64,000 nucleotides of DNA from a bacterium (GTDB lineage: Bacteria; UBA8248). Both the position numbers and the translations under genes were made by a program. The notes under the pieces are model-generated. The model did no database searches, was not told the DNA's origin, and saw only the letters and a list, made by a program, of their open reading frames with translations. Where the stretch lies: positions 544,001-608,000 of the forward strand of contig CBDCRP010000003.1 in the NCBI GenBank assembly GCA_965221165.1, read 5' to 3'. This document shows positions 1 through 64,000 of the stretch, in pieces. Position 1 is the first letter of the stretch; each line of letters starts with the position of its first letter.

Positions 1-354
1 GAGGACCGCAGGTACGGCGGCACCAAGCCCCTGAACGAGGCGCTTCTGGATCGCTTTCCGGTCACCGTGAAAATGGACTACCTGCCCTTCGAGGCGGAAG
101 TCGAGGTCATCATGCAGCAGAGCGGAAACCACGACGAAGAGTTGATCAAGCGCATGGTGCGCGTGGGCCACGACGTGCGCGAGGCCATGAAGAACGAAAA
201 GGTGTTCTGCACGTTCAGCACCCGGCGCCTCATAGACTGGGCGCGAATGGCCGGGCAGTTCGACCCCATGGAAGCCGCCGTCTCGACCATCTTCAGCAAA
301 GTGAATTCTTTCGACGCCAAGGTGCTCGAGGATATCGTAGACAACCACTTCTAG
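1..354 (+). CDS. MoxR/CbbQ/NirQ/CobS-type AAA+ ATPase, C-terminal part (5' end outside window)
   Basis: Frame open from base 1: EDRRYGGTKPLNEALLDRF (arginine-finger region) and FSTRRLIDW (CbbQ/CobS C-terminal motif); directly upstream of a VWA gene. Confidence 0.85.
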   Translation, partial: EDRRYGGTKPLNEALLDRFPVTVKMDYLPFEAEVEVIMQQSGNHDEELIKRMVRVGHDVREAMKNEKVFCTFSTRRLIDWARMAGQFDPMEAAVSTIFSKVNSFDAKVLEDIVDNHF

Positions 355-368
355 CCGGGAGATGAGGC

Positions 369-2138
369 ATGGAGCGCCGACGCGCTCGGCTCGAAGCGCT
401 GGCGCAGGTCACCGCGCACGATTACGACCTCGCCCTGAGCTTCGGCCCCAAGGCGAAGAACGGGGAAGACGCCATTCACGTCGAAGACCCCGAACAAACC
501 CTCGCGCGCCTGGGCGGCGGGTTGAACGACGAGCACGTCCTCAGATACCAGAAGGGCATGACGCTCATCGAGGTGGCCCATAAAATCCAGGGGACGTTCC
601 GCTGGGCGGGCCGCGCCGCGCTCGCGAACCGCGAAAGGCCGGGCCTTTTCCATATATGGCACACGCTCGAGGACGCGCGGTGCGAAAACCGCCTCGCGGA
701 ATCACTGCCCGGCACCAAGAAGAATTTCAGGGCCTTCATCCGTCCGGCCATCGAAGCCGCCGAGCGCAACCACGCGCACGGGGAACTCCCCCTGTTTTTG
801 CAGATCCAGTGGGGAATCTACCTCGCGGGGGTCGGGCAGACGCCCGGCGTCCCCTCCTCACGGCCCGGAGATCTCCCCGCGGCCTGGTTCGACCCGGCCG
901 TCGTCCAGATTTTTCACAGGCTCATCCCGCTGATAGATCGCGCCTGCTCGGCCAGTGACCCGAAAACCGCCTTCGATTGCGCAAACGAGATTTACGACGC
1001 CATCCAGCGCTATCTCACCGAAGAACAGCTCACCCGGATGAACGAGCAGGAAGAACTCTCCGACGTTCCCGAAGAAATTCTCCAGAAAATGGAGAATCAG
1101 AACATGGAGGGAGATGAAGACGAATCGCTCGAACTGCTGCACCCCGAAGCCCTCGATGAAATCGATGACGAGGAAGGGGAGCAGATAGAACTCACGCCGG
1201 AGGAACTCGCGGCCCTGGGACACTGGGCTTCGCCCTGGTTCGAGCTCGAGGGGAACAAAAAAGAGATCCACCCCACCGCAGATCATCCCGACGAGCGGAC
1301 CATCGTATTGCCGCCCGAGGGCAAGGCCGAGGAATACGCGGCGATCATGGACAGGGCGGGCAGCGCCATCAAGGTGCTGGTGTGGAAGCTCATGCAAATC
1401 ATCCAGGAGAGAACCTATACCCGTTTCAGCGGCTCGCATCGCTCCGGCAAGCTGAACCTCCCCAAACTCTGGAAACAGCGGCTGGGGAAATTCCATCTTT
1501 TCCACCGAAAAGAAGAACCCGACAAGCTCGACGTCTGCTTCACGCTGCTCGTGGACGAAAGCGGCAGCATGAACCGCGAGTCGAAATACATGGCCGCGAG
1601 AGAGGCGACCATATTCTTCGCCGAAGCGCTCGATCGTCTCGACGTGCCCTTCGAGGTCATAGGCTACTCCACCGAGAGTTCCGAAGCCGCCATGGCGGCG
1701 GCCCTCGGCCACATCCCCGCGTTCAAGTTCCGCCACATCCGGCACTCTCCGCTGCAACACCGCGTCTACAAGGGATTCGAGGATAATTTCCCCCAGGTCA
1801 AGAACCGGCTCGTCAACATCTATCCCCGCTTCAACAACTGGGACGAGGAACACCTCCTGTTCGCCTATCGAAGGCTCATACAGCGGCCCGAGGAGGAGAA
1901 AATCATCATCATCACATCGGACGGCCAGCCCAACGGGGACGCCACCCATCTCGTGAGCACGGTGAACCGGCTGCAAAAGCTCGGCGTCCGCGTCATCGGC
2001 GTCGGCGTGGTGGACCCCTTCGTGGAGCAAATCTACCCCAACCACATCGTGGTGCAGGACCTTTCTCAGCTTTCCACCGAACTCGTGAACATCCTCCGGC
2101 GCGAACTGCTCGGCGGAGTCGAGGCCCGCACTTGGTAG
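369..2138 (+). CDS. CobT/NorD/CbbO-like von Willebrand factor A domain protein
   Basis: N-terminal HTLEDARCE, acidic linker, SGKLN motif, MIDAS DESGS and C-terminal SDGQP. Confidence 0.85.
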   Translation: MERRRARLEALAQVTAHDYDLALSFGPKAKNGEDAIHVEDPEQTLARLGGGLNDEHVLRYQKGMTLIEVAHKIQGTFRWAGRAALANRERPGLFHIWHTLEDARCENRLAESLPGTKKNFRAFIRPAIEAAERNHAHGELPLFLQIQWGIYLAGVGQTPGVPSSRPGDLPAAWFDPAVVQIFHRLIPLIDRACSASDPKTAFDCANEIYDAIQRYLTEEQLTRMNEQEELSDVPEEILQKMENQNMEGDEDESLELLHPEALDEIDDEEGEQIELTPEELAALGHWASPWFELEGNKKEIHPTADHPDERTIVLPPEGKAEEYAAIMDRAGSAIKVLVWKLMQIIQERTYTRFSGSHRSGKLNLPKLWKQRLGKFHLFHRKEEPDKLDVCFTLLVDESGSMNRESKYMAAREATIFFAEALDRLDVPFEVIGYSTESSEAAMAAALGHIPAFKFRHIRHSPLQHRVYKGFEDNFPQVKNRLVNIYPRFNNWDEEHLLFAYRRLIQRPEEEKIIIITSDGQPNGDATHLVSTVNRLQKLGVRVIGVGVVDPFVEQIYPNHIVVQDLSQLSTELVNILRRELLGGVEARTW

Positions 2139-2959
2139 CGGGAGACGGCATCGTTCGCTCCCTCGGCATCAAACCGGGGCAAAGCGTCGCGGCGGTCGGC
2201 GGAGGCGGCAAAACGAGCCTTCTGACGGGCATCGCAAAATGCTTCCACGCGCAAAACGGGAAGTCTGCAATTCTCACGACGACCACCAAGATTTTCGCGC
2301 CGCTCCCCGAGGAGGGGCTTCAACTGGTTCTGGGCGATATCGAGACGCTCTCGGAAAACCTCCGCCCCTACATGGACGCCTGCGGAATCTCCTGGTTCGC
2401 CCGCAGCCGCGAGGGGAAGACGCCGGTTCCGGGCCGGGAGAACGAGCAACGCATGAAACTAGGCGGCTTCGCGCCCACAGAAATCGCCCGCCTCAAGCTG
2501 GGCGATGGCCTCACCCTCATCGAGGCGGACGGGGCGCGAAGACTGCCCATCAAGGCGCCGGGTCCAGATGAACCCGTATTGCCCGGAGGTCTCGACGCCG
2601 TATTGGGCGTCTTGGGTGTAGACGCTCTGGGCGCGCCCCTGGGTGAGGCGCACGTCTTTCGGCCCGAGTTGTTCGGGCGAATATGCGGTCTGAAAGCCGG
2701 TGAGGAGATAACGGCGGAAGCCATAGGGAGATTGTGCGCGCATCCCGAAGGTCTTTTTCACAAGACGGAAGCCGGCGCGCGCAAGTGGATCGTCGTGAAC
2801 AAGGCCGATTTGGAAACTTCGGTGGAAAAATTGGAAAAAACGGCCTATACTATATGGGAACTGGCTGGGAAACCCCATGGTCCGGCGGACGGCATTCTCT
2901 TCACGTCTTGTCTGAATGGCGAATGTGAAGTATTCATGCGGATCATACCGGATGTGTAA
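2132..2959 (+). CDS. yqeC: Selenium-dependent molybdenum hydroxylase accessory protein YqeC
   Basis: VGGGGKTSL, LTTTTKI, IEADGARRLPIKAPGPDEPV and VVNKAD motifs. Confidence 0.85.
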   Translation: MVAGDGIVRSLGIKPGQSVAAVGGGGKTSLLTGIAKCFHAQNGKSAILTTTTKIFAPLPEEGLQLVLGDIETLSENLRPYMDACGISWFARSREGKTPVPGRENEQRMKLGGFAPTEIARLKLGDGLTLIEADGARRLPIKAPGPDEPVLPGGLDAVLGVLGVDALGAPLGEAHVFRPELFGRICGLKAGEEITAEAIGRLCAHPEGLFHKTEAGARKWIVVNKADLETSVEKLEKTAYTIWELAGKPHGPADGILFTSCLNGECEVFMRIIPDV

Positions 2960-2990
2960 CTACTGCAATTCCACGTAAGCGGAGCGGGAA

Positions 2991-4136
2991 ATGAGCAAGG
3001 ACGTATTCAAGGAGATGACCAGGCTGAAGGAAGACGGCCAGAGCGGCGCGCTCGCCACCGTCGTGGCCCGCAAGGGGTCTGCGCCCATGAGCGGCGATGC
3101 GAAGATGCTCGTGCGCGAGGACGGCAGCACGGAAGGCACCGTCGGGGGCGGCTGTCTCGAGGCGGAAGTCTGGGAAACCGCGATGAGCGTCCTCGAAACG
3201 GGAGAACCCGAAAAACTCACCTTCGACCTCACCCAGCAGGAAGCGGAAGACAGCGGACATATCTGCGGCGGCGTCGTGGAGATACTGGTGGAACCGTTCC
3301 AGGCGTTTCAGGAAGAGTTGCTCGGGGAGATCAACCGAATCAGGAACCAGGGCGGCAGCGCGGCGCTGGCGACCATCGTTCAGCCGGGCGAACTCGATAT
3401 CCCGACGCCCGAGGCCAGAAAAATGCTCTTCCGGCGCGACGGCAGCTCCGTAGGCGAAATTCCCAACTACTCGACGGAAATCTGGGCGGAGAGCACGCAA
3501 ATCATCCGCCAGGGCAGCCCCACGCTCTTGCAGTTCAACAGAGACGCTGCGCGCGCGGGCGGCAAAAGGTCCACGCTCGAGGGGGCTACCGAAATCTTCG
3601 TCGAACCCATATCCGGCCAGCCGCTCGTCTATATCTTCGGCGGCGGTCACGTGTCTTTCTGCGTCGCGCAGGCGGCCTACCTCGGCGGCTTCCGGGTCGC
3701 GATCGTCGAAGACAGGCCCTCGTTCGCGAACAAGGAACGCTTCCCGATGGCGGAGTCGTTCTTCGTGGGAGAATTTCCCGAGATTTTCGAGAAAATTCCG
3801 GTCGACGAGTCGGACTACCTCGCCATCATCACCCGGGGCCACTCGAACGACGAGGTCGTCCTCGAATGGGCGATGAAGACGCCCGCGCGCTACATCGGGA
3901 TGATTGGCTCCAAAAGCAAGGTGCTGCTCACCTATCGCCACCTTCAGGACAGGGGCTACGAGCGAGGCGAACTCATCGGGCGCGTTCATGCGCCCATAGG
4001 TCTCGACATCGGCGCCGATACGCCGGGAGAGATCGGGGTCGCCATCGTCGCCGAACTCATCCGCCACCGCCGCCGGGGCGTGGCCGAGGGCGAGGGCACG
4101 GGCAGCAAAAGGGTGCAACTCAGAAGAAAATCCTAG
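2991..4136 (+). CDS. xdhC: XdhC/CoxI family molybdenum cofactor insertion chaperone
   Basis: ATVV..KGSAP, GTVGGGCLE, CGG, FGGGHV, TRGHSND, YIGMIGS, HAPIGLDIGADTPGEI. Confidence 0.9.
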   Translation: MSKDVFKEMTRLKEDGQSGALATVVARKGSAPMSGDAKMLVREDGSTEGTVGGGCLEAEVWETAMSVLETGEPEKLTFDLTQQEAEDSGHICGGVVEILVEPFQAFQEELLGEINRIRNQGGSAALATIVQPGELDIPTPEARKMLFRRDGSSVGEIPNYSTEIWAESTQIIRQGSPTLLQFNRDAARAGGKRSTLEGATEIFVEPISGQPLVYIFGGGHVSFCVAQAAYLGGFRVAIVEDRPSFANKERFPMAESFFVGEFPEIFEKIPVDESDYLAIITRGHSNDEVVLEWAMKTPARYIGMIGSKSKVLLTYRHLQDRGYERGELIGRVHAPIGLDIGADTPGEIGVAIVAELIRHRRRGVAEGEGTGSKRVQLRRKS

Positions 4137-4217
4137 AACGTCCAGCCGCAAACGGCCCGCGCGAGGGGGCCGCATTCCACTATACCCAGGACCCGAAGCG
4201 AGTGCATCCCAGGGATC

Positions 4218-4973
4218 ATGGGTTATCTCCGCAGGCTCATCGGCGCAGCGACGGATTTCCTCATCCCCCCGAAGTGCCTTTTGTGTTCGGCTTCCATGCA
4301 AATCGGCGACCCCCATGCGATATGCGCCCCTTGTACGGACGCTTTCGAGCGTTTCGAACCGCCTTGGTGTCCCAGGTGCGGCGACCCCTTCCGCTCCCAA
4401 GCCACCCTCGCCCACTCCCCGGCCCACGTTTGCGCGGATTGCCTGGAAAATACCCACCATTACGACATGGCCCGCGCCATCGGCGCGTATGAAGGCTCGC
4501 TGCGAGAATCTATCCACCTCTTCAAATTCCAGGGTTTCACAAAACTGGCGCGTGAGTTCGCTCCCCATCTCGCCGAACTCGCGACGGACGAATTAGGTGC
4601 GGATGAAGACGCCCGAAATGTGCTCCTGACGCACGTGCCCATCGACCCAGCCCGCTGGAGAACCAGAGGCTTCGATCAAGCGATGCTGCTCGCACTCAGG
4701 ACGGCGGAGCACCTGGGCGTGCCCCACGCGGATTGCCTCGAGCGCGCGAAGGCGACCCGCTCGCAAACGGGATTATCGGCGAGAGAGCGGCACCGGAACA
4801 TGCGGGGCGTCTTCCGGGTTCGCTCCAAGGGTAAGCGCCGAGATATTGAGGCGGCCACGTGCATACTCGTCGACGACGTCGTCACGACCGGCGCGACCGC
4901 CTCGGCCTGCGCGAGAGAGCTCAAAAAAGCGGGCGCCGAAGCCGTGCACCTGCTCACCATATGTCGCTCATGA
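4218..4973 (+). CDS. comF: ComF family protein (double zinc ribbon plus phosphoribosyltransferase domain)
   Basis: Four CxxC pairs, RGFDQA, LVDDVVTTGAT. Confidence 0.9.
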   Translation: MGYLRRLIGAATDFLIPPKCLLCSASMQIGDPHAICAPCTDAFERFEPPWCPRCGDPFRSQATLAHSPAHVCADCLENTHHYDMARAIGAYEGSLRESIHLFKFQGFTKLAREFAPHLAELATDELGADEDARNVLLTHVPIDPARWRTRGFDQAMLLALRTAEHLGVPHADCLERAKATRSQTGLSARERHRNMRGVFRVRSKGKRRDIEAATCILVDDVVTTGATASACARELKKAGAEAVHLLTICRS

Positions 4974-5067
4974 GGGGTTTGAGGCTTTCCGTGGAAGGAG
5001 AATATATTATTCAATGATAAATTCATGAAAAATAAGTAGAACTCTAGGTAACAATGAGGGGTAGAAA

Positions 5068-5889
5068 ATGCAAGATCAGTACATAGGTGATGTAGGGGAT
5101 TTCGGCAAATATGGTTTACTCCGCGCTATCACACAACCTAACATCACGGAGACAGGCAGATCAGAAGCCTTGAGTCTCGGCGTCGTCTGGTACCGACATC
5201 CCGACGAGCAAAGCAAAAACGATGGAAGCAAAATTAATTATCTCGACACTTCAAAGCGTGACAGCTTTCGGGTGTGTGACCCTGAACTATATGATTGCCT
5301 AGCAAAGATCGTAAGATATGATCCCCGTACCAAGACAGCTAAGGGTCGCAGAGCGATATCGAGAATCGGGAATAGCAAGATACTCGGTCCAAAAACCCGT
5401 TTTGGGGGCAAGAGATGTCCAAGTGGAGACCCCGTTGCTCGGGAAAAATGGCACAGAGAAACATTGAAAACTATGAAGAGATGCGACTTAGTATTCCTAG
5501 ATCCGGATAATGGCCTGAAATGCGACCAACAGTTTGTCAGTGGAAAACATGCGTATCTTGCGGAGGTGCTGGGCTTTGTTTGTCAAGGAAATGCCGTAAT
5601 TTTCTACCATCATCCGGGCCGGATAAAAAATACTACTCCTGACAAGTCTTCGCACGACACGCAAATTGAAAACCTCGCGAAATATCTTGCTCGCAAACTG
5701 AATAGCAATCATCATGTGTCAGCTTTCCGCTATCGAAGAGGCACTTCTCGAGCATTTTTCGTCATTTGGCCCACAGATCGGCATGAGATATTCAAGTCCC
5801 GTATACAGGCGGTGGGAGATGGGCTATGGGGTAAGGCAAACCATTTTGAACTTACTGTGCCTTCTCTCCGTGGGAAAAAGCGCAAATAG
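5068..5889 (+). CDS. Conserved hypothetical protein, possible SAM-dependent methyltransferase-like fold
   Basis: AT-richer ORF with RBS GAGGGG; motifs QYIGDVGDFGKYGLLR and DLVFLDPDNG. Confidence 0.65.
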   Translation: MQDQYIGDVGDFGKYGLLRAITQPNITETGRSEALSLGVVWYRHPDEQSKNDGSKINYLDTSKRDSFRVCDPELYDCLAKIVRYDPRTKTAKGRRAISRIGNSKILGPKTRFGGKRCPSGDPVAREKWHRETLKTMKRCDLVFLDPDNGLKCDQQFVSGKHAYLAEVLGFVCQGNAVIFYHHPGRIKNTTPDKSSHDTQIENLAKYLARKLNSNHHVSAFRYRRGTSRAFFVIWPTDRHEIFKSRIQAVGDGLWGKANHFELTVPSLRGKKRK

Positions 5890-5909
5890 TAACGGAGGCG
5901 CAGAGAGTT

Positions 5910-5936
5910 GGGCGGACACACGGTTCCGCCCCTACG
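5910..5936 (-). repeat. GTAG-type REP-like palindrome, single copy
   Basis: GGGCGGACACACGGTTCCGCCCCTACG, 24/27 identical to 18994-19020. Confidence 0.75.
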
Positions 5937-6399
5937 AACGAAACTCGCCTCCCCTGCTTCCGCCGTTCACGACCATCCGCGCCGCGAGGATGAGGGCATC
6001 CACCATGCTGGAGGGGTCGGCGATGCCGCGTCCGGCGATGGGGTAGCCCGTCCCGTGCTCGACCGAGGTCCTGATGATGGGCAGGCCCAGCGTCACGTTG
6101 ACGCCGCGAACGCTGCGAACCCGAAAGCCGACTGCCAGTATCATCGGTAAGGCGTAATGGTGTATACGGTATTCCTTGCCATCCGAGGCAGTTATTAAAA
6201 AATCCTTAACAACTGAATTTTTATCTAACTCTCTTTCTTTCAATATGTTGGATATATGGATACTGATATTCGCCTTGGAGGTGGCAAAAAGTTCGGCGAG
6301 TTGACTTTGATTCAACCAGATAGTGCCGTCATGGGTGTAAAGCCCCACGGCAATTTGACCATCCGGAGTGTTGTAGATGATTATGTCCTGCTTATCCAA
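5932..6399 (-). pseudogene. Chimeric ORF: N-terminal fragment of a RhuM-family protein fused in frame to a duplicated pdxA C-terminus
   Basis: GGAGG then TTG at 6399. IIIYNTPDG...[13 protein letters not shown]...[13 protein letters not shown] (RhuM N-terminus) continues as [19 protein letters not shown] (PdxA end). Confidence 0.8.
5966..6112. repeat. 147-bp direct repeat, copy 1 (duplicate of pdxA 3' end)
   Basis: 144/147 identical to 6608-6754; mismatches at 5991, 5995 and 5998. Confidence 0.95.
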
Positions 6400-6600
6400 G
6401 ACTACCTCCAAAATTGGAATTCTCATTCCCTCAGATCTGTATATCACCCATCCCGAAAAATGCGTAGTGAAACACCCGCATCTCCCAACATTCGCAATGA
6501 GCTTCGCTCTGACCCATGCGCTATTTTCATTGAGGCTGCATTTGAGTTCTCGCCGCTAGCCCGAGCAGAAGTCGGACTTTTCTGACAAAGATTTTATTTT

Positions 6601-7629
6601 TTATCTATTCACGACCATCCGCGCCGCGAGGAGGAGCGCGTCCACCATGCTGGAGGGGTCGGCGATGCCGCGTCCGGCGATGGGGTAGCCCGTCCCGTGC
6701 TCGACCGAGGTCCTGATGATGGGCAGGCCCAGCGTCACGTTGACGCCGCGAACGGCCCCCTGCCCTTGTGAGTCGAAGCGAAAACACATTAATTTTCCCG
6801 GAATATGGCCCTGATCATGATACATGGCCACCACACCAGAGTAGTAGCCGCCGCGCAGCTTGCCGAAAATCGTGTCGGGCGATTCAGGCCCGTGCGCGTC
6901 GACGCCCATCTCCCTTAGGTCCGCGACCGCGGGCGCGATTTCCTCCACTTCCTCCCTGCCGAACAGCCCGGCCTCGCCCGCATGGGGATTGAGACCCGCC
7001 ACGCCGATTCTGGGTTGCTTGCGGTCCAGAAGGCGCAGGGCATCGTCCAGAACGCGCGCCACGTATACGATTCTTTTTCTCTTGACGCGCCTGAGCGCCA
7101 CCCTCAAAGGACAATGGGTGGAGAGGTGCGCGATGCGAATCTTGCGGTGCGCCAGCATCATAACGGGCCGCCCCTTCCCGCACAGGGCGGCGAGCATTTC
7201 GGTATGTCCCGGGTAGTCATACCCCCCGGCCTGTAAGGATTCCTTGTTTATCGGCGCGGTGGCGACGGCGTCCGCCCGGCCTGAGCGCGCCATCGAGACG
7301 GCCTTTTCGATGTACTGGCCGGACGCTGCGCCCAATTCGGAGAGAACTTTTCCGAAAACGCGGTGCCCGGAAGCCACGTTCTTGAGATCAACCACGGGCG
7401 TGATATCCGACCCATGATATCGCGCAAGCGCTCCTTCGTCCTTGACCCGTTCCAGCCGGGCCGGAATCTTCATCCTCCGCGCGTGTTTCCTCAAAACGGC
7501 CATATCGCCGACGATGAGGGGCACGCATTTTTTCTGGACGCTCTCCACCCGGGCGGCCTTGAGGCAAACCTCGGGTCCCACTCCCGCCGGGTCTCCCATG
7601 GTCATTGCGATTACGGGTCGTCGTTTCAA
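6601..7629 (-). CDS. pdxA: 4-hydroxythreonine-4-phosphate dehydrogenase family (PdxA/PdxA2)
   Basis: [49 protein letters not shown]. Probable TTG start at 7629; the ORF extends to 7710. Confidence 0.92.
   Translation of the reverse strand: MKRRPVIAMTMGDPAGVGPEVCLKAARVESVQKKCVPLIVGDMAVLRKHARRMKIPARLERVKDEGALARYHGSDITPVVDLKNVASGHRVFGKVLSELGAASGQYIEKAVSMARSGRADAVATAPINKESLQAGGYDYPGHTEMLAALCGKGRPVMMLAHRKIRIAHLSTHCPLRVALRRVKRKRIVYVARVLDDALRLLDRKQPRIGVAGLNPHAGEAGLFGREEVEEIAPAVADLREMGVDAHGPESPDTIFGKLRGGYYSGVVAMYHDQGHIPGKLMCFRFDSQGQGAVRGVNVTLGLPIIRTSVEHGTGYPIAGRGIADPSSMVDALLLAARMVVNR
6608..6754. repeat. 147-bp direct repeat, copy 2 (within pdxA)
   Basis: Pairs with 5966-6112 at an offset of 642 bp. 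Confidence 0.95.
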
Positions 7630-7764
7630 TACGGATTCCTTTTTTCTCTCCGCGCCGGATAAGGGAAAATATCGTCCCGCCTGAAAAAGCCCGGGCGATA
7701 TCGACCGCACAACATTATCATATCCGCGCCATCTTCGATTCGAGAGAATATTTTCCGGGAACTC

Positions 7765-8352
7765 TTGACTTTGGCAATGCGCGACACAGAAGATGGGTCT
7801 CTTAATATAAAGAATATGAAATTACCATCGAGAGGCAAATCCTTGAGCGAAAAAGGCGCGAGCGCAAGTAAAACAGTTGCGAAACTCCATGAACTCGGCT
7901 TCACGCACGTTCTCATGATTCCGGACAGCGAGAGCCGGCTCCTGTACGAAACCCTGGGAAACGACCCGAAAATCGACCTGATCACCCCCTGCCGGGAGGG
8001 AGAATCGGTCGCCATCGCAGCCGGGCTCTGGACGGGTGGCCGGAAACCACTGCTCGTGATTCAGAACACGGGGCTGATGGAGGCGGGAGACTCCTTAAGA
8101 GGCTGTGGAGCAGGCCCCAAGGTGCCCCTGCGCATGATGGTCGGCTGGCGGGGATACGGCGGAGCGATGGCCGGCAAGTCCCCGATTGATTCGGCCTATA
8201 CCTTCACGGAACCGCTGCTCCAGGCGTGGAGAATCCCGACCTGGCGGCTCATGTCGGATGACGATCTGGGAACACTCGAACTGATGGACCAAACGGCGTC
8301 AGCCACTTCTTATCCGGCGGCCGTGATCACCGGCTACGCATTCCAACCTTAA
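7765..8352 (+). CDS. ThDP-dependent decarboxylase alpha subunit (sulfopyruvate/phosphonopyruvate decarboxylase-like)
   Basis: IPDS, CREGESVAIAAGLW, IQNTGL (Pyr domain); true start may be downstream. Confidence 0.8.
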   Translation: MTLAMRDTEDGSLNIKNMKLPSRGKSLSEKGASASKTVAKLHELGFTHVLMIPDSESRLLYETLGNDPKIDLITPCREGESVAIAAGLWTGGRKPLLVIQNTGLMEAGDSLRGCGAGPKVPLRMMVGWRGYGGAMAGKSPIDSAYTFTEPLLQAWRIPTWRLMSDDDLGTLELMDQTASATSYPAAVITGYAFQP

Positions 8353-8365
8353 AGGGCGGGGCATC

Positions 8366-8950
8366 TTGATTGAGCGCATGGAATTGTTCCGGGCCTTGGC
8401 GGAGCAAAGAACAGATGAAATCGTGGTGATGACCATGACTGCCACCCTGCAGTGGCCGCTGGTCTCTGAGAGTGAGCTTGATTTCGATTTCCTGGCGTTC
8501 GGCATGGGACACGCGGCCGACTTCGGCCTGGGGCTCGCCATCGCCCGGCCCGAGCGAAAAACCATCGTCTGGAAGGGGGATGGGGGCATGCTGATGAGCC
8601 TGGGCTCGCTGGTGACGCTGGCCCGGTATGCGCCTGAAAACCTGGTTGTTTTCCTGCTCGAAAACAGGAGCTACGAGATGGTGGGCGGGCAAGAACTCCC
8701 GCCCCGGGCCGATTTCATCGAACTGGCGCTCGCCGCCGGATTCGAGGGCGGCGGCGCAACGGCAAAAGGCAAAGTGGCGCGTATCGATTCTCTCGAGACG
8801 TTTCGGGAAACACTGCCGCAGATTCTCACCGAGGCGGGCCCTCATTTCATCGTATTGCCGATCACGAACAAGGAAAAACTTCCGCCCGTCAACCATTCCG
8901 ATCATGCGGGCAGGATTCAAACCCTCAGAAAGGCGCTGAGCGTCTCGTAA
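8366..8950 (+). CDS. ThDP-dependent decarboxylase beta subunit
   Basis: GMGHA..GLGLAIARP, GDGGMLMSLGSL, N.SYEMVGGQ (PP domain). Confidence 0.82.
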   Translation: MIERMELFRALAEQRTDEIVVMTMTATLQWPLVSESELDFDFLAFGMGHAADFGLGLAIARPERKTIVWKGDGGMLMSLGSLVTLARYAPENLVVFLLENRSYEMVGGQELPPRADFIELALAAGFEGGGATAKGKVARIDSLETFRETLPQILTEAGPHFIVLPITNKEKLPPVNHSDHAGRIQTLRKALSVS

Positions 8951-8969
8951 GAAAAGAGACGAAAGAGCG

Positions 8970-9671
8970 TCACTTATTAACGAATATCCCTTCCAGTTCT
9001 TCGAGTGAGGAAATTTCCGCGTCTATCTCGTGTGGAACGCGCTCTTTTTTCTGAGCAAAGCGATTGACCCATACGACGCGATAGCCAAAATACGATGCTC
9101 CCGCGACGTCCCAGCCATTCGAGGAGAAAAAGCAGATTCTATCGGCCGGAACGCGAAGCCGATCGACCGCCAGTTGGTAGACCGTTGGGTGTACCTTGAA
9201 TATCCCTACGCTCTCTACGGATAAAATCTCTTCGAGATATTCCTCGATTCCGGCATTTTTCACCGCGCTGCCCAGCATTTCGGGAGAACCATTGGAGAGA
9301 ATCGCCGCCCGCACCCCATTTTCCTTGAGATTTTTGAGCACGCTTTTCACTTCAGGATATGCGCTCAATTGCTTGTAGAGCATCATCAGTTCTTCGCGAA
9401 GCCCCGGATTTCTCATTCCCAGGGTATCCAGCGCAAAATCGAGCGCATCGCCCGTCACCTGCCAAAAATCGGCATGGGAGCCCATCAGGCTTCTCAGCCA
9501 CGTGTATTCAATCTGCTTCGTGCGCCAAAGCGAGGAGAGCGCCTGCCACTGATCGCCCAAGTCAGATTGCTTTTCCACCGCGGCCGCCGTTACGTCGAAC
9601 AACGTGCCGTAGGCATCGAACAAACACAGGTCAATTTCATGATCATTGAGCAGGAGCATCTCTGCGCTCAC
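8970..9671 (-). CDS. Haloacid dehalogenase type II (HAD superfamily)
   Basis: FDAYGTLFDV, WRTKQIEY, ILSNGS, SSNGWDVAGA. Confidence 0.9.
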   Translation of the reverse strand: MSAEMLLLNDHEIDLCLFDAYGTLFDVTAAAVEKQSDLGDQWQALSSLWRTKQIEYTWLRSLMGSHADFWQVTGDALDFALDTLGMRNPGLREELMMLYKQLSAYPEVKSVLKNLKENGVRAAILSNGSPEMLGSAVKNAGIEEYLEEILSVESVGIFKVHPTVYQLAVDRLRVPADRICFFSSNGWDVAGASYFGYRVVWVNRFAQKKERVPHEIDAEISSLEELEGIFVNK

Positions 9672-9696
9672 CTCATCAGAATACGACCATATCGCT

Positions 9697-10671
9697 CTAG
9701 GGAACCAGGTTTACCTTACCCAAAAACTTTCCGCTCAGAAGAAGTTCGTGAGATTCATTCGCCTTCTCCACGGGAAGTTCCCGCCCAATATGGGGTTTGA
9801 TGGCTCCTTTTTCAAGCAAAGGGTTCAGGCGCCTCAAAATGCCCGGGACGAGAGGATTCAAATTTCCCGAAGAAAGCGCCAGAATCCTCGCATCCCGACC
9901 CATGGCCGCCGGCAAGGGGATCGTCACCTCCGGCCCTTTGCCCGTTCCCGTTCCAACGATGACGATCCGGCCATTGACGGCGTTGAGCCTTAAATCAGCA
10001 AGCAAATTATCACAACCAACGGTTTCAACGACGACCTCGACGCCTCTCCCGGAAGTCAGTTCCATCACACGTTCGGGCACGTCTTCTTCTCTGTAGTTGA
10101 TGGCCGCCTCGGCGCCGGCCGCAAGACAAAAATCCGCCTTTTCCTTCGAGCTTACCGTCGCAAACACCCGGCAGCCTATCGTGCGGGCAAGCTGGATGGC
10201 CAGATAGCCCACACCACCCGCTCCGCCTTGTACGAGCACGCAATCGCCGGGAGCCGCTTCTCCCTTCACCACCAAAGCGTTCCAGGCCGTGAGGAGGGGT
10301 ATGGGCAGTGCGGCTCCTTCCGCAACAGACATCGAATCCGGCAGCTTTCCCGTCGAGCCTGCGGGCAGCAGCCCTTTTTCGGCATATGCGCCCGTGGAAG
10401 CACGGCCCCATACCCGATCGCCCGGCGCAAACGCCTCGACGCCCTCGCCAACTGCTTCTACTTCGCCTGCGACGTCCGTGCCGCACGTATAGGGCAGAGT
10501 CATCGCTTTGGCGCGCGGATGATTTCCCGAGCGTATTGCGACTTCCAGAGGATTCACGCCCGCAGCCGCTATGCGCACCAGCATTTCGCCCGGCCCGGGC
10601 GTCGGCTCTTCCACATCTTCCGACACCATCGGATGCTCGAGCCCGAACCGCGTCACTCGTACAGCTTTTAT
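9697..10671 (-). CDS. NADPH:quinone reductase / zeta-crystallin-like MDR protein (paralog 1)
   Basis: AAGVNP, GTDVAG, GGAGGVG, AINY, GKVNL. Probable start is ATA at 10671 after AAGGAG; first GTG is at 10656. Confidence 0.88.
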   Translation of the reverse strand: MKAVRVTRFGLEHPMVSEDVEEPTPGPGEMLVRIAAAGVNPLEVAIRSGNHPRAKAMTLPYTCGTDVAGEVEAVGEGVEAFAPGDRVWGRASTGAYAEKGLLPAGSTGKLPDSMSVAEGAALPIPLLTAWNALVVKGEAAPGDCVLVQGGAGGVGYLAIQLARTIGCRVFATVSSKEKADFCLAAGAEAAINYREEDVPERVMELTSGRGVEVVVETVGCDNLLADLRLNAVNGRIVIVGTGTGKGPEVTIPLPAAMGRDARILALSSGNLNPLVPGILRRLNPLLEKGAIKPHIGRELPVEKANESHELLLSGKFLGKVNLVP

Positions 10672-10700
10672 CTCATTCTCCTTTCGCGCCCAATCTACAT

Positions 10701-11675
10701 TCAGGGGGTCAAGACGACTTTGCCCAAAAACTGACCCTCCAGAACATAATCATGCGCTTCGTTCGCATCCTCGAAACTCGACGTTTTATCGACGTTGACT
10801 CGGAACGCGCTCTCGCGCAGCAAAGGCGTGAAGCGGCGCACCAACTCCGGCATTTTCGGAAACAGGTTCACCACGGCCAATCCCAGCACCACGGCGTCTT
10901 TGGTCATGACGGCCGGAACCCGAAATTCCGCACCCGGGCCTTTCCCGGTACCCGTACCGATGACGATAATTTTTCCGTCCACGCGGATGGCGTCTAAATC
11001 CTTATCGAAATTATCGCAGGCGCAAAGCTCGACGACGACGTCGACGCCGCGTCCACCCGTGAGTTCCATGCAACGCTCGGCAAAATCTTCTTCGCGGTAA
11101 TTGATCGTCTCATCCGCGCCCATCTCCTTGCAGAATTTCGCCTTCTTATCGGAGCTCACCGTCGCGAAAACCCGGCACCCCAGGCGCTTGGCGAGTTGAA
11201 CCGCCGCCATTCCGACGCCTCCCGCACCGCCTTGAATCAGCACCGTCTCGCCCGGGCCCGCCTGCGCCTTTATGACGAGCGCGTTCCAGGCCGTATAGAA
11301 CGCCACCGTGATGCACGCCCCCTCTTCATAAGAGTAAGACTCGGACAATTCCGCCGTCGCATCCGCTACGAGCCGTACATTCTCGGCGTAGCTTCCGCCC
11401 ATGGCGCGGCCATACACACGCTGCCCGATCCGCCATCCCTCCACGCCATCTCCCAAAGCGACAATTTCTCCCGCCGCCTCGGCTCCTGGCACATAAGGCG
11501 GCGTAACCAGCTTGGCATAAGGGTGTTTAGCCGCCCTTATGGCCAAATCCACCGGGTTCACGCCTACGGCGCCTGCTTTTATCAGCACTTCTCCGGGTTG
11601 TGGCTTCGCGTCTTCCACGTCATCCACCCGCATGGGAACATCCATATTGAATTCATGTACGCGCACTGCTTTCAT
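10701..11675 (-). CDS. NADPH:quinone reductase / zeta-crystallin-like MDR protein (paralog 2)
   Basis: MKAVRVHEF, GVNPVD, PGAEAAG, GGAGGVG, GKVVL. Confidence 0.9.
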   Translation of the reverse strand: MKAVRVHEFNMDVPMRVDDVEDAKPQPGEVLIKAGAVGVNPVDLAIRAAKHPYAKLVTPPYVPGAEAAGEIVALGDGVEGWRIGQRVYGRAMGGSYAENVRLVADATAELSESYSYEEGACITVAFYTAWNALVIKAQAGPGETVLIQGGAGGVGMAAVQLAKRLGCRVFATVSSDKKAKFCKEMGADETINYREEDFAERCMELTGGRGVDVVVELCACDNFDKDLDAIRVDGKIIVIGTGTGKGPGAEFRVPAVMTKDAVVLGLAVVNLFPKMPELVRRFTPLLRESAFRVNVDKTSSFEDANEAHDYVLEGQFLGKVVLTP

Positions 11676-11768
11676 CGGAATTTTCACTCCTCGGTTTGGG
11701 GAACCAACTTAAAATATCGGGTAGCGAAAAGGGTTCGGCCCATATCTCATAGAGGCATACGGCAAAAC

Positions 11769-12623
11769 CTAATAATCCTGCGACCAGTTGTTACGGCGCT
11801 TCTCGCCCGCATCGCACGGTGGGGCCATTCTGGATATTAAACCAGGGGTTCGTTTCGTGTCCCGCACTTCATGCGCCTGAAACGGCTTTTGCGGCGCCGG
11901 CGAGCCGACAATCTCCAGGATCAGCTTTCTCCTGATGGCGCGTCCGAAAGACCTGAAATCATTTGCGACCACCAGGAAAGAACGCCTGCCCCCGATAACG
12001 CATTTTCTATAGTATAAATCCAAATTCGGCATCGGCATTCTTCCCCAGGGGCTCGGCCGGTTATTCATGATCGGAAGGCCGTTTATCGTCACCCCCGCCC
12101 GTATAGCCTTTTCCCGCGCCGTGGTCACGTAATCTCCGCTGTTGTTCGGCCCATCGCCGGAAATATCGATGACGCGACGCTCACTCGTGAATCCGTTGTC
12201 CCCGAACATCGGCAGGGCGAATTCTATCGCGCCGCTGATTGATGTGTAGGGCCCCACCCCCACGGGTTTTTCAGAGAGCAGGGAGGCGAACTCCTCGGCG
12301 CTCGCTTTATCATGAACTTGCCTCCAGCCCACTACGCTTTGCTGAAAATCGAATCCGGCCCATTCCATATAGGTAACCGCAATGCGCTTGTACCGTCCGG
12401 ATTGGATGGCTTGCAAAACAGACGGGGAGCGAAAGGCGTTCACATATCCCATCCGCTGGAGCTTTCCCTCTTCTTCATCCACACTTCCGGAAACATCGAC
12501 GGCCAGGACGAGTTCCAAATCCACGCTGACTTCAGCAGACCATGCGAAACCCGCATGCAGAGGAATCGCCAAGGTGGTCATCAGGACCACCAACCCAATT
12601 CGCATGGACGGATAGCTCAACAC
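11769..12623 (-). CDS. DUF1194 (VWA-like) exported protein
   Basis: Signal peptide; VDLELVLAVDVSGSVD, VIDISGDGPNN, TINGLPI, AIRRKLILEI. Confidence 0.88.
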   Translation of the reverse strand: MLSYPSMRIGLVVLMTTLAIPLHAGFAWSAEVSVDLELVLAVDVSGSVDEEEGKLQRMGYVNAFRSPSVLQAIQSGRYKRIAVTYMEWAGFDFQQSVVGWRQVHDKASAEEFASLLSEKPVGVGPYTSISGAIEFALPMFGDNGFTSERRVIDISGDGPNNSGDYVTTAREKAIRAGVTINGLPIMNNRPSPWGRMPMPNLDLYYRKCVIGGRRSFLVVANDFRSFGRAIRRKLILEIVGSPAPQKPFQAHEVRDTKRTPGLISRMAPPCDAGEKRRNNWSQDY

Positions 12624-12662
12624 TTCTCCCGACTTTTCGGGTTTTCGTAAATCATCGGAGAA

Positions 12663-13679
12663 TCATTTCTTTTCCAAAACACCAGACGCGGATTCTAATT
12701 CCAGGCGAATCTGTTCAATCAAAGAAGCATACATGTAGTTTTCGGTGAACAATTCCTCGGTTTCCTCCTTCACTTCCTTGTGATTGCCCAAGGCATAGTC
12801 ACAACGAGCAATCCGCCACTCCGAAAACTGCCGATACAGTTTCAAAATGTCACTTTTGGGCCGATTCAATCGCGACTTCAATTTTACGTATTCCGCCCGC
12901 GCGCGAGGATAATCATCTGTCAAAAAAAAGCTTTCCGCATATGCAATGTCGTACAAGAGATTCTTCGGATAGCGCGCACGCAGGAACTCGACATCTTTTC
13001 TCGCCTGTCGGAATTTTTCCGCCCGGTATAGCGCCCATATAAGAGCTAACCGCGCCGAGTTGGAAATCCAGCCATGTCCATCGACCGCGCGGCGCAGATA
13101 GGTTCTGCCCAATTCGCTCGTATCGCCTATGAGAAACCGGAACATTCTGACCCAGCTTTCGGTGCTTCCCCTGATATGATAAATCCCCAGCCCGTAGTAG
13201 GCGTCATGGAGTTTCGGATCCAGTTCGACCGCTTTTTCCAGGTATTTCTGCATAGAACCGGCCCGCAAGAACGCGGAGAAATAGCTGCTATTATCAAGGG
13301 CGTCAACAATCCGCATGCCTTCCGTCAGACCGGCAATGAGAAGCGCTCTTGTGTCTTTTGGGTTTTCGTTCAACAAATCCTTGGCGAGGGAGAGTGCTTT
13401 ATCGGCATTTTTCCGCCAGTTCTGACGATAGACCTTGCGTTGTATATGCCCTTTCAGGATATGAAAAACAGACGCCTTGAAAAAATACCCCTCCGGGCGC
13501 TGCGGCGATGATGTTGTAATACGAGTAAATGTATTCAGCGCGGCCGAATAATCGCCGGCGGCAACTTGCTCAAGTCCAATATCGGCCGATTTCTCATCCA
13601 GAGGCGCACCATAAGATACATTCGCCGGCGCCAGGAGAATAACGAAAAAAACAAATGCTCTCATATAATGGCGAATCAT
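12663..13679 (-). CDS. Exported tetratricopeptide-repeat protein
   Basis: GGAGGA then ATG at 13679, hydrophobic signal, TPR-like YLEKAVELDPKLHDAYYGLGIY. Confidence 0.75.
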   Translation of the reverse strand: MIRHYMRAFVFFVILLAPANVSYGAPLDEKSADIGLEQVAAGDYSAALNTFTRITTSSPQRPEGYFFKASVFHILKGHIQRKVYRQNWRKNADKALSLAKDLLNENPKDTRALLIAGLTEGMRIVDALDNSSYFSAFLRAGSMQKYLEKAVELDPKLHDAYYGLGIYHIRGSTESWVRMFRFLIGDTSELGRTYLRRAVDGHGWISNSARLALIWALYRAEKFRQARKDVEFLRARYPKNLLYDIAYAESFFLTDDYPRARAEYVKLKSRLNRPKSDILKLYRQFSEWRIARCDYALGNHKEVKEETEELFTENYMYASLIEQIRLELESASGVLEKK

Positions 13680-13818
13680 CGATCCTCCAATGGACAAGAC
13701 CCCGGCGACCGTATCCAAAATGGGGCGAGCGTCTCCATCAACCACGGTTTGCCCGCGCTCAGGATTAGGCCTATCGTAGTATCGATGATTAGGATATTTC
13801 AACCATGGCGAGTTGATA

Positions 13819-15144
13819 ATGTCGAGTATAAAGCCTCCGAAAGCGGCGATTCAGATTATCCAAACCCTACAGAACCTGGGGTACAGAGCGCTTCTTGCGG
13901 GAGGATGCGTGCGGGACGCCCTTCTGGGCAATGAACCGAAAGACTGGGATATCGCCACGGATGCAACGCCGGAAATCGTGCAGGGCTGTTTCGAGAAAAC
14001 CATCGCGGTGGGAGCGCAGTTCGGTGTGGTGCTCGTACAGGTGGGTGGCCATGAGTTTGAAGTTGCCCAATTCCGGGAAGATGGCGCCTATAACGACGGG
14101 AGACGTCCCGGTTCGGTTCTCCCCTCCGATGAAAAGGGAGATGCGAGGCGGCGCGATTTTACGATCAACGGGATGTTTTATGACGTATCGGAAGACCGGG
14201 TACTCGATTATGTCGACGGCCTGCGTGATATAGACAACAAAATCATCCGGGCCATCGGTGAGCCGAACCTGAGGTTCGGGGAAGATCATTTGCGAATGAT
14301 GCGAGCGGTGCGTTTCGCGGCGAGGTTCGGTTTCACCCTCGAGGCGGGGACTGCCTCCGCCATCGAAGCCAATGCAAGTCACATCGAGAAGATAAGCGCG
14401 GAGAGGATTCGCGAGGAACTCACGATGATGCTGATTCAAAAGAATTCCGACCGCGCTTTCTCCATGCTCGATTCTCTGGGGCTCCTGAAACACGTACTGC
14501 CCGAAATCGCCGCCATGAAGGGGGTGGCGCAACCGCCGGAATTTCACCCCGAAGGGGATGTATGGGAACATGTCCTCCGCATATTGCACATCAAGCGTTC
14601 CACTTCGCCGGTGCTCTCCTGGGGCGTATTGCTTCATGATGTCGGAAAACCCGCCACGTATACGGAAACCGACAGAATCCGCTTCAACGGACACGACAAG
14701 ATGGGTGCGGCGATGAGCCTCGACATTTGCGAGAGGCTTCGCATGTCGAGAGCGCGTGCATCGAGAATCCGGGAGTTGGTCGCCAACCACATGCGTTTCA
14801 TGCACGTGGAAAAAATGAGGGACAGCCGCTTGAAGCGATTCTTGCGCGAACCTTATTTCGAGGAATTGCTGGAACTCCACCGCATCGATTGCCTCGCCAG
14901 CCACGGGAATTTAAGGACCTATGAATTCTGCACCGAAAAACTCCGTGAGCTTCAAGAGGAATCCCTCCGCCCGCCGCGCTTGATCGATGGTCACGAACTC
15001 ATGAAAATGGGCTATCCGCCGGGTCCGAAGCTGGGAGAAATTCTCGTTGCGATCGAAGATGAGCAACTCGAAGGGCGCATTTCCACGACGGAGCAGGCCA
15101 AGAGCTTCGCAAGGCGAAACTTCCCCATTCCGAAAAATGATTGA
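13819..15144 (+). CDS. cca: CCA tRNA nucleotidyltransferase / poly(A) polymerase family protein with HD domain
   Basis: AGGCVRD..LG..PKDWDIAT, RRDFTING, EDHLRMMRAVRF, HPEGDVWEH, LLHDVGK. Confidence 0.9.
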   Translation: MSSIKPPKAAIQIIQTLQNLGYRALLAGGCVRDALLGNEPKDWDIATDATPEIVQGCFEKTIAVGAQFGVVLVQVGGHEFEVAQFREDGAYNDGRRPGSVLPSDEKGDARRRDFTINGMFYDVSEDRVLDYVDGLRDIDNKIIRAIGEPNLRFGEDHLRMMRAVRFAARFGFTLEAGTASAIEANASHIEKISAERIREELTMMLIQKNSDRAFSMLDSLGLLKHVLPEIAAMKGVAQPPEFHPEGDVWEHVLRILHIKRSTSPVLSWGVLLHDVGKPATYTETDRIRFNGHDKMGAAMSLDICERLRMSRARASRIRELVANHMRFMHVEKMRDSRLKRFLREPYFEELLELHRIDCLASHGNLRTYEFCTEKLRELQEESLRPPRLIDGHELMKMGYPPGPKLGEILVAIEDEQLEGRISTTEQAKSFARRNFPIPKND

Positions 15145-15210
15145 TTGATCCGCCCAACCATAAGCACTAGGATGCGGTGAATCGGTTTCCGACAACTCCG
15201 GGTATCCTCC

Positions 15211-15744
15211 ATGTCTGCAATATCCATCATGACGGCGCAAGAGCTTGAATTATCGCTGAAAAGAATCGCCTCCGAGATGATGGAGGCATGCGCTGCGGAT
15301 AAGAACATCGCCTTGGTCGGGGTGCTCACCCGGGGAGAACCGCTGGCCAGACGGCTCAAGCAGCATATCGAAGAACTCGAAAACATTGCCCCCCCTCTCG
15401 GCGCGCTCGACATCGGGGTTCACCGGGACGATGCGGGACACCCCACGGAAGGACGCGGTTTCGAACCCACCCTCATTGATTTCGACATGACGGATCGCCA
15501 GGTCTTTCTGGTCGACGACGTGTTTTTCACGGGCAGGACCGTGCGCGCGGCCCTGGACGCCATGATGGAGATGGGGCGGCCCAGGAAAATCTGGCTCGCC
15601 GCCCTGATCGACCGGGGACACAGGGAGCTTCCGTTCCGGCCCGACTTCATCGGCAAGAACGTGCCCACCTCCCTTCAGGAGCACATCCAGGTCCGGATGC
15701 GGGAGGTGGATGGCGAGGACGGCGTGTGGCTCCTGAAAAAATAA
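15211..15744 (+). CDS. pyrR: Bifunctional pyr operon regulator / uracil phosphoribosyltransferase PyrR
   Basis: LDIGVHRDD, LVDDVFFTGRTVRAALDA, DRGHRELPFRPDFIGKNVPTS. Confidence 0.93.
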   Translation: MSAISIMTAQELELSLKRIASEMMEACAADKNIALVGVLTRGEPLARRLKQHIEELENIAPPLGALDIGVHRDDAGHPTEGRGFEPTLIDFDMTDRQVFLVDDVFFTGRTVRAALDAMMEMGRPRKIWLAALIDRGHRELPFRPDFIGKNVPTSLQEHIQVRMREVDGEDGVWLLKK

Positions 15745-15783
15745 CCTCTCCTCAAAGGTGAAAATTCTCTATAACCACATATA

Positions 15784-15796
15784 TATCAATAAGTTA
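15784..15796 (+). promoter_or_regulatory. Putative IHF-binding site
   Basis: TATCAATAAGTTA matches the WATCAANNNNTTR consensus, within an AT-rich patch. Confidence 0.45.
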
Positions 15797-15808
15797 AATT
15801 TTCACTTA

Positions 15809-15864
15809 TTTTCAGATATTTTCCCCTTTTTTCCCCCTTTTTTCCCCCTTTTTTTCAGATATTT
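15809..15864. repeat. Phased T/C homopolymer tract (about 11-bp T6C5 units) flanked by 13-bp direct repeats
   Basis: TTTTCAGATATTT at 15809-15821 and 15852-15864, enclosing C4T6C5T6C5. Confidence 0.8.
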
Positions 15865-15898
15865 CGGATGGCCTCGACGCACCGGCTCGCGGCGCGAT

Positions 15899-16093
15899 TC
15901 ACGGACGTTGCGGGACTTGGGCGCCCCCGCATGCGGGTTCTTTTGGCGTGGGGGGTGGTGACGCGGACTCTCTCCCGCTCCTGGGCGCTGCGGCCGCCGC
16001 GCTGGATGGAACGCGGTGAACCGATGCGGCGGCCTTTGCGACGCTCCCATGCCCGGCCACTTCCTTGAAGATATCGAGCCCAACCAGATTCAT
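15899..16093 (-). pseudogene. Truncated LysR-family regulator (HTH start only)
   Basis: MNLVGLDIFKEVAGHGSVAKAAASVHRVPSS is a typical LysR N-terminus; similarity is lost after about 31 codons. Confidence 0.65.
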
Positions 16094-16370
16094 CTTGCGC
16101 GACCCCCGAAGACTCGTGACGATTGCGTCCTCCGTATTTCACTTTTCAAGAATATGAAGAAACCCTATACTCGGGACATGGAGAGCCCGGGCCCAAGTCG
16201 CGGGGAGCGCAGCGAAAACCGTCCCTTCACGGCGCGTCGCCCCGGCCGCCTGGCGCCCTGCGGCGCACCGGAAGGACGTGTCTTCGTGGCCTCGGCCCCG
16301 CTGCCGGTTCGAGGAGCGTCGACCGGAATCAGGCCCTGCATCACACACCCGGCGCCTATGAGGACTCGCG

Positions 16371-17489
16371 ATGTCATCTTCTGATCACGCTCTCGGGGAT
16401 ACCTGGCCGGACCGGAGACTGCTCGATCTGGCCGGCGTCGAGCGGCCGCTGATTCAGGCGCCCATGGCGGGCTCCAGCGGTTCCGCCATGGCGATCGCGG
16501 TCTGCGAGGCTGGAGGGCTCGGTTCGCTGCCCTGCGCGATGCTCGACGTCGCCGCCGCGCGCGCGGAGATCGGGGTCATCCAGGAACGCACGACGCGGCC
16601 GTTGAACGTCAATTTCTTCTGTCACCCGACTCCCGGGCCCGATCCCGATCGCGAAGCGGGGTGGAAGGCGCGACTGGCCGCCTACTATGTCGAACTCGGC
16701 CTGGATCCCACCGGCGCCGCCCCGGCTGCGAGTCGGACCCCGTTTGACGACGGGATGTGTGAGGTCGTCGAAGACCTCGAGCCCGAAGTCGTCAGCTTTC
16801 ACTTCGGGCTTCCGGAGAAGACGCTCCTTCGCCGCGTGAAGGCGGCCGGATGCGCGGTGCTGAGCTCCGCGACGACGGTGGAAGAAGCTCGCTGGCTCGA
16901 GGACCACGGTTGCGACGCAATAATCGCCCAGGGTTACGAGGCGGGGGGGCACCGCGGGATGTTTCTCACCGATGATCTCGCGACGCAGGTGGGCACGCTC
17001 GCGCTGGTCCCGCAGGTCGTGGACGCGGTCCGTGTGCCGGTGATTGCCGCCGGCGGCATCGCCGATGGGCGCGGTATCGCCGCGGCGCTCGTCCTGGGCG
17101 CGTCGGCCGCTCAAATCGGCACCGCCTACCTGTTCACGCCGGAGTCCCTGATTTCCGATCTGCACCGAACCGCCCTGGGCCGATCACGCGACTACCCGAC
17201 GGCGCTGACGAACGTCTTCTCCGGCCGGCCGGCGCGTGGCCTGATGAATCGAATCGTGGAAGAGGTCGGGCCCATGTCCGGCGAAGCCCCGGCGTTTCCG
17301 ACGGCCGGCGGCGCCCTCGCCCCGTTGAGGTCGAAAGCCGAGGCCGCGGGCGTTTCCGACTTCTCCCCCCTCTGGGCCGGGCAGGCCGTGGGACTGGGTC
17401 GCAGACTCGGCGCCGGCGATCTGACGCGCGAACTGGCCGCCGGCGCGCAGCGGGTACTCGGCTCGCTATCCCCGGGAAGACGGTGCTGA
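16371..17489 (+). CDS. Nitronate monooxygenase family flavoprotein
   Basis: PLIQAPMAG, VVSFHFGLP, AQGYEAGGHRG, AAGGIADGRG, FSGRPARG, LWAGQ. Confidence 0.92.
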   Translation: MSSSDHALGDTWPDRRLLDLAGVERPLIQAPMAGSSGSAMAIAVCEAGGLGSLPCAMLDVAAARAEIGVIQERTTRPLNVNFFCHPTPGPDPDREAGWKARLAAYYVELGLDPTGAAPAASRTPFDDGMCEVVEDLEPEVVSFHFGLPEKTLLRRVKAAGCAVLSSATTVEEARWLEDHGCDAIIAQGYEAGGHRGMFLTDDLATQVGTLALVPQVVDAVRVPVIAAGGIADGRGIAAALVLGASAAQIGTAYLFTPESLISDLHRTALGRSRDYPTALTNVFSGRPARGLMNRIVEEVGPMSGEAPAFPTAGGALAPLRSKAEAAGVSDFSPLWAGQAVGLGRRLGAGDLTRELAAGAQRVLGSLSPGRRC

Positions 17490-17912
17490 CCACGCTGGAC
17501 CGGCGCACGGCTCAACCTTGGCCGGCTGCAAGTGCAGGCGCGGCCGACGGCATCAAGTCGACCGGGGTTCCAGCCGCGCGAGATTTAACGAAGCGCCCAC
17601 AGCACACCTCGGAACGACTGCCAAAACCACTGGAAATGACTGCCCGGACCGATCGCGATCGCCGCCTGTGCGGTCGTAATCAGCCTCTCGGTGTGGATTG
17701 CCGGGTGGTGGCTCGCTCGGGGGCGCACATAAACGCCCCCTCGCGGAATCATCGCAATCCCTCCCTCATCAGTCGGGATTGACCCCGTTTTTCTCCCTAC
17801 CCCCGCATCCCCCACTTATTGTAAGATGCACCCTCCCGGCCAGTGGGACCGAGTGGTTTTCCGGCCCGGAACTCCATTCTCCCGTCGGCCTTGATAATGG
17901 GAGATACCGCCG

Positions 17913-18881
17913 ATGGCCCCCTCTCCCGAACTACCGGAGCGCCTTCTCGTCGCCGTGGGTGGCAACGCGACCCATCCGCCCGAAATCAGGGGCACGGCCG
18001 AAGAACAGGCCGCCATCGCCGAGGCGACGGGCCGCTCGCTCCTTCCCCTCATGAGGCTTGGCAACGAACTCATCGTCACGCACGGAAACGGCCCGGTCGT
18101 GGGAAAAATCCTGATGCGCCAGGCGATCTCGAGCGAGCAGGTGACCCCCATGACGCTCGACATCTGCGTCGCGCACAGCCAGGGGGGAATCGCCTATCTG
18201 CTCATGCAGGCGTTCGAAAACGCGCTGCGCCGGGCGGGCGACCCGCGCCACGTGGTCTGCCTCCTGACCCAGGTCGAAGTCGACCCCGGCGATCCGGCCT
18301 TCGGTGCGCCGACGAAGTTCGTGGGCTACACCTACACCGAAGATGAAGCCAGGCGATACGAACGCGAGATGGGCTGGACGATGCGAGAAGACTCCGGGCG
18401 CGGCTGGCGGCACGTGGTCGCCTCCCCGAAACCAAAGCACATCGTGGACATCTCGCTCATCCAGACCATAGCGCAAAGCGGCGCCGTGGTTATCGCAGGA
18501 GGAGGCGGGGGCATTCCCGTCGTGCGCGAGGCCGACGGCGCGCGCCGGGGGCTCGCTGCCGTCATCGACAAGGATTTGACTTCCGCGCTCATGGCGAACG
18601 TCTTGAAGATAGAGACCATGATGATCCTCACCGCCGTGCCCAGGGTGGCTATCCACTTCGGGACGCCGCAGCAGCGCGAACTGGAGCGGGTTTCGCTCTC
18701 TGAAATCAAAGAGTACCACGCCCAGGGCCACTTCCCGCCCGGCAGCATGGGCCCCAAGATAGAGGCGGCGGTTCGCTTTCTCGAAGGGGGCGGGGAGCGG
18801 GTCCATATCGCCGCTCTGGAGGACGCCGTCCCCGCCCTGCTCGGCGAGGCGGGAACCTGTATTTATAAGGATGAGGGGTGA
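17913..18881 (+). CDS. arcC: Carbamate kinase
   Basis: GGNA, THGNGPVVG, SQGGIAY, PTKFVG, RHVVASPKP, GGGGIPV, VIDKD, GSMGPKIEAA. Confidence 0.95.
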   Translation: MAPSPELPERLLVAVGGNATHPPEIRGTAEEQAAIAEATGRSLLPLMRLGNELIVTHGNGPVVGKILMRQAISSEQVTPMTLDICVAHSQGGIAYLLMQAFENALRRAGDPRHVVCLLTQVEVDPGDPAFGAPTKFVGYTYTEDEARRYEREMGWTMREDSGRGWRHVVASPKPKHIVDISLIQTIAQSGAVVIAGGGGGIPVVREADGARRGLAAVIDKDLTSALMANVLKIETMMILTAVPRVAIHFGTPQQRELERVSLSEIKEYHAQGHFPPGSMGPKIEAAVRFLEGGGERVHIAALEDAVPALLGEAGTCIYKDEG

Positions 18882-18917
18882 CCCTCAGAGAGAGTGGAAG
18901 AGAGAGGAATTGCTCTC

Positions 18918-19020
18918 CGTAGGGGCGGACCTGCGTGTCCGCCCTTTGCGAGCGCCCATGAAGCCACCGCGCCATCGGGCCGAATTGAAAATCGGGCGGA
19001 CACGCAGGTCCGCCCCTACG
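18918..19020. repeat. REPIN-like doublet: perfect 27-bp inverted repeat of a GTAG-type REP
   Basis: CGTAGGGGCGGACCTGCGTGTCCGCCC (18918-18944) and its exact reverse complement (18994-19020), 49-bp spacer. Confidence 0.9.
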
Positions 19021-19179
19021 CCACTTCGAAAACCGCAACCGCTCATCATAAATCGGTATTCACCCCCCACCGGCGCGCCTTTGGACACGCGCTGCGAAGG
19101 GGTGCTACGTTTTTTCCCATAACGATTCCGGTTTCCATCCGCGCGCAAGGGCGCGCACGAGGCGAAAGGGGGTTTGGAC

Positions 19180-20283
19180 ATGCAGGCCGATCTGTTCCGC
19201 GTGGCGATGGATTCACCAGACGACATATCCGGCGTGGTCGCTCTCGTCGAGGAGGGAAAATGCCGCCCCGAAGAAATCGTCGGCATCATGGGGAAAACCG
19301 AGGGAAACGGCTGCGTGAACGATTTTTCCCGGGGATTCAGCAATTTCGTTCTGCTCGATTATTTCTCAAAGGCGATGGGAAAAGCGCGAGAAAAGGTGGA
19401 AGAACAGATCGCCCTCATCATGTCCGGCGGAACCGAGGGGGTCATGTGTCCCCATTTTTCGGTGTTCACCAAGTCCGCGAGCGGGCCGGGAGACGGAAGC
19501 GCAAAGCGCCTCGCCGTCGCCTCGGGCCATACGGCGGACTTTTTGCCGGAAGAAATGGGCAGGATGCCCCAGGTCCACGCGACGGCGGATCTCATCCGGC
19601 AATTGATGGAAGAGGCGCAAATCGATAGTGCTGCGGATCTGCATTTCGTGCAGGTGAAGTGCCCGCTCTTGACCGGAGATCGCATGGCGGACGCCTTTAG
19701 GCGCGGAAAGACGGTCTGCACCGAGGACACGTATAAGTCGATGGGGTACTCGCGCGGCGCCTCGGCGCTGGGCGTGGCTCTGGCGGCCGGCGAGGTGGAA
19801 GAGAGCCTCTTGAGCGACGACGTGGTTTGTAAGGACTGGTCCCTGCAATCGGGAGTCGCCTCGACTTCTGCGGGAATCGAACTGATGTGCAACGAGGCGA
19901 TGGTCATCGGCAACAGCGCGGCCTGGGGCGGAGAACTCGTCGTCGGCCACGGCGTCATGCAGGACGCCATCGACCGCGACGCGGTTCGAGACGCCATCGT
20001 GAACGCCGGGATTTCATTCGACTGGGCGCTCTCGCCCGAGGAACGCGCGCGAATCGTCAACGTATTCGCCAAATGCGAGGCCTCCCCCGACGGCCTGGTG
20101 CGGGGCCGCAGGCACACGATGCTCGACGATTCGGACATCAACAACACGCGCCACGCCCGCTCGGTGGTGAACGCCGTGGTCTCCTCGGTCGTCGGCGACA
20201 CGATGATGTACGTCTCGGGTGGTGCTGAGCACCAGGGCCCTCCCGGCGGCGGGCCCGTCGCGGCGGTCGTCCGGGCGGAGTAG
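19180..20283 (+). CDS. atzD: Ring-opening cyclic amide hydrolase (Toblerone fold), cyanuric acid hydrolase type
   Basis: GKTEGNGCVNDFSRG, MSGGTEG, FVQVKCPLLT, SMGYSRGASALG, STSAG, YVSGGAEHQGPPGGGPV. Confidence 0.9.
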   Translation: MQADLFRVAMDSPDDISGVVALVEEGKCRPEEIVGIMGKTEGNGCVNDFSRGFSNFVLLDYFSKAMGKAREKVEEQIALIMSGGTEGVMCPHFSVFTKSASGPGDGSAKRLAVASGHTADFLPEEMGRMPQVHATADLIRQLMEEAQIDSAADLHFVQVKCPLLTGDRMADAFRRGKTVCTEDTYKSMGYSRGASALGVALAAGEVEESLLSDDVVCKDWSLQSGVASTSAGIELMCNEAMVIGNSAAWGGELVVGHGVMQDAIDRDAVRDAIVNAGISFDWALSPEERARIVNVFAKCEASPDGLVRGRRHTMLDDSDINNTRHARSVVNAVVSSVVGDTMMYVSGGAEHQGPPGGGPVAAVVRAE

Positions 20284-20463
20284 CGCATCTACATCACTGC
20301 GCTCGAAGTCGCCGTCCCCATCCTCCGCGGCGATACGGGCGCCTGTATTTATAAGGTCAAACACGATTGATGAATGAGTGTTTGCCGACCGAGGCGGGAG
20401 AAAAATCACTCCCCCCTTTTTTATAATCACTCTCCTCTTCTCGCTCGGGTTTGACGGTTTTGA

Positions 20464-20630
20464 CGTCATTCCGGTGTCAGACCCGACCAATGCGGGAGGG
20501 TTTGCGGAATCCATTGGTTTTGCCTTTGTTTTTTATTTCCTCATTGATTCCCGCGAATAACAGGGGGATGAAGATCCAAAGCATTGTCTTTCGGCTCGGC
20601 TCTGGATTCCGGCATGCGCCGGAATGACGG
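20464..20630. repeat. CGTC-type REP-like doublet
   Basis: CGTCATTCCGG...GGAATCCA (20464-20513, expanded loop), inverted relative to CTGGATTCCGGCATGCGCCGGAATGACGG (20602-20630). Confidence 0.7.
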
Positions 20631-20725
20631 CGGTGGTGAATTCCGACCGAGGAGAGAGGTTATGCGAATCGTTGATTTCCTCATCTGTAAGCAATCGCTC
20701 CCTCTTCGGTCGCGATTGACCTCGC

Positions 20726-21802
20726 TTATCCCGCCGATAAGTTGCGCCTGGCTTGTACGAACACCACCGTGAGCACGATGATGGCCTGAAAGACGAACAC
20801 CGCGGCGCCCGGCAGTCCGATGCTGCGCTGCAGTGAATCGGAACCCGAGACCAGCACGGCGAACACCGCGGCGGCTATCGTCACCCCCAGCGGGTTGTTG
20901 CGCCCGATGACCGCGATCAGGATGGCCATCGCGCCGTAGTTGGGCGCGCCCTCCGCCCCGCTGATCCCCAGAAGAAGGCTCTGGTGGAATCCCGAGACCT
21001 CGATGGCCCCGGCCAGACCCGAGAGCGCGCCGCAGGTCGGCATGATGATCAGGGTGATGCGCGCGACGTTGATTCCCCCAAAACGCGCGGCCCGGGGGTT
21101 GTCCCCCACCGCGCGGATCTCATACCCGACGATGGTGCGCGTCATCAAGAAATACATGCCGAGAGCCGCCGCCAGCGCGATGATGAAGCCGAAGTGCGCG
21201 CCCGATTTCGGCATGACCTGGGGCAACACGGAAGCGTCGGGGATCGGGAGCGAGATGGCTTCTCCCGCCAGGGGGTCGTTCCAGGGGCCGTTGGCGAGGT
21301 AATCCACCAGATAGAGCGCTACGAAGTTCAGCATCACCGTCACGAAAATCTCGCTCACCCGGAAGCGCACGCGCAGGATTCCGGGAATGAATCCCCAGAA
21401 CCACCCGCCCAGAATGCCGCCCAGCATCCCGAGCGGAACGAATATCGGCCAGGGCAGGTTCAAACCTTCTAAAGCAAAGGCCGTGCCCGTCATGCCGATC
21501 GCGCCCGCGTATATCTGCCCGTCCACGCCGATGTTGAAGTGGCCCCCCCGCATCCCGAAGGCGACCGCGAGCGAGGCGAGCAGAAGCGGGCAGAATTTGT
21601 TCAAGGTCTGAGCGAATCCGCCCCACGTGCCGAGCGAGGAGCGCAAAACGGTCCCGAGCGCGACGAGCACGTCCCCGCCGAAGGCGACGATGAAGATTGC
21701 GCCGCACGCCAGGGCCAGTATAGCCGCCGTCGAGTAGGTGATCGCGATTTCAATGGCCGCTTTTTTCTTCTCGCTCACACTCGCCGCGCTTAAACTCGCC
21801 AT
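20726..21802 (-). CDS. ABC transporter permease (nucleoside/BMP type, NupB-like)
   Basis: FNIGVDGQ, EIFVTVMLN, GYEIRAVGDNPRAARFGGI; multi-TM. Confidence 0.9.
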   Translation of the reverse strand: MASLSAASVSEKKKAAIEIAITYSTAAILALACGAIFIVAFGGDVLVALGTVLRSSLGTWGGFAQTLNKFCPLLLASLAVAFGMRGGHFNIGVDGQIYAGAIGMTGTAFALEGLNLPWPIFVPLGMLGGILGGWFWGFIPGILRVRFRVSEIFVTVMLNFVALYLVDYLANGPWNDPLAGEAISLPIPDASVLPQVMPKSGAHFGFIIALAAALGMYFLMTRTIVGYEIRAVGDNPRAARFGGINVARITLIIMPTCGALSGLAGAIEVSGFHQSLLLGISGAEGAPNYGAMAILIAVIGRNNPLGVTIAAAVFAVLVSGSDSLQRSIGLPGAAVFVFQAIIVLTVVFVQARRNLSAG

Positions 21803-21803
21803 T

Positions 21804-23354
21804 TTAAGAACCCGCCCCCTGTTTGTGGCCCGCCATGAGGGCGCCTATCTGGTAGATGTCGTACTCGGGGCCGTCAAAAGCGCCTGAAATCTCCCCCGCA
21901 TAGATCACGACGATGCGGTCGCTCATGAGGCGAAGCTCGTCCAGGTCTTCTGATATCAGCAACACCCCGGCTCCGCCCGCGCGAAGCTCCCGCAGTCGGC
22001 CGTGGACGAACGATGCGGCCATGACGTCGAGACCGCGCGTGGGGTTGTTGGCGATCATCACCTTTCCGCCGGTCTTGTGGGCGAGCATGACCGAGCGCGC
22101 CACGATGGTCTTCTGGATGTTTCCGCCCGAGAGATGCGCGGCGGGCACGTGCTCGTTTCGAGCCAGGATGTTGAATTCCGCGATGGCGTTTCTGCCCATC
22201 TCATGGACGGCCTCGCGCTCGAATATTCCGCGCCGCTTGAAGATGTGCGGGTGCAGGCCGAGCACGAAATTCTCCGCAAGGCTCAGGCCCGGCAGAATCC
22301 CCTCCTCGATCCTGTCCTGCGGCAGGAGGCTCATCCCCCGCGCGATGCGCCCCGACACCGAAAGGTTCGATACTTCCTCGCCGTCGATGTGGACCTCGCC
22401 CTCTTCTATTTCGATGAGCCCGGCCAGGGCTTCCGCCAGTTCCTTCTGGCCGTTTCCCGAGATGCCCGCCATGCCGACGATGAGCCCCCGGGGGACGTCG
22501 AAGGCGACGTCCTTGAGAGGAACCCCCCACTTCGCCGAGGTGCGCACCCCCTGGACGGACAAAGCGGGATGTCCCTCCCGGGCCGCCGAGGGTCCGGTCG
22601 GCCGCTCGCCCTCGGGAGGCATGCCGCGCTCGCCCATCATCATCTGGACGAGTCTTTCGCGGGTGGCCTCTTCGCGGGGGATCGTGTCGATCTTCAGCCC
22701 GCCCCGGAAGACGGTGATCCGGTCGCAGTTGTCCAGAACTTCTTGGATTTTGTGCGTGATGAAGACGACCGTCAGACCCTCCTTGGCGAAGGACTTCAAG
22801 ATGGAGAACAGGCCGTCCACCTCGTGGGGGGTTAGCATGGTCGTCGGCTCGTCCAGAATCAGGATGTCCGCGCCGTGATACAGCGCCTTCAGGATTTCGA
22901 CCTTCTGCTGAATCCCGGCGGGAAGGGTTTTCACCTGCTCATCGAGCGGGATGGAGAGGCCGTAATTCGCCGCAAGCTCCTCCACGGAACTGCGCCGGGC
23001 GTCCACGTCGAGCTTCCAGCGCGAGCCCTCTTGTCCGAGCAGAATGTTCTCGAGCGCGGTGAAATTGCCGATCAACTCCACGTGCTGGTGAACCATCCCG
23101 ACGCCGACCGCGATCGCATCCTGGGGCGAGCGGATCTCCACCTCGCGCCCTTCGATCGCAATCTGTCCATCGTCCATGCGGTAGAGGCCGCTCAGGATGT
23201 TCATGAGCGTGGTCTTGCCCGCGCCGTTCTCTCCCAGGAGGGAGTGGATCTCCCCCCTGGCGGCCTCGAAGTCCACCGCGTCGAGGGCGCGGACTTCCCC
23301 GAAGGATTTGCTGACGCCGTACATCTCGACGCGGGAATTCATTTTTTCCGTCAT
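21804..23354 (-). CDS. ABC transporter ATP-binding protein, two NBDs (sugar/nucleoside type)
   Basis: GENGAGKTT, ILDEPT, GISGNGQ, LSGGNIQK, PTRGLDV. Confidence 0.92.
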   Translation of the reverse strand: MTEKMNSRVEMYGVSKSFGEVRALDAVDFEAARGEIHSLLGENGAGKTTLMNILSGLYRMDDGQIAIEGREVEIRSPQDAIAVGVGMVHQHVELIGNFTALENILLGQEGSRWKLDVDARRSSVEELAANYGLSIPLDEQVKTLPAGIQQKVEILKALYHGADILILDEPTTMLTPHEVDGLFSILKSFAKEGLTVVFITHKIQEVLDNCDRITVFRGGLKIDTIPREEATRERLVQMMMGERGMPPEGERPTGPSAAREGHPALSVQGVRTSAKWGVPLKDVAFDVPRGLIVGMAGISGNGQKELAEALAGLIEIEEGEVHIDGEEVSNLSVSGRIARGMSLLPQDRIEEGILPGLSLAENFVLGLHPHIFKRRGIFEREAVHEMGRNAIAEFNILARNEHVPAAHLSGGNIQKTIVARSVMLAHKTGGKVMIANNPTRGLDVMAASFVHGRLRELRAGGAGVLLISEDLDELRLMSDRIVVIYAGEISGAFDGPEYDIYQIGALMAGHKQGAGS

Positions 23355-23418
23355 AACGCCTTCCGTTCGGAGCGCCCCCACCCTCGCTCGCAAGTCCGGG
23401 AGGGGGCGCTCACATCTT

Positions 23419-24420
23419 CTATTTCGCCAACATGACCTTTTTCATCACGAGCCGGGGCTTGATAGCTCCGTTGCGCACCTTTTCATACGTCTCTTTGGTT
23501 CTCTTCATGGCCTCGGCGGATACGTTCCCCAGCGAACCGAGCTCGAAGCCGTTCCCCGAGCGCATGGCGACGTATCCCCCGGGGGATCCTTTCAGGATTC
23601 CTTCCATGACCTGCCGGTAGGGAGGCCGGAAGTCGATGATCAGCGTGCCCGCGAAATGCTTGGGCGCCTTGTCCGTCTTGTCGGTGTAGAACGTGGTGAT
23701 CAGCACCTTGCGCTTCGCCTTCTTGGCGGCCTCTGCCACCCCGTACACGCCCAGGTTCACCATGTTGATGATGAAGTCCACGCCGCCTGCGATCATGGCG
23801 TCGGCGGTCTGGCGCGCCTTGACCGGATCGTTCTGGTTTCCGGTGAAGGCGTAGGAGAGCTTCGCCTTTGGGTTGGTCGCCTTGAGGGCGTCCGAGATGG
23901 TGTTGATGGAAGCCTTGAAATCCGGAAGCGGGATTCCCACGATGACGCTCACCTTGTTCGTCTTCGTGGCGAGGCCGGCAAGCACGCCGAAGGGATAGAA
24001 GGCCTCGAAATAGTGGCGGTGAATGTTCCAGACGTTTCCGGGAACCTTGAACTTGCCCGAACTCTCCATGACGAAAGTCACTTCGGGGAATTTCGGCGCC
24101 AGCTTCTGCACGAGCCGGACGTATTGTCCGCCGTGGAAACCGATGATGGTGAAGCCCGAGGAGATGTACTCGCGCGCCACCCGCTCGGCGTCCGCCGGGG
24201 AGATGCGCTCGGAGTAGGAGGTTTCGATCTTGAACCTCTTCTTGATGTCCTGGGCGACCTCATAGCCCCGGAAGTTGTAGTCCGCATCCTCGATGGGTCC
24301 GGGCAGGATGACGGCGAACTTGTGGGCCTTCGCGGCGAGCGCCGGGACGGCCAGGGTCAGGGATAGGGCCGCGAGCGCGGCGGCGGCGAAGAACAATCGG
24401 CGTGTCCATTTGGTTTTCAT
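23419..24420 (-). CDS. BMP-family ABC substrate-binding protein (purine/nucleoside-like)
   Basis: AAGGAGG then ATG at 24420; ILPGPIEDADYN, IGFHGGQY, GVLAGLATKTNKV. Confidence 0.85.
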   Translation of the reverse strand: MKTKWTRRLFFAAAALAALSLTLAVPALAAKAHKFAVILPGPIEDADYNFRGYEVAQDIKKRFKIETSYSERISPADAERVAREYISSGFTIIGFHGGQYVRLVQKLAPKFPEVTFVMESSGKFKVPGNVWNIHRHYFEAFYPFGVLAGLATKTNKVSVIVGIPLPDFKASINTISDALKATNPKAKLSYAFTGNQNDPVKARQTADAMIAGGVDFIINMVNLGVYGVAEAAKKAKRKVLITTFYTDKTDKAPKHFAGTLIIDFRPPYRQVMEGILKGSPGGYVAMRSGNGFELGSLGNVSAEAMKRTKETYEKVRNGAIKPRLVMKKVMLAK

Positions 24421-24466
24421 TTCACACTCCTCCTTGATGAGAAAGCACATTATCCCGGGCGCGGGC

Positions 24467-25408
24467 TCAATCCCGGGTTTCACGGTCGTAAGGCCTCGTA
24501 AGCGCGCGGGGGCTCTCGGCGCCCCGCGCGACCTGGACCAGAACAATCATGGCGAACACGTACGGCAGCATCAGCAAAAACTGCGGCGGAATGATTTTGG
24601 CGAACTGCGGCAGGGCGTTCACCTTGAACTGAAAGGCGTCCACGTAGGCGAAGAGCAGCGCGCCGACGAACGACCATACCGGAACCCACCGCCCGAATAT
24701 CACCAGCATCAGGGCGAGCCACCCCCTTCCGTTCACGATGTTGTCCGTGAACGAGCCCGAGATCACGAGCGGCAGGTATGCCCCCGCCACGCCCAGAAAA
24801 AGTCCGCCCACCGCGCACGCGCCGTAGCGCATGCGGGCGACGTCGATCCCCACCGTGTCCGCCGCGCGCGGGTTTTCCCCGCAGGCGCGCAGCCTCAGGC
24901 CCAGCGGCGTCTTGAAGAGGAAAAAACTCACCGCCGCTACCAGGAAATAGGACATGTAGACGAGTCCGTTCTGCGCGAAGAAAATCTCGCCGATGTAGGG
25001 GATTGCGCCCAGAAGCGGGATTTTTATCTCTTGTAATGTCGGCACCTGGGGGATGGATTGCACGACGCCCACCGCCAGCCGGTAGATGGTGGGCGATACC
25101 CCCAGTCCCAGGACGAATATTCCCAGCCCGATGACGATCTGGTTCGCGCGCAGTGTGATGGAGAAATACGCCAGAAGCAACGTCAGCACGCTCCCCGAGA
25201 GCGCCGCGACCATGCAGCCGATGACCGCGCTGCCCGAGTAGTAGGTGAGCAGAAAGCCCGTCACCGAGCCGAGCGTCACGATGCCCTCGATGCCGACGTT
25301 CAGAATCCCCGAGCGTTCGATGATTGTCTCGCCCAGGCACGCGATGATGAGCGGCGCCATCATGAGCATAGTGAGCTGGAAAAGGGATATATCGAACAAA
25401 AGGGACAA
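24467..25408 (-). CDS. ABC transporter permease (nucleoside/BMP type, NupC-like)
   Basis: ERSGILNVGIEG, GLRLRACGENPRAADTVGI, GRGWLAL, LPY; probable TTG start at 25408 after GGGGAG. Confidence 0.9.
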   Translation of the reverse strand: MSLLFDISLFQLTMLMMAPLIIACLGETIIERSGILNVGIEGIVTLGSVTGFLLTYYSGSAVIGCMVAALSGSVLTLLLAYFSITLRANQIVIGLGIFVLGLGVSPTIYRLAVGVVQSIPQVPTLQEIKIPLLGAIPYIGEIFFAQNGLVYMSYFLVAAVSFFLFKTPLGLRLRACGENPRAADTVGIDVARMRYGACAVGGLFLGVAGAYLPLVISGSFTDNIVNGRGWLALMLVIFGRWVPVWSFVGALLFAYVDAFQFKVNALPQFAKIIPPQFLLMLPYVFAMIVLVQVARGAESPRALTRPYDRETRD

Positions 25409-25770
25409 GAAGGCGTACTCCCCGCAGTGGTATGAAAATGTGAACACTCGTCTCCGCGCGCCGCTTCCCGGGAGACGGGGCATATTGTCCTTGTGGCTTG
25501 GCGGTCAGTATGCCTCATGTATTTCTCAAATTCAAAATACCGCCTTTATGTTTCCGGCGTGTAACGCGGATTTTTCCTTTCCAATTTTTCATTCCGTTCC
25601 CTCTAATCAGCCTCGGCGCGCCGTCCGCCGCGTTGCGTTCGCGATGAAGGCGGATGCGTTGCCCGCCGCGTTCGGTTCATACATAATGCGCCCATTGCAC
25701 ACGCTTCCCTATGAACCGACTGCCAAGATGGAGATCGTTTCTTTTCTTCGTCCAAAAGGAGACCTCCGAA

Positions 25771-26487
25771 ATGGAATTGATCGATCTGAGCATGGAAATA
25801 TACCGGGACATGCCGATTTACCCGGACCTGCCCGGCCCCTCTCTCACCGTCGATGAAGACTGGGACACCGTGGCCCGGCGCACGGGCTCGATCAACTACG
25901 GCGCCCCCATCGTGACGAACCACTGCGTCATCTTCATGAGCGACCACACCGGAACGCACATCGACTCTCCCTGGCACAACAACCCCGAGGGCTTCACGAC
26001 TGAGCGCATCCCGATAGAATGGTGCATGTCGGACGGCGTGGTTCTCGATTTCACCGACAAGGAGGCGGGCTACGCGATCACGGCGGCGGACCTGGAAGGC
26101 GCGCTCCGGAAGATCGACTACACGCTCAAGCCTTTGGACATCGTGCTCATCCGCACCGACGCGAGCGTGGACTGGCAGACGAACCCCGACTACACGATGA
26201 ACCAGCCCGGCATGAGCGCCGAGGCGACCCACTACCTCATCGACAACGGCATACGCGTGATGGGGATCGACGCGAGCGGCTGGGACGTTCCGATCTGGAA
26301 GATGCACGAGACGCGCAGCTACTGGGAAGCCCACCGGGTCATGCTCGAGAAGGACTACTGCCACATGGAGAACATGGTGAACTTGAACCTGATCCCCAAG
26401 TCCCACGGGTTCAAGCTCTCGGTGCTGCCCATCAAGTTCCGAGGCATGTCGGGCTCCCCCATTCGCGCGGTGGCGATCATCGAGTAG
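25771..26487 (+). CDS. Cyclase family metal-dependent hydrolase (kynurenine formamidase / isatin hydrolase-like)
   Basis: AAGGAG then ATG; HTGTHIDSPWH (HxGTHxDxPxH), MGIDA, HMENMVNL, GSPIRAVA. Confidence 0.9.
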   Translation: MELIDLSMEIYRDMPIYPDLPGPSLTVDEDWDTVARRTGSINYGAPIVTNHCVIFMSDHTGTHIDSPWHNNPEGFTTERIPIEWCMSDGVVLDFTDKEAGYAITAADLEGALRKIDYTLKPLDIVLIRTDASVDWQTNPDYTMNQPGMSAEATHYLIDNGIRVMGIDASGWDVPIWKMHETRSYWEAHRVMLEKDYCHMENMVNLNLIPKSHGFKLSVLPIKFRGMSGSPIRAVAIIE

Positions 26488-26512
26488 CCCTCGGGCAACT
26501 GGAGCGAGTGAA

Positions 26513-28069
26513 ATGGCGCTGGCCGTCCGCGTCCTGGCAGGCGCGTACCACGATTCGGTGAAGCTCATGCGCATCAGCGCCTCCGCGTGCGAAAGGCCGG
26601 GGGTCCGGAGGGCGGTGGCCCTCATGGGCACGCCGATGAATCTGGAGCAACTCGCATCGAGCGGCCTGTTGGCGGAAGAAGCGAAAGGCGCCGGCCCGAA
26701 CGACCTCGTCCTCGCCGTGGAGGCGGATGGCGCAAGCGCGGCGCAAAAAGAACTCACCATTATGGAAGCGGCGCTCACAGCCCCCCGCACGGGCGCGGGA
26801 GCGGGCGCGTTCGCGAACCTCTCGGCGCCCACTCTGGATGCCGCGCTCGACAATGACCCTCTCATCAACCTGGCGCTTTTCTCGATTCCGGGCGCAAGCG
26901 TGCGCCGCGAGGCGGAGCGCGCGCTCAAAAAAGGTCTCCACTGCCTCATCTTCAGCGACAACGTGACTGTTGAAGACGAGGTGGCGCTCAAGCGCATGGG
27001 GCGCGAGCGGGGTCTGCTCGTCATGGGTCCCGACTGCGGCACGGCGCACATAGGCGGCGTGGGCCTCGGGTTTTGCAACGTCATGCGCCCCGGCGGAATC
27101 GGGATCGCGGGCGCGGCGGGAACGGGGATTCAGGAAGCCATGGCCGCCATCGACGCAAGCGGCGGCGGAATCTCCTGCGCGCTCGGGACTGGCGGGCGCG
27201 ACGTGTCGGACGCGGTCGGTGGGCTCGCCATGATCCAGGCTATTGAAACTCTTAGCGAAGATACGGCGACGGAAGTTCTCCTCGTTCTCGGGAAACCGCC
27301 CGAGGCCGCCGCGATGGAAAAAGTGTTGGAGACGACTGCGCGAAGCGCAAAGCCCGCCGTCATTCACTTCGTCGGAGGCCGGAGCGAGGATGTCCGCAAA
27401 CATCCCGGTCTTCACGCGGCCGATTCGCTGGCCGCGGCGGGAAGGCTCGCGGCATCTCTGAGTGAAGGGCGCATCGACGCAGCAGCTCCTGAAATCGACT
27501 CTGAAACGAGAGAAAGAATCGCCGAATGGAATCGCGCGCGCGCGCAGGGGCGGAGATTCCTGCGCGGCGTCTACACGGGCGGAACGCTGTGCGCCGAGGC
27601 GCAGGCGCTCATCGGAAGAACCGTGGCGGGGATTCGCTCCAACGCGCCCCTCGATAAAGCGGGCGGCAAGATGGCCGACCCCATGAAATCACAAGGCCAT
27701 GCGGTCGTGGATATGGGGGATGACCTCTTCACGCGGGGAAAACCCCATCCCATGATCGAGCCTGCGCCGAGGAACACGAGACTCCTTCAGGAAGCCGAAG
27801 ACCCCGAGACGGCGGTGGTGCTCCTAGACTTGGTACTGGGGTTGGGCGCGCATGATAACCCGGCGGAAGAGGCGGCGGGAGCGATCGAGAGTGCGCGAGA
27901 ATCGAGTCCCGGCGTCTTGTTCATCGGCTCCGTCACGGGGACGGAGGGCGACCCGCAGGGTTTGGAGGCCCAGCGCGTCCGGCTGGCCGAGGCCGGAGCC
28001 TTGGTGGCTGATACCCACGCCGGGGCGTGTCTGGCCGCCGCCGCCGCACTCGAGGAGCTTGTCGAGTGA
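26513..28069 (+). CDS. fdrA: FdrA/YahF (AllF-like) acyl-CoA-synthetase-fold protein, putative carbamoyltransferase subunit
   Basis: YHDSVKLM, MGTPMN, FSDNV, MGPDCGTA, GTGGRD, GGTLCAEA, DMGDDLFTRGKPHPMIEP. Confidence 0.9.
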   Translation: MALAVRVLAGAYHDSVKLMRISASACERPGVRRAVALMGTPMNLEQLASSGLLAEEAKGAGPNDLVLAVEADGASAAQKELTIMEAALTAPRTGAGAGAFANLSAPTLDAALDNDPLINLALFSIPGASVRREAERALKKGLHCLIFSDNVTVEDEVALKRMGRERGLLVMGPDCGTAHIGGVGLGFCNVMRPGGIGIAGAAGTGIQEAMAAIDASGGGISCALGTGGRDVSDAVGGLAMIQAIETLSEDTATEVLLVLGKPPEAAAMEKVLETTARSAKPAVIHFVGGRSEDVRKHPGLHAADSLAAAGRLAASLSEGRIDAAAPEIDSETRERIAEWNRARAQGRRFLRGVYTGGTLCAEAQALIGRTVAGIRSNAPLDKAGGKMADPMKSQGHAVVDMGDDLFTRGKPHPMIEPAPRNTRLLQEAEDPETAVVLLDLVLGLGAHDNPAEEAAGAIESARESSPGVLFIGSVTGTEGDPQGLEAQRVRLAEAGALVADTHAGACLAAAAALEELVE

Positions 28070-29484
28070 ACCCGAAAAAACTGCTGGAGGGCGTTCGCGT
28101 TGCGAACATCGGAGTGGAGTTGTTCGCGGAAAGCCTCGTTTCGCAGAATGCGCCCGTTGTGCAGGTGGACTGGCGTCCCCCCGCCGGAGGAGACCCGGAC
28201 ATGATCGAACATCTCGACCGGCTGAGCGTTTGCGATGCGGCCAACGATGCCGCGATAGAGCGCCTTCAGGCCGCAAGGCCCGTGTGGGCGGATATAGGCG
28301 TCGCCATCGAGGAGGTACCCGGCATGGGAGAGCGAACCCTCCTGCACTCAGGGCCTCCCATCACCTGGGAGAGAATGTCCGGCCCCCTGCGCGGCGCGAT
28401 GATAGGGGCGGCCCTCTTGGAGGGCTGGGCGAACGATGCGGACGCGGCGGAAAGACTCTGCGCGAGCGGAGAAATCGCTTTTGAGCCCTGCCACCACCAT
28501 TCGGCGGTGGGGCCGATGGCGGGCGTGGTGTCGCCCTCGATGCCCGTGAGCGTCATCGAAAACCGCGCGGCCTCTGAACTCGGGGGCGGCAACAGGGCCT
28601 ATTGCACCTTGAACGAGGGCTTGGGCAAGGTGCTGCGCTACGGCGCGTATTCGCCCGACGTGCTGGCGCGCCTCCGCTGGATGGCGGACGAACTGGCCCC
28701 CGCCCTGCGCGCGGCGCTGCGAGCGACCCCCGAGGGACTCGACGTCAAGAACGTCATCGCGCGCGCCCTGCACATGGGCGATGAGGCGCACAACCGGAAC
28801 CACGCGGCGACCTCCACGGTGGCCCGCGCCCTCATGCCCTACCTCGCGGATTCTGTGAGCGATACGAAGGTGATCTCCCGCGTGGCGGAATTTTTCGCCG
28901 GAAACGATCATTTTTTTCTGAATCTGGCGATGCCAGCCGCCAAGGCGAGCCTCGACACCATGCCGGGGATCGAGGGCTGCTCTTTGGTCTACGCCATGTC
29001 GCGCAACGGAACGGATTTCGGCATCAGAGTGGGCGGCCTGGGAGACGCTTGGTTCACCGCGCCAGCGAAGCACCCGGTCGGCCTGTTCTTCCCGGGCTAT
29101 TCCCAGGAAGACGCAAATCCCGACATCGGCGATTCGGCCATCATGGAGACCTTGGGCGTCGGCGGATTCGCGATGGCCGCAGCGCCCGCCATCGTCGAGT
29201 TCGTGGGAGGCTCGACCGCCGAGGCCTTTCAGGCGACGAACGAGATGTACGGAATCACCTGGGCGAGGAGCCGCGACTATACCCTCCCCGTATTCGATTT
29301 CGCGGGCGTCCCGACCGGAATCGACGTCCGCAAGGTGATCGAGACGGGCATATACCCCAACATCAACACCGGAATCGCCCACCGCGATCCAGGCGTAGGA
29401 CAGATAGGCGCGGGCGTTCTGCGCGCGCCCGAGGAGCCGTTTCAAAAGGCCTTCGAAGCCCTCGCCGAGAAGATGGGCAGGTAG
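28066..29484 (+). CDS. DUF1116 protein (YahG/YlbE, AllG-like), putative carbamoyltransferase subunit
   Basis: GTG start overlapping the fdrA stop (GTGA) after GAGGAG; LLHSGPP, PCHH, GPMAG, LHMGDEAHNRN, RNGTDFG, DIGDSA, INTGIAH, GQIGAG. Confidence 0.9.
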   Translation: MNPKKLLEGVRVANIGVELFAESLVSQNAPVVQVDWRPPAGGDPDMIEHLDRLSVCDAANDAAIERLQAARPVWADIGVAIEEVPGMGERTLLHSGPPITWERMSGPLRGAMIGAALLEGWANDADAAERLCASGEIAFEPCHHHSAVGPMAGVVSPSMPVSVIENRAASELGGGNRAYCTLNEGLGKVLRYGAYSPDVLARLRWMADELAPALRAALRATPEGLDVKNVIARALHMGDEAHNRNHAATSTVARALMPYLADSVSDTKVISRVAEFFAGNDHFFLNLAMPAAKASLDTMPGIEGCSLVYAMSRNGTDFGIRVGGLGDAWFTAPAKHPVGLFFPGYSQEDANPDIGDSAIMETLGVGGFAMAAAPAIVEFVGGSTAEAFQATNEMYGITWARSRDYTLPVFDFAGVPTGIDVRKVIETGIYPNINTGIAHRDPGVGQIGAGVLRAPEEPFQKAFEALAEKMGR

Positions 29485-29578
29485 TAGGGACGGACCCCTT
29501 CTCCGGGTTGTTCCACAGGTCGAGACTTGTCCTTACGGTGAGAGAGCAATAGAGTTGTCATTCCGATATCATTTCCCA

Positions 29579-29733
29579 CCGTCATTCCGGCGAATGCCGG
29601 AATCCAGCGACTTTGCCTTTTGTTTTTCACCGTCATTTCCAACCAATGACGGAGAAAAGGGAATGCCGTAATATCTTCATCTTATCGGTTCTGGTCAACC
29701 TTTCGGTTGCCACCAGCATGCGCCGGAATGACG
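29579..29733. repeat. CGTC-type REP-like doublet
   Basis: CCGTCATTCCGGCGAATGCCGGAATCCAG (29579-29607; 28/29 to the reverse complement of 20602-20630) and inverted partial copy GCATGCGCCGGAATGACG (29716-29733). Confidence 0.8.
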
Positions 29734-29772
29734 AGCAAAGGCGAAGATCGCTCCCCCCCTTGCGGGTCAAAT

Positions 29773-29813
29773 CCTCCCTCTTCGGGGTTGTTGAACAGCC
29801 CCGAGAAGGGAGG
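29773..29813. repeat. Long imperfect hairpin; a related half-copy lies at 29496-29517
   Basis: CCTCCCTCTTCGGGGTTGTT / AACAGCCCCGAGAAGGGAGG. Confidence 0.55.
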
Positions 29814-29958
29814 GTTTGCAATGGGTTTGTAGGGTCAGACATATAGGTCTGCCACTCCCCGTGGTTGTCCCTCCCCGGGCGGACGCGAACCGGACAGGCA
29901 CGGGGCCTTTCTCTACGCAATACCCGCCATCCCCATCTGCTTCCCCCCATCGCCTAGC

Positions 29959-29987
29959 TTGACAGGGAACGGCCCGAGCCATACGAT
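29959..29987 (+). promoter_or_regulatory. Sigma70-type promoter
   Basis: TTGACA-N17-TACGAT. Confidence 0.7.
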
Positions 29988-29993
29988 TTCTCT

Positions 29994-30195
29994 AACTTCA
30001 CAATACAGAACCGGATTCGAGAAAGCTTCCTGCACGAAACCAGGAGGCGCTTGTGATGGATTCACCCTCTCTCCTGCGAAGGCCGTCCTCTCGAAATCCG
30101 TCCGCGCGGTCCGCGGGCGGCAAGCCGTCTTCCACATCGAGTCCAGGGATAAATCGCAGCGCCCCGGCGGATTACCGTCCGGGCGCTTTTCTTTT
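29994..30195 (+). ncRNA. Candidate structured 5' leader RNA (riboswitch/attenuator-like), family not recognised
   Basis: Closing helix 30012-30022/30089-30100 encloses three hairpins and is followed by further hairpins and a terminator; lies between the promoter and the SBP gene. Confidence 0.4.
30158..30195 (+). terminator. Intrinsic terminator upstream of the SBP gene
   Basis: AGCGCCCCGGCGG-ATTA-CCGTCCGGGCGCT followed by TTTCTTTT. Confidence 0.75.
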
Positions 30196-30261
30196 CAAAG
30201 GGGGCCGCAGCGCCCGAAGCCTTCCTCCGGCGATGCGGACCCTTCATTTGGAGGAACAAGA

Positions 30262-31479
30262 ATGAGCGCACGCATGAAACGAGGATTCGCTATTTTTGTG
30301 GGATTGGCGTTCGCCTTGGGCGTCGTTCTTTCGGTCGCGCCCGCCCAGGCGGCGAAGAAGCCGGTCGTCATCGGGGTGGCCATCGCACTCTCAGGAAAAG
30401 TTTCCAAATCCGGGAAACTCACCCTTCGCGGATATGAGATGTGGCAGCGCGAAGTCAACGCGCGAGGCGGGCTGCTCGGCCGCAAGGTGGTGCTCAAGGT
30501 CTACGACGATGAGAGCAACCCCACCACCGGGGCGAAGCTCATCGAACGCCTCATCAACCGCGACAAGGCGGAAATCATCTTCGGCCCGTTCAGCAGTCCG
30601 GTCACCTACGCGACGAGCACCGTCACCGAGAAATACAAGTATCCCATGATCGCAGGCGGCTCGAGCAGTTCCAAGCCGTTCTCCCGGGGCTACAAGTATC
30701 TCTTCCAGGTGATGCGGGTGAACAACGACGCGCTTCTCGGCAACCTCTCCCTCTTGAAGGAAAAGGGCGCCAAGACCATCGCGGTCATCCACTCGGCGAG
30801 CATCTACCCGTCCTCTCTCGCCAAAGGGGTCGTGAAGCTAGGCAAGAAGCTCGGCTTCAAGGTGCTTTCGGTGGACAAGTATCCCCCGAAGACGACGGAC
30901 TTCACCTCGCTCCTCCTCAAGGCGAAGGGGATGAACCCCGACGTGCTCTGCCTGTTCGGCTACTACCCCGACGGGCTGGCCATTTCCAAGCAGGCCAAGG
31001 AGCTGGACGTCAACCCCCGCCACTTGAACGTCATGCTGGGAGCCTCTTATGAAGAGTACGGCTCGAAGAAGGGCGTGGGCCTGGATTCGAATTACGTGAG
31101 CGGCTACACGGGCTGGGAGCCGTTCATGAACACGCCGGGCAACAAGGCGTTCGTGAAGAGATATTTCGATGAGTACAAGGACGACCGCTTCATGGACTCG
31201 CACGTCACCTACGGCTACATCGTCGGCCAGGTGATGGAAAAGGCGGTGAACAAGGTCGGCTCGTTCAATCGGGATAGAATCCGCGACGCGATCGCCGCGA
31301 TGAAGTTCGACAGCCTCATGCCGGGAGAGTTCCGGGTGGACCCGAAGTCCGGCATGCAGATCGGACACGAGTGGGCGGCCTTCCAGTGGCAAAACGGCAA
31401 AAAGGTCATCGTATGGCCGAAGAACGTCGCCACGGGTGAATTCGTCTACCCGACGCCCAAGTGGAGAGCAAGGAACTAG
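30262..31479 (+). CDS. LivK-type (HAAT family) ABC substrate-binding protein
   Basis: GGAGG then ATG; signal peptide; IGVAIALSG, VNARGGLLGRKVVLKVYDDESNP, GPFSS, QWQNG. Confidence 0.9.
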   Translation: MSARMKRGFAIFVGLAFALGVVLSVAPAQAAKKPVVIGVAIALSGKVSKSGKLTLRGYEMWQREVNARGGLLGRKVVLKVYDDESNPTTGAKLIERLINRDKAEIIFGPFSSPVTYATSTVTEKYKYPMIAGGSSSSKPFSRGYKYLFQVMRVNNDALLGNLSLLKEKGAKTIAVIHSASIYPSSLAKGVVKLGKKLGFKVLSVDKYPPKTTDFTSLLLKAKGMNPDVLCLFGYYPDGLAISKQAKELDVNPRHLNVMLGASYEEYGSKKGVGLDSNYVSGYTGWEPFMNTPGNKAFVKRYFDEYKDDRFMDSHVTYGYIVGQVMEKAVNKVGSFNRDRIRDAIAAMKFDSLMPGEFRVDPKSGMQIGHEWAAFQWQNGKKVIVWPKNVATGEFVYPTPKWRARN

Positions 31480-31608
31480 CCTCTTCCCGGAACGAAAAGC
31501 GGAGAGAAGAAACGGTTTCAAGGCGGCGGTTCCGCCTTCCGCTCCGAAGCGGGGGGCGGGCGCCGCCGCCCGGAGGAGCCGCGCCGAATACAAGGGGGAA
31601 CGTGCGCC

Positions 31609-32487
31609 GTGAGCATGGAAATAATGCCGCTAATGTTCACGCAAGCCGTCATCAGCGGCATACTGATGGGCGCGGTCTACGCCCTTCTGGCCTTGGGCCT
31701 CACGATGATCTTCGGCGTCATGCACGTCATCAACATCGCCCACGGCGAGATGCTCATGCTGGGTGCCTATGTGAGCTTCTGGCTCTTTCACCATTTCGGC
31801 TTGAGTCCCCTGCTCTCCATCGTCTTCGCCGCCCCGCTCATGTTCGCCGTCGGGGCGCTTCTCGAAAAGGGCATCATCGAAAGGGTCGTCGAGGACATCG
31901 AGACGAACTCTCTCCTCGTCACCTTCGGCATCTCCATCTGCATCGTGAACATCGCGATATGGCTGTGGACCACCGATTTCAAGGCCATCCCCTACCTCTC
32001 GGGCTCCTGGTTCTACGGCTCGCTGGTGTTTCCGAAACCCCGCGTGGTGGGTGCGGCTCTCGCCCTTTTGCTGACTTCCATCGTCTACTTTTTTCTCAAA
32101 TTCTCCCGGCTCGGGAAGGCCATCCGCGCCACGGCGGGCAGTCACGATCTCGCGGCCACCTGCGGGGTTTACGTGAAGCGCATCTACTTGATCACATTCG
32201 GCCTGGCGAGTGCGATGGGCGGGGCCGCGGGCGTCCTCGCCAGCATCATGTTCGCGATCTATCCCGAGATGGGCGATTCCTTCCTGATGCGCTCGTTCAC
32301 CGTGATCGTGCTCGGGGGAATGGGTCACGTCATGGGCGCGGTGCTCGGCGGAATACTCCTCGGGCTCGCGGAGGGCATAGGCAGCCTCTATCTCAGCGGA
32401 GAAGGCGGGGGGGCCATCTCGTTCGCCATTTTATTGCTCATCCTCATTTTTCGCCCCTCCGGACTCCTGGGCCGAAGGGAGGAATGA
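31609..32487 (+). CDS. livH: Branched-chain amino acid ABC permease, LivH type
   Basis: LGLTMIFGVMHVINIAHGE, GKAIRA, IVLGGMG, RPSGLLG. Confidence 0.88.
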   Translation: MSMEIMPLMFTQAVISGILMGAVYALLALGLTMIFGVMHVINIAHGEMLMLGAYVSFWLFHHFGLSPLLSIVFAAPLMFAVGALLEKGIIERVVEDIETNSLLVTFGISICIVNIAIWLWTTDFKAIPYLSGSWFYGSLVFPKPRVVGAALALLLTSIVYFFLKFSRLGKAIRATAGSHDLAATCGVYVKRIYLITFGLASAMGGAAGVLASIMFAIYPEMGDSFLMRSFTVIVLGGMGHVMGAVLGGILLGLAEGIGSLYLSGEGGGAISFAILLLILIFRPSGLLGRREE

Positions 32488-32493
32488 GCCGAA

Positions 32494-33420
32494 ATGAAGA
32501 AATACGCAATGATAGCCCTCGCCCTGATCGCGCTTTGCCTCTATCCCTACTTCGCGGGGCCGTATTTCATATCCATGGCGCTCCTGATCTTCATGTACAT
32601 CAGCCTGGCGGGAAGCTGGAACATCATTTCCGGTTTCGCAGGGTATATTTCACTCGGACACGCGGTTTTCTTCGGGTTCGGCGCGTATCTGGCGTCCTTG
32701 CAGATAACGAACTTCGGCACGCACTGGCTGCCGGCTTCCCTGCTCGCAGGCTTAGGCGCGTCCTTGCTGGCGGTGCCCGTGGGGGGGCTTTGCCTGCGCC
32801 TTCGGGGGCCGTTTTTCGCCATCTTCATGCTCGGACTGAACGAGTTGATGGCCATCATCGCCTCGGTCTACGACAACATCACGGGCGGCGCAGAGGGACT
32901 TTCCCTGCCGATTCTGCGCCAGATCCTCCCTCTCTACTTTGCCATGGGAATCGTGGCCCTATCGGTGTTTCTCGTGATGCTGTGGCTCGAATCGAGCCGG
33001 TTCGGCCTCCGCCTGCTCGCGATTCGAGAAGACGAGACGGCGGCGGACACGCTGGGGACGAACACGACTCTCTACAAGCTCATCGCCTTCATCATGAGCG
33101 CGTTTTTCCCGGGCGTCGTGGGAGGGATTTACGCCCGCTATATCACCTATATCGATCCCGAGACCGTGTTCAACATCCTGTTCAGCGTCCAGATGGTGCT
33201 CATGTGCATCCTGGGCGGGCGGGGCACGGCGTGGGGCCCCGTCATCGGGGCGACGACCCTGTACCTCATCCTGGAATTCACCTGGGCCAATTTCCCCCAC
33301 TTCCACAAGCTGGCTTCGGGCGCCTTGATCGTCTTGATCATTCTCTACGCTCCCCGGGGGATCATGGGCTTCATCTACGGGAGGGGGATCGCCCGCCTGC
33401 GGCCCTCTTTCAGGAACTGA
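32494..33420 (+). CDS. livM: Branched-chain amino acid ABC permease, LivM type
   Basis: GFAGYISLGHAVFFGFGAY, LRLRGPFFAI, AIREDE, LGGRGTAWGP. Confidence 0.88.
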   Translation: MKKYAMIALALIALCLYPYFAGPYFISMALLIFMYISLAGSWNIISGFAGYISLGHAVFFGFGAYLASLQITNFGTHWLPASLLAGLGASLLAVPVGGLCLRLRGPFFAIFMLGLNELMAIIASVYDNITGGAEGLSLPILRQILPLYFAMGIVALSVFLVMLWLESSRFGLRLLAIREDETAADTLGTNTTLYKLIAFIMSAFFPGVVGGIYARYITYIDPETVFNILFSVQMVLMCILGGRGTAWGPVIGATTLYLILEFTWANFPHFHKLASGALIVLIILYAPRGIMGFIYGRGIARLRPSFRN

Positions 33421-33558
33421 AACGCACCCGCCGCGTCTTGCGGCCCGTAGGTGGTATGATGGGGGAATTTTGGGGGGAAAATAAAGCGCCGGTTGCATGG
33501 TGGCCGGCCACTTGTTCGTTCTTTGGTTTCGTACCGTATTCGAGGAGAGGAATTGATT

Positions 33559-34530
33559 ATGGAATACACCAAATCCGAAGCGAAAGCCTATTGCAGGGAA
33601 CACATGACGGGCGTCTGGACCGCCTTGACGACGCCCTTCACGCCGGAGGGCCAGGTGGACGAGGAGGGCCTGCGCAGACTCGTGAGAACCTGCATCGACG
33701 ATCTCAAGATCGACGGGTTCTTCTGCAACGGGCTGATGGGCGAGTTCTGGTCCCTTTCTCCCGAAGAGCGCAAGCGGGTGCAGCACATCGTCTGCGAGGA
33801 GAGCCGAGGAGGCGCGCAGACCATCCCCCACACGCCGCACATCAACATCGCCGAGGCGGTGGAGCTCACGAAACACGCCGAGGAAGTGGGTGCGGATTAC
33901 GCCATCATGATCAATCCGGTGTACGGAGCGCACGACGACGACGAGATTTTCCTCTACTTCAAGACCATCTGCGATCAGATAGACATCGGCCTCTCGCTGT
34001 TCAATCAGCCCAAGTCGGGAACGACCCTGAGTCCCGAACTCATCGAGCGGCTCTGCACGCTCGAGAACATCTGCTGCATCAAGAACGCCGTCCCCAGCCT
34101 CGCCCACCAGAGCGAGGTGCGCCGCCGCGTGGGGGATGAGATCGTCGTCTGCGACCCGGACGAGGAGCGCTTCCTCGTCAGCCTCACCCATCTGGGAATG
34201 CAGGTGCACATGTCCTCGCCCCTGCCGTACCTGTATCAGGTGCCGGGCTACACGCCGATTCGCGACTACTACGAGGCGGCGATGGCCGGGGACATGGAAA
34301 AGGCCTGGCAGATCAACTATTCGCTCGAGCCTTTGCGCGCGATTCGCAAGAAGTATTTTACGACGGGCCCGAACGGACGCACGACGGCGTACTTAAAAGA
34401 GTGGACGAGACTGCTCGGCCTGCCCGCGGGCGCGCCGCGCCCGCCCGTCGTGCCCCTCACGCAGCGGGAAAAAGACGCGTTCAGAAAAGACCTCGAGGCC
34501 ACCGGCATCCTGGATAAGGTGCAAAGGTAG
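33559..34530 (+). CDS. DapA/N-acetylneuraminate lyase superfamily Schiff-base aldolase (not canonical DHDPS)
   Basis: TPFTPEGQVDEEG, GLMGEFWSLSPEERK, ENICCIKN (Schiff-base Lys), PRPP. Confidence 0.85.
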   Translation: MEYTKSEAKAYCREHMTGVWTALTTPFTPEGQVDEEGLRRLVRTCIDDLKIDGFFCNGLMGEFWSLSPEERKRVQHIVCEESRGGAQTIPHTPHINIAEAVELTKHAEEVGADYAIMINPVYGAHDDDEIFLYFKTICDQIDIGLSLFNQPKSGTTLSPELIERLCTLENICCIKNAVPSLAHQSEVRRRVGDEIVVCDPDEERFLVSLTHLGMQVHMSSPLPYLYQVPGYTPIRDYYEAAMAGDMEKAWQINYSLEPLRAIRKKYFTTGPNGRTTAYLKEWTRLLGLPAGAPRPPVVPLTQREKDAFRKDLEATGILDKVQR

Positions 34531-34849
34531 AACAGCCCCTTCGGGGACCAAAGATTCACTAGGCCCTTCGAAATCACCCCTAACTTGAGACTCATTTGCG
34601 TCCAAGACGCGGGGATTATCGCAGATAACGAAATTTGGTTAAAGCTGATACTGTGTCGCGTCAATCGCGATCAATACAGGAGTAAATTGTTTCGAATATT
34701 TTAGCCCTATGTTGAAACTTTGCAGAAGAAATTAATAGGCAAGAATCGCTACCGCATCTTAGGTATCAAGACATATGCACCTCGGTACGGCCAAGTAGAA
34801 CTAATACAGGTGAGCGAAAAATGTCCCTAAAACCAGTCTTGAATAAATG

Positions 34850-35211
34850 TTATTTGACACAATGTTTAAATTCTTTCCTCGGCCATACAGAATTATTCAC
34901 ATGAGGCCTTATGCGATATAGGAGTGTCACTGGTGGTGTCGGCTTATCTTTGGCTTTAGTTTGTATTTGGAAGCCTGACAACAATAATTGCGCAGATTTT
35001 CCTCGTCCGATAGGTTCACCGTCTGAGAATATTTCAACCGAAACTGAGCCCCTGTCGCAACTCGCCATTGCAGTAATTACTAAACTCTTTCGACCCTGTA
35101 CATAGTACCAATGGCACGCTTCAACTAACATTTTTTTTGCGCCCAAATTGGTGTTACAAAAAATAAAGTCCCTACCAAAAAAGTGACGAGAACGCAAACG
35201 GTCCTGCTCAT
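34850..35211 (-). pseudogene. Small exported protein split by a frameshift at or near an A8 tract
   Basis: GGAGA then ATG at 35211 gives signal peptide MSRTVCVLVTFLVGTLFFVTPIWAQKKC*; the remainder (VEACHWYY...) is in another frame; T8 at 35131-35138 on the + strand. Confidence 0.6.
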
Positions 35212-35419
35212 GTCATCTCCTTTTTTTCGTCAAAATTCATATTTCTCAACTAGATTTAGGAACAAAAATAATGTCTGCAAAACTTAGGACCAACTCAAAA
35301 TGTAATTTAAGAATTGACCTTATAGTATACACATCTATACGCAATTTTTCAAGTTATAAATAATGCGAAGCGGAAGCCGCACAAATATCCCCATGTGGGA
35401 AGTGTAAACCCCTTCACTC

Positions 35420-36295
35420 TTAAGCCGCCTGCCAGATGATCACCACCATGCCGATGAACAACAAGGCGGCGCCCACCGTTTTCTGCCAGGTAATCTCCTC
35501 CTCTCCCTTGAGCCATATCCGGGCCAGCAGCAGGGAGAACAACGGGGCCGTATACACGATGGGGGCGATGATCGATACGTCGCCGTAGCGGTACGCCGTG
35601 AAATGGCAGAAAAAAGAAACCGTGAGAATCGAGCCCGCCAGCGCGAATCCCGTGACGCCCGCCCGGTTGAAGGAGAGCCGCTCATCTCCCGGCAGGAAGG
35701 GATAGAACATGAACAATACGGGGATGGAAATCGCATAAGAAAGCGTGGCCCCCAGCAGCGGTTCGGGCATGAGAGTGAGCGCTTGTTTTCTGATGGATGC
35801 GGCGAAGGCGAACGAGACGGCGTGGGCCATCGGCATGAGGATGAAAATCCTCCGCCAGGGCTTTTCCCCTTCCCTCTTGAGCGCCAGCAGAACGCATCCC
35901 GCAACGACGAAGAGCGTCGCGCCTAACACCACGACGCCCGGTCGCTCGCCGAGCCAGGCCATCGCCACGAGCGTGGAGAAAAAAGGCGTCACCGTGATGA
36001 GCGGCATGGCGCGGCCCACCCCGATATTGCTGATGCTCAGGAACATGAGCGCCTGCGCCATTCCGGGCGCGAGCGCGCCGCCCGCCAGAAACCACAGGGC
36101 GACGGGCAAGGTGAGTTCGCTCCATGAAGAAAAAAAGGCGGAAACGACGACCAGAACCGCCGTCCCGATGCTCAGCGTGACCAGGCTGCCCGTGAAGGCG
36201 CTCGCGTGGCGCATGGTCCGTCGCGCCATGACGCTGAAGACGGCGAACAGCACCGCCGAGGCGAGCGCAAAAAACGAGGCCAGCAAAGGGTTCAA
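35420..36295 (-). CDS. EamA/DMT family transporter (paralog 1)
   Basis: About 10 TM in two repeats; TPFFSTLVAMAWLGE, APLFSLLLARIWLK. Confidence 0.88.
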   Translation of the reverse strand: MNPLLASFFALASAVLFAVFSVMARRTMRHASAFTGSLVTLSIGTAVLVVVSAFFSSWSELTLPVALWFLAGGALAPGMAQALMFLSISNIGVGRAMPLITVTPFFSTLVAMAWLGERPGVVVLGATLFVVAGCVLLALKREGEKPWRRIFILMPMAHAVSFAFAASIRKQALTLMPEPLLGATLSYAISIPVLFMFYPFLPGDERLSFNRAGVTGFALAGSILTVSFFCHFTAYRYGDVSIIAPIVYTAPLFSLLLARIWLKGEEEITWQKTVGAALLFIGMVVIIWQAA

Positions 36296-36329
36296 GGCGT
36301 TCTCCAGGCTGAGGCTTTTTCCATTTCGC

Positions 36330-37205
36330 CTACGCGCTCGCCCAGGCGATGATGGCCGTACCGCAAAAGAGCAGCGCCGCCCCGGCCCATTTTTGCCACG
36401 TCAGTTTCTCCTCCTCCTTAAGCCAGACCCGCGCGAGCAGGAGGGAGAACAAAGGAGCCGTATAGCTCAAGGGCATCACGATGAACACCTCTCCATACTG
36501 AAACGCGGCGAAAAACGCTATATACGCCACCGCGTTGATGACGCCCGCGACCGTGAACCACAAAAGTCCTTTCCTGTCCATCCGGAAACGCTCGGCCTTG
36601 GGCAGGGCGGGAGCGAGCAGTAAGAGCGTGGGCAGGGAGACGGCGTTCGCAATCAGCGCGCCGATGATGAAGTCTCCATAGAGGAGCAATCCATAGCGCC
36701 TTGATGTAGATACGAAGGCCATCATGAAGGCGTGCAGAAAAGGATAAATCATGTGAATCCGCCGCCAGTCGGAATCCCCCTCGGGCTTGGCCGTCAGGAA
36801 CAGGCACCCCGCCGTGACGAAAAAAATGGCGAGCCAGACAGCGAGGTCCGGCCTCTCCCCGAGCCAGGCGATCGCCACCAGCGTCGCGAGGAAAGGCGTT
36901 ATCGTCACCAAAGGCATCGTGCGGCCCACGCCGATGCTCCTGTAGCCTAGAAACAGAAGTAACCGGCTGAAGCCCGGCGCGAAGATACCGCCCACAAAAA
37001 ACCACAGCGCCGCCTTGTACGTGAGCCCGCCCCAGTCCGAGAAGACGAGGGAGAGGCCGCCCAGAATCGGAATCCCTATCGCCAGACCGATCACGGCGCC
37101 GACGTAGGGTGTGGTTGCTCCCAGAGCCTTGCGCGCGACGATGCTGAAGACGGCGAACGAAACCGACGCCGTGAGACTGAAAGCGATGGCGAGTTGGTGA
37201 TCCAA
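36330..37205 (-). CDS. EamA/DMT family transporter (paralog 2)
   Basis: About 10 TM; TPFLATLVAIAWLGE, APLFSLLLARVWLK. Confidence 0.88.
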   Translation of the reverse strand: MDHQLAIAFSLTASVSFAVFSIVARKALGATTPYVGAVIGLAIGIPILGGLSLVFSDWGGLTYKAALWFFVGGIFAPGFSRLLLFLGYRSIGVGRTMPLVTITPFLATLVAIAWLGERPDLAVWLAIFFVTAGCLFLTAKPEGDSDWRRIHMIYPFLHAFMMAFVSTSRRYGLLLYGDFIIGALIANAVSLPTLLLLAPALPKAERFRMDRKGLLWFTVAGVINAVAYIAFFAAFQYGEVFIVMPLSYTAPLFSLLLARVWLKEEEKLTWQKWAGAALLFCGTAIIAWASA

Positions 37206-37350
37206 GGAGAGGACTTACCGGATCGGGAATACGCTGAAGCAGAAAAACCGGAGGGAAGGATTCACGCCCGCGCTCCCCCGTCGATGGCGGCGGGCGGCGT
37301 CCACCGCATCCCGAGCGCCACTGGTTTCAGTAAGGGCCATGCGCAAAGCC

Positions 37351-37896
37351 TCAACAGCCCGTTTTTATACACCTGATGCACTCGACGATGCTGTCCGGCT
37401 CGCTCGGTCTGGAGGAATTTCTGACATCGTAGCCTTCCATCTTTCCACTGCTGAACAAGCCGATGAGCATTCGCCCGTCTTCGAGGACGATGTAATCCCC
37501 GATGAGAACTCTTCCGGTGGTTGCATCCCGAGCGGCGCGTCGATAAATTTTCCGGGTCTTAATTTTGTGGTTGCACGAAGACGCGTATCGGGTTCCGTTC
37601 TTCAAGACGTGGGCTTTGCCGTCCACGATGTCCGTATGCGTTCGGCGCCCCTCCCCGGAAAGCCAGCCGTCCGTGAAGTTCACTCTCGTAATTCCGTCCT
37701 CACCCACATGAAAGGATATTTTCATATAGCGAATTTTGCCGCAAATCCACTCGCCGATCATCTCCGGGCTGCACTCGGAGACCGGGTCGGCGACCTTCCC
37801 GACGGGGCGATCCGGCCGTTCGGCGGCGGAAGCGGTTCCAGTGGGAACGGCCAGGACGAGCAAGAGAAACAAGGCATTCAGGCCGAAAGAAAACAT
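37351..37896 (-). CDS. Hypothetical exported protein
   Basis: Signal peptide MFSFGLNALFLLLVLAVPTGTASA; fills the gap between recognisable genes. Confidence 0.6.
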   Translation of the reverse strand: MFSFGLNALFLLLVLAVPTGTASAAERPDRPVGKVADPVSECSPEMIGEWICGKIRYMKISFHVGEDGITRVNFTDGWLSGEGRRTHTDIVDGKAHVLKNGTRYASSCNHKIKTRKIYRRAARDATTGRVLIGDYIVLEDGRMLIGLFSSGKMEGYDVRNSSRPSEPDSIVECIRCIKTGC

Positions 37897-38029
37897 GAGC
37901 GCCTCCCGGGAAACGTCCGGTTTTGCGGAATTCTACACCAGGCAGGCGAAAAGCGCCGCTCGCATTCCGGGAAGCATCAGGATGTCTCTCGGGATGGTGG
38001 GAAGCAGGGTTCGCTCGGAGCGCGCGAAA

Positions 38030-38089
38030 TTGACCAGGGGACCAAGCTTCGATATGATAAGTGTGTATGCGTTTATGTGTATATACACA
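38030..38089 (+). promoter_or_regulatory. Promoter and palindromic operator of the TA module
   Basis: TTGACC-N17-TATGAT (38030-38058) and perfect 14-bp palindrome TGTGTATATACACA (38076-38089) abutting the RBS. Confidence 0.7.
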
Positions 38090-38101
38090 GGAGATTGTCC
38101 C

Positions 38102-38338
38102 ATGACTCGATGGAACCTTTCCATTCCCGAAGAAACAGACCGCGCGGTCCGCACCTTTCTTGCGCGCAACGGCGGCAAGAAAGGAGACCTCTCCCGGTTC
38201 GTGGACGAAGCCGTGCGCCGCCGCGTGTTGGAACTCACCGTGAGCCGGGTCAAGGACCGCAACGCTCGGTATGACCAAGAGGAACTCCTCGATCTGATCG
38301 ACGAGGAGGTGGACGCCGCGCGTGCGGGTCGTTCTTGA
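38102..38338 (+). CDS. Ribbon-helix-helix antitoxin
   Basis: AGGAG then ATG; MTRWNLSIPEETDRAVRTFLARNGGKKGDLSRFVDEAV; overlaps the PIN gene. Confidence 0.85.
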   Translation: MTRWNLSIPEETDRAVRTFLARNGGKKGDLSRFVDEAVRRRVLELTVSRVKDRNARYDQEELLDLIDEEVDAARAGRS

Positions 38339-38738
38339 CGCCAACGTCCTCATCGGCGCGCTCATCTCCAGCGGCACACCGCCGGACGGGTTGTATCGGG
38401 CATGGCTGCGAGGCGAGATCGAACTCGTAACGTCCGCCGCGCAAATCGCGGAAATAGCCGACGTCGTCTCCCGGCCTCGTCTCAGGAAATTTATCGACCC
38501 CGATGAAGCGGCGGACATCCTCGATAACATCGGCTCCCGCGCCCTCATCCTCGATGAATTGCCGGAGGTGAACCTCTCCCCGGATCCGGGGGACAACCCG
38601 ATTCTGGCGGCGGCAATCGCAGGCGAGGCCGACCTGATCGTCTCAGGCGACAAGAAACACATGCTCACCTTAGGAGAAATCGAAGGCATTCCCATCGTGA
38701 CCGCTCGTGCGGCCTTAGCGCGCTTGGGCGGAGCATAG
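38322..38738 (+). CDS. PIN-domain toxin (VapC-like)
   Basis: RVVLDANVLIGAL, DPGDNPILAAA, ADLIVSGDKKHML. Confidence 0.9.
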   Translation: MRVVLDANVLIGALISSGTPPDGLYRAWLRGEIELVTSAAQIAEIADVVSRPRLRKFIDPDEAADILDNIGSRALILDELPEVNLSPDPGDNPILAAAIAGEADLIVSGDKKHMLTLGEIEGIPIVTARAALARLGGA

Positions 38739-38772
38739 CAACCGTGAAAGACTTTCGTCTTCCCGGATACTC

Positions 38773-39993
38773 CTAGAAATACACCTCTCCGGGTCTCACC
38801 GGCGGCGTCCACTCGCACTCGCCGAACGGGCCGTCGCTTTTCTCCTTGACGTAGGCGATGCGGTTGTCGTTCACGCTCTCGCCTATCAGGGCGCGGTGCA
38901 GCCAGTCCAGAATGTATTGGTGGTTGTCCATGCCGCCGAGATTCTTCAGGCTCACCAGGGGGTGGAACTGGTTCTCGAACACCCACATCTCTTTCTGACA
39001 CGTCAGATCCTCATACACCTCGATGGCGTCCTCGAGCGGGCAGAGCGGGTCGAACTCGCCCGTCACCAGAAGCGTGGGGCACTGAATCTTGTCCATGTAG
39101 CCCTTTACGGTCATGTTGCGCGCCATCTCGTCGAAGGCGTCCTCATCGTCCATGCCCGCCATGTACATGAACACCTGCTTGAAGCGGGGAGAGGACTGCG
39201 TGAAGATGGTGTTGTTGGGGTTGAAGCACGCCACCGCGCTCGCCACCGCCGCCGCCCGGTGGTCGTAGCTCGCCAGGCGGAGCGACCAGAAGCTGCCCAT
39301 GCTGATGCCGTAGATGCCGATTTTGGCGGGTTCGATTTCCTCGCGCCCCAGGAGGTAGTCCATCACCGCGGCGCCCGCGCGCTCGTAATTGTCGCCTACG
39401 GCGCGGATTTTCTGGATGTTGGAATTCCCCTGCCCCGGTCCGTCCATCGCCAGGACGTGAAAACCCCTGTCCGCCGCCACGTTGCGCCGCGCGTGGGGGA
39501 AGACTTCCTTGCTCTGGTCCATGCCCGGCACGTAGATGATGCAGGGTGCTTTTCTGCGGTCCGGCAGCAGGTGCAGGAGGCAGGATATCGTCTTGCCGTC
39601 GTCGAAGGGCGCCTCGACGCGCTCGATGGGATAAGAAGCCGTTTCCGAGCGCCTGTCGACCATCTCCTTGAGCTTGTTGCACAGGTAAATCTTCACCGGA
39701 TTGTCGTCATAGAAAATCGGGTGCTGCGCCATGCGGTAGGCCTCGATGGCGTGGTCGTAGTGCTCCGTGGCCGTGGCGTCAAAGCCCTCTCTCTGGGCTT
39801 TCTTCCCGAGTTTTTCGTGTTCTTCTGCGGACTCGCGCCAGACCTTGGGCAGCATCTGGTAGTTGTGCGCGCGCTTGCCCTGGGGGACTTCCAGGTAATC
39901 GCGCTCGAAGTTCTGGACGCGGCCTCTCATGTTCAAGGCCAAATCGAGCATCCACTGCTGGTTGTCTCTTTCGGTGCGTAGCTTCCGAATCAT
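38773..39993 (-). CDS. Alpha/beta hydrolase (FrsA / 2,6-dihydroxypseudooxynicotine hydrolase-like)
   Basis: PGMDQSKE, DGPGQG, GISMG nucleophile elbow, GEFDPLCP, C-terminal His. Confidence 0.85.
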   Translation of the reverse strand: MIRKLRTERDNQQWMLDLALNMRGRVQNFERDYLEVPQGKRAHNYQMLPKVWRESAEEHEKLGKKAQREGFDATATEHYDHAIEAYRMAQHPIFYDDNPVKIYLCNKLKEMVDRRSETASYPIERVEAPFDDGKTISCLLHLLPDRRKAPCIIYVPGMDQSKEVFPHARRNVAADRGFHVLAMDGPGQGNSNIQKIRAVGDNYERAGAAVMDYLLGREEIEPAKIGIYGISMGSFWSLRLASYDHRAAAVASAVACFNPNNTIFTQSSPRFKQVFMYMAGMDDEDAFDEMARNMTVKGYMDKIQCPTLLVTGEFDPLCPLEDAIEVYEDLTCQKEMWVFENQFHPLVSLKNLGGMDNHQYILDWLHRALIGESVNDNRIAYVKEKSDGPFGECEWTPPVRPGEVYF

Positions 39994-40130
39994 CTTTTCT
40001 CTCCACGTTTTGATAAAACGGCAAAAAAATTTCGCCGAAAAGAATCTTCTCTCTGTACCGGATTCCGGCGGAATGCTAAGCGAGCCGTCACCCAGTGGCC
40101 AACGGCGCGCAACGCAAAATATAAAATCCG

Positions 40131-41303
40131 CTAGCGGACGACGTCCTCCGTTCTAAGAGCGGCTATCTCCTCTTGGGAGAAGCCCATCTCCCCGAGCACC
40201 TCATCGGTGTGCTGCCCCAGCATGGGCGGCGGCCTCCGCACGGAAGACGGCGTCTTGTCGAACTTCACGGGCACGCCCCCGATTTGTAAAACGCCGTATT
40301 CGGGATGCTCCGCCCGGGCGAGATAGCCCATCGCCCGCATCTGCGGGTCCTCATAGAGGTCCGTAGGCTTCCTCACGCGCGCGCAGGGCACGCCCTCGCC
40401 CTCGAACTTGCGCACCCAATCTTCCGCCGGTGCGGTGCGCAAGACCTCCTCCACGCGGGGGATGATGACTTCGCGCGCATCGTGCCTTCCCCGAAACACC
40501 TGCCAGGCATCGTTTTCGAGCAATTCGGGAAGGCCTAATATTTCGCAGGATTTCTCCCAGAAACCATCCACGTCCATGTAGAGGTAGATGTGCCCGTCCG
40601 AGACTTCATAGACGCGGGCGATCCTGTCGCTCAGGGCGTCTTCCACCTTCGAGACGGGTTCCGAGTCGCTGGCCCACATGAGGCGGCCGAACTGCATGGC
40701 CGTGGCCCCGCCCAGGAGCGATGCGTCGATGCGCTGGCCCTCGCCCGTGCGCTCGCGCACGTAAAGCGCCATCATCACCGCGCCGAGTGCGAGCGCGCCC
40801 GTCATGTAATCCACAAACGAGCCCTGCACCAACTCGGGCGCGCCGCCCGCTCCCTGTTCGGCGGGAATGCCCGCCGTGGTCTGGATGATGGGGTCGATGC
40901 CCCGGCGTTCGCGCAGAGGCCCCCCCTGCCCGTAGGCGGAAATCGAGAGATAGATGAGCCGGGGGTTTTCGCGCATCAGGGCGTCTGCGCCGAGTCCGAA
41001 TTTCTCAATGGCTCCGGGACGATAACTCTCCACGAACACGTCCACTCGGGAGGCCAGTTTTTTGGCGATCTCCCTGCCCTGCTCCGTGCGCAGGTTGAGG
41101 GCGAGGCTGCGTTTGCTGCGGTTCAGGCCCAGGAACAGCCTGCTCTCCCCGTCGAAGGAGGTGGGGAAATTACGGACGCGATCGCCGCTCGGCGGCTCGA
41201 GCTTGACGACGTCCGCGCCCGCGTCGCCCATCATCAACGTGCAGAACGGACCCGCCACGTAATGCGTCAGGTCCAGCACCCGAATTCCTTCCAAACCGTC
41301 CAC
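40131..41303 (-). CDS. Family III CoA-transferase (CaiB/BaiF)
   Basis: LEGIRVLDLTHYVAGP, GADVVKLEPP, NRSKRS, ESYRPG, PPMLGQHT. Confidence 0.92.
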   Translation of the reverse strand: MDGLEGIRVLDLTHYVAGPFCTLMMGDAGADVVKLEPPSGDRVRNFPTSFDGESRLFLGLNRSKRSLALNLRTEQGREIAKKLASRVDVFVESYRPGAIEKFGLGADALMRENPRLIYLSISAYGQGGPLRERRGIDPIIQTTAGIPAEQGAGGAPELVQGSFVDYMTGALALGAVMMALYVRERTGEGQRIDASLLGGATAMQFGRLMWASDSEPVSKVEDALSDRIARVYEVSDGHIYLYMDVDGFWEKSCEILGLPELLENDAWQVFRGRHDAREVIIPRVEEVLRTAPAEDWVRKFEGEGVPCARVRKPTDLYEDPQMRAMGYLARAEHPEYGVLQIGGVPVKFDKTPSSVRRPPPMLGQHTDEVLGEMGFSQEEIAALRTEDVVR

Positions 41304-41408
41304 TTCTTTCCTCGATATTACATGAAATATATCTAATATCTATTTGAATTATAATATATTGTCAATGTAATGATTTATGGATCGTTCTCTTGATGTTGCC
41401 TATGATTT

Positions 41409-42119
41409 TCATTGTGGTTTTTCTCCCGAAAAGGCGAGAAGGCAACCGGCCACAAAAACCAGCACGACGATTATCGCCCATCGCCGCCGCCCCCGAGGAC
41501 GCGAAACGCTCCGGCGCGGGAGATCCTGAGCAGACACGGGCTTCGGAGGCGCATCCGGTTCGGGAGCAGGAGCCGGTTTGGGAGCGGGCCGCGCCCAATC
41601 CCCGCTTTTGAGCATCTCGATGAGCGCGTGGGCTTCATGCTTGGTGAGGTCGGAAACGCGGCGCTTGCCTTCCCCCCTCCATGCGCCCAACAGGATCGAG
41701 TGGTGCTGTTCCAACTGCTCGCCCTCGCCGGAGATGAAGCGGGTGAAAAGGGTCTCGGCAATCTTCACCAACCCCTCGTCGGAGAAGTGGTACCCCCCCT
41801 CCCGGAATAAATCCCCGATGTAGGATTTCTGTTTTTCTGTAAGCCTGTCGGCGTTCTCGGCCGCTTCGGGGCGGTTCTCCGATTCGGCGGTGCTGAGCGC
41901 CTTGCGGAGCGTGGTGATCATCCCGTGGCAAAGATCGCAGAGGCCCGTGAGATGGTCGGGCATGATTTCCACATCGGAACTGTAACGCCTTTGCCAGTGG
42001 TGGGCCGCCGTCGCCCGGAAGTGTCCACATGCCTGGCATACGCCGTTCGATCGAGCCAGCGCCGCCTCTCGCGCCTTCTGGAATCCTGGGCCATAGGTTT
42101 CGTCTGTCATTTTCCTCAT
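41409..42119 (-). CDS. HNH-like zinc-finger nuclease domain protein with C-terminal transmembrane anchor
   Basis: CQACG...AHHW...LTGLCDLCH; Pro-rich linker; WAIIVVLVFVAGCLLAF; start overlaps the upstream stop (ATGA). Confidence 0.6.
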   Translation of the reverse strand: MRKMTDETYGPGFQKAREAALARSNGVCQACGHFRATAAHHWQRRYSSDVEIMPDHLTGLCDLCHGMITTLRKALSTAESENRPEAAENADRLTEKQKSYIGDLFREGGYHFSDEGLVKIAETLFTRFISGEGEQLEQHHSILLGAWRGEGKRRVSDLTKHEAHALIEMLKSGDWARPAPKPAPAPEPDAPPKPVSAQDLPRRSVSRPRGRRRWAIIVVLVFVAGCLLAFSGEKPQ

Positions 42120-42553
42120 TCTCCGGGAAGCGATGAAATCTGCCGCCGCTCGATTTCCTCAATTTTTCGCATGAGTTTTTCGTTCGTGCGCTCGCGGGGA
42201 ACGATAAAGCGCTCGTTCGTCCCCCGGGCGACGACCTCCACCTCGTCTTGAATCTCCACCTCGAAGGCGCAGCGCCTGCCCTCGCGTTCGACCAATCGCG
42301 CCCGCGCCTCAACCCGCATTCCCTTGGGCGTTCCAGCCATGTAGGTGAGAGATACTTTCGTCCCCACGCTCGTCTGATCGGCCCCAAGATGTTTTTCGAG
42401 AGCATCCATGGAGGCCTTTTCCATAAACCGCACCAACTCGGGCGTCGCCGCCCCCTCGGCGTTCGTACCCCTTAGGTGCAGGGGCACGTGCTCATCCGCC
42501 ACGACGACGGAATACGTCCCCGCAATTCCCGGCTGAATCGTATCGTCATTCAT
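42116..42553 (-). CDS. FlK-like (fluoroacetyl-CoA) hot-dog thioesterase
   Basis: ATPELVRFME, SVGTKV, TPKGMRV, VARGTNERFIV. Confidence 0.85.
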   Translation of the reverse strand: MNDDTIQPGIAGTYSVVVADEHVPLHLRGTNAEGAATPELVRFMEKASMDALEKHLGADQTSVGTKVSLTYMAGTPKGMRVEARARLVEREGRRCAFEVEIQDEVEVVARGTNERFIVPRERTNEKLMRKIEEIERRQISSLPGE

Positions 42554-42583
42554 GTGGGTTCACCAGATGCTCCGACGCGGCGG

Positions 42584-43567
42584 CTAGCCGCCCATCGTAA
42601 GCACGATTTTTCCAAAGACCTTTCCCGTCATGAGCACGTCGTGGGAGCGTGCGGCCTCTGCGAGCGGCATCGTCTCCCCCACCGAGGCGCGCACCCTGCC
42701 ATCGGCCAGCAACAGGTCGAGTTGACGCACCATTTCAGGAAAAACGGGGTCCGAATTGAACAGGCTCATCCCCCGTACGTCGATGTCTTTCGAGTAAAAC
42801 GGCGGGTAGTTCACCGAACCCACCGGGTTTTTGCCCGTTCCGGCGCCGAGCACGACGATGCAGCCGCATTTCTTCACCGCCCGGCAGTCCGCGTCGAAAT
42901 TCTCCACAACCACCATCTCGATCACCGAATCCACCCCGACGCCGCCGGTCTCGGCGAGGCAGCGTTCGGCGAAATCCTCCTCGCGGTAGTTGATCACCAC
43001 GTCGGCGTCGAACCCACGGCAAAACTCCGCTTTTTCTTCCGAACTCACCGTCGTGATGACGCGCGCCCCGGCCGCTTTTGCGATTTGAATCCCGATGCAG
43101 CCCACGCCGCCCGCGCCCGCGTGGATGAGCACCGTCTCGCCCGCCTTGATGCCCGCCTTGTAAATCAGCGCGTAATAGGCCGTGTACAAGACCACCGGCA
43201 AGGACGCGCCCTCCTCATAGGAGAGATTATCGGGGAGTTTCGCCGTGCGAAACGGGTTCAAGAGCGCCTTTTCGGCATACGCGCCGCTTGTGGCCGCGCC
43301 GAAAACCCTGTCGCCGGGGGAGAAGGCGCTCACGCCGTCTCCAACGGCTATCACATCGCCCGCCGCATCGATGCCGGGCGTCCAGGGCAAGGCCAGGCTC
43401 TTCGAGAGCGGATGCGCGCCCGAGCGAAAGGTCATGTCCACGGGGTTCACGCCCGCCGCCTTCACATCGACCAGGATCTGTCCCGCCGAGGGTGCCGGGT
43501 CCGCCTCCTCCTCCAATACCATCACCTCGGGGTCTCCGAATTCATGCACGTGTATGGCCTTCATCAT
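42584..43567 (-). CDS. NADPH:quinone reductase / zeta-crystallin-like MDR protein (paralog 3)
   Basis: MKAIHVHEFGDPEV, AAGVNPVD, PGIDAAG, AGAGGVG, GKIVL. Confidence 0.9.
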   Translation of the reverse strand: MMKAIHVHEFGDPEVMVLEEEADPAPSAGQILVDVKAAGVNPVDMTFRSGAHPLSKSLALPWTPGIDAAGDVIAVGDGVSAFSPGDRVFGAATSGAYAEKALLNPFRTAKLPDNLSYEEGASLPVVLYTAYYALIYKAGIKAGETVLIHAGAGGVGCIGIQIAKAAGARVITTVSSEEKAEFCRGFDADVVINYREEDFAERCLAETGGVGVDSVIEMVVVENFDADCRAVKKCGCIVVLGAGTGKNPVGSVNYPPFYSKDIDVRGMSLFNSDPVFPEMVRQLDLLLADGRVRASVGETMPLAEAARSHDVLMTGKVFGKIVLTMGG

Positions 43568-43712
43568 CTTCTCCCATCGAATTGAGACATCATGGAGTTT
43601 GAATTTCTCTCAACAGTGGAGCAATGGATTCCGTCTGATTTCCTATTCCTTATCACACATCGTAAGAAAATGCTCTCGCGGCCGGGACCGCCCGCGTGGG
43701 AGGGCGGAGGCC

Positions 43713-43883
43713 TTGACACGGAGTTTTCAGCGGAGATAATGAGGCATACTCATCAGCGTAAAGAAAGACGCGCGCCCCGCCGTGCGAATGAGGGGCGGAG
43801 AATACCGGAAGGCAGAGGACTTGAGTTCACGGGGAACTCTGAAACCACCTAGGCGTTCATCTGGTGATGAGGCGTCATCATCA
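43713..43883 (+). promoter_or_regulatory. Putative promoter with two operator-like repeats
   Basis: TTGACA-N16-GATAAT (43713-43740); ATGAGGC-N4-TCATCA at 43739-43755 and 43867-43883. Confidence 0.55.
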
Positions 43884-43921
43884 AAATTCGTGCATGTTTT
43901 CAACATGAAAAGGAGCCCGTA

Positions 43922-44914
43922 ATGAAGAAATTCGCATTCTTGGCAACAGTGGCGGCAGCCGTGGCGTTCACGTTCTGCACGGCGGACGCCGCCGAGCGTT
44001 ATCGTTTCGGCGGAGGCCCCTCCGGAGGCGGGTGGCATCCTTCCATCAGCGCGGGAACCCAGCTTCTCAACAGGAAGCTCGGACGAAAATTCTACTTCCA
44101 GTATTCCCCCTCGGCCGGTTCGGTGGCCAACGTCCGCCGCGTGAGCCTGGGTGAGTTCGCCACATCGTGGGGACACGTGGGCCAGGTCTATCAGTCCTGG
44201 ACGGGCACGGGCCTGTTCAAGAAAGACGGCGCCAACAAGAACTTCCGCATCGTCGCCAACGTCCGCGCGCAGTCGCAGATCATCGCCGTGCTGGCGGACA
44301 GCACCATCAAGTCCTACATGGACATGGCGGGCAAGCGGGTGAACCTGCTCAAGCAGGGAACGGGCAGCCACGTGAACTGCAAGAACATATTCACCTCCGT
44401 CGGGCTTATCGACAAGATCAAGCCGCGCTACCTGGGCTTCGCCGCCTCGGGCCGCGCCCTGGGCGACCGCCAGGTCGACGTGTTTTGCTCCGCCGGCGCT
44501 CCCTTCACCATCCCGGCGCTCACCCGGCTCTCCATCCAGAAGCCGGTGCGCTACATCGGCCTGAGCGAGGCCGAACAGAAGACGGTGACGGGCGATAACA
44601 AGTTCTACGTGCCGATCACCATTCCCGTTCAAAAGGAAGTCCGGGGAATGAACGCTCCAGCGCGCTCCATCGCCTATGACGTCTGGTGGATCGCGCACAA
44701 GCAGATGTCCAACGACGCCATTTACAACATGCTCAAGGTCATTGCCGATCCCAATAACCTCAAGCAGTTGACCAAGACGGCGCGCTACTGGCGCGACCTG
44801 AGCGGCAACTTCAACGCGCTGAAGGTTCACAAGATCTTCGTGCACCCCGCAGCCGCGCGTTACTGGAAAGAACGCGGCGTGAAGGTGCCCGCCGAGGTCG
44901 TGAAAGGCTTCTGA
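43922..44914 (+). CDS. TAXI-family TRAP transporter solute-binding protein
   Basis: Signal peptide; GGPSGGGW, SAGSVANV, GKRVN...GTGS, HPAAARYWKE. Confidence 0.9.
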   Translation: MKKFAFLATVAAAVAFTFCTADAAERYRFGGGPSGGGWHPSISAGTQLLNRKLGRKFYFQYSPSAGSVANVRRVSLGEFATSWGHVGQVYQSWTGTGLFKKDGANKNFRIVANVRAQSQIIAVLADSTIKSYMDMAGKRVNLLKQGTGSHVNCKNIFTSVGLIDKIKPRYLGFAASGRALGDRQVDVFCSAGAPFTIPALTRLSIQKPVRYIGLSEAEQKTVTGDNKFYVPITIPVQKEVRGMNAPARSIAYDVWWIAHKQMSNDAIYNMLKVIADPNNLKQLTKTARYWRDLSGNFNALKVHKIFVHPAAARYWKERGVKVPAEVVKGF

Positions 44915-44947
44915 TTCTCGCAACGACAACCCCGGCGAGAAATCGCA

Positions 44948-44991
44948 CCCGGGGAGGAGGAGATACCGAGAAACTTCTCCTTCTCCCCGGG
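44948..44991 (+). other. Intercistronic stem-loop between the SBP and permease genes
   Basis: CCCGGGGAGGAGGAGA / TCTCCTTCTCCCCGGG. Confidence 0.6.
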
Positions 44992-45056
44992 ATTCTTTCG
45001 CCTAGCGCTTTTTCTCGCAATTGACGGCCCAATCGCCCAGGCCAGATAAGGACGCC

Positions 45057-47525
45057 ATGTTTCGAAATCTCTTGCCCATATTGATGAAGCTCGGCCTCAT
45101 TTCGGACGAGATGGTCGTTCCGCGGGACCTGAAGGGCTTCTCACGGGTTGTCGTTTCGATTATTTCCGTCGCGTTTTCCTACTTCTTCGTTCATATCTCC
45201 TACTTCGGTCCCCCGCGTTCGGAAATCTTCAAGGGCGTCTACATTCTGGCGACCGCCACCCTGTGCATCCTCGTTTATAAAAGCAGGCAAAGGCCCGTCC
45301 GCGAAGGCTTCGCCTATCTCGATGAAATCTTCTCGTTCCTGGCGCTCGTCACCATGTGCGCCTCACTGGCCCTGTGGGCCTACTGGGGCGCTTTCTACCG
45401 CGACGGGCTGTGGAGCGAATTCCTGGGCGTCGAAACCTACCTGATCCCCCTGTTCGGCGGGTTCCTCGGCGCGTTCCTCTACCGGCATGAAGCCACCAGG
45501 GAGCGCATTTCGGAGCTTCCCGCGCTTTCGGACTGGCTGTTCATCGTATCTGCCGTCGCCCCCATCATCTGGTGGAACATCTACAACATCGAACTCACCA
45601 CGCGCATCGGCGGCCCCGTGCCCACCTCGGTGGTGATATACACGCTGCTGCTCACGGCGGTGAGTTTCGACATCGCAAGGCGCGTCATCGGCCCCGTCAT
45701 CCCGCTTATCGGCTTCTTCTTCCTGATCTACAGCTTCAAGCCCATCGCGCAGATGTCGCCGGGACTCCTGTTTCACGACGGCTTCGGGCTCGACCGCGTG
45801 ACCGAGTTCCTGATGCTTGAGGCCGACGGCATCACCGGCCTCATCGTGGAGGTGTTCGCCACCTACATCGTCATCTTCGTCGTTCTGGGCGCATTCCTGG
45901 AAAAAACGGGTCTGGGCGAATTCCTCATCGACGCCACCTACCGGGTGACGGGCCAGAAAACGGGCGGCCCCGGCCTCACGGCCGTCATGTCGAGCGGGCT
46001 GTTCGGCATGATCTCGGGCAGCGGAGTGGCCAACGTGGTGACGACGGGAACCTTCACCATCCCCCTCATGAAGCGGGTGGGCTATCGCTCGGAGTTCGCC
46101 GGAGCGGTCGAGGCGGCCGCCTCCACGGGAGGGGCCTACATGCCGCCCATCATGGCGGGCGGGGCCTTTCTCGTCGCGCAACTCACCGAAACCTCTTATT
46201 TCGAGATCGTCAAGATAGCGACGCTCCCGGCCATTCTCTACTATCTCTCGGTGGGCTACATGGTCTACATCCGCGCCGTGCGGCGGGGACTCCACGGCGT
46301 CGACCCCTCGGAGTTGCCCCCCTGGAGCAGAATCATCCCGCGTCTCCACTTCCTGCTGCCCATCCCCGTGATGGTGTACTACCTCGTCATCGGCGATTCC
46401 GCGTTCCTGGCGGCCTTCAAGACCATCTGCCTCATCGTGATGCTGAAAATCTGCGAACTGCTCTCGGACCTCAAGACACCGACGGCGGAAAAAACGGGCC
46501 GTCCGTTCCTGTTGATTTCCATCGCCTTCGGCGTCTTCTCCTATTTCTTCGGCCTTACAGTCGGCGCTCCTTTCGCCTGGTTCGCGGACACGCTGCGCGG
46601 CATGAACTGGGGAGACGCCCTGTTCTGGACGGTAGCGGCGTTCATCGTCTTGAAGCTCGGCGAAATCCTCATGGCCGCGACGCAGGGCGAATCCGCGGAT
46701 CCCGAGTATGAAACGGGCCCAATCCTCTTCACTCGGCTCGGCCAACTCGCCATTCAAATCATCAAGGTCACCTGGATTTCCCTGGAAGCGGGCGCGAGGA
46801 ACACACTCGTCATCGGCTGCATCGCGTGCGTGCTGGGCATCCTGCTCTCCTGCGCGACGCAAAGCGACCTGTCGGGCCGCATCTCCATATTGTTGACGGA
46901 ATTCAGCTTCGGCCTCCTGCCGCTCACCATCATCTGGGTGATCGTGGCGGGCTACATCGTCGGCATGGGCCTGCCCATCACGGCGAGCTACGTGGTGCTG
47001 GTCATCTTCGGCGTCATCGCGCTCACCAACCTGGGCGTGCCGACCGTTCACGCGCACCTCATCTGCTTCTGGGTGGCCGTCGTAAGCGCCGTGACCCCCC
47101 CGGTCGCCCTGGCCGCCTACGCGGCGAGCGCCATCGCCGTGTCGGACCCGGTGAAAACGGGTTTCCAGGCGCTGAAACTCGCCTCGTGGCTCTTCATCAT
47201 GCCGTTTCTGTTCGTCTACACCCCGCTTCTCTTGAGCGGCACGACGACGGAGGTGGCCATCACCTTCGGGGCGTGCGTCATCGGCATCGTCGGCTGGGCC
47301 GGATGGATGGAAAACTTCATGACGCGGGACGCGAACGGCCTGGAGCGCGCGTTGATGTTCATCGGCTCGGTATGCCTGCTTCTGCCCGTGGGAAATTTCG
47401 TGGTATTCATTACCCCGCTGGAAGGAGATTTGAGGTATCTCGCCTACGCCGCAGGCGTCATCGCCCTCGTGGCGGTGTTCGTCTTGCAACGCACGCGCGG
47501 CGGCGAAGATCCAGTGCCCGCCTGA
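45057..47525 (+). CDS. TRAP transporter fused 4TM/12TM permease
   Basis: GMISGSGVANVVTTGTFTIPLMK, EAAASTGG.YMPPIMAGGAF, GMGLP, TPPVALAA. Confidence 0.92.
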   Translation: MFRNLLPILMKLGLISDEMVVPRDLKGFSRVVVSIISVAFSYFFVHISYFGPPRSEIFKGVYILATATLCILVYKSRQRPVREGFAYLDEIFSFLALVTMCASLALWAYWGAFYRDGLWSEFLGVETYLIPLFGGFLGAFLYRHEATRERISELPALSDWLFIVSAVAPIIWWNIYNIELTTRIGGPVPTSVVIYTLLLTAVSFDIARRVIGPVIPLIGFFFLIYSFKPIAQMSPGLLFHDGFGLDRVTEFLMLEADGITGLIVEVFATYIVIFVVLGAFLEKTGLGEFLIDATYRVTGQKTGGPGLTAVMSSGLFGMISGSGVANVVTTGTFTIPLMKRVGYRSEFAGAVEAAASTGGAYMPPIMAGGAFLVAQLTETSYFEIVKIATLPAILYYLSVGYMVYIRAVRRGLHGVDPSELPPWSRIIPRLHFLLPIPVMVYYLVIGDSAFLAAFKTICLIVMLKICELLSDLKTPTAEKTGRPFLLISIAFGVFSYFFGLTVGAPFAWFADTLRGMNWGDALFWTVAAFIVLKLGEILMAATQGESADPEYETGPILFTRLGQLAIQIIKVTWISLEAGARNTLVIGCIACVLGILLSCATQSDLSGRISILLTEFSFGLLPLTIIWVIVAGYIVGMGLPITASYVVLVIFGVIALTNLGVPTVHAHLICFWVAVVSAVTPPVALAAYAASAIAVSDPVKTGFQALKLASWLFIMPFLFVYTPLLLSGTTTEVAITFGACVIGIVGWAGWMENFMTRDANGLERALMFIGSVCLLLPVGNFVVFITPLEGDLRYLAYAAGVIALVAVFVLQRTRGGEDPVPA

Positions 47526-47553
47526 TTCATATTCATCCCGAGAAGGAGGCACC

Positions 47554-48345
47554 ATGAGCGCTACTCCTCCTGCCTTGAAACGCATCCAGCACGTGGGCCT
47601 CAAGGTCCACGACCTGGACGAGACGGTGGCCTTCTACCGCGACGTCATGGGTCTCAGGGTTTCGGATCGCTACGAACCGGGCGACAACCCCCACAGTCCC
47701 TGGGGGATATGCTTCATGCGCTGCGGCGAGGGCCACCACGAGGTCTCCCTCATCGCCTACCCCAAAGAAGCGGGCCTCACGCCCAAGGAAGGCGACATGA
47801 GAGCGCCCGAGGTCGGCCTCCACCACGTGGCCTTCGAGGTGGACTCCCGCGAGGAACTCGAAGCCTGGGCCGCGCACGTCCGCTCGAAGGGAATCAAGAT
47901 TGCGGCGGGGCCGATCGTCCACAGCCCCACGCATCCGGAGGGCGACGGCACCCTGGGCGAGAACCGCGCCTTTTATTTTCACGACCCGTGCGGAAACGGG
48001 GTCGAGATTTTCTGCGACATGGCCAGGATGGACCCAGACTCCAACCGGGTGAACGAGGCCTGGTACCGCGACAGGCTCGAGCGCGACGGTTTCTCGCGCG
48101 ACGGTTCGGACCCGCCCCCCGCGTGGCGGCCCGGCGTTTCGAGCATGGCGGGCGCGAAAGAGAAATTTAAGAGCCCTTCCGCATGTCGCACCCATGATGC
48201 AGGAGGGAAGCATCAAAATGACACACCGCGTCTTGAGCGTCAGGACGATGATTGTTACCGCCTCCGTGCTGGTGCTGACAGTTCTCTCCTCTTCTGGAGC
48301 GTTAGACAATTACGCCAAAGACCGAGTCAAGGGAACGACAGATGA
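47554..48345 (+). CDS. VOC (glyoxalase/extradiol dioxygenase) family protein; C-terminal tail probably read-through
   Basis: IQHVGLKV, FYRDVMGL, HHEVSL, GLHHVAFEV, FYFHDPCGNGVEIF; the last ~50 codons run into the next gene. Confidence 0.85.
   Translation: MSATPPALKRIQHVGLKVHDLDETVAFYRDVMGLRVSDRYEPGDNPHSPWGICFMRCGEGHHEVSLIAYPKEAGLTPKEGDMRAPEVGLHHVAFEVDSREELEAWAAHVRSKGIKIAAGPIVHSPTHPEGDGTLGENRAFYFHDPCGNGVEIFCDMARMDPDSNRVNEAWYRDRLERDGFSRDGSDPPPAWRPGVSSMAGAKEKFKSPSACRTHDAGGKHQNDTPRLERQDDDCYRLRAGADSSLLFWSVRQLRQRPSQGNDR
48212..48240. repeat. 29-bp direct repeat, copy 1 (gene start)
   Basis: ATCAAAATGACACACCGCGTCTTGAGCGT, identical to 49564-49592. Confidence 0.95.
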
Positions 48346-49501
48346 ATCCATTAAGATCTTTGCCCTATCGAAAAGTATCAATGCCGGGATTTCCGTATTG
48401 CAAAGCTCCCAAGTCAAGATACCTTTTTTTGCGTCAATCCAAGTTGGCGAGGCGCTTGACCCGATAAATGATGCCGTCGAGCGACTCTCATCCGCGATGG
48501 TTTGGGCAACGGGAGCACTGTTTCTCCAGCAAATTGTTCTCGAAGTTGCTTCGAGTTCCGTTTTCAAATGGGGGTTTTTTGTGATCGGCCTTGTGGCGAT
48601 ATCAGCCCTGTTGCTCGCTGCTCGGGAACGCTTCCGCAATCGGTTTTGCGAAGTATTCAAAGTTTCCGAAGCCACTTTAGTTCACTATCGCGACTCGCTC
48701 GTTCGGATATTTATTGTCACCTCCATCTTTCGTTTCATTGTTCCAGCGTTCGTCATCATCAGTCTTCTGCTCAGCCAGATGTTTTTGTTGGACACGGAGA
48801 TCGACAAACTCCAGAAGAATTTATCCGAGGACAAGAAGAATTTGCCGTTGATTACAGAACAAGTCTCGCGCAATGCCAATATAGATTCTGTCGATACTCA
48901 GCACCTTGAGAAAGAAAGACCGCGTTTGGAGTCCTCGTTGGCTAGGCTCAAAAAATCTCTATCATCATACCAGCAAGAAGCTGAAAAACTGGACAAGAGA
49001 ATCGACCAATTCAATGAGAAAGTCGGTTGGGGCCAGTGGGTTCTGGAGCGTGTTCCGGAATTTCTCGGCGGCGCGACTCCCGAAAAAGAACTAGTATCAG
49101 CAAAAGAAAAACGCGAGAAAATCGACCAGAAGATGGAGGGAATTCAGGAGCGAATCCATGCCATGAAGGATGAACTCGAATGCATCAACAAACGCCTCGC
49201 CGGGGAGAGCTGCGATTCTTTGCTAAGCAAATTATCTACTATACCTAGCACTATTTTATCTGATGCAATCAAACCATTTTTCACGGGTATTACGGAATTC
49301 CCCGACAAGGCCAACGAGATGGTTAAAAACATAACAAAACTCTTGGCTGCCATTATTATAAAAAACATTCTGCTCCCGCTCGTTTTCTTGATAATCGCCA
49401 TAAAGTGCAGTCTGCCCATTGCCAGATACTCGGTACGGCTTGCCTCCGGTTTGAGACGGGACTCGAAGGAATTACAGGGTTATCTCGAACGAGGGGACTG
49501 A
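48218..49501 (+). CDS. Hypothetical membrane protein with long coiled coil; AT-richer, starts with the same 8 residues as the next gene
   Basis: TM segments, GEALDPINDAVERLS motif, coiled-coil region; begins MTHRVLSV. Confidence 0.75.
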   Translation: MTHRVLSVRTMIVTASVLVLTVLSSSGALDNYAKDRVKGTTDESIKIFALSKSINAGISVLQSSQVKIPFFASIQVGEALDPINDAVERLSSAMVWATGALFLQQIVLEVASSSVFKWGFFVIGLVAISALLLAARERFRNRFCEVFKVSEATLVHYRDSLVRIFIVTSIFRFIVPAFVIISLLLSQMFLLDTEIDKLQKNLSEDKKNLPLITEQVSRNANIDSVDTQHLEKERPRLESSLARLKKSLSSYQQEAEKLDKRIDQFNEKVGWGQWVLERVPEFLGGATPEKELVSAKEKREKIDQKMEGIQERIHAMKDELECINKRLAGESCDSLLSKLSTIPSTILSDAIKPFFTGITEFPDKANEMVKNITKLLAAIIIKNILLPLVFLIIAIKCSLPIARYSVRLASGLRRDSKELQGYLERGD

Positions 49502-49563
49502 GAAGGTTCGCAACGTAATTTTGGAAGCATATCGTGCGGTAGCATCATCTTATGGAGGAAAGT

Positions 49564-49592
49564 ATCAAAATGACACACCGCGTCTTGAGCGT
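49564..49592. repeat. 29-bp direct repeat, copy 2 (dehydrogenase start)
   Basis: Identical to 48212-48240; offset 1352 bp. Confidence 0.95.
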
Positions 49593-50526
49593 GGATGAGC
49601 GAACCCTTACGCAACCCGTGCGCAGGGCCTTCATGGAGGAATACCTGCATGAGGGGTATGAGTTCGTAGAGCCGGAATCCTTCGATGAGGCTACCCTGCG
49701 TGAAGCGGCCGCGAGCGCCTGCGCGCTGTTCACCGGCTTTGCGCCCATCACGAGAGAGCTGATGGAGGCGGGGCCGGACATCAAGGTGGTCGGCAAGGTG
49801 GGCACGGGCGTCGACAACATCGACGTGGCCGTTGCCACCGAGCTCGGCATCCCCGTCGCCAACGCGCCCGGCTGGATGCGCTGCGCCCCCGTGGCGGAAC
49901 ACGCCATGGCGCTCACCCTCATCATGGCGCGAAGGCCCTGGCTCTGGCCGACCGGAGAGCGCAGGCTCCACGTTCAGCTTCAAGGAGCGACGCTGGGGGT
50001 CGTGGGTCTCGGCAACATCGGGCAAGCGCTCGCCGGGCGCGCCGCAGGCTTCGAGATGAAAATATGCGCCTACACGCGCACGCGGGGAAAATTCAAGCCG
50101 GTGGGCTTCGAGGTGGAAGAGGTGGAGACGCTGGGTGATCTCTTGCCGCGCGCCGACTTCGTGGCGCTCACCCTGCCCTTGACGCCCGAGAACACGGGCA
50201 TGATCGGCGAGCGAGAACTCGAACTCATGAAGGAAACGGCGTTTCTCATCAACGTATCGCGCGGCCCCCACGTGGAAACCGACGCGCTCACCGAAGCCAT
50301 CCGCCGAGGGGAAATCGCGGGCGCCGGCCTCGACGTTACCGAGCCGGACCCTCTGCCGGAGGGACATCCACTCCACGGTTTTCCCAACGTCGTGATATCC
50401 CCGCACAACGCCGCCCAGACCGAGAGCGTCCAGCGTGAGAGCTACCGGCTTTTGTGCGATAATATCAAACGGGCGGTGGAGGGCGAGAAAGTCACCTCGC
50501 TCGCCAATCCCGAACTGTATGCGTGA
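49570..50526 (+). CDS. D-isomer-specific 2-hydroxyacid dehydrogenase
   Basis: GTGVDNID, GVVGLGNIG, LINVSRG, AGLDVTEPDP, ISPHNA. Confidence 0.92.
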   Translation: MTHRVLSVDERTLTQPVRRAFMEEYLHEGYEFVEPESFDEATLREAAASACALFTGFAPITRELMEAGPDIKVVGKVGTGVDNIDVAVATELGIPVANAPGWMRCAPVAEHAMALTLIMARRPWLWPTGERRLHVQLQGATLGVVGLGNIGQALAGRAAGFEMKICAYTRTRGKFKPVGFEVEEVETLGDLLPRADFVALTLPLTPENTGMIGERELELMKETAFLINVSRGPHVETDALTEAIRRGEIAGAGLDVTEPDPLPEGHPLHGFPNVVISPHNAAQTESVQRESYRLLCDNIKRAVEGEKVTSLANPELYA

Positions 50527-50549
50527 AACGCGCCGCAAAGGAGACCATC

Positions 50550-51686
50550 ATGGAAGATACACCCATTAGAGGCCTCGAGGGCGTCATCGCCACCGACACG
50601 CGGATATGCGATCTCGACGGCGTGAACGGCGTTTTGGCGTATTGCGGATACGACGTGCCGGAAATGGTGCGCAAGAAAGTCACCTTCGAGGAAATCATAT
50701 ACCTCTTGTGGCACGGCGAACTGCCCACCCGCGAACGCCTGAAGGCCTTCGACGAGGCGCTCAAGGCCGAGCGTGCGCTCTCGCCCGATATGCTGCGCGC
50801 CTTGAAGCAGATACCCCCCGGCGAGCAGAGGACGGCGGCGCTCAGAGGCGGCGTCGGTATCCTGGGGCTTTTCGACCCCGAGGCGGAGGATACCTCTACG
50901 GAGGCGAACCGCAGAAAGGCGCTCCGGCTCACCGCGAAAATTCCCACCATCATCGCGGCGCAGCACCGCCTCGCGGCGGGCCTGAAACCGCTCAATCCCA
51001 GAAGAGGACTCGGGCATTCGGCGAATTTCCTCTACATGACCACGGGCGAGGCGCCCGATAAAATCGACGCCCGGGCGCTCGACGCGACTCTCGTCCTCTA
51101 CGCCGAACACGAGATCAACGCCTCCACTTTCGCGACGCGCGTCGTCACCTCCACGATGTCGGATATCTATTCCGCCGTCACGGCGGGCATCGGCGCCCTC
51201 AAGGGTCCGCTGCACGGGGGCGCGGGCCTCGCGGTGATGGAAACTTTAAGGGAAATCGGCGATATCGAGAACGTGGAGCCATTCGTCGAGGCGGCCCTCG
51301 CCAGGAAAAGACTGTTCATGGGCTTCGGCCACCGGGTGTACACCAGGAGCGGAGACCCGCGCGCGGGCGTGCTCATCGAGTTGGCCGAGGAGGTATGCCA
51401 CCGCCCCGGGCGGGAGGGCAAGTGGTTCGACATGGCGCGCGCGCTCGACCACGCGGTCCAAAGCAGAAAGGGCGTCATCCCGAACGTGGATTTCTACTCC
51501 GCTCCCCTCTGGCAGGGTCTGGGGATTCCCATGGAGTTGTTCGTTCCCATCATCGCCATGTCGAGAGTAGCCGGCTGGACGGCCAACATCCTGGAACAAC
51601 AGGCCGACAACCGTCTCATCAGACCCCGGGCGCGCTACGTCGGCCCCGCCAAGCGGCCCTACAAAACCCTCAGAAGCCGTGGCTGA
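50550..51686 (+). CDS. Citrate / 2-methylcitrate synthase family protein
   Basis: GLEGV, EHEINAST, GPLHGGA, GFGHRVY, DPR, PNVDFY, RLIRP. Confidence 0.92.
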   Translation: MEDTPIRGLEGVIATDTRICDLDGVNGVLAYCGYDVPEMVRKKVTFEEIIYLLWHGELPTRERLKAFDEALKAERALSPDMLRALKQIPPGEQRTAALRGGVGILGLFDPEAEDTSTEANRRKALRLTAKIPTIIAAQHRLAAGLKPLNPRRGLGHSANFLYMTTGEAPDKIDARALDATLVLYAEHEINASTFATRVVTSTMSDIYSAVTAGIGALKGPLHGGAGLAVMETLREIGDIENVEPFVEAALARKRLFMGFGHRVYTRSGDPRAGVLIELAEEVCHRPGREGKWFDMARALDHAVQSRKGVIPNVDFYSAPLWQGLGIPMELFVPIIAMSRVAGWTANILEQQADNRLIRPRARYVGPAKRPYKTLRSRG

Positions 51687-53652
51687 TCCGGGTTCGGGCA
51701 GCCTCACCCAAAAGCTCCTGGACGCGCACTTCGTCTCGGGCGCCACGAGAACGCCGGGCGAGGAGGTCGAGATAAGAATCGACCAGGTGCTCTTACAGGA
51801 CGCCTCGGGTCCCACGGCCCTGCTTCATTTCGAGGCCATGGGTTTCGAGCGGGTGAAACAGAAGATAGCCGTCATGTACGCAGACCACCAGACCATCCAG
51901 GTCAACAGCCTGCACACGGACGCCCACCGCTTCATGCTCGGCTTCAGCCGAAAGCACGGCATCCATTTCTCGAAACCCGGAAACGGCATCTGCCACAACG
52001 TCCATCTGGAGGAATTCTCGGTTCCCGGCGAAAGCCTCCTGGGAACCGATTCGCACACGCCGCAGGGGGGCGCCGTGGGAATGCTCGCTATCGGCGCGGG
52101 CGGCATGGACGTGGCGACCGCCATGGCGACGGGAGCGACCATCATCCCCCGCCCCCTCATCGTCGAGGTCGCGCTGTCCGGAAAACTTAAAAACTGGGCC
52201 ACGGCGAAAGACGTCATTCTGGAGCTTTTGCGCCGTTTGGGCGCGCGCGGAGGAACCGGCAAATTCTTTGAATACACGGGCCCCGGCGTCCGCACCCTCT
52301 CGGTGCCCGAGCGCTTCACCATCGCGAGCATGGGCACCGAACTGGGCTTAACGGGAAGCATCTTCCCCAGCGATGCGCAGACCAGGGAGTTCTACGAGCG
52401 CATCAGCCGCCCCGGCGACTGGTCGCCGCAGGAGGCGGACCCGGGCGCGGCTTATGATGAAGAAATCGAACTGGATTTAGGCGAGGTCGAGCCGCTCATC
52501 GCCCTGCCCTCGCACCCTGAGAACGTGGTGCCGGTCTCGGAAACTCTCGGCACGCCGATCCACCAGGTCATCATCGGAAGCTGCACGAACGGCTCGTTCA
52601 CCGACATCGCATCTTTCGCGCAGGTGCTCAGGGGCCGCAAGGTGGCCGACGGCGTCGACGCCATCGTCTTTCCGGGCAGCAGGCAGGCGTTCGAGGAACT
52701 CGCGAGAGCGGGCCATCTGGCCGATCTCCTCTCCGCGGGCGTCTGCGTCTCGGAAGCCACGTGCGGCTCTTGCCCCGGCTACGCCCACATCCCCGCGCCG
52801 GGCATGAACTCCCTGCGCGCGTTCAACCGCAACTTCAAGGGCCGCTCGGGGCTGAACGAGGATTCGGTATATCTCGCGAGTCCCGAACTGGCCGCCGTAG
52901 CCGCTCTGCATGGGGAGATAAAAGACCCGAGAAACGAGGGAAAACCGCCCGAAATCCTGCTGCCCTACCGCTTCATGTGCGACAGGACGGGAATCGTCGC
53001 GCCGGCGGAGGAGCCGGCGGAGGTGGAAATCATCCGGGGGCCGAACATCCAACCCGTTCCGGTGGGAGAGGCTCCGGGCGATTCCTGCACCGGTGAGGTC
53101 CTCCTCAAGCTGGGCGACAACGTATCGACCGACCACATCAGTCCGGCGGGGGTCGAGGCCATCACCTACCGCACGAACATGACAGCACTGGCCGATTTCA
53201 CCTTCACGCGCGTGGACGCGACGTTCGCCTCCCGCGCGAGAGAAGCGGGCGGCGGAATCATCGTCGGGGCGAAAACCTACGGACAGGGTTCCGCCCGTGA
53301 GCAGGCGGCCATCTGCCCGATGATACTGGGAGTCCGCGCGGTCATCGCCAAGAGCTTTGCGAGAATCCACCGGGCGAACCTCATCAACTGGGGCATCCTG
53401 CCCCTCACGTTCGTCAATGAGGACGACTATGAAGAGATAGCCCAGGGGCAGAGCCTCTCCATCTCCAACATTCAGGATTCCCTCATCACGGGTCTTTTCC
53501 AAGTCGAAAATCAGGCGACGGGCCACGCTTTCGGCGCGGCGTGCGCGCTGACCGAGCGCGAGAGACGCATGCTCGCTGCGGGCGGTGCGCTCGCCCTCGC
53601 CCGCATCGAAGGGAGTGGCTCCCCACCGGCCCAAACGCAGGACGGCTCCTGA
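51679..53652 (+). CDS. Aconitate hydratase family protein (short, ~650 aa type)
   Basis: QDASG, DH, GNGICH, GTDSHT, IGSCTN, CGSCPG, FNRNFKGRSG, TDHISPAG, YGQGSAREQA. Confidence 0.92.
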   Translation: MADPGSGSLTQKLLDAHFVSGATRTPGEEVEIRIDQVLLQDASGPTALLHFEAMGFERVKQKIAVMYADHQTIQVNSLHTDAHRFMLGFSRKHGIHFSKPGNGICHNVHLEEFSVPGESLLGTDSHTPQGGAVGMLAIGAGGMDVATAMATGATIIPRPLIVEVALSGKLKNWATAKDVILELLRRLGARGGTGKFFEYTGPGVRTLSVPERFTIASMGTELGLTGSIFPSDAQTREFYERISRPGDWSPQEADPGAAYDEEIELDLGEVEPLIALPSHPENVVPVSETLGTPIHQVIIGSCTNGSFTDIASFAQVLRGRKVADGVDAIVFPGSRQAFEELARAGHLADLLSAGVCVSEATCGSCPGYAHIPAPGMNSLRAFNRNFKGRSGLNEDSVYLASPELAAVAALHGEIKDPRNEGKPPEILLPYRFMCDRTGIVAPAEEPAEVEIIRGPNIQPVPVGEAPGDSCTGEVLLKLGDNVSTDHISPAGVEAITYRTNMTALADFTFTRVDATFASRAREAGGGIIVGAKTYGQGSAREQAAICPMILGVRAVIAKSFARIHRANLINWGILPLTFVNEDDYEEIAQGQSLSISNIQDSLITGLFQVENQATGHAFGAACALTERERRMLAAGGALALARIEGSGSPPAQTQDGS

Positions 53653-53653
53653 C

Positions 53654-54802
53654 ATGAGACAGATGAAATATCCGGCGGTCTTCATGCGCGGGGGCACGAG
53701 CCGCGCCATCGTCTTTCACGAAAAAGACCTTCCAAAAGATCAAGCCGAGCGAGACGCCATATTCCTGAAAGCCTTAGGCAGTCCCGACACGAACGGACGC
53801 CAGCTCGACGGCCTGGGGGGCGGAATCTCGTCACTCAGCAAAATCGCGGTCGTAGCCCCCTCTGCGCGTGCGGACGCGGACGTGGATTTCACCTTCGCGC
53901 AGGTGAGCGTTACCGAAGAAATCGTGGACTACGTCGGCACCTGCGGGAACATATCGAGCGCCGTGGGGCCCTTCGCCGTGGACGAGGGGCTGGTGCGTGT
54001 GGATGAGGGCGGGACTGCCGTCGTCCGCGTCTACAACACGAACACGGGAAAGACTTACCACGCCCGTTTTCCGGTGGAAGACGGCGCGGCCGGCGTGAAC
54101 GGATCGTTCGAGCTGCCCGGCGTTTCGGGGACCGGAGCGAGAATCACCCTCGAATTCATGGACCCGGGAGGGGCCGCCACCGGAAAGCTCCTGCCTTCGG
54201 GGAACGCGGTCGACCTCTTCGAGATCGAGGGGGTGGGGAAAATCGAGGTGAGCATGGTGGACGCGACCAACCCGATGGTATTCCTCCGCGCGAAGGACGT
54301 AGGGCTATCCGGCGGAGAGGGCCCGGGCCTCATCGACAGCCGGGTCGAGGTGATGGTGAATTTAGAGCAGATTCGCGCCGAGGCCGCGGTGCGCATGGGG
54401 CTTGCGCGCGACAGGAGAGAGGCTTCCGAGAGCATACAGGCGGTGCCGAAGGTGGTCCTCGTAGCGCCTCCCGTGGAATACATGAACCTGAAGGGCGAGG
54501 TCGTCCCGGCGGACGCCTGCGACATCGTGGGCCGCATCATCTCGATGGGCAAGACCCACCGCGCCTTCGCGCTCACGGGCGCGATGTGCCTCGCCGTGGC
54601 CGCGCGGGTCCCCGGCACCGTGGTGCACGAGGCCGCCCGAAGCGGGGACGGCGACATACGCCTCGGACACCCCTCGGGCGTGCAGACGGTGAACGCCGAA
54701 GTCACGAACACGCCCCAGGGAGTCAAGGCCGAAAAGGTGATCGTCTACCGCACGGCGAGAAGGCTCATGGAAGGCATGGTCTGCGTGCCCGCGACCCGTT
54801 GA
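53654..54802 (+). CDS. prpF: PrpF family aconitate/methylaconitate isomerase
   Basis: FMRGGTSR, GSPD, DGLGGG.SSLSK, CGNISSAVG, SMGKTHRA, HPSG, RTARRLMEG. Confidence 0.88.
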   Translation: MRQMKYPAVFMRGGTSRAIVFHEKDLPKDQAERDAIFLKALGSPDTNGRQLDGLGGGISSLSKIAVVAPSARADADVDFTFAQVSVTEEIVDYVGTCGNISSAVGPFAVDEGLVRVDEGGTAVVRVYNTNTGKTYHARFPVEDGAAGVNGSFELPGVSGTGARITLEFMDPGGAATGKLLPSGNAVDLFEIEGVGKIEVSMVDATNPMVFLRAKDVGLSGGEGPGLIDSRVEVMVNLEQIRAEAAVRMGLARDRREASESIQAVPKVVLVAPPVEYMNLKGEVVPADACDIVGRIISMGKTHRAFALTGAMCLAVAARVPGTVVHEAARSGDGDIRLGHPSGVQTVNAEVTNTPQGVKAEKVIVYRTARRLMEGMVCVPATR

Positions 54803-54877
54803 AAGTTGATTTTTTTTGATACATTACACATTCAAAAAAGTGGACCATTTCATCGTCTCATTCGGGGAGAGAACAAG

Positions 54878-55381
54878 ATGAAAAAAATGCTTGTCCCGGC
54901 ATTATGTTTCCTGTTTTCCATGGCGTTGGCGTCGGCGTCTTCGGCGGCGGACCTGAAGGTCTCCTTAATGGATTCGGCATGGAACGGCTCAGCCGTGCCC
55001 GACAAGGGAATCTGTAAATACAAGGATGGAGAAGGAATGTCACCGGCCCTCAGAATCTCCAACATTCCCGCCGGAGCGGCGAAAGTGGAGCTTCACTTCA
55101 CGGATGAGGATTGGGATTCCGAGGGTTTTCACGGGGTAGTGGCCGTCAAGGTTCCCGCCGGCGGCAAGAGCGTGGACGTCCCTTCCTTCGAGGGCGAAAC
55201 CCCTAAATTGCCCTCCGGCATCGAATCAATCCGGTCTCATGGATGTTTCGATTGCGATTCGGGAGCGTATCTGGGCCCATGCTCCGGCGGCCGGGACCAC
55301 ACCTATACCGTATATGTCTACGCCATGGATGCGAAAGGCGAGACACTCGCGAAAGGAGAGTTGACGCTCGGCAGCTACTAA
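54878..55381 (+). CDS. Exported PEBP/YbhB-YbcL-like protein
   Basis: Signal peptide; SPALRISNIPAG, YLGPCSGGRDHTY.VYVYA. Confidence 0.75.
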   Translation: MKKMLVPALCFLFSMALASASSAADLKVSLMDSAWNGSAVPDKGICKYKDGEGMSPALRISNIPAGAAKVELHFTDEDWDSEGFHGVVAVKVPAGGKSVDVPSFEGETPKLPSGIESIRSHGCFDCDSGAYLGPCSGGRDHTYTVYVYAMDAKGETLAKGELTLGSY

Positions 55382-55496
55382 AACAAACGGATTAGATTCC
55401 GGCACATCGAGCGAGGAGCGCTCCGTTTTCCCGCAACGCTCCTTCGCCGAAGAATGGCGGGTTTGAGCGGGAACTATCATCCCCGTTTCTTCTGGC

Positions 55497-56372
55497 CTAC
55501 CTCCTCTCTCCCGTCACGAGCCACACGCCCGTCGCCGTCAGGGCGGCGCCGATAAGCAGATGCCATCCCAACCGCTCGCCCAGGTAGAGGGCGCTTCCCA
55601 CCACGCCGACGATAGGCGTCATGAAGAAGAACACCGATATTTTGGCTGGCGAATAGCGGAGCAGCAGATGGCCCCAGTAGGCCAGCAGAAGCGCGCTCGC
55701 AATCACGCCCATGTAAAACACCGCGAAAATCTGCGCGCCGCCGAAATGCGTGACCCCGAAATTGGGCTGAGAGAAAGACAGGAGAAAATAGGTCGGCGCT
55801 CCGATGAGCATGGCCCATCTGGCGATCGAGGTAACGTCGGAATTTCCGAGATACCGGCGGTAGTGGATCGTTTGCGTCGCCCATCCGGCGGCGGCGATCA
55901 GGATGTAGGAATCAGCCTGTAAGGAGCCTCCCGCTTCCAGGCTGTTCGAGAACACCGTCACGGTGCCCGCCATCGCCGTGGCGAAGCCCAGCGCCCGCAC
56001 GAGGGTGATGCGCTCGCCTGTGAGAAACGCGGCGCTCAGGAGCATCACCCAGACGGGTTGCGAGTAGAGCAGCACCGAGGCGCGCGCGGCGGCGGTTCCG
56101 AACATCCCCTGGTAGAGGAACCAGATATAGACGTTGTGCATGAGGGCGTTCAGGATGCGGTGGCCCTTCTCCTTCCAGGGGTCGTGGTGGGTTACCCTGT
56201 CGGGAATGCGCATCAGCAGCCTGTAGAGCGTGAGTGTCAAGACCCCCGTGCAGCAGCGCATCCATATCATGGCGTAGGGGGTGATGCCCGCGTAGGCGCC
56301 CTTGATGACGGGCTGCGCCATGCCCCACACCATCGTGAGGAGCAGCGAGCCCAGCACCAGTTCGAGCGTCAT
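55497..56372 (-). CDS. EamA/DMT family transporter
   Basis: WG..QP.IK, LYSQPVWV, FMTPIVGV, LGE; about 10 TM. Confidence 0.88.
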   Translation of the reverse strand: MTLELVLGSLLLTMVWGMAQPVIKGAYAGITPYAMIWMRCCTGVLTLTLYRLLMRIPDRVTHHDPWKEKGHRILNALMHNVYIWFLYQGMFGTAAARASVLLYSQPVWVMLLSAAFLTGERITLVRALGFATAMAGTVTVFSNSLEAGGSLQADSYILIAAAGWATQTIHYRRYLGNSDVTSIARWAMLIGAPTYFLLSFSQPNFGVTHFGGAQIFAVFYMGVIASALLLAYWGHLLLRYSPAKISVFFFMTPIVGVVGSALYLGERLGWHLLIGAALTATGVWLVTGERR

Positions 56373-56413
56373 GCCCCCATCGGTGGATGATTTCGGGGAG
56401 GCCGGGCGGCTGG

Positions 56414-56824
56414 TCAATCGCTCTCCCCGGAAGCGCTGGGCCGCTCGCATATTTCGATCCGAATGTTCTCGGGCCCCTTGATGAAGGCGATCATGCGGCC
56501 TCCCACGCCCGCGGCCACGGGCGGCATCGAAACCTCCGCGCCGCGTTCTTCCAAGCGGGCGACGCTCGCCGCCACGTCATCCACCGCGACGCCCAGATGG
56601 TCGAGGCCGTGCGTCAGCGCGGGCGCTACGGCGTCTGGTTCATCGCCTGCGCGGTATCCCCTGATACGCAAATCCCCCTCCCCGAGTTTGTAGATGGCGT
56701 AGGGTGCGCCCTTGAATTCTTCTTCGTAGGAGATGAGCTCCAGTTCAAAGATATTCTCAAAGAAATCCGCCATCGCGCGGACGTCGCGCGTCAGGAAGTG
56801 TACGTGGTCGTACCTGAATTCCAC
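56414..56824 (-). CDS. VOC family protein (glyoxalase / methylmalonyl-CoA epimerase-like)
   Basis: YDHVHF, GLDHLGVAVDDV, FIKGPENIRIEI; probable GTG start at 56824. Confidence 0.85.
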   Translation of the reverse strand: MEFRYDHVHFLTRDVRAMADFFENIFELELISYEEEFKGAPYAIYKLGEGDLRIRGYRAGDEPDAVAPALTHGLDHLGVAVDDVAASVARLEERGAEVSMPPVAAGVGGRMIAFIKGPENIRIEICERPSASGESD

Positions 56825-56938
56825 TTGAAACCCTTTTTTGTGATTTTTCATTTTTCCGCACTCGTATTACGCTGAACCGAGAATCCCACAGGAAGCGCCA
56901 CCAACACAAACGATTTTCACTTATCAAAAAGGAACCCC

Positions 56939-57850
56939 ATGCCGAAAACAAAAATCACAGGATGCGAACACCGGGCGCATCACGACGGGGCCGATCTGTT
57001 CTTGTGGAGAAAGCGAAAAGCGGGGCCGGAAAAACCGCGAGGCGTCGTCCTCCTCGCGCACGGCTCGTCCATGGCCTCCACGCCCACTTTCGATCTTCAG
57101 GTGAAAAGCCGGCCCGAATACTCCCTGATGGACTATCTCGCCGAGCGCGGCTACGACGTCTGGTGCGTGGATTGCGAGGGTTACGGCAGATCCACCAAGA
57201 CCAGACGCGTCTCCAGCGGGATCGAGCGCGGCGCAAGGGACCTCCTGGCGGCGGTGAACGAGATCCGGCGAGTCACCAGAAAGAGCGCGCTTCACCTCTA
57301 CGGCATTTCATCCGGCGCGCTGCGGGCCGCTCTTTTCGCGCAGAAAAACCCCGGGCGCGTGAAGCGGCTGATTCTCGACGCTTTCGTATGGACGGGCGAA
57401 GGAAGCCCGACCCTCGCGGTGAGAAGCAAGCGCTTCCAGGGCGTGGCCTCCACGTCGAGAAGACCCGTCGATCCGGCCTTCATCAAGAGCATCTTCACGC
57501 GCGATCATCCCGGCACGGCGTACCGCGACGTCATCGATGAATTCGCAAAAGCCATCTGCGCGCTCGACGACACGATTCCCAACGGCACGTATATCGACAT
57601 GTGCGAGCGCCTGCCGCTGGTGAACCCCAAGAAGATCACCGCTTCGGTGATGATTACGCGCGGGCAGTTCGACGGCATCGCCCATCTCGACGATCTGCTG
57701 GAATTCTTCAGGCTGCTGCCGAACCCGGACAAGCAGTTCGTCATGATGCCCGGCATCGCCCACGCCAGCCTGCAGGAGAAGAACCACGGAATCGTCTATT
57801 ATCTCATCGAGCGGTTTTTCAGCCAGCCGGACCCGATTTTCAAGGGCTGA
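56939..57850 (+). CDS. Alpha/beta hydrolase
   Basis: LAHGSS, DCEGYGRS, GISSG, RGQFDG, GIAH. Confidence 0.88.
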   Translation: MPKTKITGCEHRAHHDGADLFLWRKRKAGPEKPRGVVLLAHGSSMASTPTFDLQVKSRPEYSLMDYLAERGYDVWCVDCEGYGRSTKTRRVSSGIERGARDLLAAVNEIRRVTRKSALHLYGISSGALRAALFAQKNPGRVKRLILDAFVWTGEGSPTLAVRSKRFQGVASTSRRPVDPAFIKSIFTRDHPGTAYRDVIDEFAKAICALDDTIPNGTYIDMCERLPLVNPKKITASVMITRGQFDGIAHLDDLLEFFRLLPNPDKQFVMMPGIAHASLQEKNHGIVYYLIERFFSQPDPIFKG

Positions 57851-58020
57851 AGTCCTGGATGACCGAGAATCCGCGGGCTTCGCCGAACCCCGCCCCTCGC
57901 TTGATTCGGGCGGGGCAATGGGGCTAGATTAAGGCCATCTAATCTTACAGATGGCAGGGGCGAGGACGCCCCCATCGAAAGGCGAACGAATTCTTATCCC
58001 TCAAGCAGAAAGGCGCTTCC

Positions 58021-58842
58021 ATGGAAACCCAAAACTGGTATTCCGTAAACGAATTCGCACCGAACAGCTACCAAATCACCGAGGGCGGCCGCTTCAACAT
58101 GCTCCTCCTGGTGGGAGACGACAAGGCGGTCGCCATCGACGGCGGCATCGGCATCGCGAATTTGAGGAAACTCTACGAGAGCATCACGGACAAGCCCATC
58201 GACTTCATCGCCACCCACACGCACTGGGATCACCTGGGCGCGGCTTCGCAATGGGAGAAAATAGGCGTTCACCCCGTCGGCAAGAGCCTACTCGCCAACG
58301 ATTTCTCGAAACTCGAACAAGGCTTCTTGAACATGTGGAAGAACAACGGGAACACCTTCCCCGAGTGGTTCGACGAGGCGGCCTACACCATCAAGCCCGC
58401 CACGTTCGGCTGGACGCTCGATGAGGGCGACACCTTCGACTTGGGGAACAGGAAGTTTCACGCCTACTACACGCCCGGTCACTCGCCGTGCAGCATCTCG
58501 CTCTATGACGAGCGCGAGAAGATTCTCGTCTCGGGCGATCTGATTCGCTGTGAGGAATACCTCTTTCTCCAGGTGCCCACGGCGGTGCTCTCCGATTATG
58601 CGCCCTCGCTGCGCAAGCTCGAGAAAGTCGCTGCGGAGAACGAGGTGCGCTGGATCACATCGGGTCATACCGACCCCTATCCGGATTCTTCCATCATCGG
58701 CGAGATGGCGCAGAACATGGAGGACTTGGAGGCGGGGGTGCACGACCCGCCCGCCAAGGTGGACGGCGGCATGTGGGGCGAGGTGGACGAGTACGTGTTC
58801 CCCCGCGTCAAGGTGTGGATTCAGGATCACGCGAGAAAGTAA
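58021..58842 (+). CDS. Metallo-beta-lactamase fold hydrolase (paralog 1)
   Basis: THTHWDHLG, TPGHSPCS, SGD, SGH. Confidence 0.9.
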   Translation: METQNWYSVNEFAPNSYQITEGGRFNMLLLVGDDKAVAIDGGIGIANLRKLYESITDKPIDFIATHTHWDHLGAASQWEKIGVHPVGKSLLANDFSKLEQGFLNMWKNNGNTFPEWFDEAAYTIKPATFGWTLDEGDTFDLGNRKFHAYYTPGHSPCSISLYDEREKILVSGDLIRCEEYLFLQVPTAVLSDYAPSLRKLEKVAAENEVRWITSGHTDPYPDSSIIGEMAQNMEDLEAGVHDPPAKVDGGMWGEVDEYVFPRVKVWIQDHARK

Positions 58843-58861
58843 CCCGAATAGACGAGACGCC

Positions 58862-59680
58862 ATGGACACGCAAGACTGGTATGAGGTCATCGAGTTCGCG
58901 CCGGGCGCCTATCAGATATCAGAGGCCGGGCGGTGGAACATGTTCCTCCTCGTGGGAGAGGAGAAGGCCCTCTCGCTCGACGGCGGAATCGGCGTGGGCA
59001 GCGTCCGCAGGCTATGCGAGTCGATTACCGACCTGCCTGTGGAGCACGTCTTGACCCACACGCACTGGGATCACGTGGGCGCGGTGCATGAATGGGAGTC
59101 GGTGGGTGTTCACCCGAACGGCAAGGATAAGCTGGCGAACGACTACACCGCGGGTTGCCGCGATTTCGTCAAAACCTGGGACGGCAAACCCTTTCCCGAA
59201 AGGTTCGACCCCGATACCTTCACCATACCGCCCGGAAAGTTCGGCTGGGCGGTGTCCGAAGGCGACACAATCGACCTCGGCGGCAGGAAAATTCATGTCT
59301 ACGACACGCCGGGCCACTCGCCGTGCAGCATCTCCTTTTATGACGAGAAAGAGCGCGTGCTTATCACAGGCGATCTGGTGAAGCCCGGCCAGCCGCTGTT
59401 CATTCAGGTGCCGACGGCCGTCTTGTCCGAATATGGACCCACGATGCGGAGGCTGGAGAAAATCGCGGTGGAAAACGACGCGAAATTCGTCTGCTCGGGC
59501 CATACCGACCCGTGCGAGGATATCGCCGTCATCGGGCGAATGGCGCGGTTCGTGGAGGAAGTGGCGGCGGGCGAACACGACCCGCCCGCCAAGGTGGAAG
59601 CCGGCAAGTGGGGCGTGGTCGATGAGTACGTCGCGGATGGTTTCAAGGTATGGACGAACGATAATGCGAGAAGAAAATAG
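58862..59680 (+). CDS. Metallo-beta-lactamase fold hydrolase (paralog 2)
   Basis: ATG at 58862 (MDTQDWYEV); THTHWDHVG, TPGHSPCS, TGD, SGH. Confidence 0.9.
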   Translation: MDTQDWYEVIEFAPGAYQISEAGRWNMFLLVGEEKALSLDGGIGVGSVRRLCESITDLPVEHVLTHTHWDHVGAVHEWESVGVHPNGKDKLANDYTAGCRDFVKTWDGKPFPERFDPDTFTIPPGKFGWAVSEGDTIDLGGRKIHVYDTPGHSPCSISFYDEKERVLITGDLVKPGQPLFIQVPTAVLSEYGPTMRRLEKIAVENDAKFVCSGHTDPCEDIAVIGRMARFVEEVAAGEHDPPAKVEAGKWGVVDEYVADGFKVWTNDNARRK

Positions 59681-59696
59681 CGGAGGGTAGATTCAA

Positions 59697-61643
59697 GTGA
59701 ACGCCTCGGACATCATTTGGCGGCCGGATGAGGATTTTCTCACGAACAGCCACGTCGCCAAGCTGATGAAAAAGCTCGGCATCTCGGATTACCGCGAGTT
59801 TCTGCGCTGGTCGGTCGAGGACATCCGCCGCTTCTGGGAGGTCGTGCTGGAAGACATGGGGCTTGAATGGTACAGGCCTTATGATGAGCTTCTCGATTTG
59901 AGCGGCGGCTTCCCGTGGGCGAAGTGGTTTATCGGCGGGGAGACGAACATCGTCCTGAACTGCATCGACCGCCATCTGGAGAACGGCCGCAAGGATCAGA
60001 CCGCCCTCGTCTGGGAGAGCGATGGCGGAGAAACCCGCACGTTCACCTACGCCGAACTCTCCGCGGAGGTATCGCGCCTTGCGAACGCCATGCGTGAGAT
60101 GGGCCTGAAACCCGGCGACGTGGCGGGCGTGTTCCTCCCCATGGTGCCCGAAGCGGCCATCGTCATGTACGCCTGCTTCAAGACGGGGGTGGCCGTGCTG
60201 CCCGTCTTCTCGGGCTTCGGCCCCGAGGGTCTGGCCGAGCGCCTCATACACGCGGAAGCGCGCATCCTCTTCACGGTGGACGGCGCCGTTCGCAGGGGTA
60301 AGAAAGTTCCCCTGAAGGGCACGGTGGACGCGGCGCTCGAGCGCGGCACGACGGTAGAAAAAGTGGTCGTCCTCGAACGCTCGGGCGACGCCGTTCCCAT
60401 GCAGGAGGGGCGCGACGTCACCTGGGATGATTTCGTCGATGGACAATCGACCGAAGCCGAGACCGCGCGGCTTCCCGCCGACGCCGTCTCGATGATCATG
60501 TACACCTCGGGCACCACCGGCAAGCCCAAGGGCGCCGTCTACACCCACGCAGGGCTGATGAGCGGCCCGGGGCGCGAACTCAAGTATTGCCTCGACATGC
60601 GAGACGGCGACACGGTCTTCTGGGTCACGGACTTCGGGTGGGTCATGGCGCCCTATGAACTCGTGGGTTCTCACTTCAGCGGCCATTCGTGCCTGCTCTA
60701 TGAGAGCGTGCCGAACCACCCCGCGCCCGACAGGCTGTGGCGGATCATCGCCAGACACGGGGTCACCCACCTGGGCCTTTCGCCCACGGCGGTGCGCGTG
60801 CTGATCAGCGCGGGCGATGAGTGGGTGGAAGGCCACGATCTTTCTTCGCTCAGGGTGCTGGGTTCCACGGGCGAACCCTGGGACCCGGAATCCTACATGT
60901 GGTATTTCAACAAGGTGGGCGGCGGAAGGTGCCCCGTCATGAACATATCGGGCGGCACGGAAATAGGCGCCTGCCTCTTACAACCCCTGCCCGTCATGGA
61001 CCTCACCCCGTGCACGCTGGGCGCCCCCTCCATGGGCACGGACACCGACGTGTTCGGAGAAGACGCCAAGCCGATTCGCGGCGAAGTGGGCCACCTGGTG
61101 CTCAAACAGCCCCTCCCCTCGCTCACCAACGGCTTCTGGAAGGAGCCCGATCGCTACCTCGAAACCTATTTCTCGCGCTGGGATGGAGTGTGGTACCACG
61201 GCGACTGGGCCAAGGTGGACGAAAAGGGACTCTGGTATCTCTACGGCCGCTCGGACGACACCATCAAGGTGTCGGGCAAGCGCGTGGGGCCGAACGAAAT
61301 AGAATCGGAACTCATCAAGCATCCCGGCGTCATCGAGGCCGCCGTCGTGGGAACGCCGCACCCGGTGAAGGGAGAGGGTTTAACCTGTTTCGTCGTCATG
61401 CACGACACCTATCAGCCGAGCGACGCCCTGCGCGAGGAATTAAAAGATCAGGCGGTGAAATATCTCGGCAAGAGCCTGAGGCCCGATGAGGTCAGGTTCG
61501 TCAAAGCCCTGCCCAAGACGCGTTCCGCCAAAATCGTGCGCAACGCGATCAAGAAAGTCTACCTGGGCGAGCCGGTGGATCACATGGATCTCAACTCGCT
61601 CGAAAACCCCGCCCACCTGGACGCCATCAAGGAGGCGGTGTAG
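59697..61643 (+). CDS. AMP-forming acyl-CoA synthetase (acetate-CoA ligase family), paralog 1
   Basis: YTSGTTGKPKG, GSTGEP, SGGTE, YHGD, GRSDD, LPKTRSAKI. Confidence 0.92.
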   Translation: MNASDIIWRPDEDFLTNSHVAKLMKKLGISDYREFLRWSVEDIRRFWEVVLEDMGLEWYRPYDELLDLSGGFPWAKWFIGGETNIVLNCIDRHLENGRKDQTALVWESDGGETRTFTYAELSAEVSRLANAMREMGLKPGDVAGVFLPMVPEAAIVMYACFKTGVAVLPVFSGFGPEGLAERLIHAEARILFTVDGAVRRGKKVPLKGTVDAALERGTTVEKVVVLERSGDAVPMQEGRDVTWDDFVDGQSTEAETARLPADAVSMIMYTSGTTGKPKGAVYTHAGLMSGPGRELKYCLDMRDGDTVFWVTDFGWVMAPYELVGSHFSGHSCLLYESVPNHPAPDRLWRIIARHGVTHLGLSPTAVRVLISAGDEWVEGHDLSSLRVLGSTGEPWDPESYMWYFNKVGGGRCPVMNISGGTEIGACLLQPLPVMDLTPCTLGAPSMGTDTDVFGEDAKPIRGEVGHLVLKQPLPSLTNGFWKEPDRYLETYFSRWDGVWYHGDWAKVDEKGLWYLYGRSDDTIKVSGKRVGPNEIESELIKHPGVIEAAVVGTPHPVKGEGLTCFVVMHDTYQPSDALREELKDQAVKYLGKSLRPDEVRFVKALPKTRSAKIVRNAIKKVYLGEPVDHMDLNSLENPAHLDAIKEAV

Positions 61644-61645
61644 CG

Positions 61646-63589
61646 ATGCCCGAAGACATCATCTGGCGGCCCAATGAGGATTTTCTCCAAAACTCGAACG
61701 TCGCCCGCTTCATGAAGAAACACGATCTGGCGAGCTACGAGGAGTTGCTCGATTTTTTCAGAGAAGACGTCGCCCGCTTCTGGGAGGCGATTGAAAAGGA
61801 CATGGGCGTCTCCTGGTACAGGCGCTATGACCGGATAATGGACCCATCGGGCGGACTGCCCTGGACGAAGTGGTTCCTGGGCGGGGAGCTCAACATCGTC
61901 CACAACTGCATCGACAGGCACTTAGAGACCCCCACGCGCGATAAGACGGCTCTCGTCTGGGAGGGGGACGGCGGCGAAGTCCGCCGCTACACCTATGCCG
62001 AGATGAACGCGCAAGTCTGCCGCCTCGCGAACGCCATGCGCGGGATGGGGATGCGCCCCGGAGAAAGTGCCGGCATCTTCATGCCCATGATCCCAGAGAC
62101 CGTCTTCGCCATGTTCGCGTGTCTCAAGATCGGCGTCGTCGCGATTCCCATCTTCTCTGGCTTCGGCCCCGAGGCCGTCGCAGAGCGTCTCGATCACGCC
62201 GAGGCGCGGCTCGTGTTCACCTCGAACGGCGGGATGCGCCGGGGCAAGGAAGTGGGCGTAAAAGCCCTGATGGATCAGGCGCTACAAGCCGGGACCCGGG
62301 TCGAGAAAGTCGTCGTCTTCCAAAGAACCGAAACGAGCGTCCCCATGCAGGCCGGGCGAGACGTTTATTGGGATGATTTTGTACGAGGCCAACCCGAGGA
62401 GGCAGAAACCGAGCGCCTGCCCGCCGAGGCCCACTCACTCATCATCTACACCTCGGGCACCACGGGAAAGCCGAAAGGCACGGTGCACACCCACGCGGGC
62501 TGCATGCTCAACGTGTCCAAGGAGATCCGCTACTGCATGGACCTGCGCGATTCGGACGTCTTGTTCTGGGTGACGGACATCGGCTGGATGATGGGTCCGT
62601 GGGAGATGATAGGCGTTCAGTTCGGGGGCGGCACTTATCTCATCTACGATGGCGCGCCCAACTGGCCCGAACCCGACAGGCTCTGGAAACTCCTGAGTGA
62701 TCACGGGGTGAGCATCTTCGGCGTCTCGCCCACCGCCGTGAGGCTGCTCATCAGCCTGGGCGATGAATGGGTGGAAAAACACGATCTCTCCTCGCTGCGC
62801 GTGCTGGGTTCGACGGGCGAGCCCTGGGACCCCGAATCCTACATGTGGTATTTCGAAAAAGTCGGCGGCAGTCGGTGCCCCGTCATGAACATATCGGGCG
62901 GCACCGAGCTTTGCGGCTGCATACTCCAGCCCTACCCCATCGTTCCGCTCACGCCGTGCTCCCTGGGCGGCCCGGCCCTGGGCTCGGACGCCGACGTGTT
63001 CAACGAAGAGGGCGAGCCCGTGCGCGGGGAAATCGGCCATCTCGTGTTAAAGCAGTCCGTCCCCTCGATGACCAAGGGTTTTCTGAAAGACGATGCGCGC
63101 TTCATCGAGACCTATTTCACCCGCTGGCCGGACGTCTGGTACCACGGCGACTGGGCGCGCGTGGACGAGGACGGGCAGTGGTATCTCTTCGGCCGATCGG
63201 ACGACACCATCAACATCGCGGGCAAGCGCGTGGGACCCGCCGAGGTGGAGGCCGCCCTCATCGGGCATCCCGCCGTGGTGGAGGCCGCCGTCATCGGCGC
63301 GCCGCACCCCATCAAAGGCGAGGGTCTTTGCTGTTTCGTGGTGCCGGCGGCGGGCCATGAGCCGAGCGACGCGCTCCGTGAGGAACTAAAAGAAGAGACC
63401 GTGAAATATCTGGGAAAAAGCCTGCGTCCCGAAGAAGTAAAATTCGTCGAGGCGCTGCCCAAGACGCGCTCGGCCAAGATCGTGCGCGGCGCCATCAAGA
63501 AGGTCTATCTGGGAGAGGACCCCGCGAACATCGACACCTCTTCCATCGAGGCGCCGGAGTTTCTACACGCCATCAAGGAGGCGCGATGA
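61646..63589 (+). CDS. AMP-forming acyl-CoA synthetase (acetate-CoA ligase family), paralog 2
   Basis: YTSGTTGKPKG, GSTGEP, SGGTE, YHGD, GRSDD, LPKTRSAKI. Confidence 0.92.
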   Translation: MPEDIIWRPNEDFLQNSNVARFMKKHDLASYEELLDFFREDVARFWEAIEKDMGVSWYRRYDRIMDPSGGLPWTKWFLGGELNIVHNCIDRHLETPTRDKTALVWEGDGGEVRRYTYAEMNAQVCRLANAMRGMGMRPGESAGIFMPMIPETVFAMFACLKIGVVAIPIFSGFGPEAVAERLDHAEARLVFTSNGGMRRGKEVGVKALMDQALQAGTRVEKVVVFQRTETSVPMQAGRDVYWDDFVRGQPEEAETERLPAEAHSLIIYTSGTTGKPKGTVHTHAGCMLNVSKEIRYCMDLRDSDVLFWVTDIGWMMGPWEMIGVQFGGGTYLIYDGAPNWPEPDRLWKLLSDHGVSIFGVSPTAVRLLISLGDEWVEKHDLSSLRVLGSTGEPWDPESYMWYFEKVGGSRCPVMNISGGTELCGCILQPYPIVPLTPCSLGGPALGSDADVFNEEGEPVRGEIGHLVLKQSVPSMTKGFLKDDARFIETYFTRWPDVWYHGDWARVDEDGQWYLFGRSDDTINIAGKRVGPAEVEAALIGHPAVVEAAVIGAPHPIKGEGLCCFVVPAAGHEPSDALREELKEETVKYLGKSLRPEEVKFVEALPKTRSAKIVRGAIKKVYLGEDPANIDTSSIEAPEFLHAIKEAR

Positions 63590-63590
63590 A

Positions 63591-63848
63591 ATGGCGCTCC
63601 TCAACTGCCCCGAATGCGGGGGTCTCCTGAGCACGGAAGCCGCGTCCTGCCCGCACTGCGGCTATCCTTTGAGAAAAGGCGGGATCGGGGGCGTCTTCCA
63701 CGCCATTGCCCAGATCCCGTGTTTCATCGCCGGCCTGATTCTCATCTTCATCGCGCTCTTCATCGCCCTGATCCTTCTGGACGTCTATTACTTCCACGGC
63801 CTGATCCCCGGATTGTTCGGGGTCGAGACTCACGTCTCCAAATTCTAA
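63591..63848 (+). CDS. Zinc-ribbon membrane protein
   Basis: MALLNCPECG...SCPHCGYP followed by a TM helix. Confidence 0.75.
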   Translation: MALLNCPECGGLLSTEAASCPHCGYPLRKGGIGGVFHAIAQIPCFIAGLILIFIALFIALILLDVYYFHGLIPGLFGVETHVSKF

Positions 63849-63926
63849 ACGCATGCGTACGGAGTTGTTGAAAAAGTCCCCCAAACAGGGAATGGATTTC
63901 TCAATCGACATACACTTATGAAATGG

Positions 63927-63962
63927 CTCCCCCTTGAGAGTCGAGCACCCTCAAGGGGGGAG
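63927..63962. repeat. GC-rich intergenic hairpin (REP- or terminator-like)
   Basis: CTCCCCCTTGAG / CTCAAGGGGGGAG. Confidence 0.45.
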
Positions 63963-64000
63963 TAATTTTCCTCTCTCCCCGGTCGGCTAAATTCGCCAAA

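Follow-up and report, generated by a model that had tools for sequence, protein, structure and literature searches.

Recurrent clustering of a cyanuric acid hydrolase with FdrA/AllG-type and carbamate kinase genes suggests a phosphorolytic route of triazine catabolism

The window analysed here, a 64,000-nucleotide stretch of the genome of a bacterium of the UBA8248 lineage, contains a compact group of catabolic and transport genes (Table 1). Profile matches to Pfam and NCBIfam, together with comparisons to solved structures, have located all the genes named for positions 17913 to 29484 in a preliminary description of this DNA where it had placed them. The operon comprising the cyclase-family gene, fdrA and allG is divergent from the BMP-type importer genes, and an inverted pair of REP-like palindromes flanks this 9-kb block on both sides, the core motif occurring in 52 copies genome-wide. 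Further downstream lies a second transporter set, for whose binding protein the UrtA and LivJ models scored far under cut-off. Since the three Liv/Urt-like genes separate allG from the carbamate kinase gene (arcC) in two relatives, the conserved block probably extends to position 33420, with this transporter set belonging to the cluster.

Table 1. Genes and repeats of the cluster and its borders
Feature	Position	Strand	Supporting match or remark
Carbamate kinase (arcC/allK-like)	17913-18881	+	AA_kinase, 77.6 bits
Cyanuric acid hydrolase (CAH; AtzD/TrzD family, Toblerone fold)	19174-20283	+	PF09663, 492 bits
REP-like palindrome, left arm	20602-20633		Inverted pair I1, 32 nt, 94% complementary
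ABC permease 2, BMP-type importer	20726-21802	-	PF02653, 128.2 bits
ABC ATPase, duplicated ATP-binding domains	21804-23393	-	PF00005, 149.1 bits, 2 stretches
BMP/PnrA-family substrate-binding protein	23419-24546	-	PF02608, 104.7 bits
ABC permease 1	24467-25483	-	PF02653, 103.9 bits
Cyclase-family (kynurenine-formamidase-like) metal amidohydrolase	25711-26487	+	PF04199, 131 bits
FdrA/AllF-type subunit (succinyl-CoA-synthetase-alpha-like)	26513-28069	+	NF004760, 444.2 (cut-off 433)
AllG/DUF1116 subunit, long form, 485 aa	28027-29484	+	PF06545, 314 bits
REP-like palindrome, right arm	29576-29607		Inverted pair I1
Liv/Urt-like binding protein	29959-31479	+	Peripla_BP_6, 221 bits
Two permeases of the Liv/Urt-like set	31609-32487 and 32494-33420	+	Adjoin the binding protein

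The ring-opening hydrolase, hereafter AtzD, passes the NCBIfam equivalog model for cyanuric acid amidohydrolase (NF052395; 521.5 against a cut-off of 360), and its best solved structures are likewise CAHs (5t13, E 4.9e-146; 6bum, E 1.5e-135), with the barbiturase 5hwe giving a weaker match (E 9.7e-79). Among 81 aligned AtzD sequences, the CAH-type Ser/Lys/Arg set (K41, R53, S84, K162, R194, S232, K300, R326 and S348) is invariant, bar a single gap at S348. Parabanate, which had been suggested as an alternative ring substrate, is left without support by these residues, kept in all 81 sequences, and by the failure to find an AllD-type source of oxalurate. For the BMP protein, the best solved relative is 6pi5, described as an ‘Atrazine periplasmic binding protein’ (E 4.2e-20), and its ligand is probably a triazine or nucleobase-like substrate.

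The remaining soluble enzymes recall a system from Escherichia coli, in which the oxamic transcarbamylase AllF-AllG-AllH acts together with the catabolic carbamate kinase AllK, as described in PMC11326118 and PMC9843812. The window likewise holds an FdrA-type subunit (39% identity to E. coli FdrA), a DUF1116-type subunit (51.6% to YlbE) and a carbamate kinase (40% to YbcF/AllK), and by analogy an N-carbamoyl amide would be phosphorolysed to carbamoyl phosphate, presumably followed by ATP formation. The kinase scores 315.4 with NF009007 (cut-off 266) and 334.7 with TIGR00746, slightly below the cut-off of 358.25. Unlike the E. coli system, the cluster has a CAH and importers as partners, no allECD nearby, and a split point between its two large subunits that is YahF/YahG-like (518 + 485 aa, versus 555 + 419 aa in E. 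coli AllF/AllG). It also lacks AllH (DUF2877), the third subunit, which according to PMC11326118 is required in E. coli beside AllF-AllG; AllH is missing from locus L024 as well. The genome carries one AllH copy, approximately 141 kb past the window end, and in the window’s genus the sole copy is distant from the type-1 AllG, AllH adjoining an AllG (type-2) only in a genome of the sister genus (G039). The position taken by AllH in other clusters is here filled by the cyclase-family protein, whose location upstream of fdrA is conserved in four loci (L009, L010, L013 and L015). Homology of this protein to AllH was rejected (hhalign probability 0.4%); its alignment displays an HTGTHIDSPWH motif and it is likely an amidohydrolase.

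An older annotation treats FdrA and DUF1116 proteins as an acyl-CoA-synthetase-like enzyme with no carbamoyl transfer, in which case the carbamate kinase would serve another pathway. The CoA_binding and Ligase_CoA domains of FdrA, as well as its NCBIfam name, ‘acyl-CoA synthetase FdrA’, agree with that annotation, but purified E. coli AllFGH has been reported to turn oxalurate into carbamoyl phosphate and oxamate, and the reverse (PMC11326118), arcC adjoins AllG, AllH or AtzD across the phylum, and the window arcC is the sole carbamate kinase of its genome, a tblastn search having returned only the self match. We therefore consider a role of this kind highly improbable.

A survey of the best 80 of 572 AtzD relatives, taken as loci in species genomes, has revealed fdrA and/or allG in the flanks of 31 loci (both in 28), arcC in 25, and arcC together with fdrA/allG in 22; these loci are the nearest relatives of the window AtzD, many lie on short contigs and related genomes are not independent. 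When the count is confined to loci flanked by 8 kb or more on each side, fdrA/allG occur in 20/38 and all three genes in 14/38. Within this set of 80, the 31 linked loci cover nine phylum labels, comprising Bacillota (16/21), Mycoplasmatota (3/4), Thermodesulfobacteriota (2/2), Pseudomonadota (2/37), one locus each from Chloroflexota (of 2), Rokuibacteriota, Vulcanimicrobiota and Actinomycetota, and unlabelled MAGs (4/7). Linked loci are found in every clade of the AtzD tree except a 35-row Proteobacterial clade, which has neither fdrA nor allG and in which some flanks carry BiuH-like or AtzF-like genes; one further locus with full flanks (L042) also lacks fdrA/allG. In ten Pfam-annotated loci the soluble enzymes are AtzD, AllH, FdrA, AllG and ArcC, the rest being transporters. 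The linkage of AtzD with fdrA/allG/arcC is not due to chance, and the co-conservation on which the preliminary description had staked its proposal is thus borne out among these 80 relatives.

A similar picture emerges closer to the window. In its own phylum, 13 of 26 genomes have a type-1 AtzD, the type found in the window, no more than 15 kb from AllG, and 11 more are unresolvable because the two genes are on different contigs. Within the genus, arcC is present in all 14 genomes with a type-1 AtzD, adjoining it in 11, and in 2 of the 9 without it. Exceptions include G021, where arcC and atzD are 705 kb apart, G004, where AtzD is far from AllG, and G001, which has AtzD and no AllG.

The survey also bears on the ring that is opened. 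Were this another six-membered ring, such as barbiturate or a pyrimidine or triazine analogue, AllF/AllG would split the corresponding ureido acid (ureidomalonate, for instance, into malonamate and carbamoyl phosphate) and the cyclase would hydrolyse the remaining amide. Transporters of the linked loci are of the nucleobase type (Xan_ur_permease in 17/31, BMP in 6/31), L025 and L031 have purine regulators of the PucR type, and pyrimidine genes are found close by (pyrR in the window, pyrK/D/E-like genes in L023, upp in L028), all of which would suit such a substrate. Nonetheless, this appears rather improbable, considering that the CAH equivalog cut-off is passed, that solved CAHs are far closer than barbiturase, and that the best solved relative of the window’s binding protein is a triazine binder. 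Moreover, the AtzD of Moorella mulderi, which sits in one of the linked loci of the survey, a cluster of the order AllH-FdrA-AllG-AtzD-...-ArcC, is nearly identical to a characterised CAH, the crystallised enzyme of Moorella thermoacetica (6bum; 740 bits), which belongs to the same family as the window AtzD. The study of that enzyme handles it alone, its text making no mention of an operon, a gene cluster, a physiological role or anaerobic life (PMC6557486), and the M. mulderi cluster goes beyond it in this respect.

If cyanuric acid or a close s-triazine is the ring, the later steps must be accounted for. Canonical cyanuric acid mineralisation proceeds through AtzD/TrzD, followed by BiuH and AtzF, or by AtzEG, AtzH and AtzF. 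The enzymes of this route are named in PMC12625717. The window shares with it the ring-opening family and a first intermediate, 1-carboxybiuret, but as previously described BiuH, AtzE and AtzF are absent from the window within the searches made: a Pfam scan of 45 window ORFs gave no Isochorismatase or Amidase match, and tblastn matches to BiuH-like and AtzF queries all fall outside it. Across the whole genome, urease alpha and the AH_C domain are missing, and neither BiuH, AllD nor a full-length AtzF scores above cut-off; the later steps would instead be phosphorolytic. On the possibility, raised earlier, that other enzymes of the genome carry the flux, the evidence is divided, since BiuH is lacking above cut-off while an allophanate-hydrolase homologue restricted to the amidase domain lies outside the window on contig C2 (TIGR02713; 596, cut-off 511). 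Five genomes with the cluster (Moorella mulderi, a Hungatella MAG, Huaxiibacter chinensis, Enterocloster lavalensis and Amphibacillus sp. Q70) were searched as well, yielding no BiuH, allophanate hydrolase or AllD above cut-off in any of them and urease alpha in one. The recurring linkage together with these absences (urease being missing in 4/5) makes the functional tie between CAH and the AllF/AllG and carbamate kinase module well supported by context.

The two could also be separate nitrogen-scavenging modules that adjoin by chance, with CAH yielding biuret that is lost or hydrolysed elsewhere, and AllF/AllG and carbamate kinase using imported oxalurate. In comammox Nitrospira and ammonia-oxidising archaea, biuH/trtA, allFGHK and bmpA-nupABC are collocated, and PMC12625717 reads the nearby allFGHK as a separate oxalurate pathway. 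These contigs resemble the window in that enzymes of the triuret, biuret and carboxybiuret family are accompanied by an AllFGH-K module and a BMP-type ABC transporter; they differ in lacking a cyanuric acid hydrolase, none of which, as PMC12625717 states, was found in its nitrifier MAGs. Separate modules would also accord with the amidase homologue elsewhere in the genome, with a second transporter that could carry another ureide, and with the phylogeny of AllG, in which the window protein lies nearest to E. coli YlbE and groups with it and with the genome’s second, non-CAH AllG (95% SH-aLRT). AllG identity is 45-66% across all genomic contexts, and the phylogeny contains no CAH-specific AllG clade marking a separate specificity. 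Conversely, comammox contigs with trtA/biuH are reported in PMC12625717 to miss the carboxybiuret decarboxylase trtB while carrying allFGHK, CAH-linked proteins belong to no fewer than two or three lineages of AllG, allantoin-pathway families are absent from the ten annotated loci, and AllD above cut-off is found neither in the own genome nor in any of the five cluster genomes, two of which have no Ldh_2-family match at all. As 4/5 cluster genomes lack any known biuret, allophanate or urea enzyme, CAH alone would be a dead end there. Taken together, chance adjacency seems unlikely.

We thus favour, with moderate confidence, the interpretation that the locus is an uptake and catabolism unit for cyanuric acid or a close s-triazine. 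The ring would be imported through the BMP-type ABC system and opened by AtzD to 1-carboxybiuret, an activity predicted from characterised relatives. An AllF/AllG-type carbamoyltransferase, of the enzyme type that acts on oxalurate in E. coli, would then use phosphate on the terminal carbamoyl group of an acyl-urea, most likely carboxybiuret, giving carbamoyl phosphate and allophanate, with biuret and allophanate as alternative substrates. Carboxybiuret decays by spontaneous decarboxylation, and an enzyme using it must therefore outcompete this decay. Carbamate kinase, if working in the catabolic direction, would convert carbamoyl phosphate and ADP to ATP, NH3 and CO2. The leftover allophanate might be phosphorolysed again, or hydrolysed by the cyclase-family amidohydrolase or the amidase-only homologue. 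Nitrogen would be freed with a gain of 1-2 ATP per ring and no need for biuret hydrolase or urease. Of the ATP-conserving route originally proposed, the link between CAH, AllF/AllG and ArcC stands on genomic context (31/80 loci; BiuH in 0/5 genomes), while phosphorolysis, the acyl-urea cleaved and the ATP gain keep the standing of predictions; the lack of AllH in the cluster counts against the scheme. No published proposal connecting CAH to an AllF/AllG and carbamate kinase route was found in the literature examined; if the interpretation is correct, the gene pairing, recurring across unrelated bacteria, points to a so far undescribed pathway by which ATP may be gained from a nitrogen-rich ring.

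A further parallel is provided by the E. coli cluster yahE-yahF-yahG-yahI-yahJ, annotated as DUF2877, FdrA-like, DUF1116, carbamate-kinase-like and cytosine-deaminase-like amidohydrolase proteins. It has no AtzD, and YahJ shares only 24% identity with the amidohydrolase of some CAH clusters. Nevertheless, its large subunits are split at the same point as those of the window, and the AllG phylogeny places YahG as the sister of the CAH-linked clade from Firmicutes (99% SH-aLRT).

Every gene named in the preliminary description of this cluster was recovered by Pfam and NCBIfam scans of the window, the source genome (G000) being a 3.69 Mb assembly that is 96% complete. Judged by its sequence, the AtzD/TrzD-type hydrolase is a member of the cyanuric acid hydrolase (CAH) family and lies nearer to the CAHs than to barbiturase, with the solved CAH structures 5t13 and 6bum matched at E values of 4.9e-146 and 1.5e-135 and the barbiturase 5hwe at only 9.7e-79. 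It carries the residues K41/S84/R53, K162/S232/R194 and K300/S348/R326, which are invariant in 81 sequences (that of the window and 80 relatives) bar one gap at S348; threefold Ser-Lys dyads with Arg residues are what we take to be the CAH active site. The carbamate kinase (ArcC) scores above the cut-off of its subfamily model and just under that of the equivalog. Pfam assignments indicate an importer of the BMP/PnrA type, in the order permease, binding protein, ATPase and permease, and the top solved relative of the BMP protein is 6pi5, the "atrazine periplasmic binding protein" (E 4.2e-20). The FdrA (AllF) protein shares 39% identity with its E. coli namesake.

Features of the CAH cluster, with window coordinates and model scores in bits
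Feature	Position	Strand	Model match
Carbamate kinase	17913-18881	+	NF009007 315.4 (cut-off 266); TIGR00746 334.7 (cut-off 358.25)
AtzD/TrzD hydrolase	19174-20283	+	NF052395 CAH equivalog 521.5 (cut-off 360)
ABC permease	20726-21802	-	PF02653
Double ATPase	21804-23393	-	PF00005
BMP binding protein	23419-24546	-	PF02608
ABC permease	24467-25483	-	PF02653
Cyclase-family protein	25711-26487	+	PF04199, 131
FdrA	26513-28069	+	NF004760 444.2 (cut-off 433)
AllG/DUF1116	28027-29484	+	PF06545, 314

An enzyme of the AllFGH type had been proposed for this cluster, which holds for the AllF and AllG subunits; the third E. coli subunit, AllH (DUF2877), had been missed and is encoded elsewhere in the genome, with no match to PF11392 in the window and a single genome copy at C3:749224, about 141 kb past the window's end. 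The slot directly upstream of fdrA is occupied by the cyclase gene here and by AllH in other lineages. That the cyclase might be a remote AllH homologue has been ruled out (hhalign probability of 0.4%). Its alignment reveals an HTGTHIDSPWH motif of the kynurenine-formamidase type, HxGTHxDxPxH presumably being the metal-binding motif of the kynurenine formamidase/cyclase family (PF04199), and at 60.1 bits it falls under the cut-off of 223 for the arylformamidase equivalog TIGR03035. The cluster probably extends to position 33420, since the genes at 29959-33420, coding for a Liv/Urt-like binding protein and two permeases, sit between allG and arcC in two close relatives. Over the whole window, no Rfam family reached its gathering score, and a scan of positions 15000-31000 for promoter-like sites (5 vs. 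2.2 expected) and terminator-like sites (15 vs. 14.4 expected) was not informative. In two RNA libraries from a single study, contigs belonging to relatives 90-95% alike cover parts of atzD, the cyclase gene, fdrA, allG and the ABC genes, as well as the cyclase/fdrA junction; contigs in an RNA library are no proof of transcription and have been kept out of the evidence.

The recurrence of this gene association has been surveyed with one genome per species and an alignment of the two AtzD paralogues of the source genome, which yielded 572 relatives; the best 80 loci were kept and their flanks were searched by tblastn with the window's proteins. The co-occurrence of atzD, fdrA, DUF1116 and arcC anticipated in the preliminary description is borne out, as 31 of these best 80 loci (termed linked) carry fdrA and/or allG, with both genes in 28. 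Of the 80 loci, 25 carry arcC, 22 of these together with fdrA/allG. When only the 38 loci flanked by 8 kb or more on each side are counted, fdrA/allG is present in 20 and all three genes in 14. Linked loci are found in Bacillota (16 of 21), Mycoplasmatota (3 of 4), Thermodesulfobacteriota (2 of 2), Chloroflexota (1 of 2), Rokuibacteriota, Vulcanimicrobiota and Actinomycetota (1 of 1 each), Pseudomonadota (2 of 37) and unlabelled MAGs close to the window (4 of 7), with none of the four "Nitrospinota" loci linked, these lying mostly on short contigs. Flank length accounts for at least one apparent absence; at locus L011, atzD is separated from the ABC genes by two transposases.

Pfam annotation of 98 ORFs from 10 linked loci has revealed a recurrent order consisting of a membrane protein of about 411-444 aa, AtzD, a permease of the xanthine/uracil family, AllH, FdrA, AllG and ArcC, with AllH detected in seven of the 10 loci and allantoin-pathway families in none. 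A BiuH-like isochorismatase is encoded in 6 of the 31 linked loci, and genes for allophanate hydrolase or urea carboxylase occur in L024 and L036. A cytosine-deaminase-like amidohydrolase is found in five AtzD loci (L031, L032, L033, L045 and L060), three of which belong to the linked set of 31. In Moorella mulderi the locus follows the recurrent type, and its AtzD scores 740 bits to 6bum, which is identified as the crystallised M. thermoacetica CAH in PMC6557486.

The gene content of five genomes bearing the cluster (Moorella mulderi, a Hungatella MAG, Huaxiibacter chinensis, Enterocloster lavalensis and Amphibacillus sp. Q70) is complementary to this picture. Above the respective cut-offs, BiuH, allophanate hydrolase and AllD were each detected in none of the five, two having no AllD family member at all, and urease alpha was detected in one. 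For five full-flank loci that have neither fdrA nor allG, AllG is encoded elsewhere in two genomes (Halolactibacillus and Anaerolineaceae) and is absent from three, one of these being that of Paenibacillus, with genes resembling BiuH and AtzF at its locus.

An AtzD tree of 82 rows, with the paralogue from the source genome as its root, has linked loci in all major clades but one, which consists of 35 alpha- and betaproteobacterial sequences, none of them linked. The linkage label changes 12 times on this tree (at least 8 changes being forced) vs. 25.6 times in shuffles, with none of 500 shuffles as low. A tree of 35 AllG rows places the Firmicutes CAH-linked proteins as sister to E. coli YahG (99% SH-aLRT), and a second CAH-linked clade comprises Rokubacteria, Huaxiibacter, Desulfovibrionaceae, Casimicrobiaceae and Baltobacteraceae; the clade of the window's AllG groups with E. 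coli YlbE and the second AllG of the genome (95% SH-aLRT). CAH is tied to several AllG lineages, which favours a functional tie over one inherited island; no CAH-specific AllG clade that would mark a distinct specificity was found in the 35-row tree. The CAH-linked pairs all have a subunit split like that of YahF/YahG (about 505-529 and 468-487 aa), unlike E. coli AllF/AllG, which measure 555 and 419 aa.

CAH is common in the window's own phylum too, where AtzD was found in 39, AllG in 42 and AllH in 40 of 51 species genomes of relatives labelled Nitrospinota. AtzD of the window's type (type 1, at least 465 bits) occurs in 26 of the 51; AllG lies no more than 15 kb away on the same contig in 13 genomes, on another contig of a fragmented assembly in 11, far away in one (G004) and absent from one (G001). 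In the window's genus, whose genomes are related so that the counts are not independent, arcC is present in all 14 genomes with type-1 AtzD (adjacent in 11, about 15 kb off in two and 705 kb off in one) and in two of the nine without it, one having a split atzD beside arcC and the other allG near arcC. In sister genera, arcC lies beside AllH or AllG.

The product of CAH is 1-carboxybiuret, and carbamate kinase makes ATP from carbamoyl phosphate. The same CAH product is given in PMC12625717, and AllFGH has been reported to interconvert oxalurate plus phosphate and oxamate plus carbamoyl phosphate (PMC11326118). The H2N-CO-NH-CO- head is common to carboxybiuret, biuret, allophanate and oxalurate. 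The functional coupling of CAH to the AllF/AllG and carbamate kinase module is well supported by context, and a phosphorolytic chemistry, with the substrate and energy yield proposed here, is plausible. We infer that the AllF/AllG-type enzyme takes the CAH product because the minimal clusters leave no other enzyme to do so. Carboxybiuret would be the first choice of substrate, since clusters without BiuH need a direct consumer for it. It is also favoured by the comammox contigs with trtA and biuH, which, according to PMC12625717, carry allFGHK in place of the carboxybiuret decarboxylase gene trtB. If biuret were the substrate, urea would be left over, which four of the five tested genomes could not use; with allophanate as a second AllF/AllG substrate, all three nitrogens would be released and two ATP formed.

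The preliminary description had also considered that biuH or atzF elsewhere in the genome might account for the flux. No BiuH was found above cut-off in the source genome, the top isochorismatase being RutB-like (NF050097 116.6 vs. 370); an amidase-only allophanate hydrolase homologue does exist. This 459-aa protein on contig C2 (locus L096, 8407-9786) reaches 596.4 for TIGR02713 (cut-off 511), with the match over the amidase domain only, so that a hydrolytic fate may be open to allophanate in this organism. In the same genome, neither urease alpha nor the AH_C domain was detected, AllD was not found above cut-off (top score of 219.7 vs. 496.2), and allECD, the allantoin genes supplying oxalurate, are missing from the window. 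The L096 stretch (G000:C2:441000-459000; 6064-9786, minus strand) places the amidase-only protein near a second, AtzE/GatA-like amidase, and also codes for two hydroxyacid dehydrogenases, one of which separates the two amidases, a RidA fusion protein, an acyl-CoA ligase and an aminotransferase.

Cyanuric acid is a common end point in the breakdown of s-triazine herbicides, melamine and pool-chlorine stabilisers, and CAH is also widespread in anaerobes. To our knowledge, the known routes of cyanuric acid mineralisation are purely hydrolytic and have been worked out in aerobic Proteobacteria. Anaerobic cyanurate degradation has reportedly been observed since the 1980s, in work said to be that of Jessee et al. 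from 1983, and we know of no downstream genes assigned to it. A natural origin as a secretion product has also been reported for the compound (PMC12342508). In the full-text papers searched, from outside subscription journals, nothing beyond work on CAH structures and applications was found to bear on a link between CAH and AllFGH except PMC12625717, whose main text describes allFGHK as a pathway for oxalurate that lies alongside genes for biuret. Should the phosphorolytic route prove true, it would explain the orphan CAHs of anaerobes, provide AllFGH, an enzyme class of recent discovery, with a second physiological substrate, and constitute a new pathway of substrate-level phosphorylation. 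It would also suggest a role for the yah genes of E. coli, so far unexplained, and for the nitrifier clusters in which biuH accompanies allFGHK. A wider proposal, which as a whole we regard as tentative and rather doubtful, is that cyanuric acid serves as a source of both energy and nitrogen, with an AllF/AllG ureide phosphorylase stripping two carbamoyl units (carboxybiuret to allophanate to carbamate) and carbamate kinase gaining two ATP per ring; that this phosphorolytic route, as opposed to the textbook BiuH/allophanate hydrolase route, is the usual and possibly older CAH context outside Proteobacteria; and that AllFGH/YahEFG-type enzymes are in general acyl-urea phosphorylases, a family in which every member has a different ring-opening hydrolase as its partner.

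The uncharacterised yahE-yahJ genes of E. coli K-12 (L090) code for DUF2877, FdrA-like, DUF1116, carbamate-kinase-like and amidohydrolase proteins, which is the same module, and yahEFG-yahI-yahJ may represent a ureide phosphorylase system for another ring. The source genome also encodes a second AtzD paralogue, two more FdrA paralogues, a second AllG, one carbamate kinase and at least 14 cyclase paralogues, a number on account of which the presence of a cyclase beside both AtzD paralogues has been discounted as meaningful. The second AtzD (L006, G000:C2:301000-320999; 9812-10918, minus strand) scores above the CAH equivalog cut-off (399.5 vs. 360), and its neighbours comprise a 536-aa amidohydrolase of the TRZ/ATZ family, a cupin, RidA, an amine oxidase, another cyclase and an MFS transporter; the locus may serve amino-triazine deamination and ring opening. 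A cupin-AtzD-RidA-MFS layout is seen again in L017 and L019. The second AllG, of a short form (416 aa), lies beside a cytosine-deaminase-like amidohydrolase with no adjoining FdrA (L007, G000:C2:1146000-1165999; 9131-11641, minus strand), and in the related genome G039 an AllG of this type is adjoined by AllH. The two FdrA paralogues and one AllH stand alone, scattered elsewhere in the source genome.

Additional features have been observed in and around the clusters. The membrane protein of the recurrent order (e.g., L023:4830-6065) has about 9-10 hydrophobic segments, belongs to no Pfam family, has homologues in 27 of the 80 loci and adjoins atzD in many clusters, being absent from the source genome; these proteins probably make up a new family of transporters that carry the ring substrate. 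Stand-alone AH_C-only proteins directly follow atzD in an Anaerolineaceae MAG (L020:11016-11519) and a Baltobacteraceae MAG (L036:11088-12047), the latter being followed by a SnoaL-like protein and urea carboxylase. Pyrimidine genes also lie near clusters: pyrR is found upstream in the window (15211-15744), as well as in L011 and L015, while in Moorella mulderi (L023) arcC is followed by pyrK/pyrD/pyrE-like genes and a Mariniplasma MAG (L028) has upp; this may be coincidence, or carbamoyl phosphate may also feed pyrimidine synthesis. A REP-like palindrome (core ATTCCGGC-N2-6-GCCGGAAT) is present in 52 copies in the genome, with window sites at 20602-20633, 29576-29607 and 29713-29733, and forms an inverted pair exactly at both ends of the 9-kb block of ABC and cyclase-fdrA-allG genes; contigs of public runs have huge depth at the bins of this palindrome and joints that jump from about 20.5-20.6 kb to about 29.6-29.8 kb. 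Elsewhere in the window, the stretches 369-4136, 50523-54802 and 59697-63589 code for a CobT-like VWA protein with YqeC and XdhC, of the molybdenum-hydroxylase maturation type, a set made up of citrate synthase, aconitase and PrpF, as is typical for the methylcitrate route, and two tandem acetyl-CoA-synthetase-like proteins.
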